Positions 1-64,000 of a DNA stretch of 64,000 nt are shown in pieces. Both the position numbers and the translations under genes were made by a program. Under the pieces are notes generated by a model, which saw only the letters and a list, made by a program, of their open reading frames with translations, ran no database searches and had not been told where the DNA came from. Each line of letters begins with the position of its first letter. Positions within the stretch are counted from its first letter, which is position 1. The DNA is from an uncultured Phycisphaeraceae bacterium (GTDB lineage Bacteria > Planctomycetota > Phycisphaerae > UBA1845): positions 2,068 through 66,067 of the forward strand of contig CAZPHH010000003.1 of the NCBI GenBank assembly GCA_964586145.1, given 5' to 3'.

Positions 1-283
1 CGGCCAGCGCAGCGGATACGGCCTTCTTGAGTTCCAGCCGCGGTGACGAGTGCTCGGCATCGAGCCGGGTCGTGCAGACCAGCAGGCCGGTCTTGCCCAC
101 CGTCCCGCGAAGCGCCGTCCGCGCGCCGCCGCGTTCCTTGGCGGGCCGGGCGGCGGCGACGATTTCCCGGGGCAGCAGCCGGGCGGGAAACGCCGCCTTT
201 TTCTCGTGGAGGTAGGGCAGCAGCAGGCAGTCGTGATCGCGCGGGGTGTACTTCGTTGCCAGTTCAAACGTTGGTGTGGCCAT
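1..283 (-). CDS. hypothetical protein, N-terminal part (gene runs off the left edge of the window)
   Basis: An ATG at 283-281 on the minus strand opens a frame (MATPTFELATKYTPRDHDCLLLPYLHEKKAAF...GKTGLLVCTTRLDAEHSSPRLELKK...). The frame stays open to base 1 and shows strong G/C third-position bias. It is absent from the ORF track, presumably because no stop lies within the window. There is no secure family motif. Confidence 0.4.
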   Translation of the reverse strand, partial: MATPTFELATKYTPRDHDCLLLPYLHEKKAAFPARLLPREIVAAARPAKERGGARTALRGTVGKTGLLVCTTRLDAEHSSPRLELKKAVSAALA

Positions 284-475
284 GCTCCTGTGCGTCCTTG
301 AAGGGATAAGGGCTCTGGATCGTATGCCTGTTCGGGGCCGGCACGCTCCGTGCGCGGACCGGCACGGGGTCCCGGCCCTGCACGGATTCGCCGACCCGTC
401 CGGCGCGGATCGGAAGTGCGTCCATGCCGGACCGGCCACCCGGGATCGGTCCGGATCCGCCGGTCCGGGCCGTGC

Positions 476-1084
476 CTATAACCGTTCGCGCACGGCGGAG
501 ACCACGCTCTTCCAGGTGTTGATCACTTCCTCAAACTCATAGTGCAGCGTGTCGGACAGAAGAACGAAGTCGTGACCCTCGATGGCGTCGCGCACCTGTA
601 ACAGCCGATCGCGGGTCGTCTCGAGCAGATCGGCGGCCGACTTCCCGTCGATCTGGATACTGTTTACGTCCAGCTTCAGGATGGAGATGGAGTTTGCAAT
701 GCCCTGGTGAACCTGGTGCCAGGCGTGCATACAGCGAGCCAGCAGGTTGATGGCCTCCGGCGTGCGTCCGGCCGCCAGGGCGTCCACGATTCTCATCCGG
801 TCCGCTTCGCTCTGACGCAGCAGTTCGTCGGCCTGATCCAGGGCGTCGTCGACCAGGTCCCGGGGGCTGCCCGTGAACAGGTCCACCCGCTGGAACGTCC
901 CGAAGGGCTGCGTCATCCGCTCTTCAAAGCCCGATCCGGTGATGTCCGCCCCATCACAGCGGATATGCACCACAATGCGGTCCTCCACGCAGACTCGATC
1001 GCGCACCTCGTTGACCAGGGCGGACAGCGGCTCCTTGTCATCCAACGCGGCCTGGTAGGGGCGATCGTCGACGAATACTTCCAC
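476..1084 (-). CDS. hypothetical protein
   Basis: ORF 476..1201 is trimmed to the in-frame GTG at 1084, which is preceded by GGGAGG 6 nt upstream. It has GC3-biased coding character. I recognise no family signature. Confidence 0.6.
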   Translation of the reverse strand: MEVFVDDRPYQAALDDKEPLSALVNEVRDRVCVEDRIVVHIRCDGADITGSGFEERMTQPFGTFQRVDLFTGSPRDLVDDALDQADELLRQSEADRMRIVDALAAGRTPEAINLLARCMHAWHQVHQGIANSISILKLDVNSIQIDGKSAADLLETTRDRLLQVRDAIEGHDFVLLSDTLHYEFEEVINTWKSVVSAVRERL

Positions 1085-1197
1085 CTTGCACCTCCCCGCG
1101 TGACGTGTGTTGCCCGGATGCGGTTGTCCGCCCGCGAGCCATCCGGCGACCGTCGCGTCCCAGTATCCGCGCCGCGGCCCCGCGCGTCCAGTCTTGC

Positions 1198-1980
1198 TCA
1201 CCGCACCGAGTCGGATGCCGAACTGACGTTGTCCGTGAAGGGAGGCGGGATCCGCCAGTCGCCGAGCATGGCCACCATGTCAGACACGCCGGGCGGGCGC
1301 GGCAGCGAGTACATCTCTCCGTACCGAAATCCGCACCGGGCCCCCTCCGCACCGCTGATCGCACGCACGTAGTGCAACAGCCCGTCCAGCCGGGCCCTGT
1401 CAAACTGCGACTGGTAGCACGAAATCGCCGCGATCTTCTGCTCCATCACGTCGCTGATGTCCATGACAAAGCAGCCCGGCCAATGCGTGACCTCGGCCGA
1501 ACCGGGCACCGGGCGGTACACCAGGTGATCCACGCGGTGCGGCTCCGTGCCCGCGAATCGCTCGTTCCACTTCGTGAGTTGCGAGTAGAAGCGCGCTCCC
1601 TCCGTGATGAGCTGGGCCTGGTAGTGGTCCGGCGAGCCGGCGGGCGTGCGCCCGGCCATGCCCACCAGAATCTTCGGCCGGTACTTGCGCAGGGCGGTGG
1701 CCAGGGCGTAGCGGGCGGCGGGTCCGTCCATCAGCTCCCGATTGGGCAGGCCCAGGATCTCCCAGGCGGTGGCACCCAGCGCCTCGGCGGCGGCGGCGGC
1801 CTCCTTCTCCCGGATTTCCGGGGCGCCGCGCGGCGTCGGCTCGCCGTTGGTCAGGTGGACCATGCCGACGCGATAGCCTAGCTTGACGAGCTTGGCGATG
1901 GCCCCGCCCATGCCGATTTCCAGGTCGTCCGGATGCGGCGCGGTGAATACGATGTCCAGCGTGTTGTCAGCCATGCCCAA
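1198..1980 (-). CDS. PIG-L/LmbE family deacetylase
   Basis: The N-terminus carries the PIG-L signature VFTAPHPDDLEIGMGGAIAK. The protein has LmbE-like length and layout (260 aa). Confidence 0.85.
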   Translation of the reverse strand: MGMADNTLDIVFTAPHPDDLEIGMGGAIAKLVKLGYRVGMVHLTNGEPTPRGAPEIREKEAAAAAEALGATAWEILGLPNRELMDGPAARYALATALRKYRPKILVGMAGRTPAGSPDHYQAQLITEGARFYSQLTKWNERFAGTEPHRVDHLVYRPVPGSAEVTHWPGCFVMDISDVMEQKIAAISCYQSQFDRARLDGLLHYVRAISGAEGARCGFRYGEMYSLPRPPGVSDMVAMLGDWRIPPPFTDNVSSASDSVR

Positions 1981-2079
1981 CCCCTGCGGAACGCCCCAGG
2001 CCGGCCCGCGACCGCCGGTGACTATAGAGGTGCCCCGCCCCTCTGGTCAAGTCGGTCGGCGTCCGCTACAAGGAAACCC

Positions 2080-2577
2080 ATGGAGCGACGGGTCGTTCAG
2101 GATGAAGATCGTCCGGCCATTGCCGAATTCATCGCGCGGCACTGGCACAGCCGCAAGGTGATGAGCGGGGGCAGGGCCTACTACCCGCACGAAGAACGGG
2201 GTTTCATCGAGTGGCGCGAGGGGCGGATCGCCGGCCTGCTCACCTTCACCGTGCAGGGCGATTCCATGGAGATGCTGACGCTCAACGCCATACCCTCCGG
2301 ACACGGCATCGGCACGGCCATGACGCTGATGGCGATCGACTTCGCACGCGAGAACAACCTCCGCCGCATCTGGCTGACCACGACCAACGACAACCTGCGG
2401 GCGATCGGCTTCTACCAGCGATTGGGTTTTCGCATGACCCAGATTCACATCGGCGCCGTGGACAAGGCCCGGTTGATCAAGCCCGAGATTCCCGAGGTCG
2501 GCGAAGGCGGCATCCCCATCCACGACGAGGTGGTCCTCGAACTCACGCTACGGCCGCCCACCCACGCGGCTTCGTAG
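2080..2577 (+). CDS. GNAT family N-acetyltransferase
   Basis: It has an acetyl-CoA binding core of GNAT type (GHGIGTAMTLMAIDFARENNLRRIWLTTTNDNLRAIGFYQRLGF). The ATG at 2080 is chosen because the longer ORF start at 1933 overlaps the divergent deacetylase gene. Confidence 0.8.
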   Translation: MERRVVQDEDRPAIAEFIARHWHSRKVMSGGRAYYPHEERGFIEWREGRIAGLLTFTVQGDSMEMLTLNAIPSGHGIGTAMTLMAIDFARENNLRRIWLTTTNDNLRAIGFYQRLGFRMTQIHIGAVDKARLIKPEIPEVGEGGIPIHDEVVLELTLRPPTHAAS

Positions 2578-2883
2578 GCGCCTGCGACCGAATCGGGAGC
2601 ATCCGGGCGCCCGCAACCCGGTGGACGATCGCGTGAGCATCGCTGCGGGCGCCGGGGACTCTGCCTCACCCGATCCCACGCAACGCCCCGCCACCGGCCC
2701 GGCCGGAACGCCGGTTCTGAGGAAGGCGCCGGCCCCATCGTCGCCGACCCCTGCGCCCCGGATCCCTGGATCCGTGTCACACGTGCGGGTCGTTTGACGG
2801 CGTGGAGCGATTGCCTTGAAATGGATCGGGGGATGAGCCGCGTCGGGTGGAGGCGTGAGGGTGGCCGACCGTGAGAGGCGACG

Positions 2884-4239
2884 ATGAAGACGATTATTGA
2901 GCCGTTTCGGATCAAAGTGGTGGAGCCGATTCGCATGACCACCCGCGAGGAGCGGGAGGCGGCGCTGCGGGCGGCGGGCTACAACGTGTTTCTGGTGCAT
3001 GCCGACGACGTGCTGATCGACCTGCTGACCGACAGCGGCACAGGGGCGATGAGCAGCGAGCAGTGGGCGGGCATCATGCGGGGCGACGAGTCGTACGCCG
3101 GCGCCCGCAGCTTCTACCGGTTCCAGGACCGGCTGCGCGAAATCACGGGGTTCCAGCACATTCTGCCGACGCACCAGGGCCGGGCGAGCGAGCGGATTCT
3201 GTTCGAGCTGGTCGGCGGGCCCGGCAAGGTCGTCCCGAACAACAACCACTTTGACACGACGCGGGCGAACGTGGAGCACTCCGGGGCGGAGGCCGTCGAT
3301 CTGGTCATCGACGAGGGGCGGAACCCGCGCAGTCGGCATCCGTTCAAGGGCAACCTGGACCCGCAGAAGCTGGAGCGGCTGATCCGGGAGGTCGGGGCGG
3401 ACCGCGTTCCGCTGGTCATGGTGACCGTGACAAACAACAGCGGCGGCGGGCAGCCGGTGAGCCTGGAAAACCTACGGGAGATCCGGCGCATCTGCCACAC
3501 GTACAACAAGCCGATGTTCCTGGACGCCTGCCGGTTCGCGGAGAATGCGTTTTTTGTCAGGAAGCGCGAGCCGGGCCAGGCCGATCGCAGCGTGGCGGCC
3601 ATCGTCCGCGACATGTTTGACCTGGCCGACGGTGCCACCATCAGCGCCAAGAAGGACGGGCTGGTGAACATCGGCGGCGTGCTGCTGCTGCGGGACGAAG
3701 AGCTGACTCGGCGTGCCCGCAACCTGCTGATTCTGACGGAGGGGTTCCCAACGTACGGCGGATTGGCCGGCCGCGACCTGGAGGCGATGGCCCAGGGTTT
3801 TGAGGAAGTGCTGCACGAGGACTACCTGACGTATCGCATCCGGAGCGTGGAGTACCTGGGCGAAAAACTGCTGGCCGCGGGGATTCAGATTGTCGAGCCG
3901 CCGGGCGGGCACGCGGTGTATCTGGATGCCGCGTCGTTCTGTCCGCACATTTCGCCACTGGAGTTTCCCGGGCAGGCGCTGGTGTGCGCCCTGTATCGCC
4001 ATGCCGGGATTCGGGCGGTGGAGATCGGCAGCGTGATGTTCGGGCGCGGGGACAAGCCGGCCGCGATGGAGCTTGTGCGTCTGGCCATTCCGCGGCGCGT
4101 GTACACGCAGTCACACATTGACTACGTGCTGGAAGCGATCATCGAGGTACACAGGATGCGCGACCAGATACGAGGGCTGCGGATCGTTGACGAGCCGCCC
4201 GCGCTGCGGCACTTCACGGCGCGTTTCGAGGAACTCTGA
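2884..4239 (+). CDS. tryptophanase / tyrosine phenol-lyase family PLP-dependent beta-eliminating lyase
   Basis: The protein resembles TnaA/TPL along its full length: EPFRIKVVEP, IDLLTDSGTGAMS, PTHQGR, SGGGQPVS, the PLP-lysine region SAKKDGLVNIGG, EGFPTYGGLAGRD and RLAIPRRVYTQSHID. GAGG sits 5 nt upstream of the ATG. Substrate (Trp versus Tyr) cannot be decided from the motifs, since FDTT is TnaA-like while other segments are TPL-like. Confidence 0.88.
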   Translation: MKTIIEPFRIKVVEPIRMTTREEREAALRAAGYNVFLVHADDVLIDLLTDSGTGAMSSEQWAGIMRGDESYAGARSFYRFQDRLREITGFQHILPTHQGRASERILFELVGGPGKVVPNNNHFDTTRANVEHSGAEAVDLVIDEGRNPRSRHPFKGNLDPQKLERLIREVGADRVPLVMVTVTNNSGGGQPVSLENLREIRRICHTYNKPMFLDACRFAENAFFVRKREPGQADRSVAAIVRDMFDLADGATISAKKDGLVNIGGVLLLRDEELTRRARNLLILTEGFPTYGGLAGRDLEAMAQGFEEVLHEDYLTYRIRSVEYLGEKLLAAGIQIVEPPGGHAVYLDAASFCPHISPLEFPGQALVCALYRHAGIRAVEIGSVMFGRGDKPAAMELVRLAIPRRVYTQSHIDYVLEAIIEVHRMRDQIRGLRIVDEPPALRHFTARFEEL

Positions 4240-4257
4240 CCGGGCAGGAACCGCCCT

Positions 4258-5556
4258 ATGCCCACGAACGCCGCCACGTCAGTCGGGGCAACCGACCCTG
4301 CGAAAGCTTCGCGGGGCAAAGGCTTTCGGCTGGTCTGTGGGACCCGGGCCGATCTGGCCGGCGTGGCGTGGGCGGAGCTGGCCGCCGACCCGAAGGCCGT
4401 CCACGTCAAATCGAACGAGTTGCGGCAGGTCTGGCGCATCGAGCGAGGCGGGGAGGCCTTTTACGCCAAGGTTTTCAGGACGCTCCGCGGCTGGGAGGCG
4501 TGGCGGCTGCGGCTGCGCGGGCGGCCGGAGGTGCGGGAGTGGCGGGCGGGCGACGGCGCGGACCGGCTGGGAGTGCCGGCGGTCCGGTTTGCGGCGCTGC
4601 TGGAGCCGGCCGGACCCGGCGGCGAGATCCGCGCGGTGCTCGTGTCGCACGCGGTCCCGAATGCCATCACGCTGGCGGATTTCTGGGAGCGGATACAGAC
4701 CCTGCCCCAGCCGGCCGATCGCGCCCGCCAGGCCCGGGCGGTCATCGACGCGGTGGCACGATTGGTCGCAAACGCGCACGCCAGTGGCTTTCTGCATCGC
4801 GACACCTACTCGGACAACGTGCTCATCGTGCAGGACGATCGCGGCGATGGGGTCGAGGCTTTCTACGCCGACCTCGGCCAGGCCCGGGTGGGCCGTTCGG
4901 TGGGAGACCGACGCGCGGCGGCCAACCTGGCGGAGTTGGTGCAGTGGTTCCGAACCCGTTCGACGGTCGGCCAGCGTATGAGGTTTCTGACCCGGTACGT
5001 TGTGGAACGCTACGGACCGGCGGCCAAGCGTTCCGCCGGGGCCCGGAGGTTACGGAGGCGGTTTTTCCGCCGGGTGGCCGGTTTGGCACTGCGTCGTCAG
5101 CGGCGGCTGGTTGCGAAGCGAGACAGTCGTATCTTCCGCAACAACACACACTTCCATACATCGAACCTCGGCGGCGGATGGCGGGGGACCTTCACGCTTC
5201 GTTTTCGTCGGCGCGAAATGGACCCCCGACCAACCCAGCCGGACCGCACACCTGCTGAATGGGCCGAATGGGGGCGGAAGGTGCTGTCGCAGGCAGCGGA
5301 CGCCGGGCGGATTGCGGGATCGCTGGATCGACTGGGACTGGTCGGTCGGATTGACCGTCCGCGCGGCCTCTGGGACCGAATCGTGTGGGCTTTCGTGGGG
5401 TCGTCCGCGCGGCGGGCGTTTCGGGACGGTCACCGGCAGCGGAATCGGGATCTGCCTGTTGCGGCCCCGATTGCGGTGCTGGAGCGGCGGGTGGGCCGGC
5501 TGGTTGCCGAGGCGGTGTTGGTTACGGAGCGAGCGGAAGGGAGGTGTGATGCGTGA
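4258..5556 (+). CDS. protein kinase-like fold protein (lipopolysaccharide kinase/InaA-like)
   Basis: It has a catalytic-loop-like segment [15 protein letters not shown] and an upstream FYAKVF lysine region, typical of Kdo/WaaP-type kinase-like proteins. The C-terminus is Arg-rich. The family call is tentative. Confidence 0.55.
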
Positions 5557-6092
5557 GCGAGGACGTTTTTTCTGGAATCGAGATCGTGCGGGGCGACATC
5601 ACGACCCAACAGGTTGACGCCATCGTGAACGCCGCGAACACGTCTCTGCTGGGTGGCGGCGGTGTGGACGGGGCCATCCACCGGGCGGCGGGGCCGGAGC
5701 TTTTGGCTGAGTGCCGGACGTTGAACGGCTGTCCCACCGGATCGGCGAGGATCACGAAGGGATATCGCCTGCCGGCCAAGTATGTCATCCATACCGTCGG
5801 GCCGGTCTACGGCGGCGGGGGCCGGGCCGTGGCCGAGAAGCTGGCCTCGTGTTATCGCACGTCGCTGCAACTCGCGGCCGAGCACGGCTGCCGAACGGTG
5901 GCGTTCCCGGCGGTGAGTTGTGGTGTCTATGGCTATCCGTTGGACGAGGCGGCGGACGTGTCGATCGGGGCGGTTCTGGCGTTTCTGGAGGGTTCGGCGT
6001 TTCCGGAGCGGGTGCGGTGGGTGCTGTTTGACTCGGTGGCGTTTTCGGCGTACGAGGCGGGGCTGCGTCGGGCCGGGGGGCCTGGGGCGTAA
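5553..6092 (+). CDS. macro domain protein (O-acetyl-ADP-ribose deacetylase / ADP-ribose-binding, YmdB-like)
   Basis: Motifs: [34 protein letters not shown] and VIHTVGPVY. The GTG start at 5553 overlaps the upstream stop (GTGA). GGAAGGGAGG lies just upstream. Confidence 0.85.
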
Positions 6093-6370
6093 GGGTGGTG
6101 TTGGGGTCGTCGTGACGGCCGCGATCGCCTTGACAGGGCTTCTGGTGCCCCGAACAATAGTTTCCGTGGCGGTAGGGATGGGAGTTGTACGCACCCCGGA
6201 GTGCGGGGATGTGGCTGCGCTCGGTCGCCGATGCACCGTGTGGGGTCTGGCGCCCGGGGCAGGTGTTGCAGTCATTGGGTGGCATGGCGGATTCGCGTTC
6301 CGCCAGTCCGAGCCCCCGCGCCTCCAGGGAGCCCGTTTGGAAATCGCGTGAGAAAGGCCTGGGAATCAAG

Positions 6371-9214
6371 ATGAGAAGTCCAAGTTCTGCGCCGCGTCGG
6401 TGCCTCCTGATCGTGCTTTTCGCCGTGCTGGTCGGCAGCTCAGCGCTGGCGACTGAGGATCCCGGGCTGGTCTACTACTCCAGGGGGCGTGCCTATGGCG
6501 TGCTGGAGTCGCAGACGGAACTGGCCGTCGAGTTTGCGGCGACCATGACCGCGGCGCAGGGCGATGCCGTGGGCCTGGTGGAGGAGAGTGTGGGCGGCGC
6601 CATCCTGCCGGTTCCGTGGGGGCGTGCGGACAGTCCGTTCCGGATCCTGGAGGTCCCGGCGGTGACGCCGAGCGTGGTGGACGCGGTACGGTCCACGGCG
6701 GGCGTGGTCTCCGTGAACCGGGTGTATCGTTTCGCGGCGGACGGTCTGCCATCGCTGGGCACGGGCCGCATTATTGTGAAGCTGGGTGCGGGGATGACGG
6801 CGAGCGAGCGGCAGAGCCTGTTTGCCGAATACGGGGTGCAGCCGGTCAACCCCATCGCGGGACTTCCCGACGTCTACGTGGTTCAACCACTGGACGGCAC
6901 GCCGGGGGCGGACGTGGCGATCGCCGCGGAGCTGTATGGGGACGGGCGGACGGTGTACGCCCATCCGGACTTCCGGAATCCGAAGCGTCCGCACCAGAGC
7001 GGAGAGCTGCCTGAGGACGTGTACTTCCCGCAGCAGTGGCACCTGAACAACACCGGGCAGCAGGGCGGCACGCCGGGGGTGGACATCAAGGCGCTGGACG
7101 CGTGGAAGACCACCCGGGGCGCCACGATCCTGATCGGCATGTTTGACGATGCCTGCGATCTGGGGCACGAGGACCTGGAGGAGAACTACATCGGTCAGAG
7201 CCACGACGCCGCGACCAATGTGATCGGTGACGCCGTGGCGTTGCCGTCGGGTCTGGATGAATCGCACGGCACGGCCGTGATGGGGCTTGCGGTGGCGGCG
7301 GCGAACGAACTGGGCGTGCGGGGGGTGGCGCCGGCGGCGCGCTTCACGGCGTCGCGCGGTACGGGTGAGCTGACCAATGGAGAGAACGAGGCTCGCGTTT
7401 TCCTGTACGCCCGGCAGGCGGGGGTGGACGTGCATATCAACAGTTGGGGGTACATTCTGATTCCAACGCCGGACGTGGCCGCGGATGCCATTGGAGTGGC
7501 ATTCCAGGGCGGCCGGAACGGGCTGGGCATGGTGGTGCTGTTCGCGTCGGGCAACGAGAACCAGGAGAACACCGAGAGGGACATCTCCTCGCTGCCGACG
7601 GTGATCAGCGTGGGGGCGTCGAATGCAAGCGATGTCCGGTCCGTCTACAGCAACTATGGCGTCAGTCTGGACGTCATGGCGCCCAGCAACGACGCCCTGC
7701 AGCCCGGCGTGGTCACGACGGACATCACGGACGACGCCGGCTACCTGGATCCCGGGTACAATGACGGCTCCGATCCGGACAACCTGGACGATCCGAACTA
7801 TACGAATGATTTCGGCGGGACGTCGGCGGCGTGCCCCGTGGCGGCCGGCGTGGCGGCCCTGGTTCTCTCCGCGAACCCGAAGCTGACCGCAACGCAGGTC
7901 CGAACGGTGCTCGAACACACGGCGGATCGGATTTCGCCGGCCAAGGCGGAGTACAACGCGATTACGCGAAAGAGCCTGAAGTACGGTTTTGGTCGGGTGA
8001 ACGCGGCGGCCGCGGTGGCCGCGGCCGCAAGCTCGAAGGACCACCGGCACCAGACCTGGCCCGAACCCGTGCGCAACGTGAGCGTCAGCGGCACCACCCT
8101 GATCTGGCAGAAGAACGACGATATGCGTACGGAGAGCGGGTCGAGCGAACGGCGCGGTGACGAGACCGTAGGGACGCTGATCGCGCAAGCCAACAGCGTT
8201 TTTGCGTGGGTGCCGGAAGACGGGGAGACGTACTCGGTCGGGCAGGAGGTGGCCGAGGGCGTGAGTGTGGTTGTGAATTCCGACGTCACGTCGTACACCT
8301 TCTCCGGAGAGCGGAAGCTGTATTTCGCGATTTTCGCCCGGAACTCCCGTCATCACTACTCCTGGGGCGTTGCCGTGGACTCGGACGGAAACGTGGTGAA
8401 CCCCGGTTCGGACATCGGTGGTGACGGCGGCGACGGAGACGGCGGGCCGCTCATTCCGGTCCCACTGCCCACAGCGCCCGAAGTGAGCATCTCGGCGACC
8501 CCGTTGTCGGGCACGTCGCCGTTGCTGGTGGAATTCCGAGGCAACGCCCGGACGAACTCCAACGTGGTATCGCGGCTGTGGGACTTCGGCGACGGCACGA
8601 CGGATCCGCGCGGCACGGCCACACACACGTACCGGGTTGCGGAAGGCGCGTCTCAGAGCTTCCTGGCTACGTTTACCGTCACGGATTCGGAGGGCGAAGT
8701 CGGTTCGAAGTCTGTCCTGATCCAGGTCGATTCCCCCGGGAGCACCGATGGGAATGACAACACCGGCACGGAGGATGCGTCCGTTTCGATTCGCATGACG
8801 GATGGCCAGGGGGCCGTTCTCAACAGCACAACGGCGTACCCCGTGCCGTTGCGGGTGAACTTTGACGCCCAGGTGAGCGGCTTCCCGCCGGGCTCGATTG
8901 TGACCTGGTACTTCGGCGACGGTACGGCGCCGGTACAGGCAACGTCGGCCATACACGACTACACCGTGGTCGGGAGCTTCCCGGTGACGGTGGTGGTGTC
9001 GTCCGTTCTGAGCTCCGGCAGCATGCTGGAGAGGCAGGCGACGACCGTCATCCAGACCGCGCCAAGCACCAACGGCAACGACAACGACAACGGCGGCCTG
9101 CCCCCCCCCGTGTCCGGCTCGGGCTCCCGGCCTTCGGGAGCGTGCGGCGTGGGGATTCTGCTGCCCTTTGCGGGGATTGTCCTGATGTCGCTTTGGCGGC
9201 GCCGGTTCCGTTGA
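6371..9214 (+). CDS. secreted subtilisin-like (S8) serine protease with two PKD-like domains and a C-terminal hydrophobic anchor
   Basis: A signal peptide follows the ATG at 6371 (MRSPSSAPRRCLLIVLFAVLVGSSALA). Catalytic triad contexts are present: FDDACDLGHEDL, HGTAVMG and GGTSAACPVAAGVAAL. There are two PKD-type WDFGDGT/WYFGDGT modules. The C-terminus is GVGILLPFAGIVLMSLWRRRFR. Confidence 0.9.
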   Translation: MRSPSSAPRRCLLIVLFAVLVGSSALATEDPGLVYYSRGRAYGVLESQTELAVEFAATMTAAQGDAVGLVEESVGGAILPVPWGRADSPFRILEVPAVTPSVVDAVRSTAGVVSVNRVYRFAADGLPSLGTGRIIVKLGAGMTASERQSLFAEYGVQPVNPIAGLPDVYVVQPLDGTPGADVAIAAELYGDGRTVYAHPDFRNPKRPHQSGELPEDVYFPQQWHLNNTGQQGGTPGVDIKALDAWKTTRGATILIGMFDDACDLGHEDLEENYIGQSHDAATNVIGDAVALPSGLDESHGTAVMGLAVAAANELGVRGVAPAARFTASRGTGELTNGENEARVFLYARQAGVDVHINSWGYILIPTPDVAADAIGVAFQGGRNGLGMVVLFASGNENQENTERDISSLPTVISVGASNASDVRSVYSNYGVSLDVMAPSNDALQPGVVTTDITDDAGYLDPGYNDGSDPDNLDDPNYTNDFGGTSAACPVAAGVAALVLSANPKLTATQVRTVLEHTADRISPAKAEYNAITRKSLKYGFGRVNAAAAVAAAASSKDHRHQTWPEPVRNVSVSGTTLIWQKNDDMRTESGSSERRGDETVGTLIAQANSVFAWVPEDGETYSVGQEVAEGVSVVVNSDVTSYTFSGERKLYFAIFARNSRHHYSWGVAVDSDGNVVNPGSDIGGDGGDGDGGPLIPVPLPTAPEVSISATPLSGTSPLLVEFRGNARTNSNVVSRLWDFGDGTTDPRGTATHTYRVAEGASQSFLATFTVTDSEGEVGSKSVLIQVDSPGSTDGNDNTGTEDASVSIRMTDGQGAVLNSTTAYPVPLRVNFDAQVSGFPPGSIVTWYFGDGTAPVQATSAIHDYTVVGSFPVTVVVSSVLSSGSMLERQATTVIQTAPSTNGNDNDNGGLPPPVSGSGSRPSGACGVGILLPFAGIVLMSLWRRRFR

Positions 9215-9434
9215 TCGCGGGCAGGCGCCGGCTCGGAATGTGGATCGGCCCGTGACCGACACGCGCGACCCCGAAGCGGGGAGGCGGACGGTCGCGGGCC
9301 GAGCGTTTGCGCGAGGCCGCTTCGGCGGCGGGGGCGGGGAAATCGCCTTGTTCGCCGGCGTGAGGCGGTCCTCTGCGGCTTCCGGGGCCGCGCGGTCGTC
9401 GGTACAATGGGAAGGTCCGCGGCCGGGGCCAGGG

Positions 9435-9788
9435 ATGCACGGGATGACCGGGTCAGGTATCTTCAACGTCTACCGCATGACGCTGGCGATCGTCTTCGGA
9501 AGTTACGCGGTCGTTCGCACGGCGCACTTTCTGTGGCACTGGCAGTCCGACACCCGGCGAGCGGGGCGGCATGAGGCCCTGTTGCGCCGGTTCCTGCTGA
9601 CGTCTCTGCTGCGCACGCGATTGCGGCGATTCTGGTTTGACTGGGTGCAGATTTCCGTGCTGTTGGCCGTCTTTGTGTATCTGGTGAGTCTCCAGTCGCC
9701 GGCCCGGGACTGGGGCCTGCCGGCCGGGCCGGCGGGGAGGGTCGGCTCCCTGGACGGGGGCCTTGCGGATGGGCAGGCGATTCGGTGA
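9435..9788 (+). CDS. hypothetical membrane protein
   Basis: From the internal ATG at 9435 the product has two hydrophobic segments (LAIVFGSYAVV, VQISVLLAVFVYLV). The upstream part of the ORF looks non-coding. The stop overlaps the next gene's start (GTGA). Confidence 0.45.
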   Translation: MHGMTGSGIFNVYRMTLAIVFGSYAVVRTAHFLWHWQSDTRRAGRHEALLRRFLLTSLLRTRLRRFWFDWVQISVLLAVFVYLVSLQSPARDWGLPAGPAGRVGSLDGGLADGQAIR

Positions 9789-10555
9789 GCGCAAAACCGC
9801 CGCCAACGAGTGCGTCATTGTCCGATCTGCCGCTCGACCAGTTGATCGAGTATGGGCGATCGTTGGGCCTGACGCTGGCGGAGGAAACGCCGCAGGGAGA
9901 GGCCCTGCGGCGCGTTCGGGAGCGGCAGCAGTTGCTCGTGGAGCTGGACCGCGACGCCCTGCTGGACATCGTGGTGTGGTTGCGTCTGCCCGTCCGGCAG
10001 TCGGCCGGGAAGGAGACGCTCGCCAAGGAGATTGCCCGATGTGATCCCTCGGACTTTGACGGGCTCTCTCAACGTGGTCTGGAGGTGTTCGCGCGGTTGC
10101 ACGGACTGGTCATCCGACCGGGTGAACCGCGGGAGGGAATCGAGCGACGGCTCTGCGAGCGGGGCGGCCTGTGGGGTCGGGTGCGTCGCAAGCGTCGCAA
10201 GGTTATGGGTCGGCTGATCACGAGGGTGCTCGCCGGCGAGGATCACGGCGAGCCGGCCGAGTACCGGTTCCTGCCCGAAGACGGACCGCCCTCTCTGCAA
10301 CGGAACATCGAGCAGCAGGGCGTGGTGGGCGGCATAGCGCGAAAACTGCGCGGGGTGGCCGACGACTACGTCCGGGAAAAACTGGATGAGATCGAGCAGC
10401 GAATCGACCGCAAGCTGGACGAAATCGACGAGCGGCTGGCCGAGTGGCGTGACCGTGAAATCGCCAACCGCCTGCGGATCCTGCGCATTACCCTGGTCTT
10501 CTCGATCCTTGTGGCGTTGATCTGCCTGGTGTATGATTACCTGCGGTCTGGTTGA
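9785..10555 (+). CDS. hypothetical protein with helical N-terminal modules, a coiled-coil region and a C-terminal transmembrane helix
   Basis: The GTG start overlaps the upstream stop. There is a charged heptad-like region (KLDEIEQRIDRKLDEIDERLAEWRD) followed by LRITLVFSILVALICLVY. No family call. Confidence 0.55.
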   Translation: MSAKPPPTSASLSDLPLDQLIEYGRSLGLTLAEETPQGEALRRVRERQQLLVELDRDALLDIVVWLRLPVRQSAGKETLAKEIARCDPSDFDGLSQRGLEVFARLHGLVIRPGEPREGIERRLCERGGLWGRVRRKRRKVMGRLITRVLAGEDHGEPAEYRFLPEDGPPSLQRNIEQQGVVGGIARKLRGVADDYVREKLDEIEQRIDRKLDEIDERLAEWRDREIANRLRILRITLVFSILVALICLVYDYLRSG

Positions 10556-10614
10556 GACGGAATGCCGGTGCCCGCGGGCTTCGGCGAGGGCGGCTTGGAA
10601 CGGCGAACCATCCC

Positions 10615-11061
10615 ATGTATGAGAAGTTCAGCCCCAACGTCGAACGTGTGATCAAGCTCGCCGAGGAGATTGCCCGCGAGTACGACATGGAGTACGTGGG
10701 CACCGAACACGTGCTCCTGGCGATCCAGCGGGAAGGCACGAACATCGGAGCGCAAATTCTGACGCGGCACGGCATCACCGGCCAGACGCTCCGGAAGGAG
10801 ATCGACCGCCTGACGCAGAAGAGCATGGAGGATACCTGGGTGTTTGGTCGTCTCCCGGGTACTCCGCATTTCAAGAACGTGGTGGCGATCGCCATCGAGC
10901 AGGCGCGTCAACTGGAGTCGAAGGACGTGCGTTCGGAGCACCTGCTCCTGGCACTGTTGCGAGAATCCGGCAGCGTTGCGCACCAGGCGCTGCGAAACCT
11001 CGGGCTGTCCCACGAGGCGGCGGTCAAGGACGTGCTGGCGATCGAGGCCGAAAAGGGCTGA
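10615..11061 (+). CDS. stand-alone Clp N-terminal (Clp R) repeat domain protein
   Basis: Two Clp_N repeats are present: FSPNVERVIKLAEEIAREYDMEYVGTEHVLLAI and FKNVVAIAIEQARQLESKDVRSEHLLLALL. No AAA+ module follows. Confidence 0.75.
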   Translation: MYEKFSPNVERVIKLAEEIAREYDMEYVGTEHVLLAIQREGTNIGAQILTRHGITGQTLRKEIDRLTQKSMEDTWVFGRLPGTPHFKNVVAIAIEQARQLESKDVRSEHLLLALLRESGSVAHQALRNLGLSHEAAVKDVLAIEAEKG

Positions 11062-11410
11062 GCCCCCCGATCTCTCCCCGGGATCCCATGTGCCATCCAG
11101 TCGGTTTGCGCGTGTCTGCGCCACAGACGGATTCTCCCGTATCCCTTGCGCGATTCGGACACAGGCCGATCCGCCGGCGGTCGGGTGCGTCGCACAGAGA
11201 ATCCAGCGACACTTTCCAAACGCGTCGTCGGGGGGTTGGTTTGGAGTTGCCCTGCGAATGGGCTAGAATAACGATGGAGGCGGTGGCGGCGCTGTGATGG
11301 AAGCCAAGCCAGCCTTGGGTCGAGCACTCGACCGGACGCGACTTCGGTTACGCCCGCACGGGGCCGGCGCGTCTTGATGTTCCAGCCGTGTGAAAGCGAC
11401 GGAGGCGATC

Positions 11411-14335
11411 ATGAAGGACGGCTCTTGGTGCATGGAGGGGCGCGTCGCGGCGGTGGCGTTGTGCGCGCTGCTGGGGGTTTGCGGGCTTGCCGCGGCCGAC
11501 GCGGTCTGGGGCGAGCAGTTCACCCTGCTGCAGCCTGACGGGGTGCCGCTGGACGTCCGGATCTGGGGTGACGAGTACTACGGCGTGACCGAAACGCTGG
11601 ACGGGTATACGCTGGTACGCGATTCGCGGACCCTCTCCTTGTGTTATGCACGGCTCTCGGCTGACGGCAACGACCTGGTTTCGACGGGGGTTCGGCCGGA
11701 CGAGGGGGATGCCGCGGCGCTCGGGCTGACGCCGCACGTCCGCATCCGGCCGGAGGCGGCGGACGCGAAGGCCCGGGCGGCCCGGGTCCGTTTCGACCAG
11801 GAGGCCCAGGCGGCGATGGGGGGTCTGCGGGCGTCGAGGGGGCCGAGCACGGGCGCCGTGGCCGGGATCACGCTGATCGTGGAGTTTCCCGACGTGCCGG
11901 GCACGATCGCCCCGTCTGCGGTGTCCAGCTACTGCAACCAAGTGGGCTATACCGGATACGGCAACAACGGATCGGTGCGGGACTACTTCTATGACGTGTC
12001 GGAGGGGCTGCTGACCTATACGAATTTCGTGCCGTCGGCCTACTATACCGCCGCGCATCCGCGCAGCTACTACACGGATCCGTCCGTTTCGTACGGATGG
12101 CGGGCTCGCCAGTTGATCGTGGAGGCCCTGACGGCCCTGGACAACGCGGGGTTTGACTTCAGCCTGTATGACGCGGACGGGGACGGCGTGGTGGACGCCC
12201 TGAATTGCTTCTACGCGGGCCCGCGGGTGAACAACTGGGCGGAGGGGCTCTGGCCGCACGCATCCAGCGTGTATTTCGTTGCCGACGGCGTTCGCACCGG
12301 TCCGTACCAGATCACGGACATGGGGAACAGCCTGCGTCTGAGCACGTTCTGCCACGAGAACGGGCACATGCTGATGGGCTGGCCGGACCTGTACGACTAT
12401 GGACACGATTCGAGCGGCGTGGGTCGATTCTGCATCATGTGTTACGGCACGTCCGACACGAATCCGCAGGAGCCGTGCGCCTACCTGAAGTACATCGCGG
12501 GCTGGGCCAACGTGACCGTGCTGGACGAGCCGCAGGCGAACGTGTCCGTACCGGTGACGGGCAACACGATGTATCGGTTTTTGCACCCCACGAAGTACAA
12601 TGAGTACTACCTGATCGAGAACCGGCAGAAGTCGGGGCGGGACGCCGGGTTGCCCGGCCAGGGACTGGCCATCTGGCACATTGACACGCTGGGCAGCAAC
12701 AACAACCAGCAGATGACGCCCGAGTTGCACTACGAAGTGACGCTCGTGCAGGCGGACGGGCGGTGGGACCTGGAGAACGGCGCAAACTACGGCGACGCCA
12801 CCGACCTATGGGCGGCCCCCACGTACACGGAATGCACGCCCGAGACGTCTCCGAACACGAACTGGTGGGACGGTACGGCGTCGGGTCTGGTCGTGACCGG
12901 CATCAGTGCGTCCGGCCCCGTCATGACCTTCACCTTCGGTGACGGCGAGGACTGCAACGAGAACGGAGTTCCTGACTTCGTGGACATCGCCAACGGCACC
13001 AGCGCCGACTGCAACGGCAACCTTGTGCCGGACGAGTGCGACATCGCCGACGGCACGTCCGATGACTGCAACGGGAACGGCATTCCGGACGAGTGCGACA
13101 TCGCCGCCGGCACGTCCGACGACTGCAACGGAAACGACGTGCCGGACGAGTGCGACATTGCCCAGGGGCTCAGCTCTGACTGCGACGGGAACCTCGTGCC
13201 GGACGAGTGCCAGCCGGACTGCAACGACAGCGGGACCGCAGACGTGTGCGAAATTCTGGCCGGCCTGGTGACGGACGCCAACGGCAACGGCGTGCCGGAC
13301 GAGTGCGAGATTGCCCCGAAGTTCGAGGCGGGCTTCGCCACCGCCAACCACGTGCCCCAAACGGTTTCCCTGCAGAACACCTACACAAACCCCGTCGTGG
13401 TGTGTACGGGCCAGTACTTCTACAACGGCAAGCGAATGATCCCGCGGGTGAGCAACGTGACCGCCAACAGCTTCGACCTGCGTCTGGTGGATCCCACCAA
13501 TGCGTCGCAGACGTACTCCATCCAGGAGGTGGTGTGCTACTGGGTCATGGAACAGGGAGTCAGCGAGCTGAACGGCGTGAAGATGGAGGCGTGGACGTAC
13601 ACGTCGACGGTCACGGACGGCAACGGCGACTGGACGGGCGAGGTGCGCCGGTACGGGCGGCAGTACGACAACCCGGTGGTGCTCGGCCAGGTGATGAGCG
13701 CGAACGACGCCTGGTCGGTGTTCTGGACGCGGGGCTCATGGAAGACGAGGACGCCGTCGCCCACGGCGTTGCGGACGGGCAAACACGCGGGCAACTCGGG
13801 TCTGGACCGGGCGGATGAGACGATCGGCGTGATCGTGTTCGAGAGCGTCACGGGAACCGGCCTGGGCGGCGTTCCGTTCGAGGCCGCCGTGGGGCCGGCC
13901 ACCGTGCGGGGTCTCCTGCACGGCACGCCGCCGCACACCGCCTGTGCCCTGCAGACGCCGATGGCGGCGCCGCAGTTCGTGGCGGTGGCCTCGCCCGCGG
14001 GAATGCAGGGGAGCACGGGGTTCTGGGCCCAGCGGCACGGCCAGGCGGGCTCCGGCGGTTCGACGTATCTGCTATGGTCGCTGGATGACGATCTGGACCG
14101 CACGCATCTGACCGGCGAGCACGTGGCCTACGCCGTGCTGCAAAGCGCGATGGTCTGGCCCCGGGTGCCCGACTTTGACGCGGACGGCGACGTGGACCTG
14201 AAGGATTTCGGCGTCTTCCAGGCGTGCTACGGTCAGGCGGCGGCCGGCATCTGCCTGAACGCGGACCTGACCGGCGACGGCCTGATCGACGCGAATGACG
14301 TGCCGCACTTCCTCAACCAGGTGCAGGGGCCGTAG
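11411..14335 (+). CDS. secreted M6 (immune inhibitor A-like) zinc metalloprotease with Cys-rich repeats and a dockerin-like C-terminus
   Basis: GGAGG sits 5 nt upstream of the ATG at 11411. There is a signal peptide and a zinc site FCHENGHMLMGWPDLYDY. Five 19-aa DCNGNxxPDECDIA modules follow. The C-terminus has EF-hand/dockerin-like DFDADGDVDLKD and DLTGDGLIDAND. Confidence 0.85.
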   Translation: MKDGSWCMEGRVAAVALCALLGVCGLAAADAVWGEQFTLLQPDGVPLDVRIWGDEYYGVTETLDGYTLVRDSRTLSLCYARLSADGNDLVSTGVRPDEGDAAALGLTPHVRIRPEAADAKARAARVRFDQEAQAAMGGLRASRGPSTGAVAGITLIVEFPDVPGTIAPSAVSSYCNQVGYTGYGNNGSVRDYFYDVSEGLLTYTNFVPSAYYTAAHPRSYYTDPSVSYGWRARQLIVEALTALDNAGFDFSLYDADGDGVVDALNCFYAGPRVNNWAEGLWPHASSVYFVADGVRTGPYQITDMGNSLRLSTFCHENGHMLMGWPDLYDYGHDSSGVGRFCIMCYGTSDTNPQEPCAYLKYIAGWANVTVLDEPQANVSVPVTGNTMYRFLHPTKYNEYYLIENRQKSGRDAGLPGQGLAIWHIDTLGSNNNQQMTPELHYEVTLVQADGRWDLENGANYGDATDLWAAPTYTECTPETSPNTNWWDGTASGLVVTGISASGPVMTFTFGDGEDCNENGVPDFVDIANGTSADCNGNLVPDECDIADGTSDDCNGNGIPDECDIAAGTSDDCNGNDVPDECDIAQGLSSDCDGNLVPDECQPDCNDSGTADVCEILAGLVTDANGNGVPDECEIAPKFEAGFATANHVPQTVSLQNTYTNPVVVCTGQYFYNGKRMIPRVSNVTANSFDLRLVDPTNASQTYSIQEVVCYWVMEQGVSELNGVKMEAWTYTSTVTDGNGDWTGEVRRYGRQYDNPVVLGQVMSANDAWSVFWTRGSWKTRTPSPTALRTGKHAGNSGLDRADETIGVIVFESVTGTGLGGVPFEAAVGPATVRGLLHGTPPHTACALQTPMAAPQFVAVASPAGMQGSTGFWAQRHGQAGSGGSTYLLWSLDDDLDRTHLTGEHVAYAVLQSAMVWPRVPDFDADGDVDLKDFGVFQACYGQAAAGICLNADLTGDGLIDANDVPHFLNQVQGP
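12950..13318 (+). repeat. in-frame 57-bp tandem coding repeats (DCNGNxxPDECDIAxGTSx modules)
   Basis: Direct reading shows gactgcaacggNaac...ccggacgagtgcgacatcgcc recurring with a 57-bp period inside the M6 protease gene. Confidence 0.8.
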
Positions 14336-15683
14336 GCGAACCGGTCGGCCGGATGAGTCCGGGCTCGATCCAGTCAAAGCGGTCCTGGATGGTGCCGTTG
14401 GCGCCGAAGCCGACGCGGAGCTCCAGCATTTCTGCGCCCTTCAGGTCAATTCGGACCGGGCCGTGCAGGTGTCCGGGGGTCACTCTCTTCTGCTCGAACC
14501 GGATATGGCCGTCCACACGGATCTCTACGTCCACGTTGGCATACGGTCCGCTGTCGTCATCCATTCCGAAGTGGGTGACGAATGAGTCGTATTGCCGGTC
14601 CAGCGCGTATCGAAGCGTGGATTCGCTGTGTACGCCGAGGCCGCGTTCGAACGTGCGACCCGCCACCCGCAGCGGGTTGCCGAGCACGTTGCGATCGGCC
14701 TGCCAAGGCCACGCCAGGCTGAGCATGGGAGTGTGAACGTACTCGGACGGGCCCCGTCGCGAGAGCCAGGTCCAGCGCCCCCCATGGATTTCGATCCGGC
14801 GAACCTGATCGAACGGGACGGCCGTACGGCTGTCCCAGGGCGACACGTCCAGCGTGTCGCGGGTATCGGATGCCCCCGGCCATTGCGCCGCCCCCACCGT
14901 CAGGCGCGTTTCGTCCAGCAGGGTCAGACGAGCGGAAAGCCCGCGATCCGGTGATACGGTGTCAGGCACAAGGACGGCGACCGCGACGCGGTCCAGCGGG
15001 ATTCGTGTCTGCCCGCCGGGTGTTTCCAGGACGACGCCCTCGGCGTCGATGGCGGCGATCAGGCCCGTGGCCGTATCGCCGTTGTTCAGCAGCACAAGGT
15101 CGTCTTGACGGCGAGTGTCCAGAAGGCTGTTGGCGGCGGCTCGCGCGGGCCCTTCCGCCCGCCGTGCGGATAGTCGCGTAATGGCGCCCAATGGTATATG
15201 CACGGGTCCCAGCGCAGGCGTCTCGACCTGCACACGGTCATTCTCGAATGCGAGCACTCGGCCGCTCAACCGGTCTCCGTTGGCCAGCTCAAACGCCAGG
15301 CCCTGCTCGGCGAGGGGTGCCGGTGGTCCGGCGATCGTGATCTGTACGACGTCTTGCGATGGGATGAGGCGGATCTCGGCGCCGGCCTTCGGGCGGAAGC
15401 GGACGCCGCGATCCAGCGAGAACGCGACGAGGTCGCCGTCCCGGGCGTCTTCACCAACTGTCTGAAGCGTGACGGGGACAGGTTGGATGTTTTCCGCGCA
15501 AACCACGGCCGCAAACGAGACAAGCGGCGCCGTCATTCGCAGGAGAATGCTCAGAGTTAACGCGACGGGCGCGCCGTCCGACAGCGTCCGATGTATGCGA
15601 TGGGGTTGTCTGCCACTCAATCGCAGGCCTCCTGAATTTTCTTGCCCCGCTGGTCCTATCCTTCCGAGGCTGGGTGCCGGCAT
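14313..15683 (-). CDS. secreted NPCBM-domain (carbohydrate-binding) protein
   Basis: The C-terminal segment is typical of NPCBM modules (GNPLRVAGRTFERGLGVHSESTLRYALDRQYDSFVTHFGMDDD...VDVEIRVDG). The start is uncertain: ATG 15683, TTG 15620 or ATG 15536, all upstream of or within a hydrophobic leader. The 3' end overlaps the convergent M6 protease gene by 23 bp. Confidence 0.7.
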   Translation of the reverse strand: MPAPSLGRIGPAGQENSGGLRLSGRQPHRIHRTLSDGAPVALTLSILLRMTAPLVSFAAVVCAENIQPVPVTLQTVGEDARDGDLVAFSLDRGVRFRPKAGAEIRLIPSQDVVQITIAGPPAPLAEQGLAFELANGDRLSGRVLAFENDRVQVETPALGPVHIPLGAITRLSARRAEGPARAAANSLLDTRRQDDLVLLNNGDTATGLIAAIDAEGVVLETPGGQTRIPLDRVAVAVLVPDTVSPDRGLSARLTLLDETRLTVGAAQWPGASDTRDTLDVSPWDSRTAVPFDQVRRIEIHGGRWTWLSRRGPSEYVHTPMLSLAWPWQADRNVLGNPLRVAGRTFERGLGVHSESTLRYALDRQYDSFVTHFGMDDDSGPYANVDVEIRVDGHIRFEQKRVTPGHLHGPVRIDLKGAEMLELRVGFGANGTIQDRFDWIEPGLIRPTGSPTAPAPG

Positions 15684-15778
15684 CGTCGTGGCGTGCCAGG
15701 ATACATGGGAGGGTTGGCGCGGCCAATACGACCGCGACAGCGATCCGCTATTCGCGTTGGCGGGCGATTGGCATCGGA

Positions 15779-16516
15779 TCACCGGGTCGTTGGGCGGGCT
15801 CGCGCTGTCTTTCCGCGACTGCCCAGCAGGAAGCCGCAAACGAGAAGCAGAAGGGATGTCGGCTCCGGGATCGCGTAGATCGCCTTGCTGCTGATCGTCT
15901 CGTCGAACCCGGTACCGGTGGTGCCGCTGGGCAGCGCATCCGGCAGCGGCATAGGCAAATCCCCACCGTCGGCCAGTCCGATCCCGTACCCATCGTTTTC
16001 GTTGCCAACCGGCGAGCCGTAATACACGTGGGTCGTCGCGGTGGCGGTCTGGATTGTCAGGCCGATGTAGTCGATCGCGAAGGCCGCATCGACGGTGTCG
16101 GTGAGCAACCCGTGCAAACCGATCCGGCCGCCGGACAGAGCAGGGTAGAAGTGCAAGGGAATGTTGACCATCAGGACGGCTGTTTCCAGCACACCCATGT
16201 CGAGCTGTGGTTCCGCCGGCCAGGCGCTCGTGCCGAACAAATCATCCGACAAGTCGAGTTCGCTCAGCCCGCTGCCGGCTCTGCAGTCGACCAGCCGCAT
16301 GAAGTTCATCTCCACGGTGGTCACCGTCCGGTGGGCGTTCATGGCCGCGAGGTCAATTTCAAAGACCGCCGACGTGATGGGTTCCGCCAGCGGGTCATAG
16401 ACGAAGGCAATGTCGCCGTGGGCGGGGGCGACTGGCGACAGGCAGATCATCACGCCGAAGGCGGCCACCGCCGTGCGGCCCACTCGCGCCCGTTGAATAG
16501 GTTTCTGAAGCCGCAT
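15779..16516 (-). CDS. PEP-CTERM sorting domain-containing secreted protein
   Basis: The ATG at 16516 is preceded by GAGGAGG. There is a signal peptide. The C-terminus IPEPTSLLLLVCGFLLGSRGK places the PEP codons at 15860-15868, followed by a TM helix and a basic tail. Confidence 0.75.
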   Translation of the reverse strand: MRLQKPIQRARVGRTAVAAFGVMICLSPVAPAHGDIAFVYDPLAEPITSAVFEIDLAAMNAHRTVTTVEMNFMRLVDCRAGSGLSELDLSDDLFGTSAWPAEPQLDMGVLETAVLMVNIPLHFYPALSGGRIGLHGLLTDTVDAAFAIDYIGLTIQTATATTHVYYGSPVGNENDGYGIGLADGGDLPMPLPDALPSGTTGTGFDETISSKAIYAIPEPTSLLLLVCGFLLGSRGKTARARPTTR

Positions 16517-16529
16517 CGCTGATTCCTCC

Positions 16530-17687
16530 TCACTTGTTCTCGTTACGAAGCCCATCATCGTTGCGGGCCAGATCCCGCGTAATCGCGATGAACTCAGATT
16601 GCCGGGGCTCGGGTGCGGACCCGGCGGGAACGATTTGAAACACGTAGTATGTCGGCGGCGGCGGGATGTAAGGCTCGCCACTCATCAGAGTCGCTTGAAC
16701 GGTTGCCTCGATGATGGCAAGGCCTGGTTCGTCTGCCGAAAACATGGCCCATGCGCGGCCGTTGAGGTCGGTCCACGCATGGGTGATGACGCCGTTCGGT
16801 GTGATCACGCCGCTCGTGAAAGTGGAATTGCCAAACACCTTTCTGAATTCAACAAGTTCCGCGGACACCGGACGCAGATTCTGGAGGGCGACCGCCTCGA
16901 CCTTGCCCACGTTGCCGACGGGAATGGTGTTCGGGAGTGTGCCAACCATGTGAAACGAATCGACCGTGCCGTCCGTGCCGGGGAGCAGGTTGCAGAGATA
17001 CACGCGCAGTCCTTCTTCTGTCTCCTCGATACACAGGCGCATGGAGTCGTATTGCCAGTCGTCCGGCCAGCCGAGCAGGTCAAAGGCGTGACACTCCCAC
17101 GGGTTTTGCGTCCACACTTCGATGCGTGGTGTGATCGGCCCAACAACGCATTCGGAGGTGGCCATGCCCGCGGCGAGCGGCGCCCACGTGAGATTCGCAA
17201 ACACCATGGCGCGGGCCCCGGTTTCGTAGAGCGGATCATCCGGATACCAGATTTGCACGAGAATGTCAGAACCGCTCACGACATTCAATTGATGTTCAAA
17301 GACCGGGCCATCAATGCGCGAAAAGTCGAAGACGGTGTGGATGATGCTGGAATCCGGCTCGATGTAATTGAGGTCGAGTTCGTACTCGGCGATGTGGAAG
17401 CCGGCATCAAAGAAGTCGGTACCTGAGTAGCCGATACACGACCCCGGGCCCATCACAGCCTGGTTGAAAACAAGACCTCCTGCCGGATCGAAGAATATCA
17501 CCTCGCCTTCACCCGGCGGATCCCAGGTGCCGGGATACGGGTCAAACCCGCAGCAGTAGAACGGATCGATGATTCTGTGCCAGCCTGGGTTCGACGGGAC
17601 GTCGTCGGCAAGTGTGCGTGGACCGGTCAAGGCGATCACGAAACAGGTCAATACAACAAGCCCTGTCATACGCATGCTTGATTGCAT
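16530..17687 (-). CDS. secreted hypothetical protein
   Basis: The ATG at 17687 is preceded by AGGAGG with a 7-nt spacer. The signal peptide reads MQSSMRMTGLVVLTCFVIALTGPRTLA. No family motif recognised. Confidence 0.65.
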   Translation of the reverse strand: MQSSMRMTGLVVLTCFVIALTGPRTLADDVPSNPGWHRIIDPFYCCGFDPYPGTWDPPGEGEVIFFDPAGGLVFNQAVMGPGSCIGYSGTDFFDAGFHIAEYELDLNYIEPDSSIIHTVFDFSRIDGPVFEHQLNVVSGSDILVQIWYPDDPLYETGARAMVFANLTWAPLAAGMATSECVVGPITPRIEVWTQNPWECHAFDLLGWPDDWQYDSMRLCIEETEEGLRVYLCNLLPGTDGTVDSFHMVGTLPNTIPVGNVGKVEAVALQNLRPVSAELVEFRKVFGNSTFTSGVITPNGVITHAWTDLNGRAWAMFSADEPGLAIIEATVQATLMSGEPYIPPPPTYYVFQIVPAGSAPEPRQSEFIAITRDLARNDDGLRNENK

Positions 17688-18032
17688 GGCAAAACCTCCT
17701 TCCCGACTTCGATCTAATCTCTCTCTGTTCCCTCGGTGCGAGATGTGAAACCCTGGTCCGAGGTTCCCCGGATGCCCCTGGCCGGCTCTGCCAAAGCGGC
17801 CTGTCCGACTATCGTACAGCGCGCCGCGGCCTGTAACAACTCTGTTGTCGAGTTTTCCGCGGTTTTGCAGACCGAAACAATCATAGGTTCGCATGTTGCG
17901 GCGATTGCGTTCTCCGAATCCCTCCGGGGTGAGGCCATTGGTCGCCTGTTTCACGAGCGGAATCGTCTCCCCAGCGTGAGACGCAATGTGTTTCACCAAC
18001 GAAACCGGAGACGACACAAGTTCCCGTTTTGG

Positions 18033-19067
18033 CTACCGCTGGAAGATCGGCAGCAGCCGGTTTGGCATCTGGAGAATGATCAGGGCCATGGCCGTTCCGT
18101 ATTCCTTGCCGGCCTCGTCCTGCCAGGAGCCGTCGTCGTTCTGCCGGGCCAGCAGTTCGTCGCGGATGGCCGGCCACCAGGTCCGCCAGTAGGCGTCGCC
18201 CGCCAGGAACATCGCCTGGGCGGTGTAGTAATGGCCGTAGATGTAGTGGGTCTCCGGCCCCTGCTGTGGCGGCAGATGCTTCATCAGGTAGGCCAGTCCG
18301 CGTTCGATCTCGGGCCCGGAGTAGATGCCGGCATACTGGAGGGCCGCGACGCCCGCCCCGCTGCGGGGGAAGGCGGAGCCGCTCATGTTGATCATGTAGC
18401 GGAAGCCGCCGTCGGTTTCCTGGCAGTTCTTCACGTATTGCACGGCCCGGTCGATGGTGTCCTTCTCGACGAAGATGCCGGCGTTGCGAGCGGCCCGCAG
18501 GGCCATGATCTGGCAGATGGTGACGGAGATGTCCGCGTCTTTTCGCACGGGTTGGTATCGCCAGCCGCCCTCATCGTTCTGCGTGGCCACGATGAGTCGC
18601 ACGGCCCGCCGCAGGGTCTCGTGTACCTGCGGATCGCGGCTGGAGCCGTACACCTCCGCCAGAAAGAGCGTGGCGAAGCCGTGCCCGTACATCGGCCCGT
18701 GGGAGGTCTGGGCCGCCAGAACGCCGGTCTCGGATCGGTTGGCGAGAATGAACCGGACGCATCGCTCGACGGCGGGCCCGTAGCGTCCGCGGCCGGGCAG
18801 GTGGCCGTCGCTCATGAAGGCCATGCCCGCCATGCCCGTGATGCCGACGTGCGGGCCGTAGTTCGAATCGTTGCCGAACGCCCCGTCTGCGTTCTGCTGC
18901 GCGGCGAGCCAGGCCAGGCCCTTGGCCGTCGCGGCCTCCAGGGCCGGCGTGACCTCATCCGGCGTGGCGGCGGGCAGTGCGGGGGCGGCTTCCTGAGCGA
19001 GCAGGAAGCCGGCGTGGATCACGGCGATTGCGGCAACAACCGCGAACACCCGTCGGCCCGACATCAT
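18033..19067 (-). CDS. prenyltransferase/squalene-oxidase repeat (terpene cyclase-like alpha/alpha toroid) protein, secreted
   Basis: There is a signal peptide and repeated QxxDGGW/F-type motifs (QQNADGAFG, QNDEGGWRY, QETDGGFRY, QNDDGSWQD). The start overlaps the upstream stop (ATGA at 19064-19067). Confidence 0.75.
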   Translation of the reverse strand: MMSGRRVFAVVAAIAVIHAGFLLAQEAAPALPAATPDEVTPALEAATAKGLAWLAAQQNADGAFGNDSNYGPHVGITGMAGMAFMSDGHLPGRGRYGPAVERCVRFILANRSETGVLAAQTSHGPMYGHGFATLFLAEVYGSSRDPQVHETLRRAVRLIVATQNDEGGWRYQPVRKDADISVTICQIMALRAARNAGIFVEKDTIDRAVQYVKNCQETDGGFRYMINMSGSAFPRSGAGVAALQYAGIYSGPEIERGLAYLMKHLPPQQGPETHYIYGHYYTAQAMFLAGDAYWRTWWPAIRDELLARQNDDGSWQDEAGKEYGTAMALIILQMPNRLLPIFQR

Positions 19068-19633
19068 TCCGTCTCCTCTTCCGCCAGGGCGCGGTAATAC
19101 TGGTTGATCTGTTCGCGGTACTTCTCGAGCACGGCCTCACGCACGCCCTGGATGATCTCGTCGCGCTCGCGCGGCGGCAAGTGGCCCCAGCCGCGCCGGG
19201 ACTCGCGGAATTCGCCCGACGGCGTGGTCAGACCGGTGCCGTCGCTCTGTACGGACCCTGGCTGGCCCGGGACGTCGCCGGCGGGCGTGGGGGGGCCGTC
19301 GGCCGTCTTGTCCGGTTGCCCGGGCTGTTGGCGTTCCCGTCGTTCTCCCGGTTGCGGTTGCCCCGAGGCGCCGGCGGTGCCCTTTGCGCCGGCCATCGCT
19401 GCCGCAATGAGATCGTCCAATGCGGCCACGATCTGCTGTTGGACGGCCTGCGTTTCCGGGCCGGGGTCGAGCTTGACGGAAAGCTGTTGGCGGCTCTGCT
19501 CCATGAGGGTCAGCGTTCGCGCCAGGGCCTCGCCTGCGGAGGGCTGTGTTGTCGGGGGTTGTGTTTCGGATGCGCCGGCCGGCAGCACAGTCGCGAGCAG
19601 CACGATGGCGCCGATGCGCGTGGGATTCACCAT
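19064..19633 (-). CDS. hypothetical secreted protein (Pro/Gln/Gly-rich middle region)
   Basis: There is a signal peptide (IGAIVLLATVLPAGA). The gene is tightly packed between the operon neighbours, with a 1-nt gap upstream and a 4-nt overlap downstream. Confidence 0.6.
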   Translation of the reverse strand: MVNPTRIGAIVLLATVLPAGASETQPPTTQPSAGEALARTLTLMEQSRQQLSVKLDPGPETQAVQQQIVAALDDLIAAAMAGAKGTAGASGQPQPGERRERQQPGQPDKTADGPPTPAGDVPGQPGSVQSDGTGLTTPSGEFRESRRGWGHLPPRERDEIIQGVREAVLEKYREQINQYYRALAEEETE

Positions 19634-19634
19634 G

Positions 19635-22600
19635 TCAGTTTCGTCCTTTCTGTGCCTGCTGGATGAGCAACTGCATCAGCGCCTGCAATTCCTGCTGCTG
19701 CCGGCCGAGGTCGTGAATCTGCTGCAATTGGGCCTCGGACGGGGGTTCCTGGTTCATCTGCTCCGCGGCCTTCTGTGTGCGGGCGTTCAGGTCAAGCTGC
19801 AGGGCTCGCACGAGCAGCAGTTCGGCGGCGGTCGGCACGCCGCCTTCCGGCGGCGGGGAGGCCCCCGGTTTGTCCCCGGCCTCGGCCTGCGGAGCGGAAT
19901 CACCCGGCGTCGGCAGGGCGGCGAGTTGCTCGAACGCGTCGATCAGCCGGCCCAGGTCGGTGAGAATTCGCTCCTGGCCGGCGGTCAGGGCCTCGTCAAT
20001 CTGCCGCTGCTGGAATTGGTCGCGCGATTGGGTCATGTCGGCGAGGATGCGCGTCATGAGCCAGCGGAACGTGACGGCCGGTCCCATTCGCTCGAGAATG
20101 CCGGCGCCCTGCCCGCGTGCGTCTTCCTGGGCCTGGGCCAGGCGGCCGGCCTTGCGCGCGTCGGCACGGCTGAGCCGCTCGGTGTCGCGGGCGGCCCGGG
20201 CCAGGTCCGACGCGCCGTCGGCAATCGTTTGCTGTTGCGTTCTCAGGCCCTCCAGTTCCGTGCGGAGGGCCAGCACGGATCGGGCCGCGGCCTCGGCTCG
20301 CATCTGATCGGCCAGGCGTTGCGCCAACGTCAGCGCGCGGTTCAGCCGGTCCAGGGCTTCCTTCTGGGCGTCTGTTGCGGCCGCCGCGCGATCGGAACGG
20401 AGTTCCGACTCCGCCTGCTGCATGGATTGCCCGGCGTCCGAAACACGATTGCCGATTGAGGGGTCCATGGCGGCGGCCGTGTCACACGCCGCGGCCAGCT
20501 TCTGCGTTTCGCCGGCCAGGCCGGCCTGAAGGTCGGCCAGGCGGTCCCGGGCCGCGGCGTCGCCGGCCGCACTCGCGGCCTCGGCAGTGGCGTCGAGGAG
20601 TTGTTGCTGCGAGCGGATCAGGCCTCGCAGATGTTCGGCCAGTTGCGTCAGACCCTCCGCGGCGTCCGGCGTCTGTGGCCGAATGCGGCTGAGCAGCGCG
20701 TCCAGCATGGTCGACAGGCCGGCCTCGGCGGCTTGTTGCTCGACGCCGGCGGCGGAAGTCCGGTTCTCTTCAACGGCGCGGGCGGCCTGCCGCATGCGTT
20801 CCGAGACGTTTTGCCGGACGGCCGTCTGAGCGGCGGAGTCCAGCGACGTTTTCTGACGGGATGCGTCCTCTGCATCAGCCGCCGTGGATTCCGCCAGGCG
20901 ACGCATCTGTTCGAGCAGATGCTCCAGGTCTTCCGCCAGCCGGCCCTGGTCGCGTGTGATTCGTTCCAGGACGAGGCGGCGTTCGGCGGGCAGCGTGTCT
21001 ACGGACTGCCCGAGCGTTTCGCGGCCGATGTCGGCGGTCTGCGTGCGCACGGTTTGCTGTTGATCCAGCATCTGCCGCGTGCGATTCACGATCTCTTCGT
21101 AGTCTCCCCACTGGCCGAGCGCTTCGAGTGCGCTGCGAAGGCTGACCGCGGCCTCCTCCTGGCGTTCGAGGGCCTGCGTGAGCAGGTGGTTGCGCTCGGC
21201 CGCCGGTTCCGTTCTGGCGGCCTGGGCCAGTTCGGCGGCGGCGTCCTTCATCGGGCCGGTGGCGGCGGATCGGAGCCGGCCGCCGGCCTGCCCGGCGCGC
21301 CGGCGCGCGGCGGCATCGTCAAACCGGTTCCGATCCATTTCATCCTGCCAGTGCTGCAACCGATCCGACATCTCGCCGATGCGGCGCGCCAGGCGGTCCT
21401 GGGTCCCCGCGGCGGAGCGCAACACCGAGGACGGTTCTTCGGCGTCGGTGTCGCTGCCGGACGAGCGGACGCGGTCGGTGAGCGTTTCCTGCTCACGGAG
21501 TGCCTGGCGGGCGCGTTCCTCCAGCAACTGAAATTCTTCGCGCAGCCGCTGACGGAACGCGTCGTGCGAGATGATCCGCAGGCGCAGCGAAGCCGATTCG
21601 CCGGTCTGCGGTCCGGCGTCGGCGAGCCGGCGGTTGTCGAGGGCCGCGGCGCGATACACCACGTTGTCGCCAGCCTGTACGCCCAGCGAACGCATAGACC
21701 ACTCGAACGCGGCCCGGGCCTGGACCCGATCGGCGGCGAGCTCCATGTCCGTCACATCGGCCAGGTCGATCGTCTGCGGGGCCGAAGCGTCGTTGACGGC
21801 GGCGGAGAGCCAGATCCGGCCCAGCCCGAAGTCGTCTTCCGCTCGGACGGCGACGGGAACAGTGCCGTCTGGTGTCACTTCCACGAGCGACTGGGGGCGT
21901 TCGATGACGACCGCGGGCGGCTGGTCCGCCGCCGCGCGGATGCGATATTCGCGCCCGTCGCGATTCTCGAAGCCTTCGGCATCTTCCACGTGGATCCGGA
22001 ACGCGAAATCGTCGGCCGATTCAAAAATCGCGCAGAACGCATCGTCGTCGTTCGGCGAGGGCAGCAGCGGAAGGTGATCACCGCCCGGGAACACCACGGC
22101 GGCTTCGGGTTCGCCGGCATCGTTCTGCGCCACCGGCTTGCTGAATTGGAAGCACACCGTTACCACGCTGCCCGGCACGGCCCTGGCGGGCGCGGCGGTC
22201 AGGTCGTATTCCCGTTCCCACTCGGCGGGCACGTAGGCCGGGGGGAGAACCAGGGCCCGGGCCTGAACCACCGACGGGCGCCGCACCGCGCGCACGTGAA
22301 CCGGGCGATCGGCGGTTGTGGCGTCGCCCGCCTCGGCCCAGTACGAGAGATCCGCGGCCACGGCCGGAATGGAACACACGTACTCGCCGGCCTCGGCCGC
22401 CTGCATGGAGAAGCTGGCGCGGGAACCGCCCGTATCGCGGATGTGCAGCAGCGGCCGCAGCGACGGCCGATCGCCCCGAACCACTCGCATCCGCACCGGC
22501 AGCGAATCGCCGACGGCCACGGTGGCGTCGCCGGTCCGCATCTCGATTTCCACGGCACGCGGCCACTGGGCCGGGCCGAGCGGATCGGCCAGTCGGGCCA

Positions 22601-23117
22601 CGCCGGTGCGAACCCATTCGGGCTGCCCCACCCAGAGTACGCCGACGACGCTCACCACGCCGGCCAGACGGGCGGCCCGCAGAAGCAGCGGACGCCGGGT
22701 GACGACCTCCCCGAGGCACAGTCCGCGCAGGGCGTCTTCCGCCTGGGCCAGAACATGCCGGGTAAGTGAGGCCGCCCCGGTGCCGCATCCTTGCGCGAAA
22801 TCCGCGGCGCTGCGGAGCGCGTCGGAGGGCAGGCGGAAGCGTCGCTCCACGCGCTGCGCAATGTCGTCCAGCGGGATGGGCCGCCGCAGGGGATGAAGGA
22901 CCCAGCGGATCGCCGCAACGGCCAAACCGATGACCAGGCCGAGGGCCGCGGTCAGACGGACGCCGGGCGGCAGCCAGAACAGCCAGTCGGCGACCATGAC
23001 GGCCAGTCCGGCCGCCAGCCCACCCGTTAGCACGGAACACGTGCCGCAAAGGGCGAGGAGGCGTCGCGCCCGAGCGCGAAGCCGTGTCAGTTCTGTGATG
23101 ATTCGGTCGTTTGTCAT
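19635..23117 (-). CDS. large membrane-anchored coiled-coil protein (DUF4175-like)
   Basis: The N-terminus is a double-TM hairpin (CSVLTGGLAAGLAVMVADWLFW / LTAALGLVIGLAVAAI). A beta-rich region follows, then about 600 aa of Ala/Gln/Arg/Glu-rich helical sequence. Its position in the MoxR/vWA cluster fits this assignment, but the family name is an inference. Confidence 0.7.
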   Translation of the reverse strand: MTNDRIITELTRLRARARRLLALCGTCSVLTGGLAAGLAVMVADWLFWLPPGVRLTAALGLVIGLAVAAIRWVLHPLRRPIPLDDIAQRVERRFRLPSDALRSAADFAQGCGTGAASLTRHVLAQAEDALRGLCLGEVVTRRPLLLRAARLAGVVSVVGVLWVGQPEWVRTGVARLADPLGPAQWPRAVEIEMRTGDATVAVGDSLPVRMRVVRGDRPSLRPLLHIRDTGGSRASFSMQAAEAGEYVCSIPAVAADLSYWAEAGDATTADRPVHVRAVRRPSVVQARALVLPPAYVPAEWEREYDLTAAPARAVPGSVVTVCFQFSKPVAQNDAGEPEAAVVFPGGDHLPLLPSPNDDDAFCAIFESADDFAFRIHVEDAEGFENRDGREYRIRAAADQPPAVVIERPQSLVEVTPDGTVPVAVRAEDDFGLGRIWLSAAVNDASAPQTIDLADVTDMELAADRVQARAAFEWSMRSLGVQAGDNVVYRAAALDNRRLADAGPQTGESASLRLRIISHDAFRQRLREEFQLLEERARQALREQETLTDRVRSSGSDTDAEEPSSVLRSAAGTQDRLARRIGEMSDRLQHWQDEMDRNRFDDAAARRRAGQAGGRLRSAATGPMKDAAAELAQAARTEPAAERNHLLTQALERQEEAAVSLRSALEALGQWGDYEEIVNRTRQMLDQQQTVRTQTADIGRETLGQSVDTLPAERRLVLERITRDQGRLAEDLEHLLEQMRRLAESTAADAEDASRQKTSLDSAAQTAVRQNVSERMRQAARAVEENRTSAAGVEQQAAEAGLSTMLDALLSRIRPQTPDAAEGLTQLAEHLRGLIRSQQQLLDATAEAASAAGDAAARDRLADLQAGLAGETQKLAAACDTAAAMDPSIGNRVSDAGQSMQQAESELRSDRAAAATDAQKEALDRLNRALTLAQRLADQMRAEAAARSVLALRTELEGLRTQQQTIADGASDLARAARDTERLSRADARKAGRLAQAQEDARGQGAGILERMGPAVTFRWLMTRILADMTQSRDQFQQRQIDEALTAGQERILTDLGRLIDAFEQLAALPTPGDSAPQAEAGDKPGASPPPEGGVPTAAELLLVRALQLDLNARTQKAAEQMNQEPPSEAQLQQIHDLGRQQQELQALMQLLIQQAQKGRN

Positions 23118-23150
23118 GCCTGCAGCGGCAGCCCGGCGGCCGGTTCTGCC

Positions 23151-25565
23151 TCAAATCACTCCCCATGCCTTTCGCAGAATCCATTCCACGGTCAGGAGAG
23201 CGGCCAGGACAATCCAGGCCAGCTTCGTCCGCCAGAGCGGAACTCGAACGTCGTCCGGCGTTCGCAGATCGCGCTGCTCTATGGTGGAAATCGCCTCAGC
23301 CAGCCGATCGGGCGGCACCAGCCGGCCCCCTGTTCGCTCGGCCAGTCGAGCAAGTGCATCCGGATCGGCTTCCAGCCGCCGTGTTTCGATGGAATCGTCC
23401 TCGATGCGGACCGGCGCCGACGCCGGCTTCTGCCCGGCCGGCGGCGGCACGCCCTCCACCTGCACCGTGAAGCGCCCCGGCCGCGACGGCGTCCACGTGC
23501 ATTCGTACAGCGGGGAATCCGCACCGAGGCGCTGGGCCATAAGCCGGGCCGTCGGTCGATCCTCCGTGTCGCGCACCATCAGGTCGAGCTGGGCCCCCAG
23601 CGACTCCAGGAGTCGGGCGTCTGTCACGCGTACGCGCAGTTCCAGTGGTCGGGCGGCGGCGCTGACAGGCGGATCGGCCGTCAGGGTGAGGCGGCGATCC
23701 TGCGCCAGGTCGCGTGACGGCATGAGCTCGCGCACGAGCTGGACCCAGTATGCGTCGTGGAGCCATTCGCCGGTGCGGCGGCGCCATCGCCAGGTTTCGT
23801 CGATGCCCTGGAAGAGGACCTTTCCGGCGCCGTATCGTCCGATCACCAGCAGCGGCGCCGGGTCGGCCTCGGCCTGCGAAGCGGGATGCTCGATCAGCAC
23901 CTCCGCCCCCGGTCGCGGTCCGCGTGTGCGTGCGAACCAGTACGGGCCGGGCAGATTTTCGAGCAGCCGGTCGTTCGCCGCCCGATCGGCGTCAAACCGG
24001 AAGAGCCGGCTCTGCCGCCCGTGCGGGGTGAAGCGAGGCGGGAACGACTCGGAGAGGCTGGCCGGCGTGCCGGCGGCGGTTCCAGGGTCGATGCGCACCG
24101 GCACCAGTTTCTCCAGCGGCGTGCCGCGGAACCGCGCGGGTGCGAAGCGTTCGCCCGCGATCAGCCCGAACCCGCCGCCGCGCTCGCCGACGAAATCGAC
24201 CAGCAGTTGGGCCCGGGCCGTTCCCAGCCAGTTGTCGGCTGGGTCGACGTCGCCGAACAGGACCACGTCGTACGCGTTCAGCTCTTCGGCGGTTTCGGGA
24301 AATCGGCGAATGGGATCGTCGCCTTCCTGGGCGAAGTCACGGTCGGCGCTGAGCAGCAGGCAGCTCACGCGCACGGTCGGCTCGCGGATCAGGGCGGTGG
24401 AGAGGTAGCGGTATTCGAAACGCGGGTATCCGTCCACGTAAAGGACGCGAAGCGGCTCGCGGAGCACGTTGACGGTCAGCGTCTCCGCGTTGTTGTCCAG
24501 CCGGCGCTCGCCGTCCAGCGGCCCCACTGCCACCCGAAACGACTGAGCGCCGGCCTGTCGCGGGCGCGTGCGAAGCTCGATCTCGCGTGGGGGGTCGCCG
24601 GGGCTGATGCGAACCGTCTCGGTGGCGACCGCAGCCGTGCCGGACTCGTCGATCAGCCGCACAGTGGCTGTCAGTGGTTCGCGGATGCCTCGCGCCTCGA
24701 GGGTGGCTCGAATAGCGAGCACGTCGTTGACGAAGATGTTGGGGTCTGCGGTGGCGGGCCCCAGGGCCAGATCGCGTCGGGGATCGGCGGAGCCGAACGG
24801 GACGGCCAGGACCGGCACGAACGCCACGGACGCCGCGTCCGCGGTGTCGGACGATCCACCGGGCGCGGTCGCGCGGCCGTCGGAGAGCAGCAGGATCGCC
24901 GCAGGCCGGCCGACGGGCAGGGCCGTGTACGCGCGGAGCACGTCTCGGGTGGCGGCGGAGAGGTCGGTGACGGGGCCGTCGGCGGCGAGAGCTTGCAGAG
25001 CGGTTTCGAGTTCAGCGAGCTGGCCGGCGTCTTCGGCGGAGGCAATCGCACGCGCCGAACCGGACGCGGCATACAGATCGACTGCGTGTCGTTCCAGCAG
25101 CGTCCGCAAGACGGCGGACTTCTGCGCGGACAGAATGGTTCGGGCCCAGTCCAGCCGGGACGCCTCACCAAGTCTCTCGACCGGCGTCTGCGCGGCGGTG
25201 GACAGGGCCTGGGCCGCGTGGGTGTCGGAGTACACATCGGTGGCGTCCATGCTGCGCGAGGTGTCCAGCACCAGTGCGACCCGCGACCGTTCCACCTGGT
25301 TCCGCTGGAGTATCAGCACGGGACCGGCCAGCAGGAGCACGACCAGTCCGCACACGGCTGCCCGTAGCAGGCCGAGGACGATTCGCCGTCGCGGCGTCGT
25401 GTCTTCGCGACGGTAGAGCCGGTGTACGATCAGCAGCACTGCCGCCAGCACCAGCACGATGAGCCAGCCGCCGACCGGCGGTTGCCAGTCCCACGACCAG
25501 CGACCTTCGCCGGCCGGGCGAAGCGGATCAAGTTCCAGAAGCCAGTGCATCACAGACGGCATCAC
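23151..25565 (-). CDS. membrane protein with vWA domain and glutamine-amidotransferase-like C-terminal region
   Basis: It has N-terminal TM segments and a MIDAS-type motif LVLDTSRSMD. A later LRVLYVDGYPRFEYRYL...YDVVLFGDVD segment is typical of the GATase1-like module in BatB-type cluster proteins. Confidence 0.75.
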   Translation of the reverse strand: MMPSVMHWLLELDPLRPAGEGRWSWDWQPPVGGWLIVLVLAAVLLIVHRLYRREDTTPRRRIVLGLLRAAVCGLVVLLLAGPVLILQRNQVERSRVALVLDTSRSMDATDVYSDTHAAQALSTAAQTPVERLGEASRLDWARTILSAQKSAVLRTLLERHAVDLYAASGSARAIASAEDAGQLAELETALQALAADGPVTDLSAATRDVLRAYTALPVGRPAAILLLSDGRATAPGGSSDTADAASVAFVPVLAVPFGSADPRRDLALGPATADPNIFVNDVLAIRATLEARGIREPLTATVRLIDESGTAAVATETVRISPGDPPREIELRTRPRQAGAQSFRVAVGPLDGERRLDNNAETLTVNVLREPLRVLYVDGYPRFEYRYLSTALIREPTVRVSCLLLSADRDFAQEGDDPIRRFPETAEELNAYDVVLFGDVDPADNWLGTARAQLLVDFVGERGGGFGLIAGERFAPARFRGTPLEKLVPVRIDPGTAAGTPASLSESFPPRFTPHGRQSRLFRFDADRAANDRLLENLPGPYWFARTRGPRPGAEVLIEHPASQAEADPAPLLVIGRYGAGKVLFQGIDETWRWRRRTGEWLHDAYWVQLVRELMPSRDLAQDRRLTLTADPPVSAAARPLELRVRVTDARLLESLGAQLDLMVRDTEDRPTARLMAQRLGADSPLYECTWTPSRPGRFTVQVEGVPPPAGQKPASAPVRIEDDSIETRRLEADPDALARLAERTGGRLVPPDRLAEAISTIEQRDLRTPDDVRVPLWRTKLAWIVLAALLTVEWILRKAWGVI

Positions 25566-25574
25566 TCCTTGCCT

Positions 25575-27821
25575 TCAACCCGTCGCAGCGCCGAAGCGGA
25601 CGGCCAGCCACGACTCACCGAGCAGAAGCATCAAAACGAGCGCCAACGCGGGCACGGACAGGTCCGTGGCGGGGGCCGCCAGGCCATCAGAATCGCGCAG
25701 CTCCGCGGCGGACACGTAGTCAAAGCGACAGGCCAGTCGTTCGGCCAGCGCGGCCTCGGAGAGCGGCGTCAGGTCCGCCTCGTTGACGTCGATGTTCACG
25801 GCGAACGTGTGGGCGGCCGACTCGACCTGCATCACGTACAGGCCCGCTTTGTCCGTTTCGGCATACGTGGCCGCCACGCCGTCGACTTCCGTCGATAATG
25901 CGGCGGTCTGGGTCTGCCCGTCCGGCAGCAGAACCACGGGCGGTTCCGGCCGGCTCAGGCCGGCGGGGCTGAGCGGTTCGGCCAACGGCTCGCCCACCTG
26001 TACGGACCGGTGTCCGGTCCGCGCGGGCACAAGGTGGGACACCAGGTTCGTCATGAGGGAAACGTAGTCGCCCTTGGCCGGCAGGTTCGTCCAGGTCATG
26101 TCGGCGGAGGTGGTGAACAGGCCTGACCGTCCGCGGCCAACGGTCCGGATCAGAATTGCGGGGTTGCCGTTCTCGTACCGCAGCGGCACGTCCGTGCGAT
26201 CCGGTTCGGGGCTCGTCCGGACGTAGCGGGCGATGCGGCTTTGAAACAGCCCGCTGTCCGCGGCGTCGGCGAAGTCGGACGTCACCGGGTGCGGGTTTGC
26301 CTCGTGTTTCAGCCGTGTGCTGCGTTCGTCGCCCGCGGGCGGGAACGGCTCGCCCAGTTCCGCGGCCAGCACGCCTTCTCCGCCGGCATAGGCGACTTCG
26401 TTGTAGTGCGGAATCTGCACGTCCTCGCCAAGCGTGACCAGCAGTCCGCCGCCCGCGGCGACGAAGTCACGCAAGCCGCTCCACGCGGCCGGCGGCAGTT
26501 GCGGCACGTCACAGAGTGCAATCACGTCGTACGCAGACAGCACTTCGCCCGCAAGATCGTACGGGGCCAGCACCTTCGGGGCCAGCGCGTACCGGTCGCC
26601 CGCCGCGGTGCGTGGGGCCAGCGCCAGGGCGAGATATCCCGCCGCGCCGGACAGTCCGGCTGCGCCGGGCCGCCCGTCCACGAGCAGCACCGGGACATGT
26701 TCGCGCGTTTCGATGGATGCGTACCGCACGTTGTCCGCGGCGAGCGCGTCGGCCGATTCGCCCGCGAACACCAGGCGCGCTTCCAGCCCGAGCGAGCCGG
26801 CGGTGTCGAAGACGGCGGAGAACCACGCCGTTTCCCCCTTGCCCGGTGCGAGCGTCGGCAACTCCATGCGGCGGAGGAAGCGATCCTCCTGGTGTACCTG
26901 GACGGCCAGCCCGGCCACCGCCCGGGGCCCGAAGTTCGCCACGTCCACACCGAATCGAACCGGCACGTCGACGGCCAGCAGCGGGGACGTCGCGGCAAAC
27001 CGAATGATCGCCACGTTGTCCAGGGCCTTCTCACCATCGGGCGTTCCGGCGCCAACCAGCACGAGCCTGGCCATGCCGGCCACCTCGCGGGCGGCGGACG
27101 CGACGGATCCAGCGGCATCGGCTGGCGCATCCGCCAGGACGTTCTCGCCCAGGGCGGCACGCGTCAGGTCGGAAATCACGTATACGACCACGGAGCCGGC
27201 GCGAGCCGCCCCCGCGGTTCCCCATTCACTGCCGCGGATCGTCTCTGCGGCGAGCCGAAGTCCGCCGTTCAGGTTCGTGCCGCGTTCACCGGCCGTCACC
27301 GCGTCCAGGCGGGTCTGCAGGTGGCGTCTGTCGCGCGTGGGCACCGATACGGCCCGGCCGGCAGGCGAGGCGAGCGTGATCAGCGACACCGAATCCGTGT
27401 CCGGGAAGGAGTCGAGAAGCTGCCGCGCGGCGGCCCGGGCCTGATCGAACCGTGTCGTCTGGTCGTTCGGCACCTCTCGCGCGACGGCATGCATCGAGCA
27501 CGAATTGTCGAGAAGCAGGATCCGGAGCGTGCCACGGCCGGGCACTCCGGACCAGGGCGAACGCGTCAGAAACGGACCCGCCGCCGCCAGGCCCAGCAGC
27601 ATGATGGCCAGCGTTCGCGTGGCGAGCAGGAGCCACTGCTCCAGTTGCATCCGCCGGCGACTGCGACGGTTGGCCGCCAGCAGGAAGCTCATGGCCGCCC
27701 ACGGCGTGCGACGAAACCGCCGGCGGTGCAGCAGGTGGATGACAATGGGCACGGCGCCGCCGGCCACGGCCGCCACGGCCAGGCCCGGCAGCGCGAACGA
27801 GATGGCGGCCAACGCACCCAC
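25575..27821 (-). CDS. BatA-domain / vWA domain membrane protein
   Basis: The N-terminus is a double-TM BatA-type signature (PGLAVAAVAGGAVPIVIHLLHRRRFRRTPWAAMSFL). The MIDAS-like motif is LLLDNSCSMHA. Confidence 0.8.
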   Translation of the reverse strand: MGALAAISFALPGLAVAAVAGGAVPIVIHLLHRRRFRRTPWAAMSFLLAANRRSRRRMQLEQWLLLATRTLAIMLLGLAAAGPFLTRSPWSGVPGRGTLRILLLDNSCSMHAVAREVPNDQTTRFDQARAAARQLLDSFPDTDSVSLITLASPAGRAVSVPTRDRRHLQTRLDAVTAGERGTNLNGGLRLAAETIRGSEWGTAGAARAGSVVVYVISDLTRAALGENVLADAPADAAGSVASAAREVAGMARLVLVGAGTPDGEKALDNVAIIRFAATSPLLAVDVPVRFGVDVANFGPRAVAGLAVQVHQEDRFLRRMELPTLAPGKGETAWFSAVFDTAGSLGLEARLVFAGESADALAADNVRYASIETREHVPVLLVDGRPGAAGLSGAAGYLALALAPRTAAGDRYALAPKVLAPYDLAGEVLSAYDVIALCDVPQLPPAAWSGLRDFVAAGGGLLVTLGEDVQIPHYNEVAYAGGEGVLAAELGEPFPPAGDERSTRLKHEANPHPVTSDFADAADSGLFQSRIARYVRTSPEPDRTDVPLRYENGNPAILIRTVGRGRSGLFTTSADMTWTNLPAKGDYVSLMTNLVSHLVPARTGHRSVQVGEPLAEPLSPAGLSRPEPPVVLLPDGQTQTAALSTEVDGVAATYAETDKAGLYVMQVESAAHTFAVNIDVNEADLTPLSEAALAERLACRFDYVSAAELRDSDGLAAPATDLSVPALALVLMLLLGESWLAVRFGAATG

Positions 27822-27823
27822 CG

Positions 27824-28819
27824 TCAGCCTCCTCCCTGCGTCCGCGACGAACGCGTCCGCGCCCGCACGCCGCGCGTGGCCAGGTACGCGCTCAAGGCCG
27901 GCCCCAGCGGCTCGGAGGTGTCACACACCACGTAGTCCGCCTGCATGGCCCGGCAGCCGCGGTCGAGCGTGGCGCGAAAGGCCTCCGTCTGAGCCTGGTA
28001 TCGCCGGCGCAGCGCCCGCGGCTCCACCAGCAGCCGGCCCAGCTCTTCCAGACCTTCGAACCGCGTCGGCCCGCGGAACGGAAACGTAAGCTCTGCCGGG
28101 TCCCACACGTTGAACACGATGACGTCGTTGCCGCGGTACCGCAGGTGCTGCAGCCCGCGGAGCGTCTCCTGCGGATCGTCGAACAGGTCGCTGATCAGTA
28201 CCACCACGCCGCGGCTGACCCGCTCGGCCAGATCGTCCAGCACGACCCGCAGTGACGTTCGGGCGGGGCCGATGCTCACCTGCAGATCGTCGATGAGCGG
28301 ACGCCAGAGCGACGGATGGTTCGACGGCTTGCGAAACCGCGTGATCCGCCGGTCGAACAGGGCCAGCCCCACCGAGTCCCGCTGGGTGAGCGCGAGGTAG
28401 GCCAGGCTGGCGGCCACGGCGGTCGCGTACTCGTGTTTGCTCAGTGGTGCCGCGTCGCTGCGGTAGGCCATGGATTCGCTGCAATCGACGGCGAGTATGC
28501 AGTTGAGGTTCGTGTCTTGCTGGTATTCTTTCACGAAATACCGGTCCGTGCGGCCAAAGAGCCGCCAGTCGATGTGCCGGATGTCGTCGCTTTGGGTGTA
28601 GGGCCGGTGGTCGGCGAACTCGACGGAGACGCCGCGATACGGGCTGCGGTGCATGCCGGCGTACAGACCTGCGACGGCCAGTCGGGCCCGCAGTTGCAGT
28701 CCGCTGATCCGGGCCAGCACCTGCGGGTCGAGGTACTTGCGGTAATCGCGGGGCGGCGTCGGCCGGCGCGTTTCTCCCGCGGCTTCCTGCGGCATTGCGT
28801 GCTGGCCGGTTTCCGCCAT
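27824..28819 (-). CDS. DUF58 domain protein
   Basis: The internal ATG at 28819 (MAETGQH...) gives a 331-aa product with DUF58 hallmarks: YRGVSVEFADHRPYTQSDDIRHIDWRLFGRTDRYFVKEY and ILAVDCSESM. The longer track ORF (to 30031) would overlap the MoxR gene. Confidence 0.85.
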   Translation of the reverse strand: MAETGQHAMPQEAAGETRRPTPPRDYRKYLDPQVLARISGLQLRARLAVAGLYAGMHRSPYRGVSVEFADHRPYTQSDDIRHIDWRLFGRTDRYFVKEYQQDTNLNCILAVDCSESMAYRSDAAPLSKHEYATAVAASLAYLALTQRDSVGLALFDRRITRFRKPSNHPSLWRPLIDDLQVSIGPARTSLRVVLDDLAERVSRGVVVLISDLFDDPQETLRGLQHLRYRGNDVIVFNVWDPAELTFPFRGPTRFEGLEELGRLLVEPRALRRRYQAQTEAFRATLDRGCRAMQADYVVCDTSEPLGPALSAYLATRGVRARTRSSRTQGGG

Positions 28820-28830
28820 GGTGAATCCGT

Positions 28831-29931
28831 TCAGCCGCGGCGCGGCTCCTGCGCGGACGTTTCGGCAAACACGCGGGCGGCGGACTGCGCGTCCAGTGCG
28901 TCCGACGGCTCGCTGGGCAGTGTTGCGATGAGGCGGTCCACGATGCCGTCCGGGCGAATGCCGTCCGCTTCCGCGTTGAAATTCGTGATGATCCGGTGAC
29001 GCAAGACAGGGTGCGCGACGGCACGGACGTCCTCGATCGACACGTAAAACCGGCCTTCCAGCAGGGCCCGGGCCCGGCCGGCGGACACCAGGTGCTGCGA
29101 GGCTCGCGGACCGGCGCCCCACGACACGTAGTCCCGCACAAAGTCCGGCGCGTCCTCGCGGTCCGGTCGGCTGGATCGGGTGAGGCGCAGGGCATAGCGA
29201 GCCACGGGATCGGCGCACGGCACCTGCCGCACAACGTCCTGGAGCGTGGTGACGTCCTGGGCGGACATGACGCGCTGTACGGCCGCATCGGTCGGCCCGC
29301 CGGTCAGGTGGATGATGGCCAGCTCCTCCGCCTCGCTGGGATAGTCCACCAGAACCTTGAACATGAACCGGTCGAGCTGGGCCTCGGGCAGGGGGTACGT
29401 GCCTTCCTGCTCGATGGGGTTCTGCGTGGCCAGCACGAAGAACGGCTGCGGCAGCTTGTGCGAGTACCCCGCCGCGGTCACCTGGCCCTCCTGCATGGCT
29501 TCCAGCAGGGCAGACTGCGTTTTGGGCGGCGTGCGGTTCACCTCGTCCGCCAGAATCATGTTCGCGAACACCGGGCCGGGCACGAACCGCAACTGGCGCG
29601 TGCCGGTCGCCTTGTCCTCTTCGATTACTTCCGTGCCGGTGATGTCCGAGGGCATCAGGTCCGGCGTGAACTGAATGCGCGAGAAGCTGAGGGACAGCGT
29701 CTTGGCCAGCGTGCTGATAAGCAGCGTTTTCGCCAGGCCGGGCACGCCTTCCAGAATGCCGTGACCCCGGCACAGCAACGCGATCAGCAACTGGGTGATC
29801 ACGTCGTCCTGCCCGACGATCACCTTGGCCAGCTCGCCGCGCAGGGCTCGGCAGGATTCCACGAGTCGTGTTGCGGAGGCCGGGTCGATCTCGCCCGAGC
29901 CGGCTCCGCCCGCCGGTGCGTGTGGGGCCAT
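28831..29931 (-). CDS. MoxR family AAA+ ATPase
   Basis: The ATG at 29931 is preceded by AGGAGGAG. The Walker A region is EGVPGLAKT and the Walker B is ILADEVNR. Further MoxR motifs: PKTQSALLEAMQE and ATQNPIEQEGTYPLPEAQLDRF. Confidence 0.9.
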   Translation of the reverse strand: MAPHAPAGGAGSGEIDPASATRLVESCRALRGELAKVIVGQDDVITQLLIALLCRGHGILEGVPGLAKTLLISTLAKTLSLSFSRIQFTPDLMPSDITGTEVIEEDKATGTRQLRFVPGPVFANMILADEVNRTPPKTQSALLEAMQEGQVTAAGYSHKLPQPFFVLATQNPIEQEGTYPLPEAQLDRFMFKVLVDYPSEAEELAIIHLTGGPTDAAVQRVMSAQDVTTLQDVVRQVPCADPVARYALRLTRSSRPDREDAPDFVRDYVSWGAGPRASQHLVSAGRARALLEGRFYVSIEDVRAVAHPVLRHRIITNFNAEADGIRPDGIVDRLIATLPSEPSDALDAQSAARVFAETSAQEPRRG

Positions 29932-30049
29932 AAGGGTTTGCTCCTCCTGAGCTTCTCGCCGCGGACCGGCGACCGCCCGCCGGGCTTCCGCGTTCGCAGG
30001 AGATTCTACCGGTCCGGCCCCTGGCGGCCAAACGCGGCGCGAGTGTCCG

Positions 30050-32002
30050 TCAGTAATGCGGGAACCGCGTGTCGATGGGATGCACCCACACCCGGCAGAT
30101 GGCGGCGTCCGATCGCTCGAAACCTTCCACCGACCCCTCCCGATCCGTGGAATAGAGCCGTCGTCCGTCCGCCGCGCGGAACTCGTACAGCAGCGCCGTC
30201 GTCGCGGGTGGGTCCGCCGCATCCGTGGGCAGGGCGTGGAAGACGGCTTCATCGGCGCCATCGGCACGAGCGCGCAACGCAGAGTGGCCGGGCGCTTCCT
30301 CGACTTCCACTACCGGCACGGATCCCGGCACCGGCCGATCGAACGCCCAGAACGCGATCCGGCCATCGCTTGTCTGCAGGGCCTGCGATCCGATGGCCAG
30401 ACCCTGCGGGAGGCGTTCCGTCGGGTTCGATGGATTCGCACGACCGCCTGTCCGGTACACCGGGACCGGCAGGGCCAGCCGCGGATCGTCCAGGCTCAGC
30501 TTGTAGAGGATCTGGTTGTAATCGTAGCGGGGCGTGGGGACCTCCACGCCGGAGAACAGGGTGCTGTACGTGCCTTCGAAGAAGATGACCCGGCCGCCGT
30601 CCTGGTCGAGCATCGGGTGCTGCTTGGGGTTGTAGAAGCTGTACTTTGCGTGAGAGACGACTTTTGCCGCGTATACCCACGGGCCCAGCGGGGTGTCCGC
30701 CTCGGCGTGCCAGACTTCGCCCAGCAGCGACCTGCCACCCATCTCCAGGGCGATCAGCACCCAACGCCGGCGGTACTCGTTCCAGTACACCGTGCCCGAG
30801 TGGGCTTGCACCGGCTTGCCCGTGTCGCGATCGCGCAGGGGCAGCACGGCCTCTCGCGCGGTCAGCTTGCCTTCCTTCAGCAGCGTCGCTTCTTCAGCCG
30901 GCGTGACCGGGCGGGTGTTCCGCTTCCAACCGAGGCGAAGCGTGCCGTCCGGGGCACGGTCCAGCCGGACTTCGTTGGCCGGACAGCCTTCGACCAGGTA
31001 CGTGAAGCCTTCGTATTGCGACACGTCGCGGTAGGCTTCGGGCCGGGCGGGTACGCGGATGTAGGGGTAGGGCGTGGTGAAGTGGACGTACTCCTCGTCG
31101 CGGCCCTTGTGGAGCAGCGTGTGGCCCTGCGGATAGAGCGGGTGATCCGGTGGAAGCTCGCAGACCTTATCGAACTGCGTCTGCTCGTCGTTGAAGACCA
31201 CGATCCCCCTCTGCCAGGTCTCCAGGGACGCGGGCTTGATCTTCGCGTAGCCGGCGTACATCTGCTCGCCCTGGCCCGGCTCGTTCAGCACCACGAGGCC
31301 GCCGGCCCAGGTGGGGCCTTCGCCGGGCATGTTGCAGGTTTCTTTGGCGAACCCGGTCTTGTCGTTGACGAAGTAGCCCAGGCTGATGCCCACGTTGGCG
31401 TCCAAGCCATCCGCGGGCAACGGCGTGGTCGCACCGGGCACGTGGAAGTTGCCCAGCGGGTACGCCGGCCATGCGGTATCCCCCCAGAACCAGAAGATCC
31501 GGCCGCGATAGACGGCATTCAGCACGCTGTCCTGGCCCAGCACCCTGGCGTTGAGCACCGGATGCCGGATGGGCGCCGGCTTGCCCAGCAGCACGCTGTC
31601 GCGGTAGATGCCGCCCCCGGTGACACGGTAGAGCCGCTCCGCGATGTTGGTGCGTTTGACGGCGAGCTGCGTTTTGCCGCCCGGCGATACGGGCAGGGCC
31701 TTGCCCCGCATGCCGAATCCGTCCGCGGCGTGTTCGTACCCGTCGCCCTCCACGAAGAAGAACACCTTCTGGTCCATGAGCCCCGGCTCGAGGAACGCCA
31801 CGTAACCCTGGCTGTCGGTGACGTGGCGGACCTGGTTGACCGTCCGCAGCTCGATCAACGGCACGCCTCGCCCGGTGGCCTCGTCCACCACCTGTATCTC
31901 GAAGTATGGCGTTGCAGTGTCAGCCGGCTGATCGGCGGCCGCGGCCAACAGACAGACACAAATGCATGCAAACATGGCGCACCTCCGCGCAGCTCGAATC
32001 AT
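30050..32002 (-). CDS. secreted conserved hypothetical protein
   Basis: A signal peptide follows the ATG at 32002 (MIRAARRCAMFACICVCLLAAAA). The 650-aa body has GC3-biased coding character. No secure family call (there is an RIFWFWGDTAWP motif). Confidence 0.6.
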   Translation of the reverse strand: MIRAARRCAMFACICVCLLAAAADQPADTATPYFEIQVVDEATGRGVPLIELRTVNQVRHVTDSQGYVAFLEPGLMDQKVFFFVEGDGYEHAADGFGMRGKALPVSPGGKTQLAVKRTNIAERLYRVTGGGIYRDSVLLGKPAPIRHPVLNARVLGQDSVLNAVYRGRIFWFWGDTAWPAYPLGNFHVPGATTPLPADGLDANVGISLGYFVNDKTGFAKETCNMPGEGPTWAGGLVVLNEPGQGEQMYAGYAKIKPASLETWQRGIVVFNDEQTQFDKVCELPPDHPLYPQGHTLLHKGRDEEYVHFTTPYPYIRVPARPEAYRDVSQYEGFTYLVEGCPANEVRLDRAPDGTLRLGWKRNTRPVTPAEEATLLKEGKLTAREAVLPLRDRDTGKPVQAHSGTVYWNEYRRRWVLIALEMGGRSLLGEVWHAEADTPLGPWVYAAKVVSHAKYSFYNPKQHPMLDQDGGRVIFFEGTYSTLFSGVEVPTPRYDYNQILYKLSLDDPRLALPVPVYRTGGRANPSNPTERLPQGLAIGSQALQTSDGRIAFWAFDRPVPGSVPVVEVEEAPGHSALRARADGADEAVFHALPTDAADPPATTALLYEFRAADGRRLYSTDREGSVEGFERSDAAICRVWVHPIDTRFPHY

Positions 32003-32188
32003 CGTACACCGTACGCTCGCGGAGCGCCAAACGCAACGGACGTGGGAACGAACACCGCTGCATGGGTATTCTATCGTACTGAATACCAAGGCGGGACCGT
32101 ACCCCTGCAGAGTCCCCGACCGGCTGGAAGGCAGCCAAACGGTACCCACAGCTTTCCATCATGTCGAGTGCAGTATCGACCCCCTCGC

Positions 32189-34408
32189 CTATTCGGGCAG
32201 GATGGTGAAGCGGGTGGCTGTGGCGGGGCCGGCGGGGGTGGTGCAGCGGAGTTCGAATTGGCCGGGGGGCAGGGTTAACCGGTTTGCCTGGTCGGGGGGC
32301 AGGAGGCGGCCGTTCAGGAACCAGGTGAGGCCGGCGTCCCGGTTGGCACGGGGGCGGATGACGGTCTGGCCGCCGAGTGCCACAAATCTGGCACCGTTAC
32401 GCGGCGTGAGAATCTGCAGCGGACCGCCCAGTTCGGCCGGGCGGGGCAGCGGGTCGAGCACGGCCCAGAGCCTTGGCGGATCGGGGACCATGCTGGAGCG
32501 AATGGCCGGCAGGTCGAAGATGGCGCTCAGCAGCGGTTCGGCGGCGTGGGCCCCGACGTAGCCGGCGTGTCCGGCGCCGGAGAATCGACCGACCCAGACC
32601 CCGACGGCCACCCGGTGGTTGTGTCCGACGGCCCAGGCGTCGCGGCGGCGCGAACTGGTGCCGGTCTTCCACATGAACCAGGGAATCGTCTCGGCCGGCC
32701 ACGATTCCATGCCCTTGGGCCGGCGGTGTTCGGAAGAAAGAATGTCGTCGAGCGCGGCGCAGACGTCCGGCTCCAGCGCGCGCGCGGGGTTTGTGGGGTC
32801 GTCCATGAACAGCCGGGGCGCCTGGCGGAGGCCGCCGCGTCCGATGGTGGCGTAGCCGGTGACTAAGTCGAGAAGCGTTACTTCCGTCGCTCCGGTGACG
32901 ACGGCCAGTCCGCCGCGGGCGAGCACGTTGTCGGGCAGTCGCACGCCGGCGGATTCGATGAGGCCGGCGCAGCGGGCGAGGCCGACGGCCTCAGCCGTGA
33001 GGATCGCAGGTACGTTCAGCGACCGCTGGAGCGCCTCGGCGGCGGGCAGTGGGCCGCAGAAGGAGCGGTCGAAGTTTTCGGGCGACCAGCCGGCGCGGTC
33101 GATGGGGATGTCATACACGGTGGAATCTGGCGCAAGCCGGCGGGCCTGAAAGGCGGCGGCGTAGACGAACGGCTTGAGCGTTGAGCCGGGGCTGCGCCGG
33201 GCGATGACGCCGTTGACCTGGCCGTCGATGGGGTCGGCGGGGTCGGCGGAGCCGACCAGGGCGAGGATGTCGCCCGTGGAGATGTCCATAAGCAGCACGG
33301 CCACATTCGTGCCGGGGGGCAATGCGGCGGCGTGGGCTTTGACAAGTCGTTCCACGTTGGTTTGGAGAGTGGCGTGGATCGTGGTGCGGCCGCCGAGCGG
33401 GCGGCGGTGCAGCGCGAGCCAGGCGGCTTGGGGCGCGTGAATTTGGCGCGGCGCCGGCCGGAGGATGACGGGTTCGGCAACAGCCTGCTGCCATTGCGCG
33501 TGCGTGATGACGCCGGTTTCGAGCATTCGGTACAGGACCACGTTGCGGCGGGCCTTGGCGCGGTCGGGGTGGCGGTCGGGTCGGTAGCGGGCGGGGGATT
33601 GGGGCAGGCCGGCCAGGAGTGCGGCCTCGGAGAGAGTTAGCTCCGACGCGGGTCGGCCGAACCAGGCGAGCGACGCGGCCTGGACGCCGCGGAAGTTACG
33701 GCCATACGGGGCGAGGTTGAGGTACGCTTCGAGGATGTCGTCTTTGGATCGCAGGCGTTCCAGTTGGAGCGCGCGGAAGGACTCGGCGATTTTGGCGCGG
33801 AAGGAGCGTGGCCGGTCGTCCATCATGCGGCAGATTTGCATGGTCAGCGTGCTCGCGCCCGATTGGATGCCACAGGCCGCGATGTTCTGGCCGACGGCGC
33901 GGACGACGGAGATCGGATCGACGCCGGGGTGGAAGAAGAAGCGTTCATCCTCCGCGGCGATGGTGGCCTTGACGAGCCAGGGGGACATCTGGGTCAGCGG
34001 AATGGGGAATCGCCATTGTTCATCTTTGGCGACCAGGGTGAGCAGCACGCGGTCGGTGCGGTCGGTGACGCGCGGGCTGACCGGCCAGTTGTCGAGGCGC
34101 TCGATCGGGAATGGGAAGGCGAACCAGGCGACGGCGAAGGTGACAAGGGCGAGGGCCGCGAGGATGGCGGTCCATCTTGCTATCCTTCGATACCGGCCTT
34201 CCTTGTGGGACTGTTCTTCCTTGTGGGACCGGCTTTCTAGCCGGTCTCTTCCCTGCGTGCTGGGCCGAGAATCCCGTTCGGACGGGGACCGAGACGGGAT
34301 TCTCGGTCCAGCAGGCAGACCCCTAGACCGGCTAGAAAGCCGGTCCCACAAAGAGAGGCGGTCTCCTCGGGCACAAAGCCGTTGCCGCAGTCGGGAGATC
34401 AGTTTCAT
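32189..34408 (-). CDS. pbpC: penicillin-binding protein 1C (bifunctional transglycosylase/transpeptidase)
   Basis: GT51 motifs: AAEDERFFFHPGVDP, GASTLTMQ and RKIAE-like KIAESF. Transpeptidase motifs: SPGSTLKP and KTGTS. The C-terminus is a PbpC-type domain. The gene lies directly downstream of the A2M gene. The start is uncertain because codons 1 to about 75 run through REP-like repeats (ATG 34408 or TTG near 34350). Confidence 0.85.
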   Translation of the reverse strand: MKLISRLRQRLCARGDRLSLWDRLSSRSRGLPAGPRIPSRSPSERDSRPSTQGRDRLESRSHKEEQSHKEGRYRRIARWTAILAALALVTFAVAWFAFPFPIERLDNWPVSPRVTDRTDRVLLTLVAKDEQWRFPIPLTQMSPWLVKATIAAEDERFFFHPGVDPISVVRAVGQNIAACGIQSGASTLTMQICRMMDDRPRSFRAKIAESFRALQLERLRSKDDILEAYLNLAPYGRNFRGVQAASLAWFGRPASELTLSEAALLAGLPQSPARYRPDRHPDRAKARRNVVLYRMLETGVITHAQWQQAVAEPVILRPAPRQIHAPQAAWLALHRRPLGGRTTIHATLQTNVERLVKAHAAALPPGTNVAVLLMDISTGDILALVGSADPADPIDGQVNGVIARRSPGSTLKPFVYAAAFQARRLAPDSTVYDIPIDRAGWSPENFDRSFCGPLPAAEALQRSLNVPAILTAEAVGLARCAGLIESAGVRLPDNVLARGGLAVVTGATEVTLLDLVTGYATIGRGGLRQAPRLFMDDPTNPARALEPDVCAALDDILSSEHRRPKGMESWPAETIPWFMWKTGTSSRRRDAWAVGHNHRVAVGVWVGRFSGAGHAGYVGAHAAEPLLSAIFDLPAIRSSMVPDPPRLWAVLDPLPRPAELGGPLQILTPRNGARFVALGGQTVIRPRANRDAGLTWFLNGRLLPPDQANRLTLPPGQFELRCTTPAGPATATRFTILPE
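34221..34351. repeat. imperfect palindrome of about 131 bp built from two inverted REP-like hairpin elements plus an inner 13-bp inverted repeat
   Basis: The element ttgtgggaccggctttctagccggtct at 34221-34247 is repeated as its exact reverse complement at 34325-34351. An inner inverted repeat pairs ccgagaatcccgt (34265-34277) with acgggattctcgg (34294-34306). Confidence 0.85.
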
Positions 34409-34608
34409 CGGCCCACCACCAGCTTTCCCACTGGATGTCCTTGTGGGACCGGCTTTCCAGCCGGTCTCTGCTGCCGCAGTTGCCAGATCCGTTTCATCGG
34501 CCCACCACCAGCTTTCCCACTGGATGTCCTTGTGGGACCGGCTTTCCAGCCGGTCTCTGCTGCCGCAGTTGCCAGATCCGTTTCATCGGCCCACCACCAG
34601 CTTTCCGG
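34383..34608. repeat. 89-bp tandem direct repeat (about 2.5 units) spanning the A2M stop / pbpC start junction, each full unit carrying a REP-like hairpin
   Basis: The motif tttcatcggcccaccaccagctttcc recurs at 34403, 34492 and 34581 (period 89). The hairpin ttgtgggaccggctttccagccggtctc sits at 34441-34468 and 34530-34557. Confidence 0.9.
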
Positions 34609-37600
34609 CCCCGTGCATGGAGGCAAACCCGGGGTCGTACATGCACGACGCCTCGATCGGCGGCACAACGAATGAACCGGCGGAGACCGCACGCAGGCTG
34701 TAGCGGAACGTGCGGGCATCGCGGCCGACGGAGGTGAACAACAGCACGCGGTCGTCGAGGAACTCCACGCGGTCGGGCACGTCCGAAGGTTCGTCGGACG
34801 GCTCGGCACGGACGGAGGTGACCAGTCGCGGGTTCTCCACCTCCAGCCCGCCGGGCAGGGCATCGACAATGCAGACGTTGTCCACCGTCTGATGGCGGTC
34901 CAGGTTCGGGGCCGCCAGTTGCACCTCGACGATGATGAGGTCACCCGCCCGCACGCCGGCCGGGTCGATGGGGGTGCCGTCGCCGCTGAGCCACTTGCGG
35001 CGAACGGTGAGTTGGCGGTCGTAGGGCTTGACGGCATCATCGGCGGCCAGGCCGGTGTAGCTGACGGAGACGTAGATCGTTCCGGTCCCTTCGGATGCGA
35101 TCTGGATCGGGTGTTGCCCGCGGTCCCATGTAAGCGAGAAGGGTTCGGCGTCCGTGAACGGCATGGACACGTTGGGGCCGCTGACCGTGCCGCGGAAATC
35201 GGCCGGCTCCGCGGAAAGCGCCTGGTAGCGGGCGAGCGCCGCCAGGGCGCCGGCGGTTTCCAGCGTGTTGCCCCAGTGGCCGTCCTTTCGGGCGGTCTCC
35301 AGTCGCTGCACGAGGGGCACGATCCACGGATGGCTTGTGTCCAGATCGAGCAGCACGAGTAGCAGGGCGGCCTCCTGCTGAACTTGGGAAGTGATCCGTC
35401 CGCCCGTGGTGGCCACGATGGATTGTTCCAGAGTGTCGTCGGCGAGCACCTGTTCCGCCCGGTCGCGGCGGCCCGCGTCCAGCCAGGCGGCGGCCAGATG
35501 CGCCCGCCCGGCAATGTCGAGTTGGATGTTCGGTTCGCTGAGCCGGGTCATCCAACCCCGCGGCGGGCGGTCCCAGCCGGCCAGCACGTGGCAGATCATG
35601 GCCCGCAGATTGGCGTCGATGTTGTCGTTGCCGGTGTCGTTCAAAACGGATTCGAGGTACTTGCAAAGTTCCCCGGCAAATCGAGGTTCGACGGTGAAGC
35701 CCCGGCGCGATGCATAGAGCAGGAACTCGCCGGCGTACGCGGAGGCCCAAGCGTCCGCGTGAGCATCCCCCGGCCAATAGCTGAAACCGCCGGACCGGGT
35801 CTGCATGGACCAGAGCCTGAAGATGCCGGCCTGGATCAACGCCTTTGTGATGTCCTCGGGCCTGTCCGGCGTATCGGGCATGGGGAACAGGTCCGGCGCA
35901 TACAGCAGGGCGAACAGCCGGCTGGTCGTCTGTTCCAGGCAGCCGTACGGGTAGTCGAGCAGTTGCTGCAAGGCCGGGCGAAGCTGGACGACGGGGCGGG
36001 CCCCGACGCTGACGGCCGTCCGAACAGTCTCCGCGCGGAGCGTTTCCGGCGGCGTGAGCGTTACGGGATCGCCGGGCTTGACGGTCAGGAATTGACTCAC
36101 CGTGACCAGCGGTGCGGCGGGGCGGATGGCCACGTCCGCCCGCGCTGTGGCGGTCAGGGCTTCGCCGTCGACTGCCGTGGCGGTTGCCTGGATTTGAGCT
36201 TCCGCGGCGCCGAGAGTGCCGGCCGTGGCGGAGAACCAGATCGTGGACGACCCGCCCGGCGGAACGGCAACGCCCGGCCGTTGCGGCTCCGTCACGGTGA
36301 GCACGCCGGCGGGGGTGGAAATCTGCACGTCTGCCGTCAGCGGGCTTTCAGAGGTATTGAACAGCTTGACCGGCACGTCGAACGTGTCGCCCGGGGCGGC
36401 GAACCGCGGCCACGCGGATTCCACGAGGAGCGGCGCGGTGACGGTCAGGGCGTGTTCGGCGTGGCCGTAGAAGTCGTGGTCCGCGGCGACGCCCATGATG
36501 CGCATCTCGCCGGTGAGGTCCGGCAGCTTGAGGTCCGCGCGGGCGGTTCCGTCGGCGTCCAGCGGGACAACGGTTTGCCAGATGACCGCGGGCTCTCGGT
36601 GTCGGACGCCCACGGGGCTTCGCCGCATGGACTCTTCCGCGATGCCGTCACCGCCGATGCGGGTCATGTCGGCGGGTCGGAGGTAATCCGGCATGAGGTT
36701 GGCGAACAGATCGGCCGACCAGACGCCAGCCGTTCGCGGCGAGAGGAACCAGGCCAACGGGTCGGGCGTTTCGTACGCGGTGGTCAGCAGAATGCCTTCG
36801 TCGACGGCCCACAGGTGGAGATGGCCGGGTTGTTGTGGGTCGACCGGGGGTGAAATGCGAGCGATGACCTGGACGGATTGGCCGGGTCGAGCCTTGGCCG
36901 GGGCCTCGATGGTGATCGGCAGTTTGTGTGCGCTGTGGTCGGCGGTTAGCCGTGCGGTACCCATCGCGCGGTGCGGGAGCCATTGCGGCTCGTCGGGATT
37001 CAGCGGTCGGACGATGGTGGCGGTGACGAACCCGCCGCCGCGGATGGTCTCAGGAACGGTGAGGGGGACTTCGATGCCGTTGCTGGTCATGTCCACGACC
37101 TGCGTGCTCAGCACGCGGTCCGTTTCCAGCGTGAGCCAGAGCGTGCCGGGGAACGGGCTTCGCACGAGGACGCGAGCCTGCGACCCGGGCGCGTACTGGT
37201 CCCGATCGAGGATGACTTCCGCGCGTTCGGGCTGATCCAGGGCCACGGTGACGGCCGCGGCGGCGTCGCGAACGGCGTGGAACCCCAGCCGCGTCACGCT
37301 GCCGGAGGTCTCGTCCGTGACGTCAAGACGGTATTGCCCGGGCGTCGGGCAGCGAACCGCGAGGACTCCCTCGGCCGCCGGACCGGCGGGCACCGTGCCG
37401 GTTGCGACTTCCGTGAGGTCCTCGACGGACTTGAACACCCACCGGCCGCTCACCTGTTCGAGAACAGATTCGTACTCAACCCGTTGCAGCACATAGTGCA
37501 GCGCCCCGGGCTCAGCCGGCTCGTCGGCGTGTGAAACCTGGGTCCATCCGATCGCCACATCCTGATCCACGGGCACGAGGTGTCCGGCGGGGAGTCGCAG

Positions 37601-39979
37601 CCCCACGTGTCTTCCGGCCGTATCGACGCGAAGGTTCGCGCCGGCGGAGACGGACCGCCCGCCGGGTTCGGAGACGGTGACGGCGACGGCGGCCTCCCAC
37701 AGGCCGGGCGGCGCGTCTTCCGGGGGCGCGAGTTCGAGGGTCGCGTGACCCTGTTCGTCCAGCGTGGCCTCGATTTGCGGGGCAGCCATGCGGGCACCGG
37801 CATGCGGGTCCGCAAACGTGTGGTCGGGGAACCGCTCGGACTGGAATGACACGCGGCGGAAGGTCCCGCCTGCGGTGACAGGGAGTCCCGCCGCCGGCTG
37901 GCCGAACAGGTATCGGGCGTTTGCCTCCACGGTGGGCGTCTGGCCGGGGGCGAACAGAGGCGCCGTGGGGACTGCGGTCACTTCCATGCGAACCGGCACG
38001 AAGGCTTCGATCAGGGCGCGGGTTTCGCCGAGCACCTCTTCCGCGCCCGGCAGGGTGACGGAGAATCGATACGCGCCAAGCTGCCCGTCGGGCAGGCTCA
38101 GATACTCCCCATGGAAGAAACCCTGCTGGTCGGGCTGTGATGCAATCGCGATTTCCTGCACGGCGCGACCGTCCGGCCGGGTGACCGTCAGGGTCATGGG
38201 GAACGCGGGCGGGACCTGACCGATGTCGTCGCGGATGAGCCCGGTGAGGTGGACCGGGTCGCCGGGCCGGTAGACGCCGCGCTCGGTGTACAGCAGGAGG
38301 TCGTACGTGCGCGGGTAGGGCCGGCCGGAATGGTCCATGTTGTCGAACACCCAGCGGTCACGCTCCGGAACGACGTAGTTCAGGTCGTCGCCGAGCCGGG
38401 CGGTGATCAGCCAGGGCTCGCCGTCGGGGTGATTGTCGGGGACGGCCAGCCGGGCGATTCCATCCGCGTCCGTCGTGGCGGCGCCGAGAGTCTGGTTGTT
38501 GTATGACCAGGCGGTGACTTCGGCCCCGGGGACGGGCCGGGCGGTCCGAAGCGAGGTGACCCAGGCGGTGACGCCGTCTCGTTCTCGTTTGGCGGTCAGC
38601 CCCAGGTCGGAGATGCAGATGATGGCGGTGTCGGCGGTCCACGTGCGGTCCGTGGCGCCGGCTCGGACGTAGTACACGCCGGGCTGATCCGGAAGCACCC
38701 GTTGCAGGTCGATGGCGGTCACCGTGGGTGTGTTGCGGGGCAGGTCAAGCGGGATGGTCAGCTCGTCCAGCTCTCGGGCCGTGGCTCGCGATCCTTCGCC
38801 GCGGACGTGGGCGACGAGGTTGTTCTCGTGGACGCGTTGCGTCTGGATCGCCACGCCGGCGACGTTCACCGCCTTCAGTTCCACCTCACGGTGGCCGTGG
38901 GGTGTGAGGATTCCTCGCCGCACAGGGAACCGCAGCCCGGGCCATCGATCGGGCACTTCAAACGCCACGCTTTGCGGCTCACCCAGGGTAGACCCGTCCA
39001 CGGCGACGGCCTCGGCCCCGACGGTGGCCGTATAGGTCTGCCCGGACTGAAACGGCCCCTCGATCCGGAGCGATCCCCAGAAGCCGCGGCGTGTTCGCAG
39101 GCCGGTGACGGGCGGGTCCGTCTGGACGGTCGGCAGGGCCTTCTCGCCGTGCAATGGGGATGAGAGATAGAGTTCCACGGTGACGTCCTGGTTGAGGGAG
39201 GGGCGGTCGACATCAGCGCGGAGCAGGGCGAACCGCGGGGTGACATCGAGATACCGGGTTTCGTCCCGACCGAGCGGGCGGTTGCCGCCGTGCCCGGTGA
39301 GGGCCGCGGCCAGGGTCAGGCGAATCCTGGCGGCGTCGTTCCGTGGGCATTGGACGAGGATGCGTTCGGCAGGTTCCGGCGTCAGGCTGACCGCCTCGAG
39401 CACGTTGCCGGAGGCGGGCTCGGATGGGGTCGGCCGGTCCTCGTCGGTGGCGGTGCGGATGCGCAGGTGGCGGAGCAGGTCGCCCGGGTTGACCGGCTGG
39501 TTGAACGTGAGTTCCAGGGTTAGATCGGATCGGTCCACGGAGAGGAGTTCGTGAGACACCAGTTGCAGGGGTCGCGTGGCAAACTCGAACGAGGAGGTCC
39601 CGACGAGCACACGGCCGGTCTGCGTTTCGGCGTCGGCAGCGGGTTTCACGACGTAGACCCGGCCGGGCGCCAGCGGCTTGTCCAGGCGATACTCCAGCCG
39701 GTCCGGCTGGGCCCAGACCCACTGCCCGTCCGGGGGCGGATCCACGACGAACGGTGAGCGGTCTGCCGGTCTGCCGACCATGCCGGCGTGTACGAGCGGC
39801 TCATCGAAGACAAGGGTGAGCCGGTCGGCGTCGTCAATGTTCCGCGTCGGCAGGGCGGCGAGGACGCGAAGCTTGGGCCGGTCCGTGCGGGTGGCCGCAA
39901 GATAGATGAAAACCAGTCCAACCGTGTTCAGGACGAGCAGGGCGGCAGCCAGGACTGTAAAGCGAGTGCGGGAAAGCAT
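34583..39979 (-). CDS. alpha-2-macroglobulin family protein (thioester-containing, membrane-anchored)
   Basis: The product is about 1798 aa from the ATG at 39979. The N-terminal anchor is FTVLAAALLVLNTVGLVFIYLAA. The thioester motif YPYGCLEQTTS places CLEQ at 35930-35941. It has the multi-MG-domain length typical of bacterial A2M and forms an operon with pbpC. Confidence 0.9.
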   Translation of the reverse strand: MLSRTRFTVLAAALLVLNTVGLVFIYLAATRTDRPKLRVLAALPTRNIDDADRLTLVFDEPLVHAGMVGRPADRSPFVVDPPPDGQWVWAQPDRLEYRLDKPLAPGRVYVVKPAADAETQTGRVLVGTSSFEFATRPLQLVSHELLSVDRSDLTLELTFNQPVNPGDLLRHLRIRTATDEDRPTPSEPASGNVLEAVSLTPEPAERILVQCPRNDAARIRLTLAAALTGHGGNRPLGRDETRYLDVTPRFALLRADVDRPSLNQDVTVELYLSSPLHGEKALPTVQTDPPVTGLRTRRGFWGSLRIEGPFQSGQTYTATVGAEAVAVDGSTLGEPQSVAFEVPDRWPGLRFPVRRGILTPHGHREVELKAVNVAGVAIQTQRVHENNLVAHVRGEGSRATARELDELTIPLDLPRNTPTVTAIDLQRVLPDQPGVYYVRAGATDRTWTADTAIICISDLGLTAKRERDGVTAWVTSLRTARPVPGAEVTAWSYNNQTLGAATTDADGIARLAVPDNHPDGEPWLITARLGDDLNYVVPERDRWVFDNMDHSGRPYPRTYDLLLYTERGVYRPGDPVHLTGLIRDDIGQVPPAFPMTLTVTRPDGRAVQEIAIASQPDQQGFFHGEYLSLPDGQLGAYRFSVTLPGAEEVLGETRALIEAFVPVRMEVTAVPTAPLFAPGQTPTVEANARYLFGQPAAGLPVTAGGTFRRVSFQSERFPDHTFADPHAGARMAAPQIEATLDEQGHATLELAPPEDAPPGLWEAAVAVTVSEPGGRSVSAGANLRVDTAGRHVGLRLPAGHLVPVDQDVAIGWTQVSHADEPAEPGALHYVLQRVEYESVLEQVSGRWVFKSVEDLTEVATGTVPAGPAAEGVLAVRCPTPGQYRLDVTDETSGSVTRLGFHAVRDAAAAVTVALDQPERAEVILDRDQYAPGSQARVLVRSPFPGTLWLTLETDRVLSTQVVDMTSNGIEVPLTVPETIRGGGFVTATIVRPLNPDEPQWLPHRAMGTARLTADHSAHKLPITIEAPAKARPGQSVQVIARISPPVDPQQPGHLHLWAVDEGILLTTAYETPDPLAWFLSPRTAGVWSADLFANLMPDYLRPADMTRIGGDGIAEESMRRSPVGVRHREPAVIWQTVVPLDADGTARADLKLPDLTGEMRIMGVAADHDFYGHAEHALTVTAPLLVESAWPRFAAPGDTFDVPVKLFNTSESPLTADVQISTPAGVLTVTEPQRPGVAVPPGGSSTIWFSATAGTLGAAEAQIQATATAVDGEALTATARADVAIRPAAPLVTVSQFLTVKPGDPVTLTPPETLRAETVRTAVSVGARPVVQLRPALQQLLDYPYGCLEQTTSRLFALLYAPDLFPMPDTPDRPEDITKALIQAGIFRLWSMQTRSGGFSYWPGDAHADAWASAYAGEFLLYASRRGFTVEPRFAGELCKYLESVLNDTGNDNIDANLRAMICHVLAGWDRPPRGWMTRLSEPNIQLDIAGRAHLAAAWLDAGRRDRAEQVLADDTLEQSIVATTGGRITSQVQQEAALLLVLLDLDTSHPWIVPLVQRLETARKDGHWGNTLETAGALAALARYQALSAEPADFRGTVSGPNVSMPFTDAEPFSLTWDRGQHPIQIASEGTGTIYVSVSYTGLAADDAVKPYDRQLTVRRKWLSGDGTPIDPAGVRAGDLIIVEVQLAAPNLDRHQTVDNVCIVDALPGGLEVENPRLVTSVRAEPSDEPSDVPDRVEFLDDRVLLFTSVGRDARTFRYSLRAVSAGSFVVPPIEASCMYDPGFASMHGAGKLVVGR

Positions 39980-40249
39980 GGGGTTCGACTCCGTGAACCG
40001 AGGGTGCATCCGTGCGGGGTGAGGTTGCGTCGTCTTATAGCACATCGTTACGCGCGAACACAAGAGGGAATGTCTCGCCAGACAGGAAATCACGCGGCGA
40101 ATCCATACCTGTTCTCCGGTTGGGTGAGAACCCGGCTGTTTGCGCATGGTTGACTCGCGGTGGACAACTTGGGTGCGGGTCGGGTATACGAATAGCCGGG
40201 CGCGGCTCCGGGTGACGGTAACACATCGACCGGCGAGAAGGTCTTCATC

Positions 40250-42376
40250 ATGCGTATCCGCTGGAAGTTGCTGCTTCTTCTTCTCACGACGGCCCTTGTG
40301 CCCATGGCGTTCCTGACCGTGTTCCAGAACCGGTCATGGGACCGGCTCGGGCATGAGCTGGGGTACCAGTCGCGTGCTACACTTGCCGAGCGAGCAGGCC
40401 AGCAGTTGCTCCAACTGGCACAGGATCACGCGCGATCGCTTCGGCGGGAGGTCCAGACTCTCAATTTGGCCGTTCGCACGCAGGCCAGGGAGGCCGGCCA
40501 TTGTCTGGCCCTGCCGCCGCCGTCCGAGCCGGCAGTCTACTGGGCGGAACAATACGATCAGGCGGATCCGGCCATTCCGGGGCTGGTGCGCTCCGAGCAG
40601 CACTTCCGGCATACACCGGACGGGAAGCGGGAGCCCGTGCTGATCTCCTTCGACGCGCAGGCATTCGTATTGGCGCCCGGGGTAGACCGTGCGGCGGTCC
40701 GGGAAGAGGTGACCCGCCTCAGCTCGATGGTGGACATCTTTCGATCCATTCGGGCCGGGCACGCGGAGTCCGTCTACTGGCAGTACACCGCCCTGGTCAG
40801 CGGCCTTCATTCGTCCTTTCCCGGGCACGGCGGGTATCCCGACGGGTTCGACCCGCGTCAGCGGGTGTGGTTCACCAACGCCCTCGCCGAAGGGAAGGTT
40901 ACGGGCAATCCGCCGTTCGTGGACACCACTACGGGAGAAGTCGTCTTCACGACTTCGGCTCCGATCATCGGCCGCGGTGGCGGACCCGTCGGGGTGACGG
41001 GTATCGACGTCAGCATGCTGGATATCATACGGGCTCTCAGCGTGCCCACGGCCTGGTCTGAAGATGCGGATGTCATGCTCCTATTGCCCGCCGCGGAGAT
41101 TTCTCCGGGGGATGAGCGCGTGATGATCGTCGCCCAGGGGAGCTACCTCGACGCGCGAGCGGAGCACGGCCAACCCATTGAGCGGGAATACCTTACGTCG
41201 GAGAACGCGTCGGAATTGCAGGCCCTGGCGGCGGATTTGTCTGCCGGCCGCTTCGGCCTGCGGCAGATGTCCCGGAAGGGCCGGGACTGCCTGTGGGCGT
41301 ACGCGCTGGCGGATCGGGGCGTGAGCGTCTGCCTGGTTGTCCCACACGACGACATCGTGGCGGAGGGGGCGGAGGCGCAGGACAGGGTCATTCAGCGGAC
41401 CCGCCGCCAGCTCGAGCTGGCAGGCGTCGTTTTCGGGGTGGCGGCGCTGGTGGTGCTGGCGGTGGCGTTGTGGGGCTCACGGTCGGTGACCCGCCCGATT
41501 GCGGAACTGGCGGACGTGGCGGAGCATATCGCGGTCGGGGATTTCAAGATCCGGGCGACGGTCCGCTCGCGTGATGAAATCGGTGACCTGGCCCGGACGG
41601 TGAACGAGATGCTGCCGCAGCTCGAAGACCGGATGAGACTGCGACACTCCCTGACGCTCGCCAAAGAGGTGCAGCAGGCGCTGCTGCCAAGCGCTCCGCC
41701 GCAGATCGAGGGCCTGGATGTCGCCGGCACGAGCCTCTACTGCGACGAAACGGGCGGGGACTACTACGATTTCGTGGAGCTCCGGCAAATCGGGCCGCGC
41801 TGCCTGGCAGTGGCCGTCGGCGACGTGACCGGGCACGGGATTGCCCCGGCCCTGCTCATGGCGTCGGCTCGGGCGCTGCTGCGCAGCCGGATCGGCCAGC
41901 CGGGCGGCCTCGGACCCATGCTGGGGGAGGTGAACCGGCAGGTTTATGCGGATTCCAGTCGGGGCCGGTTCATGACGCTGTTCCTGGGAGTGCTGGATGC
42001 GGACGCGCGAACGATCCGCTATGTCTGCGCGGGGCACGATCCGCCCATCACGTACGAGCCGGCCACGGGGCGGTTCGATGAGCTGGGGGGCGGCGGCCTG
42101 CCCCTGGGCATCACGGACGAGACGGAGTACGAGGAGTACCAGGCGTCGCTGTCGGCGGGGGAACGGGTCATCGTGATCGGCACGGACGGCATCTGGGAGG
42201 CCTCAAACGAGGCGGGCGAGATGTTCGGCAAGGACCGCCTGCGCGAGGTGCTGCGCAGCCATGCGACCCAGCCGGCCGAGGCCATCCGCCAGGCCATCAC
42301 CGACGCCGTGGTCGCCTTCCGCGGCCGTCAGCCCCAGGAGGATGACATCACGCTGGTGGTGATCAAGCTGCTGTAG
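40250..42376 (+). CDS. membrane sensor PP2C (SpoIIE-type) phosphatase with periplasmic Cache-like domain and HAMP linker
   Basis: An N-terminal TM helix is followed by an extracytoplasmic region of about 330 aa and a second TM helix. The HAMP segment is RPIAELADVAEHIAVGDFKIRATVRSRDEIGDLARTVNEM. PP2C/SpoIIE motifs: GGDYYDF, VGDVTGHGIAPALLMA, GTDGIWEA and DDITLVV. Confidence 0.85.
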   Translation: MRIRWKLLLLLLTTALVPMAFLTVFQNRSWDRLGHELGYQSRATLAERAGQQLLQLAQDHARSLRREVQTLNLAVRTQAREAGHCLALPPPSEPAVYWAEQYDQADPAIPGLVRSEQHFRHTPDGKREPVLISFDAQAFVLAPGVDRAAVREEVTRLSSMVDIFRSIRAGHAESVYWQYTALVSGLHSSFPGHGGYPDGFDPRQRVWFTNALAEGKVTGNPPFVDTTTGEVVFTTSAPIIGRGGGPVGVTGIDVSMLDIIRALSVPTAWSEDADVMLLLPAAEISPGDERVMIVAQGSYLDARAEHGQPIEREYLTSENASELQALAADLSAGRFGLRQMSRKGRDCLWAYALADRGVSVCLVVPHDDIVAEGAEAQDRVIQRTRRQLELAGVVFGVAALVVLAVALWGSRSVTRPIAELADVAEHIAVGDFKIRATVRSRDEIGDLARTVNEMLPQLEDRMRLRHSLTLAKEVQQALLPSAPPQIEGLDVAGTSLYCDETGGDYYDFVELRQIGPRCLAVAVGDVTGHGIAPALLMASARALLRSRIGQPGGLGPMLGEVNRQVYADSSRGRFMTLFLGVLDADARTIRYVCAGHDPPITYEPATGRFDELGGGGLPLGITDETEYEEYQASLSAGERVIVIGTDGIWEASNEAGEMFGKDRLREVLRSHATQPAEAIRQAITDAVVAFRGRQPQEDDITLVVIKLL

Positions 42377-42707
42377 GGCAAGGTGTGGCCTGCGCGCCCG
42401 TGCCCACTCGCAGATTCTCTGGCTGCAACGTGAGCGAGGCTCGCACGTCTGGGTCCACGCAGTCAGACCGCTTGGCCGGGCAGCGGTGCGGAACGGACAG
42501 AAGCCCCATGCCCCGTTCTTGCGACATCCCGTTTCCGAGTGTTTGAGTCTCCACCTGCCCGACTCCGAAAATGCGGCCGGCGGCGCCCCGGCACTCTTGC
42601 CGAGACGCCGCCGACAGCGCGCGTCAGGAGGAACTCGTGAGGTCACCTTCTTCTACCGCCGCCTCACCTGGCGGTTGCGGGCCATTCCGGAAGAGCCCGG
42701 GCCGCTT

Positions 42708-43394
42708 CTACCGAATCACGATGGTCCGCCGAACACCCTGTCGGACCACCTTCTTGACCACAGTCTCGGCGGGGCGAGGCGCCGGAGCGGGTGACACGCT
42801 CGCTGGAGACCGGCTGGAAAGCCGGTCCCACGAGGGAGGCGACTCGCTCGCCCGCGGGGCGCTTGCCACCACGATCGGAGTCCGCAGCACGCCCGGACGG
42901 GTGTTCGACTGCGTCTGCGAAACCACCGTGCCGCGCGGCCCGGTTGCTCCGCCGGTGGTCGCCACGGCCACTGGGCTGCGTCCGAAAGAACCCGGACGGG
43001 CCGATCCGCCGGCGTCCACGCTGCGGTTCGCATCACCATCGGCCACGGTTCGACCGACACTCGTCGCCACGCTGCCGTCCAGGCCGATGGCCATGTTCAG
43101 GGTGCCGGCCGCGGCGGCCCCGAATCGCGGGGCAACGGCGTAGCTGGTGGAGAGGCTCAAACCGTTCTCGTCGAATCCGAAACTCAGGCCTTGCGCGAAG
43201 TTGGTTCTTCCGCTGCGGGTATTCGTCTGGGCAAAACCGATTCCGTTGCCTTCGTAGCCCGCGGTGGCTGCCGCGGTGCCCGGCCCCCAGCGGTTGGACG
43301 AAGCGCTCGCCGAGCTGTTTGCCTCGCCGGCCAGGGCGGTCAGCCCCGGCATCAATCCCATCGTCAGACCCCAGATGATCGCGTTGCGTTTCAT
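42708..43394 (-). CDS. secreted Gly/Ala/Ser/Thr-rich hypothetical protein
   Basis: The ATG at 43394 is preceded by GAGGAG. The signal peptide is MKRNAIIWGLTMGLMPGLTALAGEA. The body is low-complexity and G/A/S/T-rich. The 3' part contains a REP-like element (42806-42831), so the native C-terminus is uncertain. Confidence 0.55.
   Translation of the reverse strand: MKRNAIIWGLTMGLMPGLTALAGEANSSASASSNRWGPGTAAATAGYEGNGIGFAQTNTRSGRTNFAQGLSFGFDENGLSLSTSYAVAPRFGAAAAGTLNMAIGLDGSVATSVGRTVADGDANRSVDAGGSARPGSFGRSPVAVATTGGATGPRGTVVSQTQSNTRPGVLRTPIVVASAPRASESPPSWDRLSSRSPASVSPAPAPRPAETVVKKVVRQGVRRTIVIR
42806..42831. repeat. REP-like hairpin element copy (inverse orientation)
   Basis: gagaccggctggaaagccggtcccac is the exact reverse complement of the gtgggaccggctttccagccggtctc units at 34443-34468 and 34532-34557. 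Confidence 0.85.
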
Positions 43395-43485
43395 GGCTTT
43401 TTCTCCTCAGTTCCCGCGGGCCGGAGGAATCCGGCCCGCGGGATCAATCAGATCTACCCAGTGTGCAGCTGGTCCCCTACCACAC

Positions 43486-44205
43486 CTAGCGTCGAATCTC
43501 GACCGCCGAGACACGAGTCGTCGCTCGACCCGCCCGATGGGCCACACCCACCGCTCGCACGTCCGCCCGGGCCGTCCGATACGGCCCGCTCACCGCCACA
43601 CCCAGTCCGTCGGACGTCGCCGAGCCGTAGACCGACCCGTCGCTGATCGCCCGGACCTGGCTGTGGGCGATTCCGCCGTATGCGTCCGCCAGCGAGTCAC
43701 TCGTGCTCACCGCTCGTCCGCCCATCCAGCCGCGAGAGATCGCGGCACTGTCGCTGATGGCGATGCCCTGAAAGCTCGTTGCGGTCGAACGCGACAGGCT
43801 TTCCGCCAACCCGCCCAGGCTGCCTTCGGAATACGCGTTGCTGTCACTCAGCGCCACGCCTCCGACGGTGGCAGCCACGCTCTGGCTTTCCGCGATCGCG
43901 CCGCCCCACCACGAGCCGCGAGCGGTCGCGTTGGAGTTGCTCACCGCAAGGCCGCGATCCGCGACGGCCACCGACGTGCTGCGAGCCGCTCCGATGCCCA
44001 ACCCCGTCGCGGTGGAGTTCGCCACGGCACGTCCGCCGTTGGTCGCGCCGGCATAGGCGTCGGACCTGCCGTTGCCGATCGCCACCGACGTCGAGGTGGC
44101 CGACCCTCCGTTGGTGGCCACCGAGGTGGCCCTTGCTTCGGCCGCGAGGGAGGCGGCCGTCATCGCCAGCATCATTCCCGTTGCTATGATTGGGACCCGT
44201 TTCAT
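43486..44205 (-). CDS. secreted repeat protein (imperfect 13-16-residue Ala/Ser/Gly repeats)
   Basis: The ATG at 44205 is preceded by AGGAGG with a 7-nt spacer. The signal peptide is MKRVPIIATGMMLAMTAASLAAEA. There are about 11 imperfect repeats of the type x-S-x-A-x-x-x-G-G-x-A-x-S-x-S, for example QSVAATVGGVALSDS, TATSFQGIAISDS and AAISRGWMGGRAVSTS. Confidence 0.6.
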   Translation of the reverse strand: MKRVPIIATGMMLAMTAASLAAEARATSVATNGGSATSTSVAIGNGRSDAYAGATNGGRAVANSTATGLGIGAARSTSVAVADRGLAVSNSNATARGSWWGGAIAESQSVAATVGGVALSDSNAYSEGSLGGLAESLSRSTATSFQGIAISDSAAISRGWMGGRAVSTSDSLADAYGGIAHSQVRAISDGSVYGSATSDGLGVAVSGPYRTARADVRAVGVAHRAGRATTRVSAVEIRR

Positions 44206-44628
44206 GGCTGCGCCTCCTGATTGAGTGTCCGCATTCACCCGCCCCGGCGTCCCACCGACTCCGGGGCTCCACCCTGATAGACCGCGGCGGGGCGAAATGG
44301 TTAGCAAGTGTGAAGAATATTCTGACGTGAAAAGTCCTTATATGTCAATCACAAATCTAAACGATTGAAATATAACAGGTTATGGCGACAGCGGCGGCTG
44401 ACTGGACGGGCGTATATTGGGCTGTATGCCGTTGTGCGCCCACCCTCACGTCTGCAAACCCGCGCTTGACCGCGCTGGCCTCGAAATCGAAGATCGTGCC
44501 GGTTCTCGCGGCGGACCGGGGGAGATTCGGAAGGAAGAGAGAGACGCGGCGAGCCGTTCTTCCTCTGCGGGCGAAATCGACCGCCCGGGCGGCACGCGGT
44601 CGAAGAGGCGCGTCGCTCGACAGACAGG

Positions 44629-45711
44629 TCAGAGCGCCACGCCCTGGCACGCGGAGCGCACCACCGCGTCCGGCACGTCGTCGCGCAGCACGGTGGCGCC
44701 CAGGCCGTTCGGCAGCGAAAACCGGACCCTGCCGCCGGCGACCTTCTTGTCACGCGACATGTAGCCCTGCAACTCCGCCTCCTTCAGCGGCGTCTCCAGC
44801 CGCACGGGCAGCCCGTAGGATTCAATGCAACGCACCACGCGGTCCGCATCCGTCGACGTCAGCAGGCCCAGGGCCGCCGCGATCCGGCACTCGGCCACCA
44901 TGCCCAGCGCTACACACTCGCCGTGCCGCAGGGCGAAGCCTCGGGCCGACTCGATCGCGTGCCCCACAGTGTGCCCGAAGTTCAGCGACGCACGCAGCGC
45001 CGTACGCTCCCGCTCGTCGCGCGAGACCACGTCCGACTTGATCCGCACGTTACGCTCCACCAGTTCCGTCAGCACGGCGAGATCCTGGGCCAGCACACGC
45101 TCCCGCTGCATTTCGTGCCACGAGAGGAACGGCTCGTCGGTGATCACCGCGTGCTTGATGGACTCGGCCAGACCGGCCACCAGGTCTCGCGGCGGCAGCG
45201 TCCGCAGGCACTCCGGATCAATCTGAACCAGCACCGGCTGATGGAACGCCCCGACCAGGTTCTTGCCCGCCCGATGGTTGACGGCCGTCTTGCCCCCGAT
45301 GGCCGCGTCCACATCCGCCTCCACCGTGGTCGGGCAGATGGCGAACGCCACGCCGCGCATCCAGGTCGCGGCCGCAAACCCGGTCAGATCGCTGACCATT
45401 CCGCCGCCCAGGGCGAGCAGTGCCCCGTCGCGAGCCAGCCGCATCTCCCCCAGCCGGTCGTAGACCCGTTCGGCCGAGGCGAGCGATTTCGTCGCGTCCC
45501 CAGGCGGCAGCACCAGCGCTTCGCTCTCCAGCCCCGCTTCGCCTAGGCTTGCCAACGCCGCCTCCGCGAACAGCCCGGCCACGGTCTCGTCGCTGACCAG
45601 AAGCACCTTGGTGGGGCGGGCCAGTTCCAGCAGCGACGGGCCGAGCTGCTGCAGGGCGCCGGGGCGGACTGTGACCCGCGTCCGGCTCGTGCTGAACGGA
45701 ATGTCGAACAT
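44629..45711 (-). CDS. aroB: 3-dehydroquinate synthase
   Basis: AroB motifs: LALGGGMVSDLTGFAAATWMRGV, TTVEADVDAAIGGKTAVN, GKNLVGAFHQP and LNFGHTVGHAIE. Confidence 0.9.
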   Translation of the reverse strand: MFDIPFSTSRTRVTVRPGALQQLGPSLLELARPTKVLLVSDETVAGLFAEAALASLGEAGLESEALVLPPGDATKSLASAERVYDRLGEMRLARDGALLALGGGMVSDLTGFAAATWMRGVAFAICPTTVEADVDAAIGGKTAVNHRAGKNLVGAFHQPVLVQIDPECLRTLPPRDLVAGLAESIKHAVITDEPFLSWHEMQRERVLAQDLAVLTELVERNVRIKSDVVSRDERERTALRASLNFGHTVGHAIESARGFALRHGECVALGMVAECRIAAALGLLTSTDADRVVRCIESYGLPVRLETPLKEAELQGYMSRDKKVAGGRVRFSLPNGLGATVLRDDVPDAVVRSACQGVAL

Positions 45712-46134
45712 GCTCACGTCGCGATCCTCCCTTTGGCGGCCATGATACCGGCGGGCGAGCCTCGCCGGAAACCCGTGTGGTCGCCGGGGTTGCATTGCGA
45801 TCCGCTCGTATGTAACGGGACCACAATATGTTGAGCGACAGCTTCCTACCAGCCGCCATCCCTGCCATCGCTGGCAAATTACTCGCGTTTGGTGTAAACT
45901 GGCAGGCTGTATGACTCGTATAAGAATGCAACGGAGGACTTGAGACCGTTACCCTGCCATACGTGAAATGGAGTGCCTGACGTAACCCGCGAGTCACCCG
46001 GGGTTTATAGCGGCTTCCCCGGTGGAATCTCACAGGGGTGAGAACCTCCTCCCGAACGCTAAGTTCAATCCTGGTAAAGAGTAGTAACGGTTTCTTCATT
46101 GACGCTGCCGCTTATCGGAGTTAGAATCCTGCCC

Positions 46135-47601
46135 ATGGCACGGTCAACTGCTGTTAAGACGAAGCCCAAGCCGTCGTCCAAACCAGCTCGAAAACCCACC
46201 TCCGTAACCAAGGCTGCCCCCCGGCGGGCGGCGGTTCGGAAGCCGAGCGGGGCCTTGGTGCGGACGTACAAGGCAGCCTTGAACTACCTCAGCTCGCTGG
46301 TGAACTACGAGCAGAGTGGCCGGTTTGGGTACAACTCCACGAATTTCAACCTTTCCCGCATGACCCGGCTGCTCAGCGCACTGGGCAACCCGCAGCGCGC
46401 GTTCAAGACAGTCCACGTGGCGGGGACAAAGGGCAAGGGCAGCACGGCCGCGATGGTGGCGGCCATGCTTCAGGGTAACAATCTGAAAGTGGGGCTGTAT
46501 ACCTCGCCGCACATTCTGACGGTGCGCGAGCGGATCGCGATCAGCGGCGACATGGTTTCCGAGTCCAAGTTCACGAAGCTGGTGGACGCCATCAGCCGCG
46601 TCAAGGCGCACGGGGACGCGTTCACGTATTTCGAGGTGCTGACGGCCATGGCCTTCCTGCACTTTGCGGCAGAGAAGGTGGATGTGGCCGTTATCGAGAC
46701 GGGCCTGGGCGGTCGGCTGGACTCCACGAACGTCATTCGGCCGGAGGTCTGTGCGATCACGTCGATCAGCATGGACCATACGGGTCAGCTTGGAAACACG
46801 CTGGCGGCCATCGCCGAGGAGAAGGCCGGCATCATGAAGCAGGGCATCCCGGTGATCAGCGCGCCGCAGCGTGCCGAGGCGCGGCAGGCGCTGGCGGCCG
46901 CTTCGGAGAAGATCGGGGCCCCGCTGCTGTTCACGGGTGACGACATCGAGTTCAGTTACCGGTTCGAGGCGTCGCGGGCGTTGGGGCCGCACACGCGGCT
47001 GTGTCTGACCACGCCGAACAGTCGGTTTGAGCACGTACACGTGCCGCTGCTGGGCGAGCACCAGGCGATCAACTGCAGCGTGGCCCTGGCCGTGGTGGAC
47101 GTGCTGAAGAAGCGCGGCCTGCCGATTGACGACCAGCTTGCGATTGACGGGCTGGCGTCCGTGCGGCTCAGCGGCCGGATGGAGATGATCTGCGAGAACC
47201 CGCGCATTCTGGTGGACGGGGCGCATAACGCAGCCAGCGTCCACGCGCTGATGCGGGGGATCGGGCAGAACGTGCCGTACGACTCCATGATCGTGATTTT
47301 CGGCTGCCAGCGGGACAAGGACGTGACGGGCATGTTGCGTCACATCCAGCTCGGGGCGGACAAGGTCATCTTCACCACGACGGGCTCCCCGCGAACGATG
47401 GACCCGCACGACCTGGCCACGGCCTACGTGGACCAGTGCGGCAAGATGGCCCAGGTGGCGGAAGACCTGGAAGAGGCCATCCGCATCGCGGGCAGCGCGT
47501 TAACGCGCGAGGACCTGATCTGCATCACCGGTTCCTTCTACCTGGTGGGCCGGGCCAAGCGCCTGTACGCCCAGAAGGTGGGACAGACAGTGGGCCAGTA
47601 G
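46135..47601 (+). CDS. folC: bifunctional folylpolyglutamate synthase / dihydrofolate synthase
   Basis: Mur-ligase/FolC motifs: HVAGTKGKGST, YTSPHI, FEVLTAMAF, ETGLGGRLDSTN and VDGAHN. ATG 46135 is preferred over the TTG-type start at 46099. Confidence 0.9.
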   Translation: MARSTAVKTKPKPSSKPARKPTSVTKAAPRRAAVRKPSGALVRTYKAALNYLSSLVNYEQSGRFGYNSTNFNLSRMTRLLSALGNPQRAFKTVHVAGTKGKGSTAAMVAAMLQGNNLKVGLYTSPHILTVRERIAISGDMVSESKFTKLVDAISRVKAHGDAFTYFEVLTAMAFLHFAAEKVDVAVIETGLGGRLDSTNVIRPEVCAITSISMDHTGQLGNTLAAIAEEKAGIMKQGIPVISAPQRAEARQALAAASEKIGAPLLFTGDDIEFSYRFEASRALGPHTRLCLTTPNSRFEHVHVPLLGEHQAINCSVALAVVDVLKKRGLPIDDQLAIDGLASVRLSGRMEMICENPRILVDGAHNAASVHALMRGIGQNVPYDSMIVIFGCQRDKDVTGMLRHIQLGADKVIFTTTGSPRTMDPHDLATAYVDQCGKMAQVAEDLEEAIRIAGSALTREDLICITGSFYLVGRAKRLYAQKVGQTVGQ

Positions 47602-48239
47602 GTCCGCGGAAACCACAGGAAACATCCAATCGCACAAACCCGTGGAAGGGGAGCGGGCGGGTCTCGCCGCCGCGTTTCGTCTGGGGTCTTGGTCCCAGAA
47701 GCACTTGTCGTCTCATCGCATGCCCGGGGCTTCTGTGCAGCCGGCCTTCGGCCGTGGCTCGGCAGACGGGTCGCTTTTCGGCAGAGCGGGCCGGCGTACG
47801 ACCCATTTTGCCGCAGCCTCTTTCAATGCATCCAACCTGCTTGTCGCGTGCATGCCTGGCCGGAATCGGGACGGCCCGGTCCGCGGGCTGGGACATGCGC
47901 CCCATCGGTATTTCTGTATTCCGGCCTGCCATCCTGTGGCACTGTACTGCGCCCGGGCATTGTAATGCGATGTAACTCGAGCCGAGAGACGGATTGAACC
48001 GATACGGTGTGTGCCGCAGTAGCGCAGGGCAGCGAGAGCAGGCGTACAGCACCACGCTTTGAGCTGCGAGCGGGCACGTGCGTGGCGACGGTCGGGGAGC
48101 TGCGTGGAAGTCTGACGAACGCATACCTCGTCTTTCGTCCCCGTGCAAAGCGACGTGCCCTGAGCCACTGCGGTATGGAACGCGGCGAGGCCGCGTTGCG
48201 AGCACGCAAAACACGAAACCCCTGAAAAGGCCGGCCACC

Positions 48240-49769
48240 ATGTCCAACACGGTTACGATCAGTCCGCTGACCCGGATCGAAGGCCACCTGGCCATCCACA
48301 CCGAGACCGAGCCGCACGCGGGCGGCGCCGGCGTGCATGTCACGCAGGCCCACTGTGAAGGCGAGATGTTCCGAGGGCTGGAGCAAATTCTGGTCGGGCG
48401 CGATCCGCTGGACGCCCAGCAGATCACGCAGCGGACCTGCGGAGTCTGCCCGATCTCACACGGCATGGCCTCGGTTCGGGCCCAGGAGCAGGCGTACGGC
48501 ATTCGTCCCGTCCGGAACGGGCGGCTGCTGCAGAACCTGATCGCGGCGGCGAACTACCTCCACTCGCACGTCCTGCATTTTTACCAGCTCGCCGCATTGG
48601 ACTTCGTCGACGTGACGGCCGTGTTGAACTACACGGGGTCGGACCGAACCCTGCTCAAGCTCAAGGCGTGGGCACAGTCGGCCCTGGACCGCAAGGACGT
48701 CTTCCCGGTCGCGCCGTTCCTGCCGCGGTACGAGGGTGACTACGTTTCGTCCGCGGAGGTCAACTGCGCGCTGCTGGCCCATTATGCGGACGCCCTGAAG
48801 GTCCGGCGCACGTGCGACGAGATGGGAGCGGTGTTCGGGGCGCGGTTGCCGCACTCCACGGCCCTGCTGCCGGGCGGATGCACGCAGAAACCCACCCTGG
48901 AGCGCATCCTGGCCTATCGGTCTCGGCTGGACGAGGTGCTCGCATTCGTGGAGGACGTGTACCTGCCGGACCTGTTCGAGGTGGGCCGTCAGTTCCCGCA
49001 ATACTTCGATATCGGGCGCGGCTGGGGGAATTTCCTGGCGTACGGCACGTTTGAAATGGACGACGGCGGACGGAAATTCTTCCCGCCCGGCACGTTCATC
49101 GACGGCAAGTGGGAAGCGTTTGACCCGCGTCACATCAGCGAGGACGTCAGCGTTGCCCGGTACGAGGACGGGCCGGCCCGCCACCCGTTTGAGGGCGAGA
49201 CGCGGCCGAAGCCGGGCAAGCCCGGGGCCTATTCGTGGATCAAGGCCCCGCGTTATCGCGGCCTGCCGTTGGAGGTCGGTCCGCTCGCCCGGGTGCTCGT
49301 GGACTACCACGCCGGGAACAACGGCTGGTCCCGCAAGCCCGTGGACTCGACCTGCGCAAAGCTCGGCATCACGCCGGACAAACTGGTGTCCGTGATGGGT
49401 CGGCACGTGACGCGGGGACTGGAGACCCTGGCTCTCGTGCAGCAGTGCTTCCGCTGGCTGGACGAGATCGCCGTGGACCAGCCGGCCGTCACCGCGTTCG
49501 AGTTCCCCAAGAGCGGCCGGGGCGCGGGCCTGGTGGAGGCCCCGCGCGGGGCGCTGGGACACTGGCTGACGGTTGAGGATTACAAGGTGAAGTCGTACCA
49601 GAGCGTGGTGCCGACGACGTGGAACTGCTCGCCCCGGGATTCAAAGGGGCAGTCCGGCCCTGTGGAAAAGGCGCTGGAAGGCACGCAGGTGGCTGACGCA
49701 TCCCAGCCGATCGAGCTGGGGCGCATCGTGCGGTCGTTTGACCCTTGCCTGGCCTGTGCCGTGCATTGA
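48240..49769 (+). CDS. [NiFe]-hydrogenase large subunit (short, sensory-like; no C-terminal maturation peptide)
   Basis: The N-terminal Ni-binding motif is RTCGVCPISH (48432-48461). The C-terminal motif DPCLACAVH (49740-49766) is followed immediately by TGA. Other hallmarks: SPLTRIEGH and EAPRGALGHW. The product is 509 aa from the ATG at 48240. Confidence 0.9.
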   Translation: MSNTVTISPLTRIEGHLAIHTETEPHAGGAGVHVTQAHCEGEMFRGLEQILVGRDPLDAQQITQRTCGVCPISHGMASVRAQEQAYGIRPVRNGRLLQNLIAAANYLHSHVLHFYQLAALDFVDVTAVLNYTGSDRTLLKLKAWAQSALDRKDVFPVAPFLPRYEGDYVSSAEVNCALLAHYADALKVRRTCDEMGAVFGARLPHSTALLPGGCTQKPTLERILAYRSRLDEVLAFVEDVYLPDLFEVGRQFPQYFDIGRGWGNFLAYGTFEMDDGGRKFFPPGTFIDGKWEAFDPRHISEDVSVARYEDGPARHPFEGETRPKPGKPGAYSWIKAPRYRGLPLEVGPLARVLVDYHAGNNGWSRKPVDSTCAKLGITPDKLVSVMGRHVTRGLETLALVQQCFRWLDEIAVDQPAVTAFEFPKSGRGAGLVEAPRGALGHWLTVEDYKVKSYQSVVPTTWNCSPRDSKGQSGPVEKALEGTQVADASQPIELGRIVRSFDPCLACAVH

Positions 49770-49817
49770 TCGTGCGACGAAACCGGCAGGATGGGAAAGC
49801 CCTTGGAGATGACAGCC

Positions 49818-50780
49818 ATGGCAGAGATTTCGCGAAGGGAATTCCTCCGAATGGGGGCCGTCCTGGCGGCCGGCGCCGGGCTGGGCCCTGGCGCCGCGGA
49901 AGCCCTGGCCGCCGGTCTGGAGCGGGTGTTCACCGGTCAGAAGCGCGTGGTGTGGCTGCAAGGCATGTCATGCACCGGGTGCAGCGTGTCGCTGCTGAAC
50001 TCCGACGAGCCGGGGCCGGTGGAGCTGATCACGCAAGTGATTTCCGTGGTGTTCCATCCGACGTTGTCGGCGGCGCAGGGCCACCTGGTCACGGAGACGC
50101 TGGACCGGCTGGCCGAGGCGGGTGATTTCTTCCTGGTTCTGGAAGGGGCGGTGTGCCCGCAGATGCCGCAGGCATGCATGGTCGCCGGCAAGCCGCTGAC
50201 CGAGCTGCTTCCGCCGTTGCTGAGGCGGGCCCAGTTCGTCGTGACGGCCGGCTCCTGTGCGGCGTTCGGCGGCATTCCGGGGGCGGAGGGCAACCCGACG
50301 GGCGCCATGGGCCTGAAGGAGTTCATGGCCAGCCGGGGCATTCCCGTGGAGAACAAGCTGGTAAACTGCCCGGGCTGCCCCGTGCATCCGCACACGATGG
50401 TGACCACGCTGGCGTATCTGGCGGGCGTGGGCTACCCCGCCGTGGATCCGGCCACGCTGACGCCGAACATGATCTGTTCCAGCTCCGTTCATGATGACTG
50501 CCCGAGATTCCATCACTGGCAGAAGCAGCACTTCGCGGAGCACTTCGGGGACGAGGGGTGTTTGTTCAAGCTGGGGTGTCTGGGTCCGCTAAGCCGTTCA
50601 AACTGCTCGCACCGTCAATGGAATGGGGGGATCAACTGGTGCATTCGGGCCGGGGCGCCGTGCATCGCCTGCACGAGCGAGGACTTTGCGAAGCGGAAAT
50701 CGTTCCCGTTTTATCGCCACGGCGAGAAGTACCACGCGGTAGCGTATGGTGATGCCGACCGAAAGGGGACTGCCACATGA
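49818..50780 (+). CDS. [NiFe]-hydrogenase small subunit with twin-arginine-type leader
   Basis: The Tat-like motif SRREFLR lies at 49830-49850. FeS ligand contexts: [45 protein letters not shown] and [16 protein letters not shown] 49818 (GGAG 9 nt upstream) is preferred over 49791 or 49809. Confidence 0.88.
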
Positions 50781-52267
50781 TGCTGCAAAAAGCCAGCTTG
50801 GCCCGACGGATGTACGTGCCGACGATCGGGCTCTTCATCGTGTTCATGACGGTGCTGCTCGGCGTTCAGCACTATCTGTACGTGCATGGTTTCGAGGCCA
50901 CGCTGGGGAAGATTGAAGGCTCGTCGCTGGAAGTGGAGCGCGCGGCGTCCAAGGGGATGACCCAGGGTCTCTGGGCCGCCACCGAGCGCTGGCTGCAGAC
51001 GGGTGAGCACACCCAGTTCGTGGACTTCGCGAATCGGCAGCGGGAGCAATCGGGCATCGGGGCGATCGCCTTCGTGGGTCTGTCCAGCACGGTCGAGCTG
51101 GCCTCGCCGGCGGACCGCGTGGGGACGGCGCTGGCCGAGGGTGTCTGGGACGAGGCCGCCAAGGCCCCCGACCTGATCGTCAAGGAGGACCAAGATGCGA
51201 TCAATCTGTACCAGCCGTTGTACGTCACGGCGGACATGCGCCGGCTTCAGCCGGACATGGAGGTGGGCACCCTGTACGGGCTGCTTCACCTGGAGTTCCC
51301 CAAGGACCGCTTGAATCAGATGCTGGCGGACGCCCGTTCCGTGTTCGAAGGCCGGGTGAAGCAGTCGCTGACCCTGACCTGCGGGATGGGTGTGGCGGCC
51401 CTGGTGATCATGGCGATCAGCCTGTTCCCGCTGGTGGTCCGGCCGCTGGTGCGGTCCCTGCGGGGCGTCATCGGAAACCTGGCCGGCGGCTCGAACGAAC
51501 TGGTGGAGATTTCGCGGCAGATCGGCGGATCCAGCCAGCGTCTGGCCACGTCTGCGTCCGAGCAGGCCTCATCGCTGGAAGAGACCAGCAGCGCGATGGA
51601 GCAGATGTCGGCCATGACGCGGACGAACGCGGAGAACGCCCGCGAGGCGGACACGCTGAGCACGCAGGCGCAGGAGAACGCCGCCGCGGGCGACAAGACC
51701 ATGGCCCGGCTCACGCAGGCCATGACCAGCATCAACGAATCGTCGGCGCAGATCGCCAAGATCATCCGGGTGATCGAGGAGATCGCGTTCCAGACGAACT
51801 TGCTGGCCCTGAACGCCGCAGTCGAGGCGGCCCGGGCGGGCGAGCACGGCAAGGGCTTTGCGGTGGTGGCGGATGAGGTGCGAAACCTGGCCGGTCGGGC
51901 GGCCGAAGCGGCCCAGAGCACGCGAACTCTGGTCGAGGACTCGGTGGTGCGGGCGCAGGGCGGCGTGGAGGCCGTTCATGAAGCAGGCACCGCGTTCGGC
52001 GCGATCGTGACCGGCGCGCAACGGGTGTCCGAGCTCGTGGGGGAGATCGCCCGGGCCTCTGAGCAGCAGGCGCAGGGGGTCGACCAGGTGAATAGCGCGG
52101 TGTCGCAGATGACGCAGATGACGCAGGAGTCGGCATCGGAGGCGAGCCATTCCTCGTCCGTGGCCGAGCAGTTGGGGACGCAGGCAGAAACGGTGAAGGG
52201 CATGGTGGACGCGCTGGTGGGCATCGTGGAGGGGGCCGGCCGCGCGCACGACCAGACCGAATCCTGA
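50777..52267 (+). CDS. methyl-accepting chemotaxis protein (two TM helices, periplasmic domain of about 170 aa)
   Basis: The ATG overlaps the small-subunit stop (ATGA, 50777-50780). TM1 is [14 protein letters not shown] and TM2 is [19 protein letters not shown]. The MCP signalling hairpin is conserved: [40 protein letters not shown]. Confidence 0.9.
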
Positions 52268-52316
52268 AATTGGGAATCACCAGGGGACTCTCGCATCCCG
52301 AGAGAGGTCGATGCTC

Positions 52317-52343
52317 GGGACCGGCTCAGCGCGAGCCGGTCCC
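52317..52343. repeat. GC-rich hairpin sharing its stem with the REP-like family; possible bidirectional terminator between convergent genes
   Basis: The sequence gggaccggct-cagcgcg-agccggtccc forms a perfect 10-bp stem. It lies 50 nt after the MCP stop. There is no U-tract, so terminator function is only an inference. Confidence 0.45.
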
Positions 52344-52521
52344 GTCTGCCATTCAGGGGGGCTTCTCGGTCGGCGAAGTCCGTGTATCCGGCGGCGTCGT
52401 TCCCGCCGCGAGCCCGGCGCAGCGAACGGGCGGGCGCCTCCCAGGCTGAGAGACGCCCGCCCGTCTGTGTTGCCTTCACCGCCGCGCCGCTGGGTCATGG
52501 AGCGGCCGCGGCCGGGAGGCG

Positions 52522-54042
52522 TCAATCCTCCAATCGATCCAGAACGATGAAGCCGACGGCCCAATCATCGTCGGTGATGCAGCCGCTGCCTTCCTGGTAC
52601 TGGCGAAGGGTCCAGAACGCTACGGTGTTGGCCGACGTGCTGACATCGCTGCCCATGACGTAGCCAGTCTGGCTGCGGCCTTCCGCTGGCGTCTCCGTCT
52701 CCTCGAAGAGCATGAAGTCCCCGCCGGTGCTCATCTGGAGAAACTCGACGTCGCGATCGACGGCGATGGTGCCGGCGATGAACCAGCGTTCGCCGTCCGG
52801 CGTAATCGCGATGCTCGACCCGTACCCGTACTTGCCGGGGGTGGCGATGCAATCGTCACGCTCGACATCGATCGGGTCGGCCAGGCGGTCCGGCGCGGAG
52901 AGGGCACTGGGATTCGCGACGGTCCCGATGGAGCTGCGATACACGGCGCCGCCGGTAGAAATCTGGTCCACGTCTTCCTCGACGGCAAAGTATCCAAAGC
53001 TTCCGGCGGCCAGGGCCACCGGGGTATTGATCGAGAACGGGCCTTCGTTGCCCAGATTGGTGATGGAGCTGTCCGTCACGTTCAGCAGGGCCGTGACGCC
53101 GTCGCCGATGTCCGCGCGGTAGATGATGTAGTCGTCGTCGAAGGCGATCTGCACGTTGTCGAAGATGTCCCCCAGCGGGCTGCCGAGGTTGAACTCGAAG
53201 GCAAGCGGGTCGGCCGTGGGATCCATGATGTCCCAGACATAGATGAAGTTGCCCCACAGCGCCGCCACCCGGGCGGGGTCGGCATCGATGGCAACCTGCT
53301 CCGGCGTATCCAGTGCATCCGCCGGCGTCGGGAAGCTGATGACCTGCGCGGTCGATCCGCCGACGTCGATCACCTTTACCGCGTTGCCATCGTCCACCTC
53401 GTTCGGGTCGCAAATGACGGCGAAGTAGGTGCCGGCGGAAGCCATGTGGCCCGGCTCATACGGTTCCACGGGCAGGGAAGCCAGGGTGACCTCGCCGCCG
53501 GGAACCTCCACCGGGTTGCCACCGGCCACCGTGTCATAAATGGCCACGCGTCCGGAGCCCGTGGTCAGGGCAACCTTCTTGCCCGCGACTTTCCAGCTCG
53601 AGGTTTCGTACAGCGTGCCGGCACCGGGAATTTCCGTGCCCTCGGTGATCGTGTCGTCGTAGGTCGACGGCACGAAGTACCGGACGTTGTCCGGGACAGC
53701 GTACACCACGAGGTCGTCGCCCGCCTCAATGCGGTGCAAGGTACCGGAAAGGTACCCCAGGCTGATCTGCGTCTTGACCAGCGCGGGCGCCTCGTTGTCA
53801 TTGACGTTGTTGTCATTGACATTGTTGTCATTGACGTTGTTGTCGTTGACATTGTTGTCATTGACGTTGTTGTCGTTGACATTGTTGTCGTTCACGTTGT
53901 TGTCATTGACGTTGGTGTTGTTGTCGTTGGTGTTCGTGCCCCCACCGCCTCCACCGCCGGCGGGGCGGGCGGCGCAGCCGCTGCCGGCCACGACAAACAC
54001 ACCCAGGGCCATCAATGCCAGTACACAGAACAGTCGTTGCAT
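52522..54042 (-). CDS. putative lipoprotein with (NDNNV)n low-complexity linker and beta-rich C-terminal domain
   Basis: AAGGAGG lies upstream of the ATG at 54042. The leader MQRLFCVLALMALGVFVVAGSGC ends in Cys. A poly-Gly stretch and about 9 copies of NDNNV follow, then a roughly 420-aa body rich in Asp, Gly and Val. Confidence 0.7.
   Translation of the reverse strand: MQRLFCVLALMALGVFVVAGSGCAARPAGGGGGGGTNTNDNNTNVNDNNVNDNNVNDNNVNDNNVNDNNVNDNNVNDNNVNDNEAPALVKTQISLGYLSGTLHRIEAGDDLVVYAVPDNVRYFVPSTYDDTITEGTEIPGAGTLYETSSWKVAGKKVALTTGSGRVAIYDTVAGGNPVEVPGGEVTLASLPVEPYEPGHMASAGTYFAVICDPNEVDDGNAVKVIDVGGSTAQVISFPTPADALDTPEQVAIDADPARVAALWGNFIYVWDIMDPTADPLAFEFNLGSPLGDIFDNVQIAFDDDYIIYRADIGDGVTALLNVTDSSITNLGNEGPFSINTPVALAAGSFGYFAVEEDVDQISTGGAVYRSSIGTVANPSALSAPDRLADPIDVERDDCIATPGKYGYGSSIAITPDGERWFIAGTIAVDRDVEFLQMSTGGDFMLFEETETPAEGRSQTGYVMGSDVSTSANTVAFWTLRQYQEGSGCITDDDWAVGFIVLDRLED
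53794..53912 (-). repeat. 15-bp in-frame tandem repeat (about 8 units, 30-bp higher order) encoding NDNNV
   Basis: Direct reading shows ttgtcattgacgttg / ttgtcgttgacattg alternating from about 53794 to 53912. Confidence 0.85.
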
Positions 54043-54487
54043 TGGGTCATTCCTCCTTTTGTTTGTAAAGCAATGCTCAGGCCGGTGTGTGGCTGCAGAA
54101 CGCCAGGCCGCACCTCACCCGGAACTTTCATGACCGCGTGGGGAGAAGTATGCCACAGACGCAGCGCAGGGTCAATTCCTTGTCGAAAAAACCGGAAATT
54201 CCCGCGCAAAAGTGCCTCATGCGCTGCAAGACACGTCTGGCACACCGAGTTCACCAGCGACCCGGCACGTCACGCACGGGGGCATGCATCCCGGACGGGT
54301 CGAGTCGCCCCACCCGGTCCGGCTTTCCCGGCTGCTCCGTACCGTCACCCTGTTGACAACGAATGGCCAAGGGAGGTTAGCCGAACCTGGACCGCACCAC
54401 GCCGCCCCGCCTCTCAGCCCGCGTGCCAGGGCTGAAACGGTGAGAACCTGGGGTATTTTCACGGCAGCCGCTTCGCCCGGGGAGCAC

Positions 54488-55180
54488 TCACCGGGCGGCC
54501 GGATACTCGTTGCAGAGCAGGAAACGCGGCGGCTCGTCCTCTTCGATGGCGGGAAAACGCCCCAGCGGCTCCAGGAAGCGGTTGTCGCGCTCGTCGTCGT
54601 TCACGGCGCTGACCTCGCCGGAAAGGACGCGCCCGCGGCCCTTCTTGGCCCAGAAGGCGTGGTACAGATACGGCGGGAGTGTGATGGACTCGCCGGGATG
54701 CAACTCGATCTTCGTGCCGGCCGGGACCGTGCGAACGACGCCGTCGACGGACACCGGCACGGGCTCAGGCGAGAGCGTTTCGTCCCGGGTGGCCTGATGC
54801 ACCTCGATCACCAGAATGCCCCCGCCCCGGTTGATGATGTCTTCCATCTTCGACCAGTGGAAGTGCATTGGCGTGACCTGATCCTCGTCGGCGATGAGCA
54901 GCTTCTCACAGTACGTCTTGGCGGGCCGGCCGGGAGCCGTGGGAACCTTGGGGTTGCCGTTGCGGATGGTGAACAGCGTCAGGCCCTGCCGGCGGAAATC
55001 GCCGCCGCCGAAATCCGTGATGTCCCAGCCGAGTCGATTGTGCCGGATCTCATCGGCTTCGTGGCCCCGGCAGGCCCACTCCTGCGGGGTCCAGCGGGCG
55101 AACGGGGGCAGCCTGAACTGAAGCGACTCGGCAAAGTCCAGGGCGCTTTGGATCTGCCTGTTCACCTCGGATCGTTTCAT
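54488..55180 (-). CDS. D-lyxose/D-mannose ketol-isomerase (cupin)
   Basis: From the ATG at 55180: WDITDFGGGDF, EKLLIADEDQVTPMHFHWSKMEDIINRGGG and LYHAFWA, which are typical of the D-lyxose isomerase cupin family. Confidence 0.78.
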   Translation of the reverse strand: MKRSEVNRQIQSALDFAESLQFRLPPFARWTPQEWACRGHEADEIRHNRLGWDITDFGGGDFRRQGLTLFTIRNGNPKVPTAPGRPAKTYCEKLLIADEDQVTPMHFHWSKMEDIINRGGGILVIEVHQATRDETLSPEPVPVSVDGVVRTVPAGTKIELHPGESITLPPYLYHAFWAKKGRGRVLSGEVSAVNDDERDNRFLEPLGRFPAIEEDEPPRFLLCNEYPAAR

Positions 55181-55262
55181 GTACTTTGTCCTCGTGCAGG
55201 GGCCCGGGTGTCGTGCGATGGTACGGACCCCTTCCGCCTGAATCAAGACGAGGACCCGTGCC

Positions 55263-56246
55263 ATGGCGGCGCGTCTCGGACCGGACGTTCAGAAGAAGAG
55301 CATCTGCGTCGTCGGTATCTGCACGGTGGATGCCGTGGCCCGCTGTATCGACGAATACCCCCCGCCCGGCGGACTGCGCATCTTCGATTCCCTCAAGCTC
55401 ACCACCGGCGGCAACGCCGTGAACGGCTCCATCGCCCTGGCCAAGATGGGGTTCGCCGTTTCCGTCGTCACGAAGATCGGCGAGGACCAGCACGGCCAAT
55501 TCGTGCTGGACGAGCTGGACCGGCACGGTGTGGACACCTCCGGCGTCGTCCGCTCGGCTGATACACATACGCCATTCAGCTTCGTCTGCGTCCATTCGGA
55601 CGGGCAGCGGAGCTTCCTGCACACGGTGGGCACCAACGGCACGCTGCGGCGGGAGGAGATGGATCGGACCCACGTGTGCCGGGCAGACCTCTGCCTGGTC
55701 ACCGGCACCATGCTCATGCCGCAATTCGACGGCCCGCCCACGGCCCGGCTGCTGGCCGACGCACGAAATGCCGGTGCGATCACCCTGTTGGACACCAGCC
55801 TGACCGACGCCGCGTCAGCCGCGGCCTGGCGAACAGCCCTTGAGCCGTGCCTGCCGCACCTGGATTTCTTCGTCCCTTCGCGGATGGAAGCAGCGGCCTT
55901 CACCGGCCACGACGAGCCGTTGCGCGCGGCCCAGGCCATTCTGGCGGGCGGATGCCGACACGCAGTGATCAAGCTGGATACGGAGGGCGTCTACTATCGC
56001 ACGGCCGGCGGCAGGGAGGGGACGATTCCCGCCTATCGCATCGCTCACGTGGTCGACACGACCGGTGCGGGTGATTGCTGGTGCGCCGGCCTGCTGGCGG
56101 GCCTGGCCCAGGACCTTCCGCTGGAAGACTCGCTCCGCCTGGGCAACGCAGTGGCCGCCCATGGCATTCAGCATGCGGGGGCTTCCAGCGGCATCCCGCC
56201 GCTGGCGCACATCCAGCGGTTTCAGAAATCCCCAGAGAACCAGTAA
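55263..56246 (+). CDS. PfkB family carbohydrate kinase
   Basis: There is an N-terminal GG motif (TGGNAVNGSIALAKMG) and the C-terminal PfkB signature DTTGAGDCWCAGLLAGL. Confidence 0.85.
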   Translation: MAARLGPDVQKKSICVVGICTVDAVARCIDEYPPPGGLRIFDSLKLTTGGNAVNGSIALAKMGFAVSVVTKIGEDQHGQFVLDELDRHGVDTSGVVRSADTHTPFSFVCVHSDGQRSFLHTVGTNGTLRREEMDRTHVCRADLCLVTGTMLMPQFDGPPTARLLADARNAGAITLLDTSLTDAASAAAWRTALEPCLPHLDFFVPSRMEAAAFTGHDEPLRAAQAILAGGCRHAVIKLDTEGVYYRTAGGREGTIPAYRIAHVVDTTGAGDCWCAGLLAGLAQDLPLEDSLRLGNAVAAHGIQHAGASSGIPPLAHIQRFQKSPENQ

Positions 56247-56263
56247 GTCCGCGCTCGCAAACG

Positions 56264-58963
56264 CTACCGGCCAAGCTCCTCCTGCCACTCCTTAATCTTC
56301 TGCAACGCCTCCAGCGGCGTGAGTGCATTCAGGTCGACGGCCCGAAGCTGTCGGGCCAGACCTTCGAGCGGGTCCTCGAAAAGCTCGAGCTGTTGCGGTC
56401 GGCGGGTGCGGCGGCGGGAAAGTCCGGTGGTGTGGGACTCGCGCGAAAACCCCTTCTGAAGCTCGTCGAGGATCTCCCGGCTGCGCTCCACCACCGGCCG
56501 GGGCACGCCGGCCAGCCGGGCAACGTGAACGCCGTAGCTCTTGTCCGTGCCTCCGGGAACGATTTTGTGGAGGAAGATGATGCCGTCTTCGCGGCGATCG
56601 TCGCCGGGCCACTCGCGCACGGCCACGTTGCAGTTTTTCACGCCGGCCAGCAGGTCGGCCAGTTCCGTCAGCTCGTGGTAGTGCGTGGCGACCAGCGTGC
56701 GGCAGCGGACGACGTTGGCCAGGTGCTCCGTGATGGCCCAGGCCAGAGACAGGCCGTCGAACGTGCTCGTGCCCCGTCCGATCTCATCGAGCACAACCAG
56801 CGACCGTTCCGTTGCGTTGTTGAGGATGTTGGCCGCCTCCGTCATTTCCACCATGAACGTGGATTGGCCGCGCGTGATTTCATCCGACGCCCCGACGCGG
56901 GCGAAGATGCGATCCACGGGTGCGAATCGCATGGCGGCGGCGGGGACAAACGAGCCCGTCTGGGCCAGCAGCACCAGCAGAGCGGTCTGGCGAATGTAGG
57001 TGCTTTTGCCCGCCATGTTCGGCCCGGTGATGATCAGCACGCGGGCGTCGGTGGCGTCCAGGCAGCAGTCGTTCGGTACGAACCCGTCGCGCAGGGTCTG
57101 TTCCAGCACGGGGTGGCGCCCGTCGCGGATTTCCAGGCCCCGCCCTTCGACCAGCTCGGGGCGGACGTATCGCTGCTGAACGGCCGCCTCGGCCAGCCCG
57201 GCGAGCACGTCCAGCCGGCCGACAGCGTCGGCCACGCGCTGAAGGCCCGGTAGCTGCTCCGCGGCGGCGTCGCGCACCTGCTCGAACAACTGAAACTCCC
57301 GCTCGTGGGCCCGTTCTTCGGCGGAGAGGACTTCCGTCTCGTACGTCTTGAGCTCGTCGGTGATGTATCGCTCGGCGTTCTTGACGGTCTGCTTGCGCAC
57401 GTAGTGGGCCGGTGCGCGGTCGCGGAACGTGTTGGTGATCTCGATGTAGTAGCCGAAGACCTTGTTGAACCCCACCTTCAACGACGGAATGCCGGCGGAC
57501 TGGGCTTCGCGGCGCTGATAGTCGGCCAACCAACTCTGCCCGTCGCGGCCGATGGCCCGCAGCCGGTCCAGCTCGGCGTCGTAGCCGTCGGCGATGATGC
57601 CGCCTTCGCGCACGGTCAGCGGCGCGTCGGGGCGAATGGCCTTGTCCAGAAGATCGGCCAGGTCCTCCAGCCCGCCAAGCGCGTCGCGCAGCTCCGCCAG
57701 TTGCGGCACGGAGTATCCCTCCAGCCGTCCGCGCAGGGCGGGCAATTGCCCGAGCGTCCGTGCCAGGCCGGCCAGATCACGCGGCGTGGCGCGGCGCAGG
57801 GCGATGCGGGCGGCGATACGTTCCACGTCGGACATGGACCGGAGCGCGCCGCGCACGCCGGCCCGCGCGGAGTCGTCCGCCGCGAGGGCCGCCACGGCGT
57901 CCTGCCGGGCGACGATGTCCTCGACCCGCGTCAGCGGCAGGCACAGCCAGCGCCGCAGTGCGCGGGCGCCGGCGGGATGCACGGTCCGATCCACCGCGTG
58001 CAGCAGGCTGCCTTCCCGATCGCCGGCGCGAAGCGTGCGTTCGATCTCGAGCGACCGGAACGTGCTGTGGTCCAGGCAGAGGAAATCCGTCGGACGGTAC
58101 GGCTGCACGCGGATGATGTGGGCGAGCGAGGTCTTCTGCGTTTCCCGCAGGTAGGCAATGGCGCAGCCGGCGGCGCAGAGTCCCGGAGTCATGCCGTCAA
58201 ACCCGAACCCCGCCAGCGTGGTCACGCCGAAATGGTCGTGCAGGACGTGCTCGGCGTTGTAGGGGGCGAACTCGTGCGGGGCTCGGCGAACGACGGACGT
58301 CCCGCAGAGTGCGCGGACTTCCTCCGCCAGCCGCGCGGCCGGCTGACCGGCGGCGTCGATGCCGGCCTCCTCGATGAGGATTTCGGCCGGGCGATGCCGG
58401 ACCAGCTCGTCCACCACGTCCTCCGGACGCAGCTCGAACACCTGGAACCGCCCGGACGCCAGCTCCACGACGGCCAGCCCCGCCTGCCGGCCGCCGACGC
58501 AGAGCGATGCCAGGATATTGTCACTTTTTTCGTCCAGCAGCGTGTCGTCGGTCAGCGTGCCGGGCGTGACGACCCGCAGAATCTCGCGCTGCACCACGCC
58601 CTTGGCGAGTTTGGGGTCCTCCACCTGCTCGGAGATCGCCACGCGGTAGCCGGCCGCCACCAGCTTGTGCAGGTAGCTGTCCAGGGCGTGGTATGGAATG
58701 CCGGCCAGCGGAACGGCGTTTTCTCCCTTGGACCGGGCGGTGAGCACGATGCCGAGCACCCGGCTGACGGTCCTGGCGTCTTCGTAGAACGTTTCGTAGA
58801 AGTCGCCCATGCGGAACAGCAGGAGGGCGTCGCCGGCCTGCTGCTTCTGCTCGAGATACTGGCGCATCGCCGGCGTGGCGTCGTGCCAGCGGTCGAGCGG
58901 CGGGGATGAGCCGGTTGCCTCGGGCACGGGGATTCGGTCCCTCCATCCTCTCATCAGACGCAT
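56264..58963 (-). CDS. mutS: DNA mismatch repair protein MutS
   Basis: Motifs: TPAMRQYLEQK and LLFRMGDFYETFYEDA. The Walker A region is ITGPNMAGKSTYIRQ. Further motifs: DEIGRGTSTFDG and ATHYHELT. Confidence 0.92.
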   Translation of the reverse strand: MRLMRGWRDRIPVPEATGSSPPLDRWHDATPAMRQYLEQKQQAGDALLLFRMGDFYETFYEDARTVSRVLGIVLTARSKGENAVPLAGIPYHALDSYLHKLVAAGYRVAISEQVEDPKLAKGVVQREILRVVTPGTLTDDTLLDEKSDNILASLCVGGRQAGLAVVELASGRFQVFELRPEDVVDELVRHRPAEILIEEAGIDAAGQPAARLAEEVRALCGTSVVRRAPHEFAPYNAEHVLHDHFGVTTLAGFGFDGMTPGLCAAGCAIAYLRETQKTSLAHIIRVQPYRPTDFLCLDHSTFRSLEIERTLRAGDREGSLLHAVDRTVHPAGARALRRWLCLPLTRVEDIVARQDAVAALAADDSARAGVRGALRSMSDVERIAARIALRRATPRDLAGLARTLGQLPALRGRLEGYSVPQLAELRDALGGLEDLADLLDKAIRPDAPLTVREGGIIADGYDAELDRLRAIGRDGQSWLADYQRREAQSAGIPSLKVGFNKVFGYYIEITNTFRDRAPAHYVRKQTVKNAERYITDELKTYETEVLSAEERAHEREFQLFEQVRDAAAEQLPGLQRVADAVGRLDVLAGLAEAAVQQRYVRPELVEGRGLEIRDGRHPVLEQTLRDGFVPNDCCLDATDARVLIITGPNMAGKSTYIRQTALLVLLAQTGSFVPAAAMRFAPVDRIFARVGASDEITRGQSTFMVEMTEAANILNNATERSLVVLDEIGRGTSTFDGLSLAWAITEHLANVVRCRTLVATHYHELTELADLLAGVKNCNVAVREWPGDDRREDGIIFLHKIVPGGTDKSYGVHVARLAGVPRPVVERSREILDELQKGFSRESHTTGLSRRRTRRPQQLELFEDPLEGLARQLRAVDLNALTPLEALQKIKEWQEELGR

Positions 58964-58969
58964 CGGCCG

Positions 58970-59977
58970 TCACGGCCGGTTCGATTCCTCGATCAGGCGG
59001 GCCAGCGTGGCGGCGGCGGCGCCGGAATCCAGGGCCGCCTGGGCGCGGTCCACACCATCGCTCAAATCCGAGGCCACGCCGGCGACCACCAGGGCCGCGG
59101 CGGCGTTGAGGGCCGCATGAGCACGACGGGGACCGGTCTCGCCGTTCAGAATCGCCCGCACCGCGACTGCGCTTGCGGCGGGCGAGTCCACCAGCAGCAT
59201 CGACCGAGCCGCCCGTGCCAGCCCTACGTCCTCCGGGCGCACCCGGAACGTGTGGACCCCCCCGTTCTTCCATTCGCTGACCTGCGTCTCGCTGGTGACG
59301 GTCAGGTCGCACAACCCGTCCAGCCCGTGGACCACCCACGCGTGAACCGCCCCCAGTTCGCCGAGCACCGTCGCCAGCGATTCCGTCTGGTTGGCCCGCG
59401 GCACACCCACAATCTGCCGACGGGCGCCGGCCGGATTGGTCAGCGGCCCCAGCACGTTGAACACGGTGCGGATGCCCATGGCCTGTCGCACGGGCGCTGC
59501 GTATTTCATGGCCGGATGCAGCTTGCGGGCGTACAGAAACCCGATGCCCACCCGCTCGAGGCATCGTTCGACGGTCGGCACGTCGGCTTCGATGTTCACG
59601 CCCAAAGCGGCCAGCACTTCGGCACTGCCGCAGACGCGCGTGTTCGTGCGGTTGCCGTGCTTGGCCACCACCGCCCCGGCCGCCGCCGCGATGAGGGCGG
59701 CCGTGGTGGAGACGTTGAACGTGCTGATGCCGTCGCCGCCCGTGCCGCACGTGTCGATGCAGTCCCGGCTGCAGCGCACCGGCGTGCAGACCTCGCGCAT
59801 GGCCTGGGCCGCGCCGACGATCTCGTCGACGGTCTCCCCCTTGGTCGCCAGGGCGGCCAGAAAAGCCCCGATCATGGATTCCGGCGCCTGGCCGGTCATG
59901 ATGAACTCGAAGGCCCGACGGGCGTCCGCCCGGGATAGGTCACGGCCGGCCACCAGTTGTTCCAGAATACCTCGCAT
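58970..59977 (-). CDS. trpD: anthranilate phosphoribosyltransferase
   Basis: From the ATG at 59977: DTCGTGGDGISTFNVST, AKHGNR and VFNVLGPLTNPA. The longer track ORF (to 61279) is an artefactual upstream extension. Confidence 0.9.
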   Translation of the reverse strand: MRGILEQLVAGRDLSRADARRAFEFIMTGQAPESMIGAFLAALATKGETVDEIVGAAQAMREVCTPVRCSRDCIDTCGTGGDGISTFNVSTTAALIAAAAGAVVAKHGNRTNTRVCGSAEVLAALGVNIEADVPTVERCLERVGIGFLYARKLHPAMKYAAPVRQAMGIRTVFNVLGPLTNPAGARRQIVGVPRANQTESLATVLGELGAVHAWVVHGLDGLCDLTVTSETQVSEWKNGGVHTFRVRPEDVGLARAARSMLLVDSPAASAVAVRAILNGETGPRRAHAALNAAAALVVAGVASDLSDGVDRAQAALDSGAAAATLARLIEESNRP

Positions 59978-60109
59978 GATCCTCGCCCGTTGACCCGGAT
60001 GACGCGACACCGGTACCGTACGGCTGCGCAGGGCGAAAACTATACCCGATTCCCGCCCCGGGCGTGAGGGGCGGTACGTCATCCGCGGGGAGGCGGGTCC
60101 TGAAGCGAA

Positions 60110-61525
60110 ATGCTGCCGGAGGTCAACGACACGATTGTGGCCGTCGCGTCGCCGCCCGGCCATGCGGCGCGGGGGATCGTTCGCCTGAGCGGGCCGGAGG
60201 CCCCGGCCATCGGGGACCGGTTGTTTCGTGCGGATGACGACCGGCCCCTTTTTCAGCAGCGCGGGTTCTGCCGGCGGGAGGGACGCCTGTCCGTGGGCGA
60301 CGATCTGTTTGTTCCGGCGGAAGCCTGGGTCTTCCGCGCTCCGCGCAGCTATACGGGCCAGGACTGCCTGGAACTGCACACGATCGGATCGCCGGCCCTG
60401 CTGGCGATAGTCGTGGAGGCCGCCCGGTCTGCCGGGGCGCGGCCGGCCCGGCCGGGCGAGTTCACGGCGCGGGCGTTTCTGTCGGGCACGATGGACCTCG
60501 CGCGGGCGGAGGCGGTCGCGGCGACGATTCACGCCCGCAGCGACACGCAGCTTCGGGCGGCTCGGCGAATGGGCGAGGGGGAGCTGGCCAGGCAGGTGCA
60601 TGCGTGGCGGCAGCGGCTGGCCGAGCTGACGGCGCTCGTGGAGGCCGACATCGACTTCGCGGAGGAGCCGATCGAGTTCATCACGCTGGACCGTCTGGAG
60701 CGGGAGGCGGCGAGTCTGATCCGCGGAATGGACGCCCTGCAGCGTGACGCGGCGCAGGCCGAGCGGTTCGACGTGCTGCCGACGATCCTGCTGCTGGGCC
60801 GCCCCAATTCGGGCAAGAGTACGCTGTTTAACGCGCTGTCGGGGCTGGATCGCGCCATCTGCTCCGCGATGGCGGGCACCACACGTGACTTCCTGGCTGC
60901 CCCTGTGAATCTTGGGCCGTTTGAGGCGCAGATGCTGGACGCGGCGGGTCTGGACGCCGACGCCGGTGAGCTGATCCGCCGGGCGGGGGAACGCGTGCTG
61001 GCCCGGGCGGAACACGTGGATGCGCTGTGCCTGGTGGTGGACGTGTCCGGCCCGGTGGAACCGGGCGCGTTTGACTGTCTGGCGGGGGCGCGATCCGTGC
61101 CGTGCGTGATTGCGGCCAACAAGGTGGACCTGCTGGACGCACCGGCCTTGGCAGAGCGGCTGGCGAGTCTGCCGACCCCGGATCGAATGGGCATGCGCGC
61201 CGTCTGCGCCGTCAGCGGGCTGACCGGGCACGGATTGGACGAGTTGCGAATGGCGCTGGCCCGGATCCTCGGTGATCACGACGCCTTGGGCGAGGACACG
61301 GCGGTCGTGCTTTCCTTACGGCAGCGGGGCTGTCTTCAGGCCGCGGCGGAGGCGATGCGGCGCGTCTCCGCGGAGGCGGCCGCGTGCGAGCAGACGCTGG
61401 ATCGGGCGGAGTTGCTGGCGTTTGAGCTGCGGGCCGCGCTGAGCGCGTTGGACGACATCGCGGGGGCCGTCACCACCGAAGACCTGCTGGAGACGGTGTT
61501 CTCGTCGTTCTGCATTGGGAAGTGA
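60110..61525 (+). CDS. mnmE: tRNA uridine-5-carboxymethylaminomethyl modification GTPase MnmE
   Basis: Motifs: DTIVAVASPPG, the G1 box GRPNSGKSTLFNAL, TTRD, and the terminal FCIGK characteristic of MnmE. Confidence 0.9.
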   Translation: MLPEVNDTIVAVASPPGHAARGIVRLSGPEAPAIGDRLFRADDDRPLFQQRGFCRREGRLSVGDDLFVPAEAWVFRAPRSYTGQDCLELHTIGSPALLAIVVEAARSAGARPARPGEFTARAFLSGTMDLARAEAVAATIHARSDTQLRAARRMGEGELARQVHAWRQRLAELTALVEADIDFAEEPIEFITLDRLEREAASLIRGMDALQRDAAQAERFDVLPTILLLGRPNSGKSTLFNALSGLDRAICSAMAGTTRDFLAAPVNLGPFEAQMLDAAGLDADAGELIRRAGERVLARAEHVDALCLVVDVSGPVEPGAFDCLAGARSVPCVIAANKVDLLDAPALAERLASLPTPDRMGMRAVCAVSGLTGHGLDELRMALARILGDHDALGEDTAVVLSLRQRGCLQAAAEAMRRVSAEAAACEQTLDRAELLAFELRAALSALDDIAGAVTTEDLLETVFSSFCIGK

Positions 61526-61554
61526 CGCAAAGGACCCGGCGAGCCGGGGGCGAT

Positions 61555-62985
61555 TCAGAAGGGGGTCGCCTCTTCGTGGTACGGGGGAACGTAGGACGGT
61601 TCCGGCACCGGGGACAGGTTGTCGAAGCGCGTGCTGCGGTTGTTGAACATGAGCGTAATGTTGCCGACCGGGCCGTTGCGCTGCTTGGCCACGATGCACT
61701 CGGCCTTGCCCTTGATGTCCGGATCGATTTCTTCGGACCCGCGGTGGTAATACTCCTCCCGATGGAGGAGCAGAATGACGTCGGCGTCCTGCTCGAGGGC
61801 GCCGGATTCCCGCAGGTCGCTCATGCGGGGGCGATTCCCCTCCCGCTGCTCGGCGGCGCGGTTGAGCTGCGCCATGGCGATGATGGGAATCTCCAGCTCA
61901 CGGCCGAGGGCCTTGAGCCCCCGGCTGATCTCGGAAATTTCCTGCTGGCGCCCCTCCCGCTCCTTGCTGGGGCATCGCATGAGCTGGAGGTAGTCGACGA
62001 ACACGGCCTCGATGTTGAACTGCTGCCGCAGGCGACGGGCCTTCGCTCGCAGTTCCAGAATGCTCATGCCCGGCGTGTCGTCGATGTACAGAGGCGCCTC
62101 CGTGAGCTGATCGCACGTGTCGACCAGCAGACGGGTCTCCTCGTCGTTGAGCATGTTGCGGCGGACCTTGTGGGAGTCGATGCGCGACCGGCTGCACACG
62201 ATGCGATGCCCCACCTGCATGCGCGACATTTCCAGCGAGAAGAAGACCACGGGCCGGCGGTCCTCGACCGCCATGTGCTCGGCTACGGTCAGTCCGAAAG
62301 CCGTCTTGCCCATGGACGGCCGGCCGGCCACGAGGATGAAATCTCCCTTCTGCAGCCCGCTGGTCAGGTCGTCCAGCTCGTGGAAGCCGGTGGGAAGGCC
62401 GCTGAGGTAATGGTCGCCGCGGGATTGCAGTTGGTCGTGAATCCGATGCACCAGTTCGGACAGGCTGATCGCCTGCCCGCTGACCCGCCGCTCCGTGACG
62501 TCGAACAGCCGCTGCTCCGCCTTGTCCAGCAGGTCGGCCGTGTCGTCGCTGTCGGCGTACGCATCCTCCGCGATCTCGCCGGCCACGCGGATCACGTCGC
62601 GAAGCAGGCCCTTGTCCCGGACGATTCGGGCGTAGTGCTCGGCGTTCACCCAGGCCCCGACGCTCTCCGCCATGCGGACGATGGCCGGGACCCCGCCGAT
62701 TCGCTCCAGCAGATCGCGCCGCTGCAACTCGTCCTTGATGACCACCAGGTCCATGGGACGGTTCTCGTCGTAGAGGTCGACGAGAACTTCGAAGAGACTC
62801 TGGTGATCGGGGCGGTAGAACCACTCCCCGTCCTGGCGGCCGATGATGGGGATGACCGTCGCGATGGCGTCGCGATTGAGCATCATCGAGCCGAGCAGGT
62901 TGCGCTCGGCCTCGAGATCGTGCGGCGGCACGCGAACCGCCTCGGCCGTCTGTCCGCCGGGGCTAGCCGGCTTCTGTTCCGTCAT
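61555..62985 (-). CDS. dnaB: replicative DNA helicase DnaB
   Basis: Motifs: PHDLEAERNLLGSMM, the Walker A region AGRPSMGKTAFGL, FFSLEMS, IDYLQLM and ALGRELEIPIIAMAQLNR. The length is normal, with no intein. Confidence 0.92.
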   Translation of the reverse strand: MTEQKPASPGGQTAEAVRVPPHDLEAERNLLGSMMLNRDAIATVIPIIGRQDGEWFYRPDHQSLFEVLVDLYDENRPMDLVVIKDELQRRDLLERIGGVPAIVRMAESVGAWVNAEHYARIVRDKGLLRDVIRVAGEIAEDAYADSDDTADLLDKAEQRLFDVTERRVSGQAISLSELVHRIHDQLQSRGDHYLSGLPTGFHELDDLTSGLQKGDFILVAGRPSMGKTAFGLTVAEHMAVEDRRPVVFFSLEMSRMQVGHRIVCSRSRIDSHKVRRNMLNDEETRLLVDTCDQLTEAPLYIDDTPGMSILELRAKARRLRQQFNIEAVFVDYLQLMRCPSKEREGRQQEISEISRGLKALGRELEIPIIAMAQLNRAAEQREGNRPRMSDLRESGALEQDADVILLLHREEYYHRGSEEIDPDIKGKAECIVAKQRNGPVGNITLMFNNRSTRFDNLSPVPEPSYVPPYHEEATPF

Positions 62986-63490
62986 CCGAAGGGGCCTCCG
63001 CGCCGGTTTCGTCGGATTCGCCCTCGCCCTCATCCTCCCCGCCCTCGCTGGAGCGGACGACCCAGACCTTCACTTCCGCCTTGATGGACTCGGCCAGGAC
63101 CACGGGCACGGTCACGTTGTCGAGCTGCTTGATCGGCTCCGCCAGCTTGACGTGTGCGACATCCACGTCGTGGCCCTGCTCGCGCAGTGCCGCCGCGATA
63201 TCGCGAGCCGTCACGGAACCGTACAGGTGCCCGTCCGGATTGGCGGCCGCCGGGATGGTCACCTCCACTTGGGCGAGTTTTTCCGCTCGTGAGCGCAGCT
63301 CGTCCATTGCCTTGCGGCGCCGTTCTTCCGCGGCCGCCCGCTCCTTGGCGATGGCCCGCATGTTTGATTCGGTGGGCTCCATCGCCAGATCGTTGGGCAG
63401 CAGGTAGTTACGGGCATAGCCCGGCGACACGTTGATGATGTCGCCCACAATGCCCAGCGTGGGGATGTCCTTCTTCAGCAGCAATTTCAT
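62963..63490 (-). CDS. rplI: 50S ribosomal protein L9
   Basis: From the ATG at 63490: MKLLLKKDIPTLGIVGDIINVSPGYARNYLLP. The acidic C-terminal tail overlaps the dnaB start by 23 bp. Confidence 0.9.
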   Translation of the reverse strand: MKLLLKKDIPTLGIVGDIINVSPGYARNYLLPNDLAMEPTESNMRAIAKERAAAEERRRKAMDELRSRAEKLAQVEVTIPAAANPDGHLYGSVTARDIAAALREQGHDVDVAHVKLAEPIKQLDNVTVPVVLAESIKAEVKVWVVRSSEGGEDEGEGESDETGAEAPSDDGTEAG

Positions 63491-63769
63491 GACGCACTCC
63501 ACTGGGGCCCGGCGGTCGGACCCGTCTGGTTCTTCATACTCGCCGACCCGGCGGACCGGCAAGCCCCCAACCGGCCCGATCCGACGGTTGCAACCTGTTA
63601 CACTCTCTGCCGTGCCGTCACCCGGGCGGATCGCCCCGGCGGCGGCAACCTCCCGAACCGCAGGACGGCCCGCGGACCGGATCCTGCTGTGAATCTCGTC
63701 GCCGTCTCTGCGAGAATCACAGACCGGAAGAAAATTGTTGTCTGCGTCCCGGCCGGGCCGCTGCGGCCG

Positions 63770-64000
63770 TCAGAACGGGATGTCCTGATCGGGCGCGGGC
63801 GGGGCCGGGTCGTCCGACCAGCCCTCGTCCGGCTCCGCCTGGTGGACGGGCTCCCGCGCGGGGGCCGGGCGACCGCCGGACGTCCCGTCCGGCCGCGCGC
63901 CGAGAAACTGGAAGTTCTCCACCACGACTTCCAGCTTGCTTCGCTTCTGGCCTTCGGGATTGGTCCACTGGCTGTAGTTCAGCCGCCCTTCCACCAGGAT
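63770..64000 (-). CDS. ssb: single-stranded DNA-binding protein, C-terminal part (gene runs off the right edge)
   Basis: It has an OB-fold tail (EGRLNYSQWTNPEGQKRSKLEVVVENFQFLG), a Gly/Pro-rich linker and the terminal acidic tip DQDIPF. The frame is open to base 64000. Confidence 0.8.
   Translation of the reverse strand: MLVEGRLNYSQWTNPEGQKRSKLEVVVENFQFLGARPDGTSGGRPAPAREPVHQAEPDEGWSDDPAPPAPDQDIPF

Follow-up and report, generated by a model that had tools for sequence, protein, structure and literature searches.

A candidate hydrogen-sensing chemoreceptor unit formed by a periplasmic [NiFe]-hydrogenase and a methyl-accepting chemotaxis protein

Three adjacent genes of an uncultured Phycisphaeraceae bacterium encode, with a probability that can be put at about 65%, a single periplasm-facing H2-sensing chemoreceptor unit, a function that we infer. 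They lie in a window of 64,000 nt (GCA_964586145.1, contig CAZPHH010000003.1, positions 2,068 to 66,067 of the forward strand) and are all read from the plus strand: the [NiFe]-hydrogenase large subunit (LSU) at 48240 to 49769, the small subunit (SSU) with its Tat signal from 49791 or 49818 to 50780, and a two-transmembrane methyl-accepting chemotaxis protein (MCP) at 50777 to 52267, the three codirectional genes of the first-pass annotation. The proposal made there, that the hydrogenase acts as the sensing module of a chemotaxis receptor, gains support from a linkage that holds in both directions, from conservation across phyla and from the separate clade formed by these enzymes; we infer from this an H2-dependent behavior. 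No publication on a [NiFe]-hydrogenase/MCP unit was found in the literature, in line with the earlier remark that an experimentally described complex of this kind is not known. Of the candidates to date for a bacterial H2 sensor that directs cell movement, this module is the strongest.

The open reading frame of the LSU spans 48078 to 49769, in which the ATG at 48240 corresponds to the start of the homologues and yields a protein of 509 amino acids ending at the last His of the DPCxxCxxH motif. The protein matches PF00374 (E = 2.5e-147) and NCBIfam NF033181 (617 bits; cutoff, 600), with the periplasmic [NiFeSe] enzymes 1cc1_L and 4kl8_L as the best PDB matches (E of about 1e-122). Both Ni-binding motifs (R65-x-C67-G-x-C70-x3-H74 and D501-P-C503-x2-C506-x2-H509) are present as annotated and invariant in 15 clade members. 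The N-terminal motif reads R65-T-C67-G-V-C70-P-I-S-H74 (48432 to 48461), with C67, C70, and H74 invariant in the alignment, and the C-terminal motif reads D501-P-C503-L-A-C506-A-V-H509 (49740 to 49766), directly followed by the stop codon at 49767 to 49769. The active site contains Cys and no Sec, and the gas-channel position between the Cys pair of the N-terminal motif reads as Val, the ordinary type. The C terminus is identical in the 15 members and in 28 of 28 loci with the order LSU then SSU, none of which has a C-terminal extension, so that a maturation protease and C-terminal processing are not needed.

The SSU (49791 to 50780) matches PF01058 and PF14720 as well as the PDB entries 1cc1_S and 4kl8_S (best matches; E = 2e-55). 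It comprises 329 amino acids from the ATG at 49791 or 320 from the ATG at 49818, the latter being the likelier start, 8 nt after GGAGA. The Tat export signal at 49824 to 49886 (PF10518 TAT_signal, SRREFL) scores better than the Pfam cutoff (E = 1.5e-05), and the heterodimer is thus predicted from sequence to be exported to the periplasm. The twin-arginine motif is found in most SSUs of the clade; it was missed in L005, L006, L009, and L010, which are probably start-codon miscalls. A full set of Fe-S ligands had been noted, and all 12 are indeed present: C61, C64, C156, and C196 for the proximal cluster; C272, C284, C291, and C294 for the medial cluster, four Cys as in [NiFeSe] enzymes; and H234, C237, C257, and C263 for the His-ligated distal cluster. 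Each is kept in at least 25 of the 28 clade members, the least conserved being C61 and C156 (27/28) and C64 (25/28).

The MCP start codon overlaps the SSU stop codon as ATGA at 50777 to 50780, confirmed by direct reading of the sequence, with AAGGGGA located 7 nt 5' of the start. The same four-base overlap (offset of -3) is found at 12 further clade loci, giving 13 with the window. The chemoreceptor reading presumes cotranscription of the three genes, a complex of the hydrogenase with the MCP, and an H2 response. Within the module itself, genes for a protease or a cytochrome and hyp genes are missing, as are a membrane anchor of the hydrogenase's own and a gene for an electron acceptor.

The arrangement is a conserved module and not a local accident. 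It is found in Planctomycetota, Verrucomicrobiota, and Desulfobacterota, with Desulfobacter curvatus DSM 3379 as one carrier, and it recurs on dozens of unrelated contigs with differing flanks. The check on relatives that the first-pass annotation had proposed shows the triad to be kept at 45 to 92% LSU identity in at least three phyla. Among 86 hydrogenase loci, an MCP directly follows the hydrogenase, within tens of bases of the SSU, in 26 of the 29 with the order LSU then SSU and no LSU extension, compared to 0 of the 57 others (Fisher p = 5e-19, a value that ignores shared ancestry). Linkage also holds in the reverse direction: of 13 MCPs retrieved through their sensor domain only, 11 lie immediately 3' of an LSU-SSU pair; the figure is 5 of 5 for MCPs chosen only by sensor similarity and 6 of 6 for metagenomic loci with sufficient upstream sequence. 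In an apparent exception, L096, the sensor-MCP is placed after another MCP; tandem sensor-MCPs do exist, as shown by L013. An MCP is missing from L012, from L015, and from the second pair at L013, three loci of the clade that count against the chemoreceptor reading.

Neighbor joining recovers the LSU-then-SSU set as monophyletic in 71 of 100 bootstraps and the subclade of the window in 100, and in a BLOSUM62 tree, one SSU-then-LSU group nests within the LSU-then-SSU clade. The hydrogenases of the module form a clade of their own, with the inverted gene order and the missing LSU C-terminal extension as hallmarks. Of the two concerns raised before, that the LSU might nest among respiratory enzymes is borne out in part, the nearest characterized relatives being respiratory enzymes of group 1a; that its MCP neighbor might not be conserved is not, the adjacency of the MCP being clearly conserved.

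Both subunits find their best matches in the group 1a enzymes of sulfate reducers, those of Desulfomicrobium baculatum (1CC1) and Desulfovibrio vulgaris Hildenborough, which reduce cytochrome c3, and the match to NF033181 points to the same group. Shared features are Tat export, the lack of a membrane anchor, and the four-Cys medial cluster. Judged by its sequence, the hydrogenase could serve as a fully competent uptake enzyme of the periplasm, which counts against a receptor function. It may be asked whether it is an ordinary energy-conserving uptake hydrogenase, with a soluble cytochrome acceptor encoded elsewhere and a coexpressed MCP that senses an unrelated ligand through its Cache pocket. 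Such a role would suit the group 1a relationship, the complete Fe-S relay with its His-ligated distal cluster, the fact that single-Cache domains usually bind small molecules (citrate, amino acids, and histamine, for example), and the lack of a cofactor motif in the sensor of the window. It is nevertheless distinctly improbable, given that hydrogenase and MCP accompany each other almost exclusively, whichever of the two is taken as the starting point and in different phyla and differing flanks, that members of the sensor family practically never occur without this hydrogenase, and that the ancestral sensor carries CxxCH and a Met and no ligand-pocket signature. In contrast to group 1a, the gene order is inverted, the LSU has no extension, and no protease or cytochrome gene is present; in the clade-wide loss of the extension and in the lack of a gene for an acceptor or an anchor, the module departs from respiratory operons. 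Compared to the [NiFeSe] enzymes of this group, the window enzyme has Cys in place of Sec, and its downstream gene encodes a chemoreceptor. The absence of the extension at 28 loci, the lack of protease, cytochrome, and hyp genes in the module, and the context of L013 and L014, where the module adjoins another hydrogenase and/or hypF, argue for a nonbioenergetic enzyme.

The MCP (50777 to 52267; 496 amino acids; PF00015, E = 1.4e-49) consists of a first transmembrane helix, a periplasmic single-Cache (sCache) domain, a second transmembrane helix, and the signaling hairpin. In agreement with the two membrane segments around a domain of about 170 residues described before, the hydropathy scan places TM1 at residues 12 to 30 (50810 to 50866), within a continuous helix of residues 8 to 75 in the AlphaFold model, and TM2, also supported by this model, at residues 203 to 221 (51383 to 51439), leaving a domain of 172 residues. 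The canonical hairpin reported after TM2 is likewise recovered at residues 294 to 449, including the conserved tip (51656 to 52123), by PF00015 and by sequence alignment; it also aligns over its full length to the models of Escherichia coli Tar and Tcp. Residues 230 to 479 align to residues 264 to 513 of the citrate transducer model, equal spans of 250 residues with no net indel. A HAMP domain is present in most relatives; the window MCP shows no Pfam match to one, which counts against the chemoreceptor reading, as does the lack of che genes. As stated in the first-pass annotation, neither hyp nor che genes occur among the 31 GC3-supported genes of the 64-kb window, and flagellar genes are also missing from it.

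It is well established that Che-like pathways can serve outputs besides motility. The module could sense H2 and pass the signal to a Che-like control of gene expression, attachment, or development, for example by inducing a separate uptake hydrogenase. The lack of che and flagellar genes in the window fits this idea, as do the variable cytoplasmic parts of the module MCPs (with or without HAMP, extra PAS domains, and different hairpin lengths) and the neighborhood of the module at L013 and L014, which comprises another hydrogenase and hypF. Set against it is the canonical hairpin with its full-length alignment to Tar and Tcp; the sequence gives nothing to tell the types of output apart, and we regard a nonswimming output as unlikely.

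The periplasmic sensor (residues 31 to 202; 50867 to 51382) had been described as containing no recognizable motif. This holds for Pfam, which gives no match, but not for the fold: in the AlphaFold2 model (pLDDT, 93.2; pTM, 0.79), the domain is a single-Cache/PDC domain of a previously unannotated family, with Foldseek matches to WalK, CitA, PctD, Tlp3, DcuS, Tll0287, and GSU0935. The family is small, with 71 clusters at 50% identity in a search of 1.84 billion proteins, and the members found are joined solely to MCP outputs. A sensor HMM built from 5 sequences recovers 26 of 26 clade sensors.

In most lineages, the sensor contains an invariant CxxCH motif and an invariant Met (C146, C149, H150, and M70 in the alignment of heme-type sensors); the Met, part of an ERGEM motif, is the presumed distal heme ligand. 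The CxxCH-bearing form of the module appears to be the ancestral and commonest one. This layout corresponds to that of the c-type heme of redox-sensing MCPs from Geobacter and suggests a signal path from H2 through the hydrogenase and the sensor heme to CheA. GSU0935 binds its heme through Met60 and His144, and the heme switches spin state and ligation upon reduction (PMC8396549); the midpoint potentials of GSU0582 and GSU0935 are -156 and -251 mV, respectively (PMC8396549). Together with DcrA of D. vulgaris, these receptors (PDB 3B47 and 3B42) share with the module MCPs the two transmembrane helices and a periplasmic PAS/Cache-like domain, and the single CxxCH and N-terminal-helix Met of the heme-type relatives (M70/H150) parallel Met60/His144. 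Foldseek matches the window sensor to 3b42_A (E = 1.3e-2); sequence similarity to the Geobacter and DcrA heme sensors is not detectable. The natural acceptor of group 1a enzymes is a c-type heme protein as well, which parallels the heme c sensor of most module members.

In the proposed mechanism of the heme-type module, the hydrogenase would dock on the single-Cache domain of the MCP dimer encoded directly 3' of it. H2 would be oxidized at the Ni-Fe site, and electrons would pass through the three Fe-S clusters to the sensor heme, held by CxxCH and the Met on the N-terminal helix. Reduction and Met ligation would shift the conformation of the domain, and TM2 would transmit the change to the signaling hairpin, altering CheA activity and thereby the swimming direction or another Che-type output. 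The same heme layout is also open to an indirect redox or energy taxis, in which the MCP monitors a periplasmic carrier pool partly reduced by the hydrogenase and no dedicated complex is formed. GSU0582, GSU0935, and DcrA, whose ligand layout is shared by the heme-type relatives, are described as sensors of redox potential with no dedicated partner reported (PMC8396549); a dedicated hydrogenase is likewise not described as a partner of known c-heme MCP sensors, and the word "hydrogenase" does not occur in this source (PMC8396549). This explanation is quite unlikely here: it leaves unexplained why overlapping codons tie the sensor gene to one hydrogenase clade and why the processing extension is lost in that clade, and it cannot work for the heme-less sensor of the window.

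Unlike the Geobacter and DcrA sensors, the domain of the window has lost its heme motif. The sequence A-D-M154-R-R-L157-Q158-P (51230 to 51253) is homologous to D-C-x-R-C-H-P of the relatives; hhalign places DADMvRLxP onto xxDCiRCHP with a probability of 99.9% (E = 6e-32), and the site forms a short helix (residues 152 to 157) between strands in the AlphaFold model. Both Cys are replaced, by Met and Leu, and the His by Gln (DMRRLQP in the subclade of the window). G76-E77-H78 (51002 to 51010) takes the place of the invariant Met of ERGEM, according to alignments and to the GE columns in register in hhalign, so that the residue at the presumed distal position has changed from Met to His. An alternative cofactor ligand is not conserved at this position, which is occupied by H, Y, N, F, S, A, or G across members. 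As no heme-binding residue remains, the electron transfer mechanism as written cannot apply to the window protein; the motif of the relatives offers a concrete mechanism for the family that is not directly available to this member.

The heme-less subclade groups with one heme-type clade and is thus nested inside the heme-type members (91 of 100 bootstraps). Its SSUs carry a C-terminal tail of 19 residues (50721 to 50777 in the window), kept only in this subclade and absent, among the clade loci compared, wherever the MCP sensor has CxxCH. The pattern GE.Y[HY]..x.Y..[DE].[DE]R[KQ]G is found in the window, L001, L002, L005 to L009, L059, L086, and L089; the tail of L087 has a similar length and does not match it. 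The emergence of the tail together with the loss of heme points to direct contact, against a shared carrier pool, and the tail may be the contact site for the MCP sensor. In the planctomycete lineage, signaling probably proceeds by direct protein-protein contact, through which the MCP would read the H2-dependent state of the hydrogenase, whether redox or conformational.

Replacement of all three heme attachment residues and of the distal Met could also mean that the planctomycete module is a decaying relic, whose receptor became blind to the hydrogenase and whose linkage persists by inertia. P0183 has EWIRCH and many members have DMxRFHP, both intermediate states of the heme site. Decay is highly improbable, however, for a subclade of about 65 clusters at 50% identity that maintains the triad over 59 to 92% LSU identity, retains every metal ligand, and has gained a conserved SSU tail. 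It also keeps ten sensor residues that are conserved to at least 90% in 48 sequences (L73, G76, E77, F81, S109, S110, P147, D153, R156, and G168). The retention of all Ni and Fe-S ligands, the monophyly of the heme-less subclade, and the occurrence of the tail only with heme-less sensors argue that the window version is still functional.

The sCache_heme family (DUF3365/Tll0287) resembles the window sensor in fold (Foldseek match to 5b82, E = 9e-3). DUF3365 is not matched by Pfam in the window MCP or in five heme-type MCPs (L010, L014, L027, L028, and L032), and in contrast to the module, sCache_heme proteins figure in descriptions as sensors of NO or as redox modules that stand alone, not as hydrogenase-linked proteins. 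The [FeFe]-hydrogenases of group C2 are cytoplasmic. They belong to an unrelated hydrogenase superfamily and are themselves uncharacterized. Listed in HydDB as "chemotactic (putative)," they are the only catalogued hydrogenase class proposed to signal via an MCP (PMC5037454). Another putative sensory class defined by linkage to a signaling protein is [NiFe] group 2c, "diguanylate cyclase-linked (putative)" (PMC5037454). Its output is cyclic di-GMP, unlike that of the module, where none of 49 proteins of the sensor family has a GGDEF or EAL domain.

Kinship of the window hydrogenase with the H2 sensors of group 2b (HoxBC/HupUV with the kinases HoxJ/HupT) was considered and rejected, the closest characterized relatives by sequence matches being periplasmic [NiFeSe]- and [NiFe]-hydrogenases of group 1a. 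Differences from group 2b include the Tat export of an enzyme that is cytoplasmic in that group, an MCP instead of a histidine kinase as the partner, the gene order LSU then SSU, the sequence affinity to group 1a, and the ordinary Val in the gas channel. As in group 2b, the [NiFe] heterodimer of the module would serve a signal transduction protein of its own and not respiration. HoxC, the LSU of group 2b, has no C-terminal extension, as computed for the clade of the window. The C-terminal peptide of HoxB is implicated in partner contact, as proposed here for the SSU tail; in work attributed to Buhrke et al. in 2004, the regulatory hydrogenase HoxBC reportedly signals to the HoxJ kinase via this peptide. 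Contact signaling in the planctomycete module would resemble that between HoxBC and HoxJ.

The three genes read in the first-pass annotation as a candidate H2-sensing chemoreceptor module are real and lie where it placed them, as judged from Pfam and NCBIfam matches and from direct reading. For the large subunit (LSU; 48240-49769, 509 aa), the PF00374 match has an E value of 2.5e-147, and the match to the NCBIfam equivalog NF033181 scores 617 bits against a cut-off of 600. Both Ni-Fe ligand motifs claimed for it, C67/C70/H74 and C503/C506/H509, are found and are invariant across 15 relatives; they take the forms RxCGxCxxxH and DPCxxCxxH, by which PF00374 large subunits of [NiFe]-hydrogenases are recognized. 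The small subunit (SSU) starts at 49791 or, likelier, 49818 and ends at 50780, combining PF01058 and PF14720 with a Tat signal (PF10518) that scores above the Pfam cut-off; the RR motif is seen in most SSUs of the clade. Its set of Fe-S ligands is full, as annotated, with 12 of 12 positions for the proximal, medial, and distal clusters, and the ligands are kept in all or nearly all of the 28 clade members (C61 and C156 in 27/28, C64 in 25/28). The medial cluster has four cysteines, as in [NiFeSe] enzymes. The methyl-accepting chemotaxis protein (MCP; 50777-52267, 496 aa) matches PF00015 with an E value of 1.4e-49, aligns over its full length to the Tar and Tcp models, and has a signaling hairpin with a conserved tip. 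Hydrophobic segments at aa 12-30 and 203-221 indeed flank 172 residues without a Pfam match, and the ATGA at 50777-50780, read directly, is the MCP start codon overlapping the TGA of the SSU gene. The 31 GC3-supported genes of the window include no hyp or che gene, in agreement with the first reading. The window also yields no Rfam family or tRNA gene. Between 47500 and 52700, promoter and terminator matches were less numerous than in shuffled sequence, and a sigma-54 pattern search gave none.

By sequence, the enzyme appears closest to the periplasmic group 1a hydrogenases, with which it shares the Tat signal on the SSU. The best PDB matches of both subunits are the enzyme of Desulfomicrobium baculatum (1CC1) and the [NiFeSe] enzymes of D. 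vulgaris (also 4kl8). Contrary to group 1a, in which the SSU gene precedes the LSU gene and the partner is a cytochrome (b or c), the order here is LSU then SSU with an MCP as the third gene, and the LSU lacks the C-terminal extension that a dedicated endopeptidase would remove. No cytochrome gene is found in the module. The lack of an extension, otherwise a hallmark of regulatory hydrogenases, is shared with group 2b. Group 2b enzymes, however, are cytoplasmic and coupled to the histidine kinase HoxJ/HupT, whereas the window enzyme has a Tat signal and an MCP as its partner. Its sequence is group 1a-like, and the enzyme is Tat-exported, lacks a membrane anchor, and retains the complete electron relay. 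A relationship to the cytoplasmic sensors of group 2b is ruled out by the Tat signal, the NF033181 match, and the best PDB matches. Inverted gene order, a missing LSU extension, and a unit without a protease, cytochrome, or hyp gene are departures from respiratory group 1 operons that extend across the clade. A new hydrogenase subgroup would be called for, because classification from sequence would probably assign these enzymes to respiratory group 1a.

Among the best 120 LSU homologues (58-92% identity; 497-538 aa, most 507-513), those with names are mostly Planctomycetota, chiefly Phycisphaerae and Pirellulales. The order LSU-SSU-MCP is present, between unrelated flanks, in all three homologues looked up (P0001, 92%; P0002, 69%; P0020, 63%). 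A scan of one genome per species, scored by tblastn and ORF extension, gave 80 loci with 39-63% identity, which sort into three classes: (a) LSU-then-SSU, (b) SSU-then-LSU, and (c) LSU-protease-SSU. Class (a) comprises 28 loci including the window and, with a second pair in the verrucomicrobial locus L013, 29 pairs; its members come from Planctomycetota, Verrucomicrobiota (including Opitutaceae), Desulfobacteraceae, Desulfocapsaceae, Desulfuromonadales, and Deferrisomatales, with Desulfobacter curvatus DSM 3379 (L027) as a cultured carrier. The gap between the two subunit genes is <200 bp, and all class (a) LSUs terminate at the final His, with no residue beyond H509 in the window or in 28/28 LSU-then-SSU loci. 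In 26 of the 29 pairs, an MCP gene comes next. Its product has two transmembrane helices that enclose a 150-200-aa domain, and in 13 loci there is a 4-base overlap between the MCP start and the SSU stop. The triad, whose conservation the first-pass annotation had proposed to check in related genomes, is conserved in relatives from at least three phyla. None of the 48 canonical loci of class (b) has an adjacent MCP; most of their LSUs continue for 6-50 residues (mostly 12-23) past the C-terminal motif, and five have no such extension. Class (c) (n = 9, mostly Desulfuromonadales) has a 15-17-residue extension and a HybD-like maturation protease gene between the subunit genes. MCP adjacency of 26/3 in class (a) against 0/57 in the other classes corresponds to a Fisher p of 5e-19, a value that ignores shared ancestry.

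The three class (a) pairs without an MCP are those of L012 and L015 and the second pair of L013. The ORFs 3' of the SSU in L012 and L015 are Arg-rich, match neither Pfam nor the sensor HMM, and look like noncoding frames; the second L013 pair is followed by an unrelated secreted repeat protein. An alternative output domain (kinase or GGDEF) was not found in any of the three. L013 as a whole (positions 1-13800) contains an LSU-SSU pair followed by two tandem MCPs, both with the hydrogenase-linked sensor domain, and the divergent second extension-less LSU-then-SSU pair, after which come the secreted repeat protein and hypF. L014 has a canonical SSU-then-LSU hydrogenase ~4-7 kb upstream on the opposite strand. 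In both loci, the module adjoins another hydrogenase and/or hypF, a layout that recalls sensor-plus-workhorse arrangements.

Placement of the LSU by phylogeny was also proposed at first pass. In distance-based trees (neighbor joining, 100 bootstraps), class (a) forms one clade in 71/100 replicates and the window subclade is recovered in 100/100. One group with SSU-then-LSU order falls inside class (a) in the BLOSUM62 tree.

The alternative that the hydrogenase is a respiratory enzyme and the MCP an unrelated protein that is merely co-expressed would fit the affinity to group 1a. The module nevertheless has no acceptor or anchor gene, and the adjacency recurs across phyla between unrelated flanks, which makes this alternative quite improbable. 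The MCP can be ruled out as an electron-accepting membrane anchor in place of cytochrome b: its transmembrane helices number only two and contain no conserved His, H32 of the window MCP being Gln in L005.

The association also holds from the side of the receptor. Searched against 1.84 billion proteins, the window sensor domain (aa 31-202) has matches in just 71 clusters (50% identity), each time at about residues 31-205. Of 49 longer sensor-family proteins, 45 are MCPs, and none of the 49 has a kinase (HisKA, HATPase) or GGDEF output. When family members were picked across the range of E values, 5/5 lay directly behind LSU-SSU. When metagenomes were scanned with sensor-domain peptides as the sole seed (alignment A8), nine loci came up, and LSU-SSU stands immediately upstream in 6/6 of those with enough upstream sequence, a count that does not include locus L100. 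In the metagenome locus L096, the sensor-MCP is preceded by another MCP, matching the tandem pair of L013. A word-indexed homologue search returned no protein with the sensor domain alone and two with a 23-sequence sensor profile; the sensor family lies outside the reach of this index, and its members were taken instead from an exhaustive search of representatives and from the loci themselves. By sequence, the hydrogenase is joined through overlapping codons to a receptor whose sensor family occurs essentially only in this setting.

Five planctomycete sensors suffice to build an HMM that finds 26/26 class (a) sensors, with 0/520 shuffled decoys among the reported matches. AlphaFold2, supplied with 48 sequences, models the window sensor with a pLDDT of 93.2 and a pTM of 0.79. 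Besides five strands, the predicted fold has a long helix at the N terminus (8-75), another at 78-92, a short one at 152-157, and one at the C terminus that leads into the second transmembrane helix (TM2). Foldseek aligns it with WalK, CitA, PctD, Tlp3, and DcuS at a probability of 1.00, and the model is accordingly that of an extracytoplasmic single-Cache/PDC domain between two transmembrane helices. Weaker matches, with E values of 9e-3 and 1.3e-2, are the heme-Cache protein Tll0287 and the Geobacter heme sensor GSU0935, respectively. For the window domain and that of 6 relatives, there is no match to any Pfam model, Cache models included, which rules out membership in DUF3365/sCache_heme. 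The solved GSU sensors (3B42, 3B47) resemble the family only weakly in fold and are not matched by the profiles A3 and A7 in a PDB sequence search at E values up to 10; since these searches gave no meaningful match, homology to GSU0582/GSU0935 cannot be claimed.

The module MCPs differ in their cytoplasmic parts. In a comparison with L005 (10544-12241) and others, the MCPs of the window (50777-52267) and its closest relatives, L001 and L002, have no HAMP domain, which is present in most module MCPs. In these three, the hairpin is as long as in E. coli Tar, whereas longer hairpins or added PAS domains are seen in other members. Cytoplasmic modules of different kinds have thus been recombined with a sensor that stayed conserved.

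Fifteen of 23 aligned sensors, all of them outside the planctomycete subclade, share an invariant D-C-x-R-C-H and the invariant Met of "SLERGEM" on the N-terminal helix. The former reads as a c-type heme attachment site and the Met as a plausible distal ligand. This layout is that of GSU0935, with its ligands Met60 and His144. The heme of GSU0935 changes from high spin when oxidized to Met-ligated low spin when reduced, with a midpoint potential of -251 mV (PMC8396549). The window sensor has D-M-R-R-L-Q-P at the homologous site and its subclade D-M-x-R-L-x-P; no CxxCH is seen by eye in the sensor region of the window MCP in alignment A3. Heme-less and heme-type sensors align in hhalign with a probability of 99.9% and an E value of 6e-32, with the motifs in register, and in the heme-less subclade the place of the "GEM" Met is taken by H, Y, N, F, S, A, or G. 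Because the heme-less subclade nests within heme-type members, grouping with one heme-type clade in 91/100 bootstraps, the loss of the heme is derived. Where the sensor is heme-less, the SSU has ~15-19 additional residues at its C terminus, a tail that is absent where the sensor is of the heme type. Most tails follow the pattern GE.Y[HY]...Y..[DE].[DE]R[KQ]G; that of the metagenome contig L087 diverges.

Graded variants of the motif occur, in P0183 (L092, 3248-5557), P0147-P0154, P0165, P0169, and others. Besides the full DCxRCHP, EWIRCH (P0183) lacks the first Cys and keeps the Met ligand, DMxRFHP (many members) has lost both Cys residues and kept the His, and DMxRLxP has lost all of them, as in the window. 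The series looks like stepwise decay, and Met is near-universal at the first Cys position of the degenerate motif.

Taken with the conserved linkage, these observations suggest that the three-gene unit is a functional hydrogenase-dependent H2/redox receptor, with a probability of roughly two in three; all functional claims are drawn from sequence, synteny, and predicted fold. For the family at large, the hydrogenase would dock on the Cache domain, electrons from H2 would reduce the sensor heme, and Met ligation or a conformational change would be passed through TM2 to the signaling hairpin. In the window, where the heme is gone, direct contact with the hydrogenase, probably via the new SSU tail, is proposed to let the receptor read its state. 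HoxB-HoxJ is the analogue for this contact mode, which is a tentative proposal, held about half as probable as receptor function itself. The fuller reading combines an undescribed MCP-linked subgroup of periplasmic [NiFe]-hydrogenases, serving as the first dedicated bacterial H2 chemoreceptor, with an ancestral mode of H2-driven reduction of a Cache-embedded c-type heme and a derived, cofactor-free mode of contact with the newly evolved SSU tail in the window; it is favored slightly.

Three further explanations bear on this reading. The signaling hairpin might feed a Che-like output other than motility, and the window itself holds no che gene; the hairpin itself is canonical and aligns to Tar and Tcp, and this explanation, which is compatible with H2 sensing, seems unlikely. 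Indirect sensing of the periplasmic redox pool would suit a heme-bearing Cache domain such as that of the heme-type members. It would not account for the codon overlap of the sensor gene with this one hydrogenase clade, nor could it apply to the heme-less sensor of the window, and it is rated less likely still. A decaying relic would account for the lost heme motif; the invariant Ni-Fe ligands, the full Fe-S ligand set, and the tail gained by the SSU point the other way, and this explanation is very improbable.

H2 is a central currency of anoxic ecosystems. To our knowledge, the only molecularly understood H2 sensors are the cytoplasmic HoxBC/HupUV-kinase systems, which control transcription. 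H2 taxis has been shown only in Methanococcus maripaludis, in which the receptor was not identified (PMC3817446). The sensory [NiFe] classes of HydDB are linked to a histidine kinase (2b) or a diguanylate cyclase (2c), and its "chemotactic (putative)" class is confined to [FeFe] group C2 (PMC5037454). A table row in a 2025 neighborhood survey lists MCPsignal among the clusters near [NiFe] large subunits, without discussion (PMC12727194). No description of a [NiFe]-hydrogenase/MCP unit was found in the open-access literature; since the search covered open-access texts, an earlier mention elsewhere is possible. Rated as new are the combination, the location, and the clade; a sensory hydrogenase coupled to a signaling protein and a heme/Cache MCP sensor are known. 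The conserved, self-contained three-gene unit, in which a catalytically complete [NiFe]-hydrogenase of the periplasm is tied to a chemoreceptor, is a concrete and testable candidate for a bacterial H2 chemoreceptor, available in the cultured carrier D. curvatus DSM 3379. The module suggests a simple form of signaling by electron transfer from the hydrogenase to the sensor heme, and the loss of the heme with retention of the partnership offers a natural experiment on the unsolved signal transmission by regulatory hydrogenases. The module may also serve as a compact, portable part for engineering H2-responsive behavior.

Several other loci of the survey deserve description. The class (c) loci are L030, L033, L034, L036, L037, L039, L041, L044, and L049 (e.g., L033, 7965-11191), with a protease containing …LVMGVGNLLRGDDGFG…; their operon mirrors the MCP-linked clade, which has neither extension nor protease. 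SSU-then-LSU loci without an LSU extension are L058, L068, and L080 (Acetothermia/Bipolaricaulota), L054 (Thermotogae), and L066, and the first three have Gln in place of the terminal His of DPCxxCxxH (…CAIQ/…CAVQ). In the LSU of L070 (983-2404), the C-terminal motif reads DP*LACSVH, with an in-frame stop in place of its first Cys that is presumably the selenocysteine codon of a [NiFeSe] enzyme. An unusually long, His-rich C-terminal extension of 50 aa (…HFHGGEEVHAHRHDHEPGHRHPHGHSSQGHTHDHEP) in the LSU of L083 (8001-9371 and downstream) may be a built-in Ni-binding tail. On the metagenome contigs L086 (2044-2445) and L087 (2680-3999), the LSU 5' of SSU-MCP is called truncated, with 133 aa and 439 aa, respectively; tblastn still recovers most of the LSU (query residues 5-374 and 71-509), and the calls could be assembly frameshifts or real pseudogenes.

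Within the window, 14336-18032 is a 3.7-kb region without a GC3-supported gene or an Rfam or tRNA match, including the lowest G+C content of the window (0.598 at 16-18 kb). Convergent to the module lies a gene (52522-54042, minus strand) for a 506-aa protein without a Pfam match, with an N-terminal hydrophobic signal-like segment and an (NDNNV)n repeat run; its counterpart in L001 shows a weak beta-propeller match. A second membrane sensor, encoded at 40250-42376 on the plus strand, combines a dCache-like/PDC domain and HAMP with a SpoIIE (PP2C) phosphatase domain.
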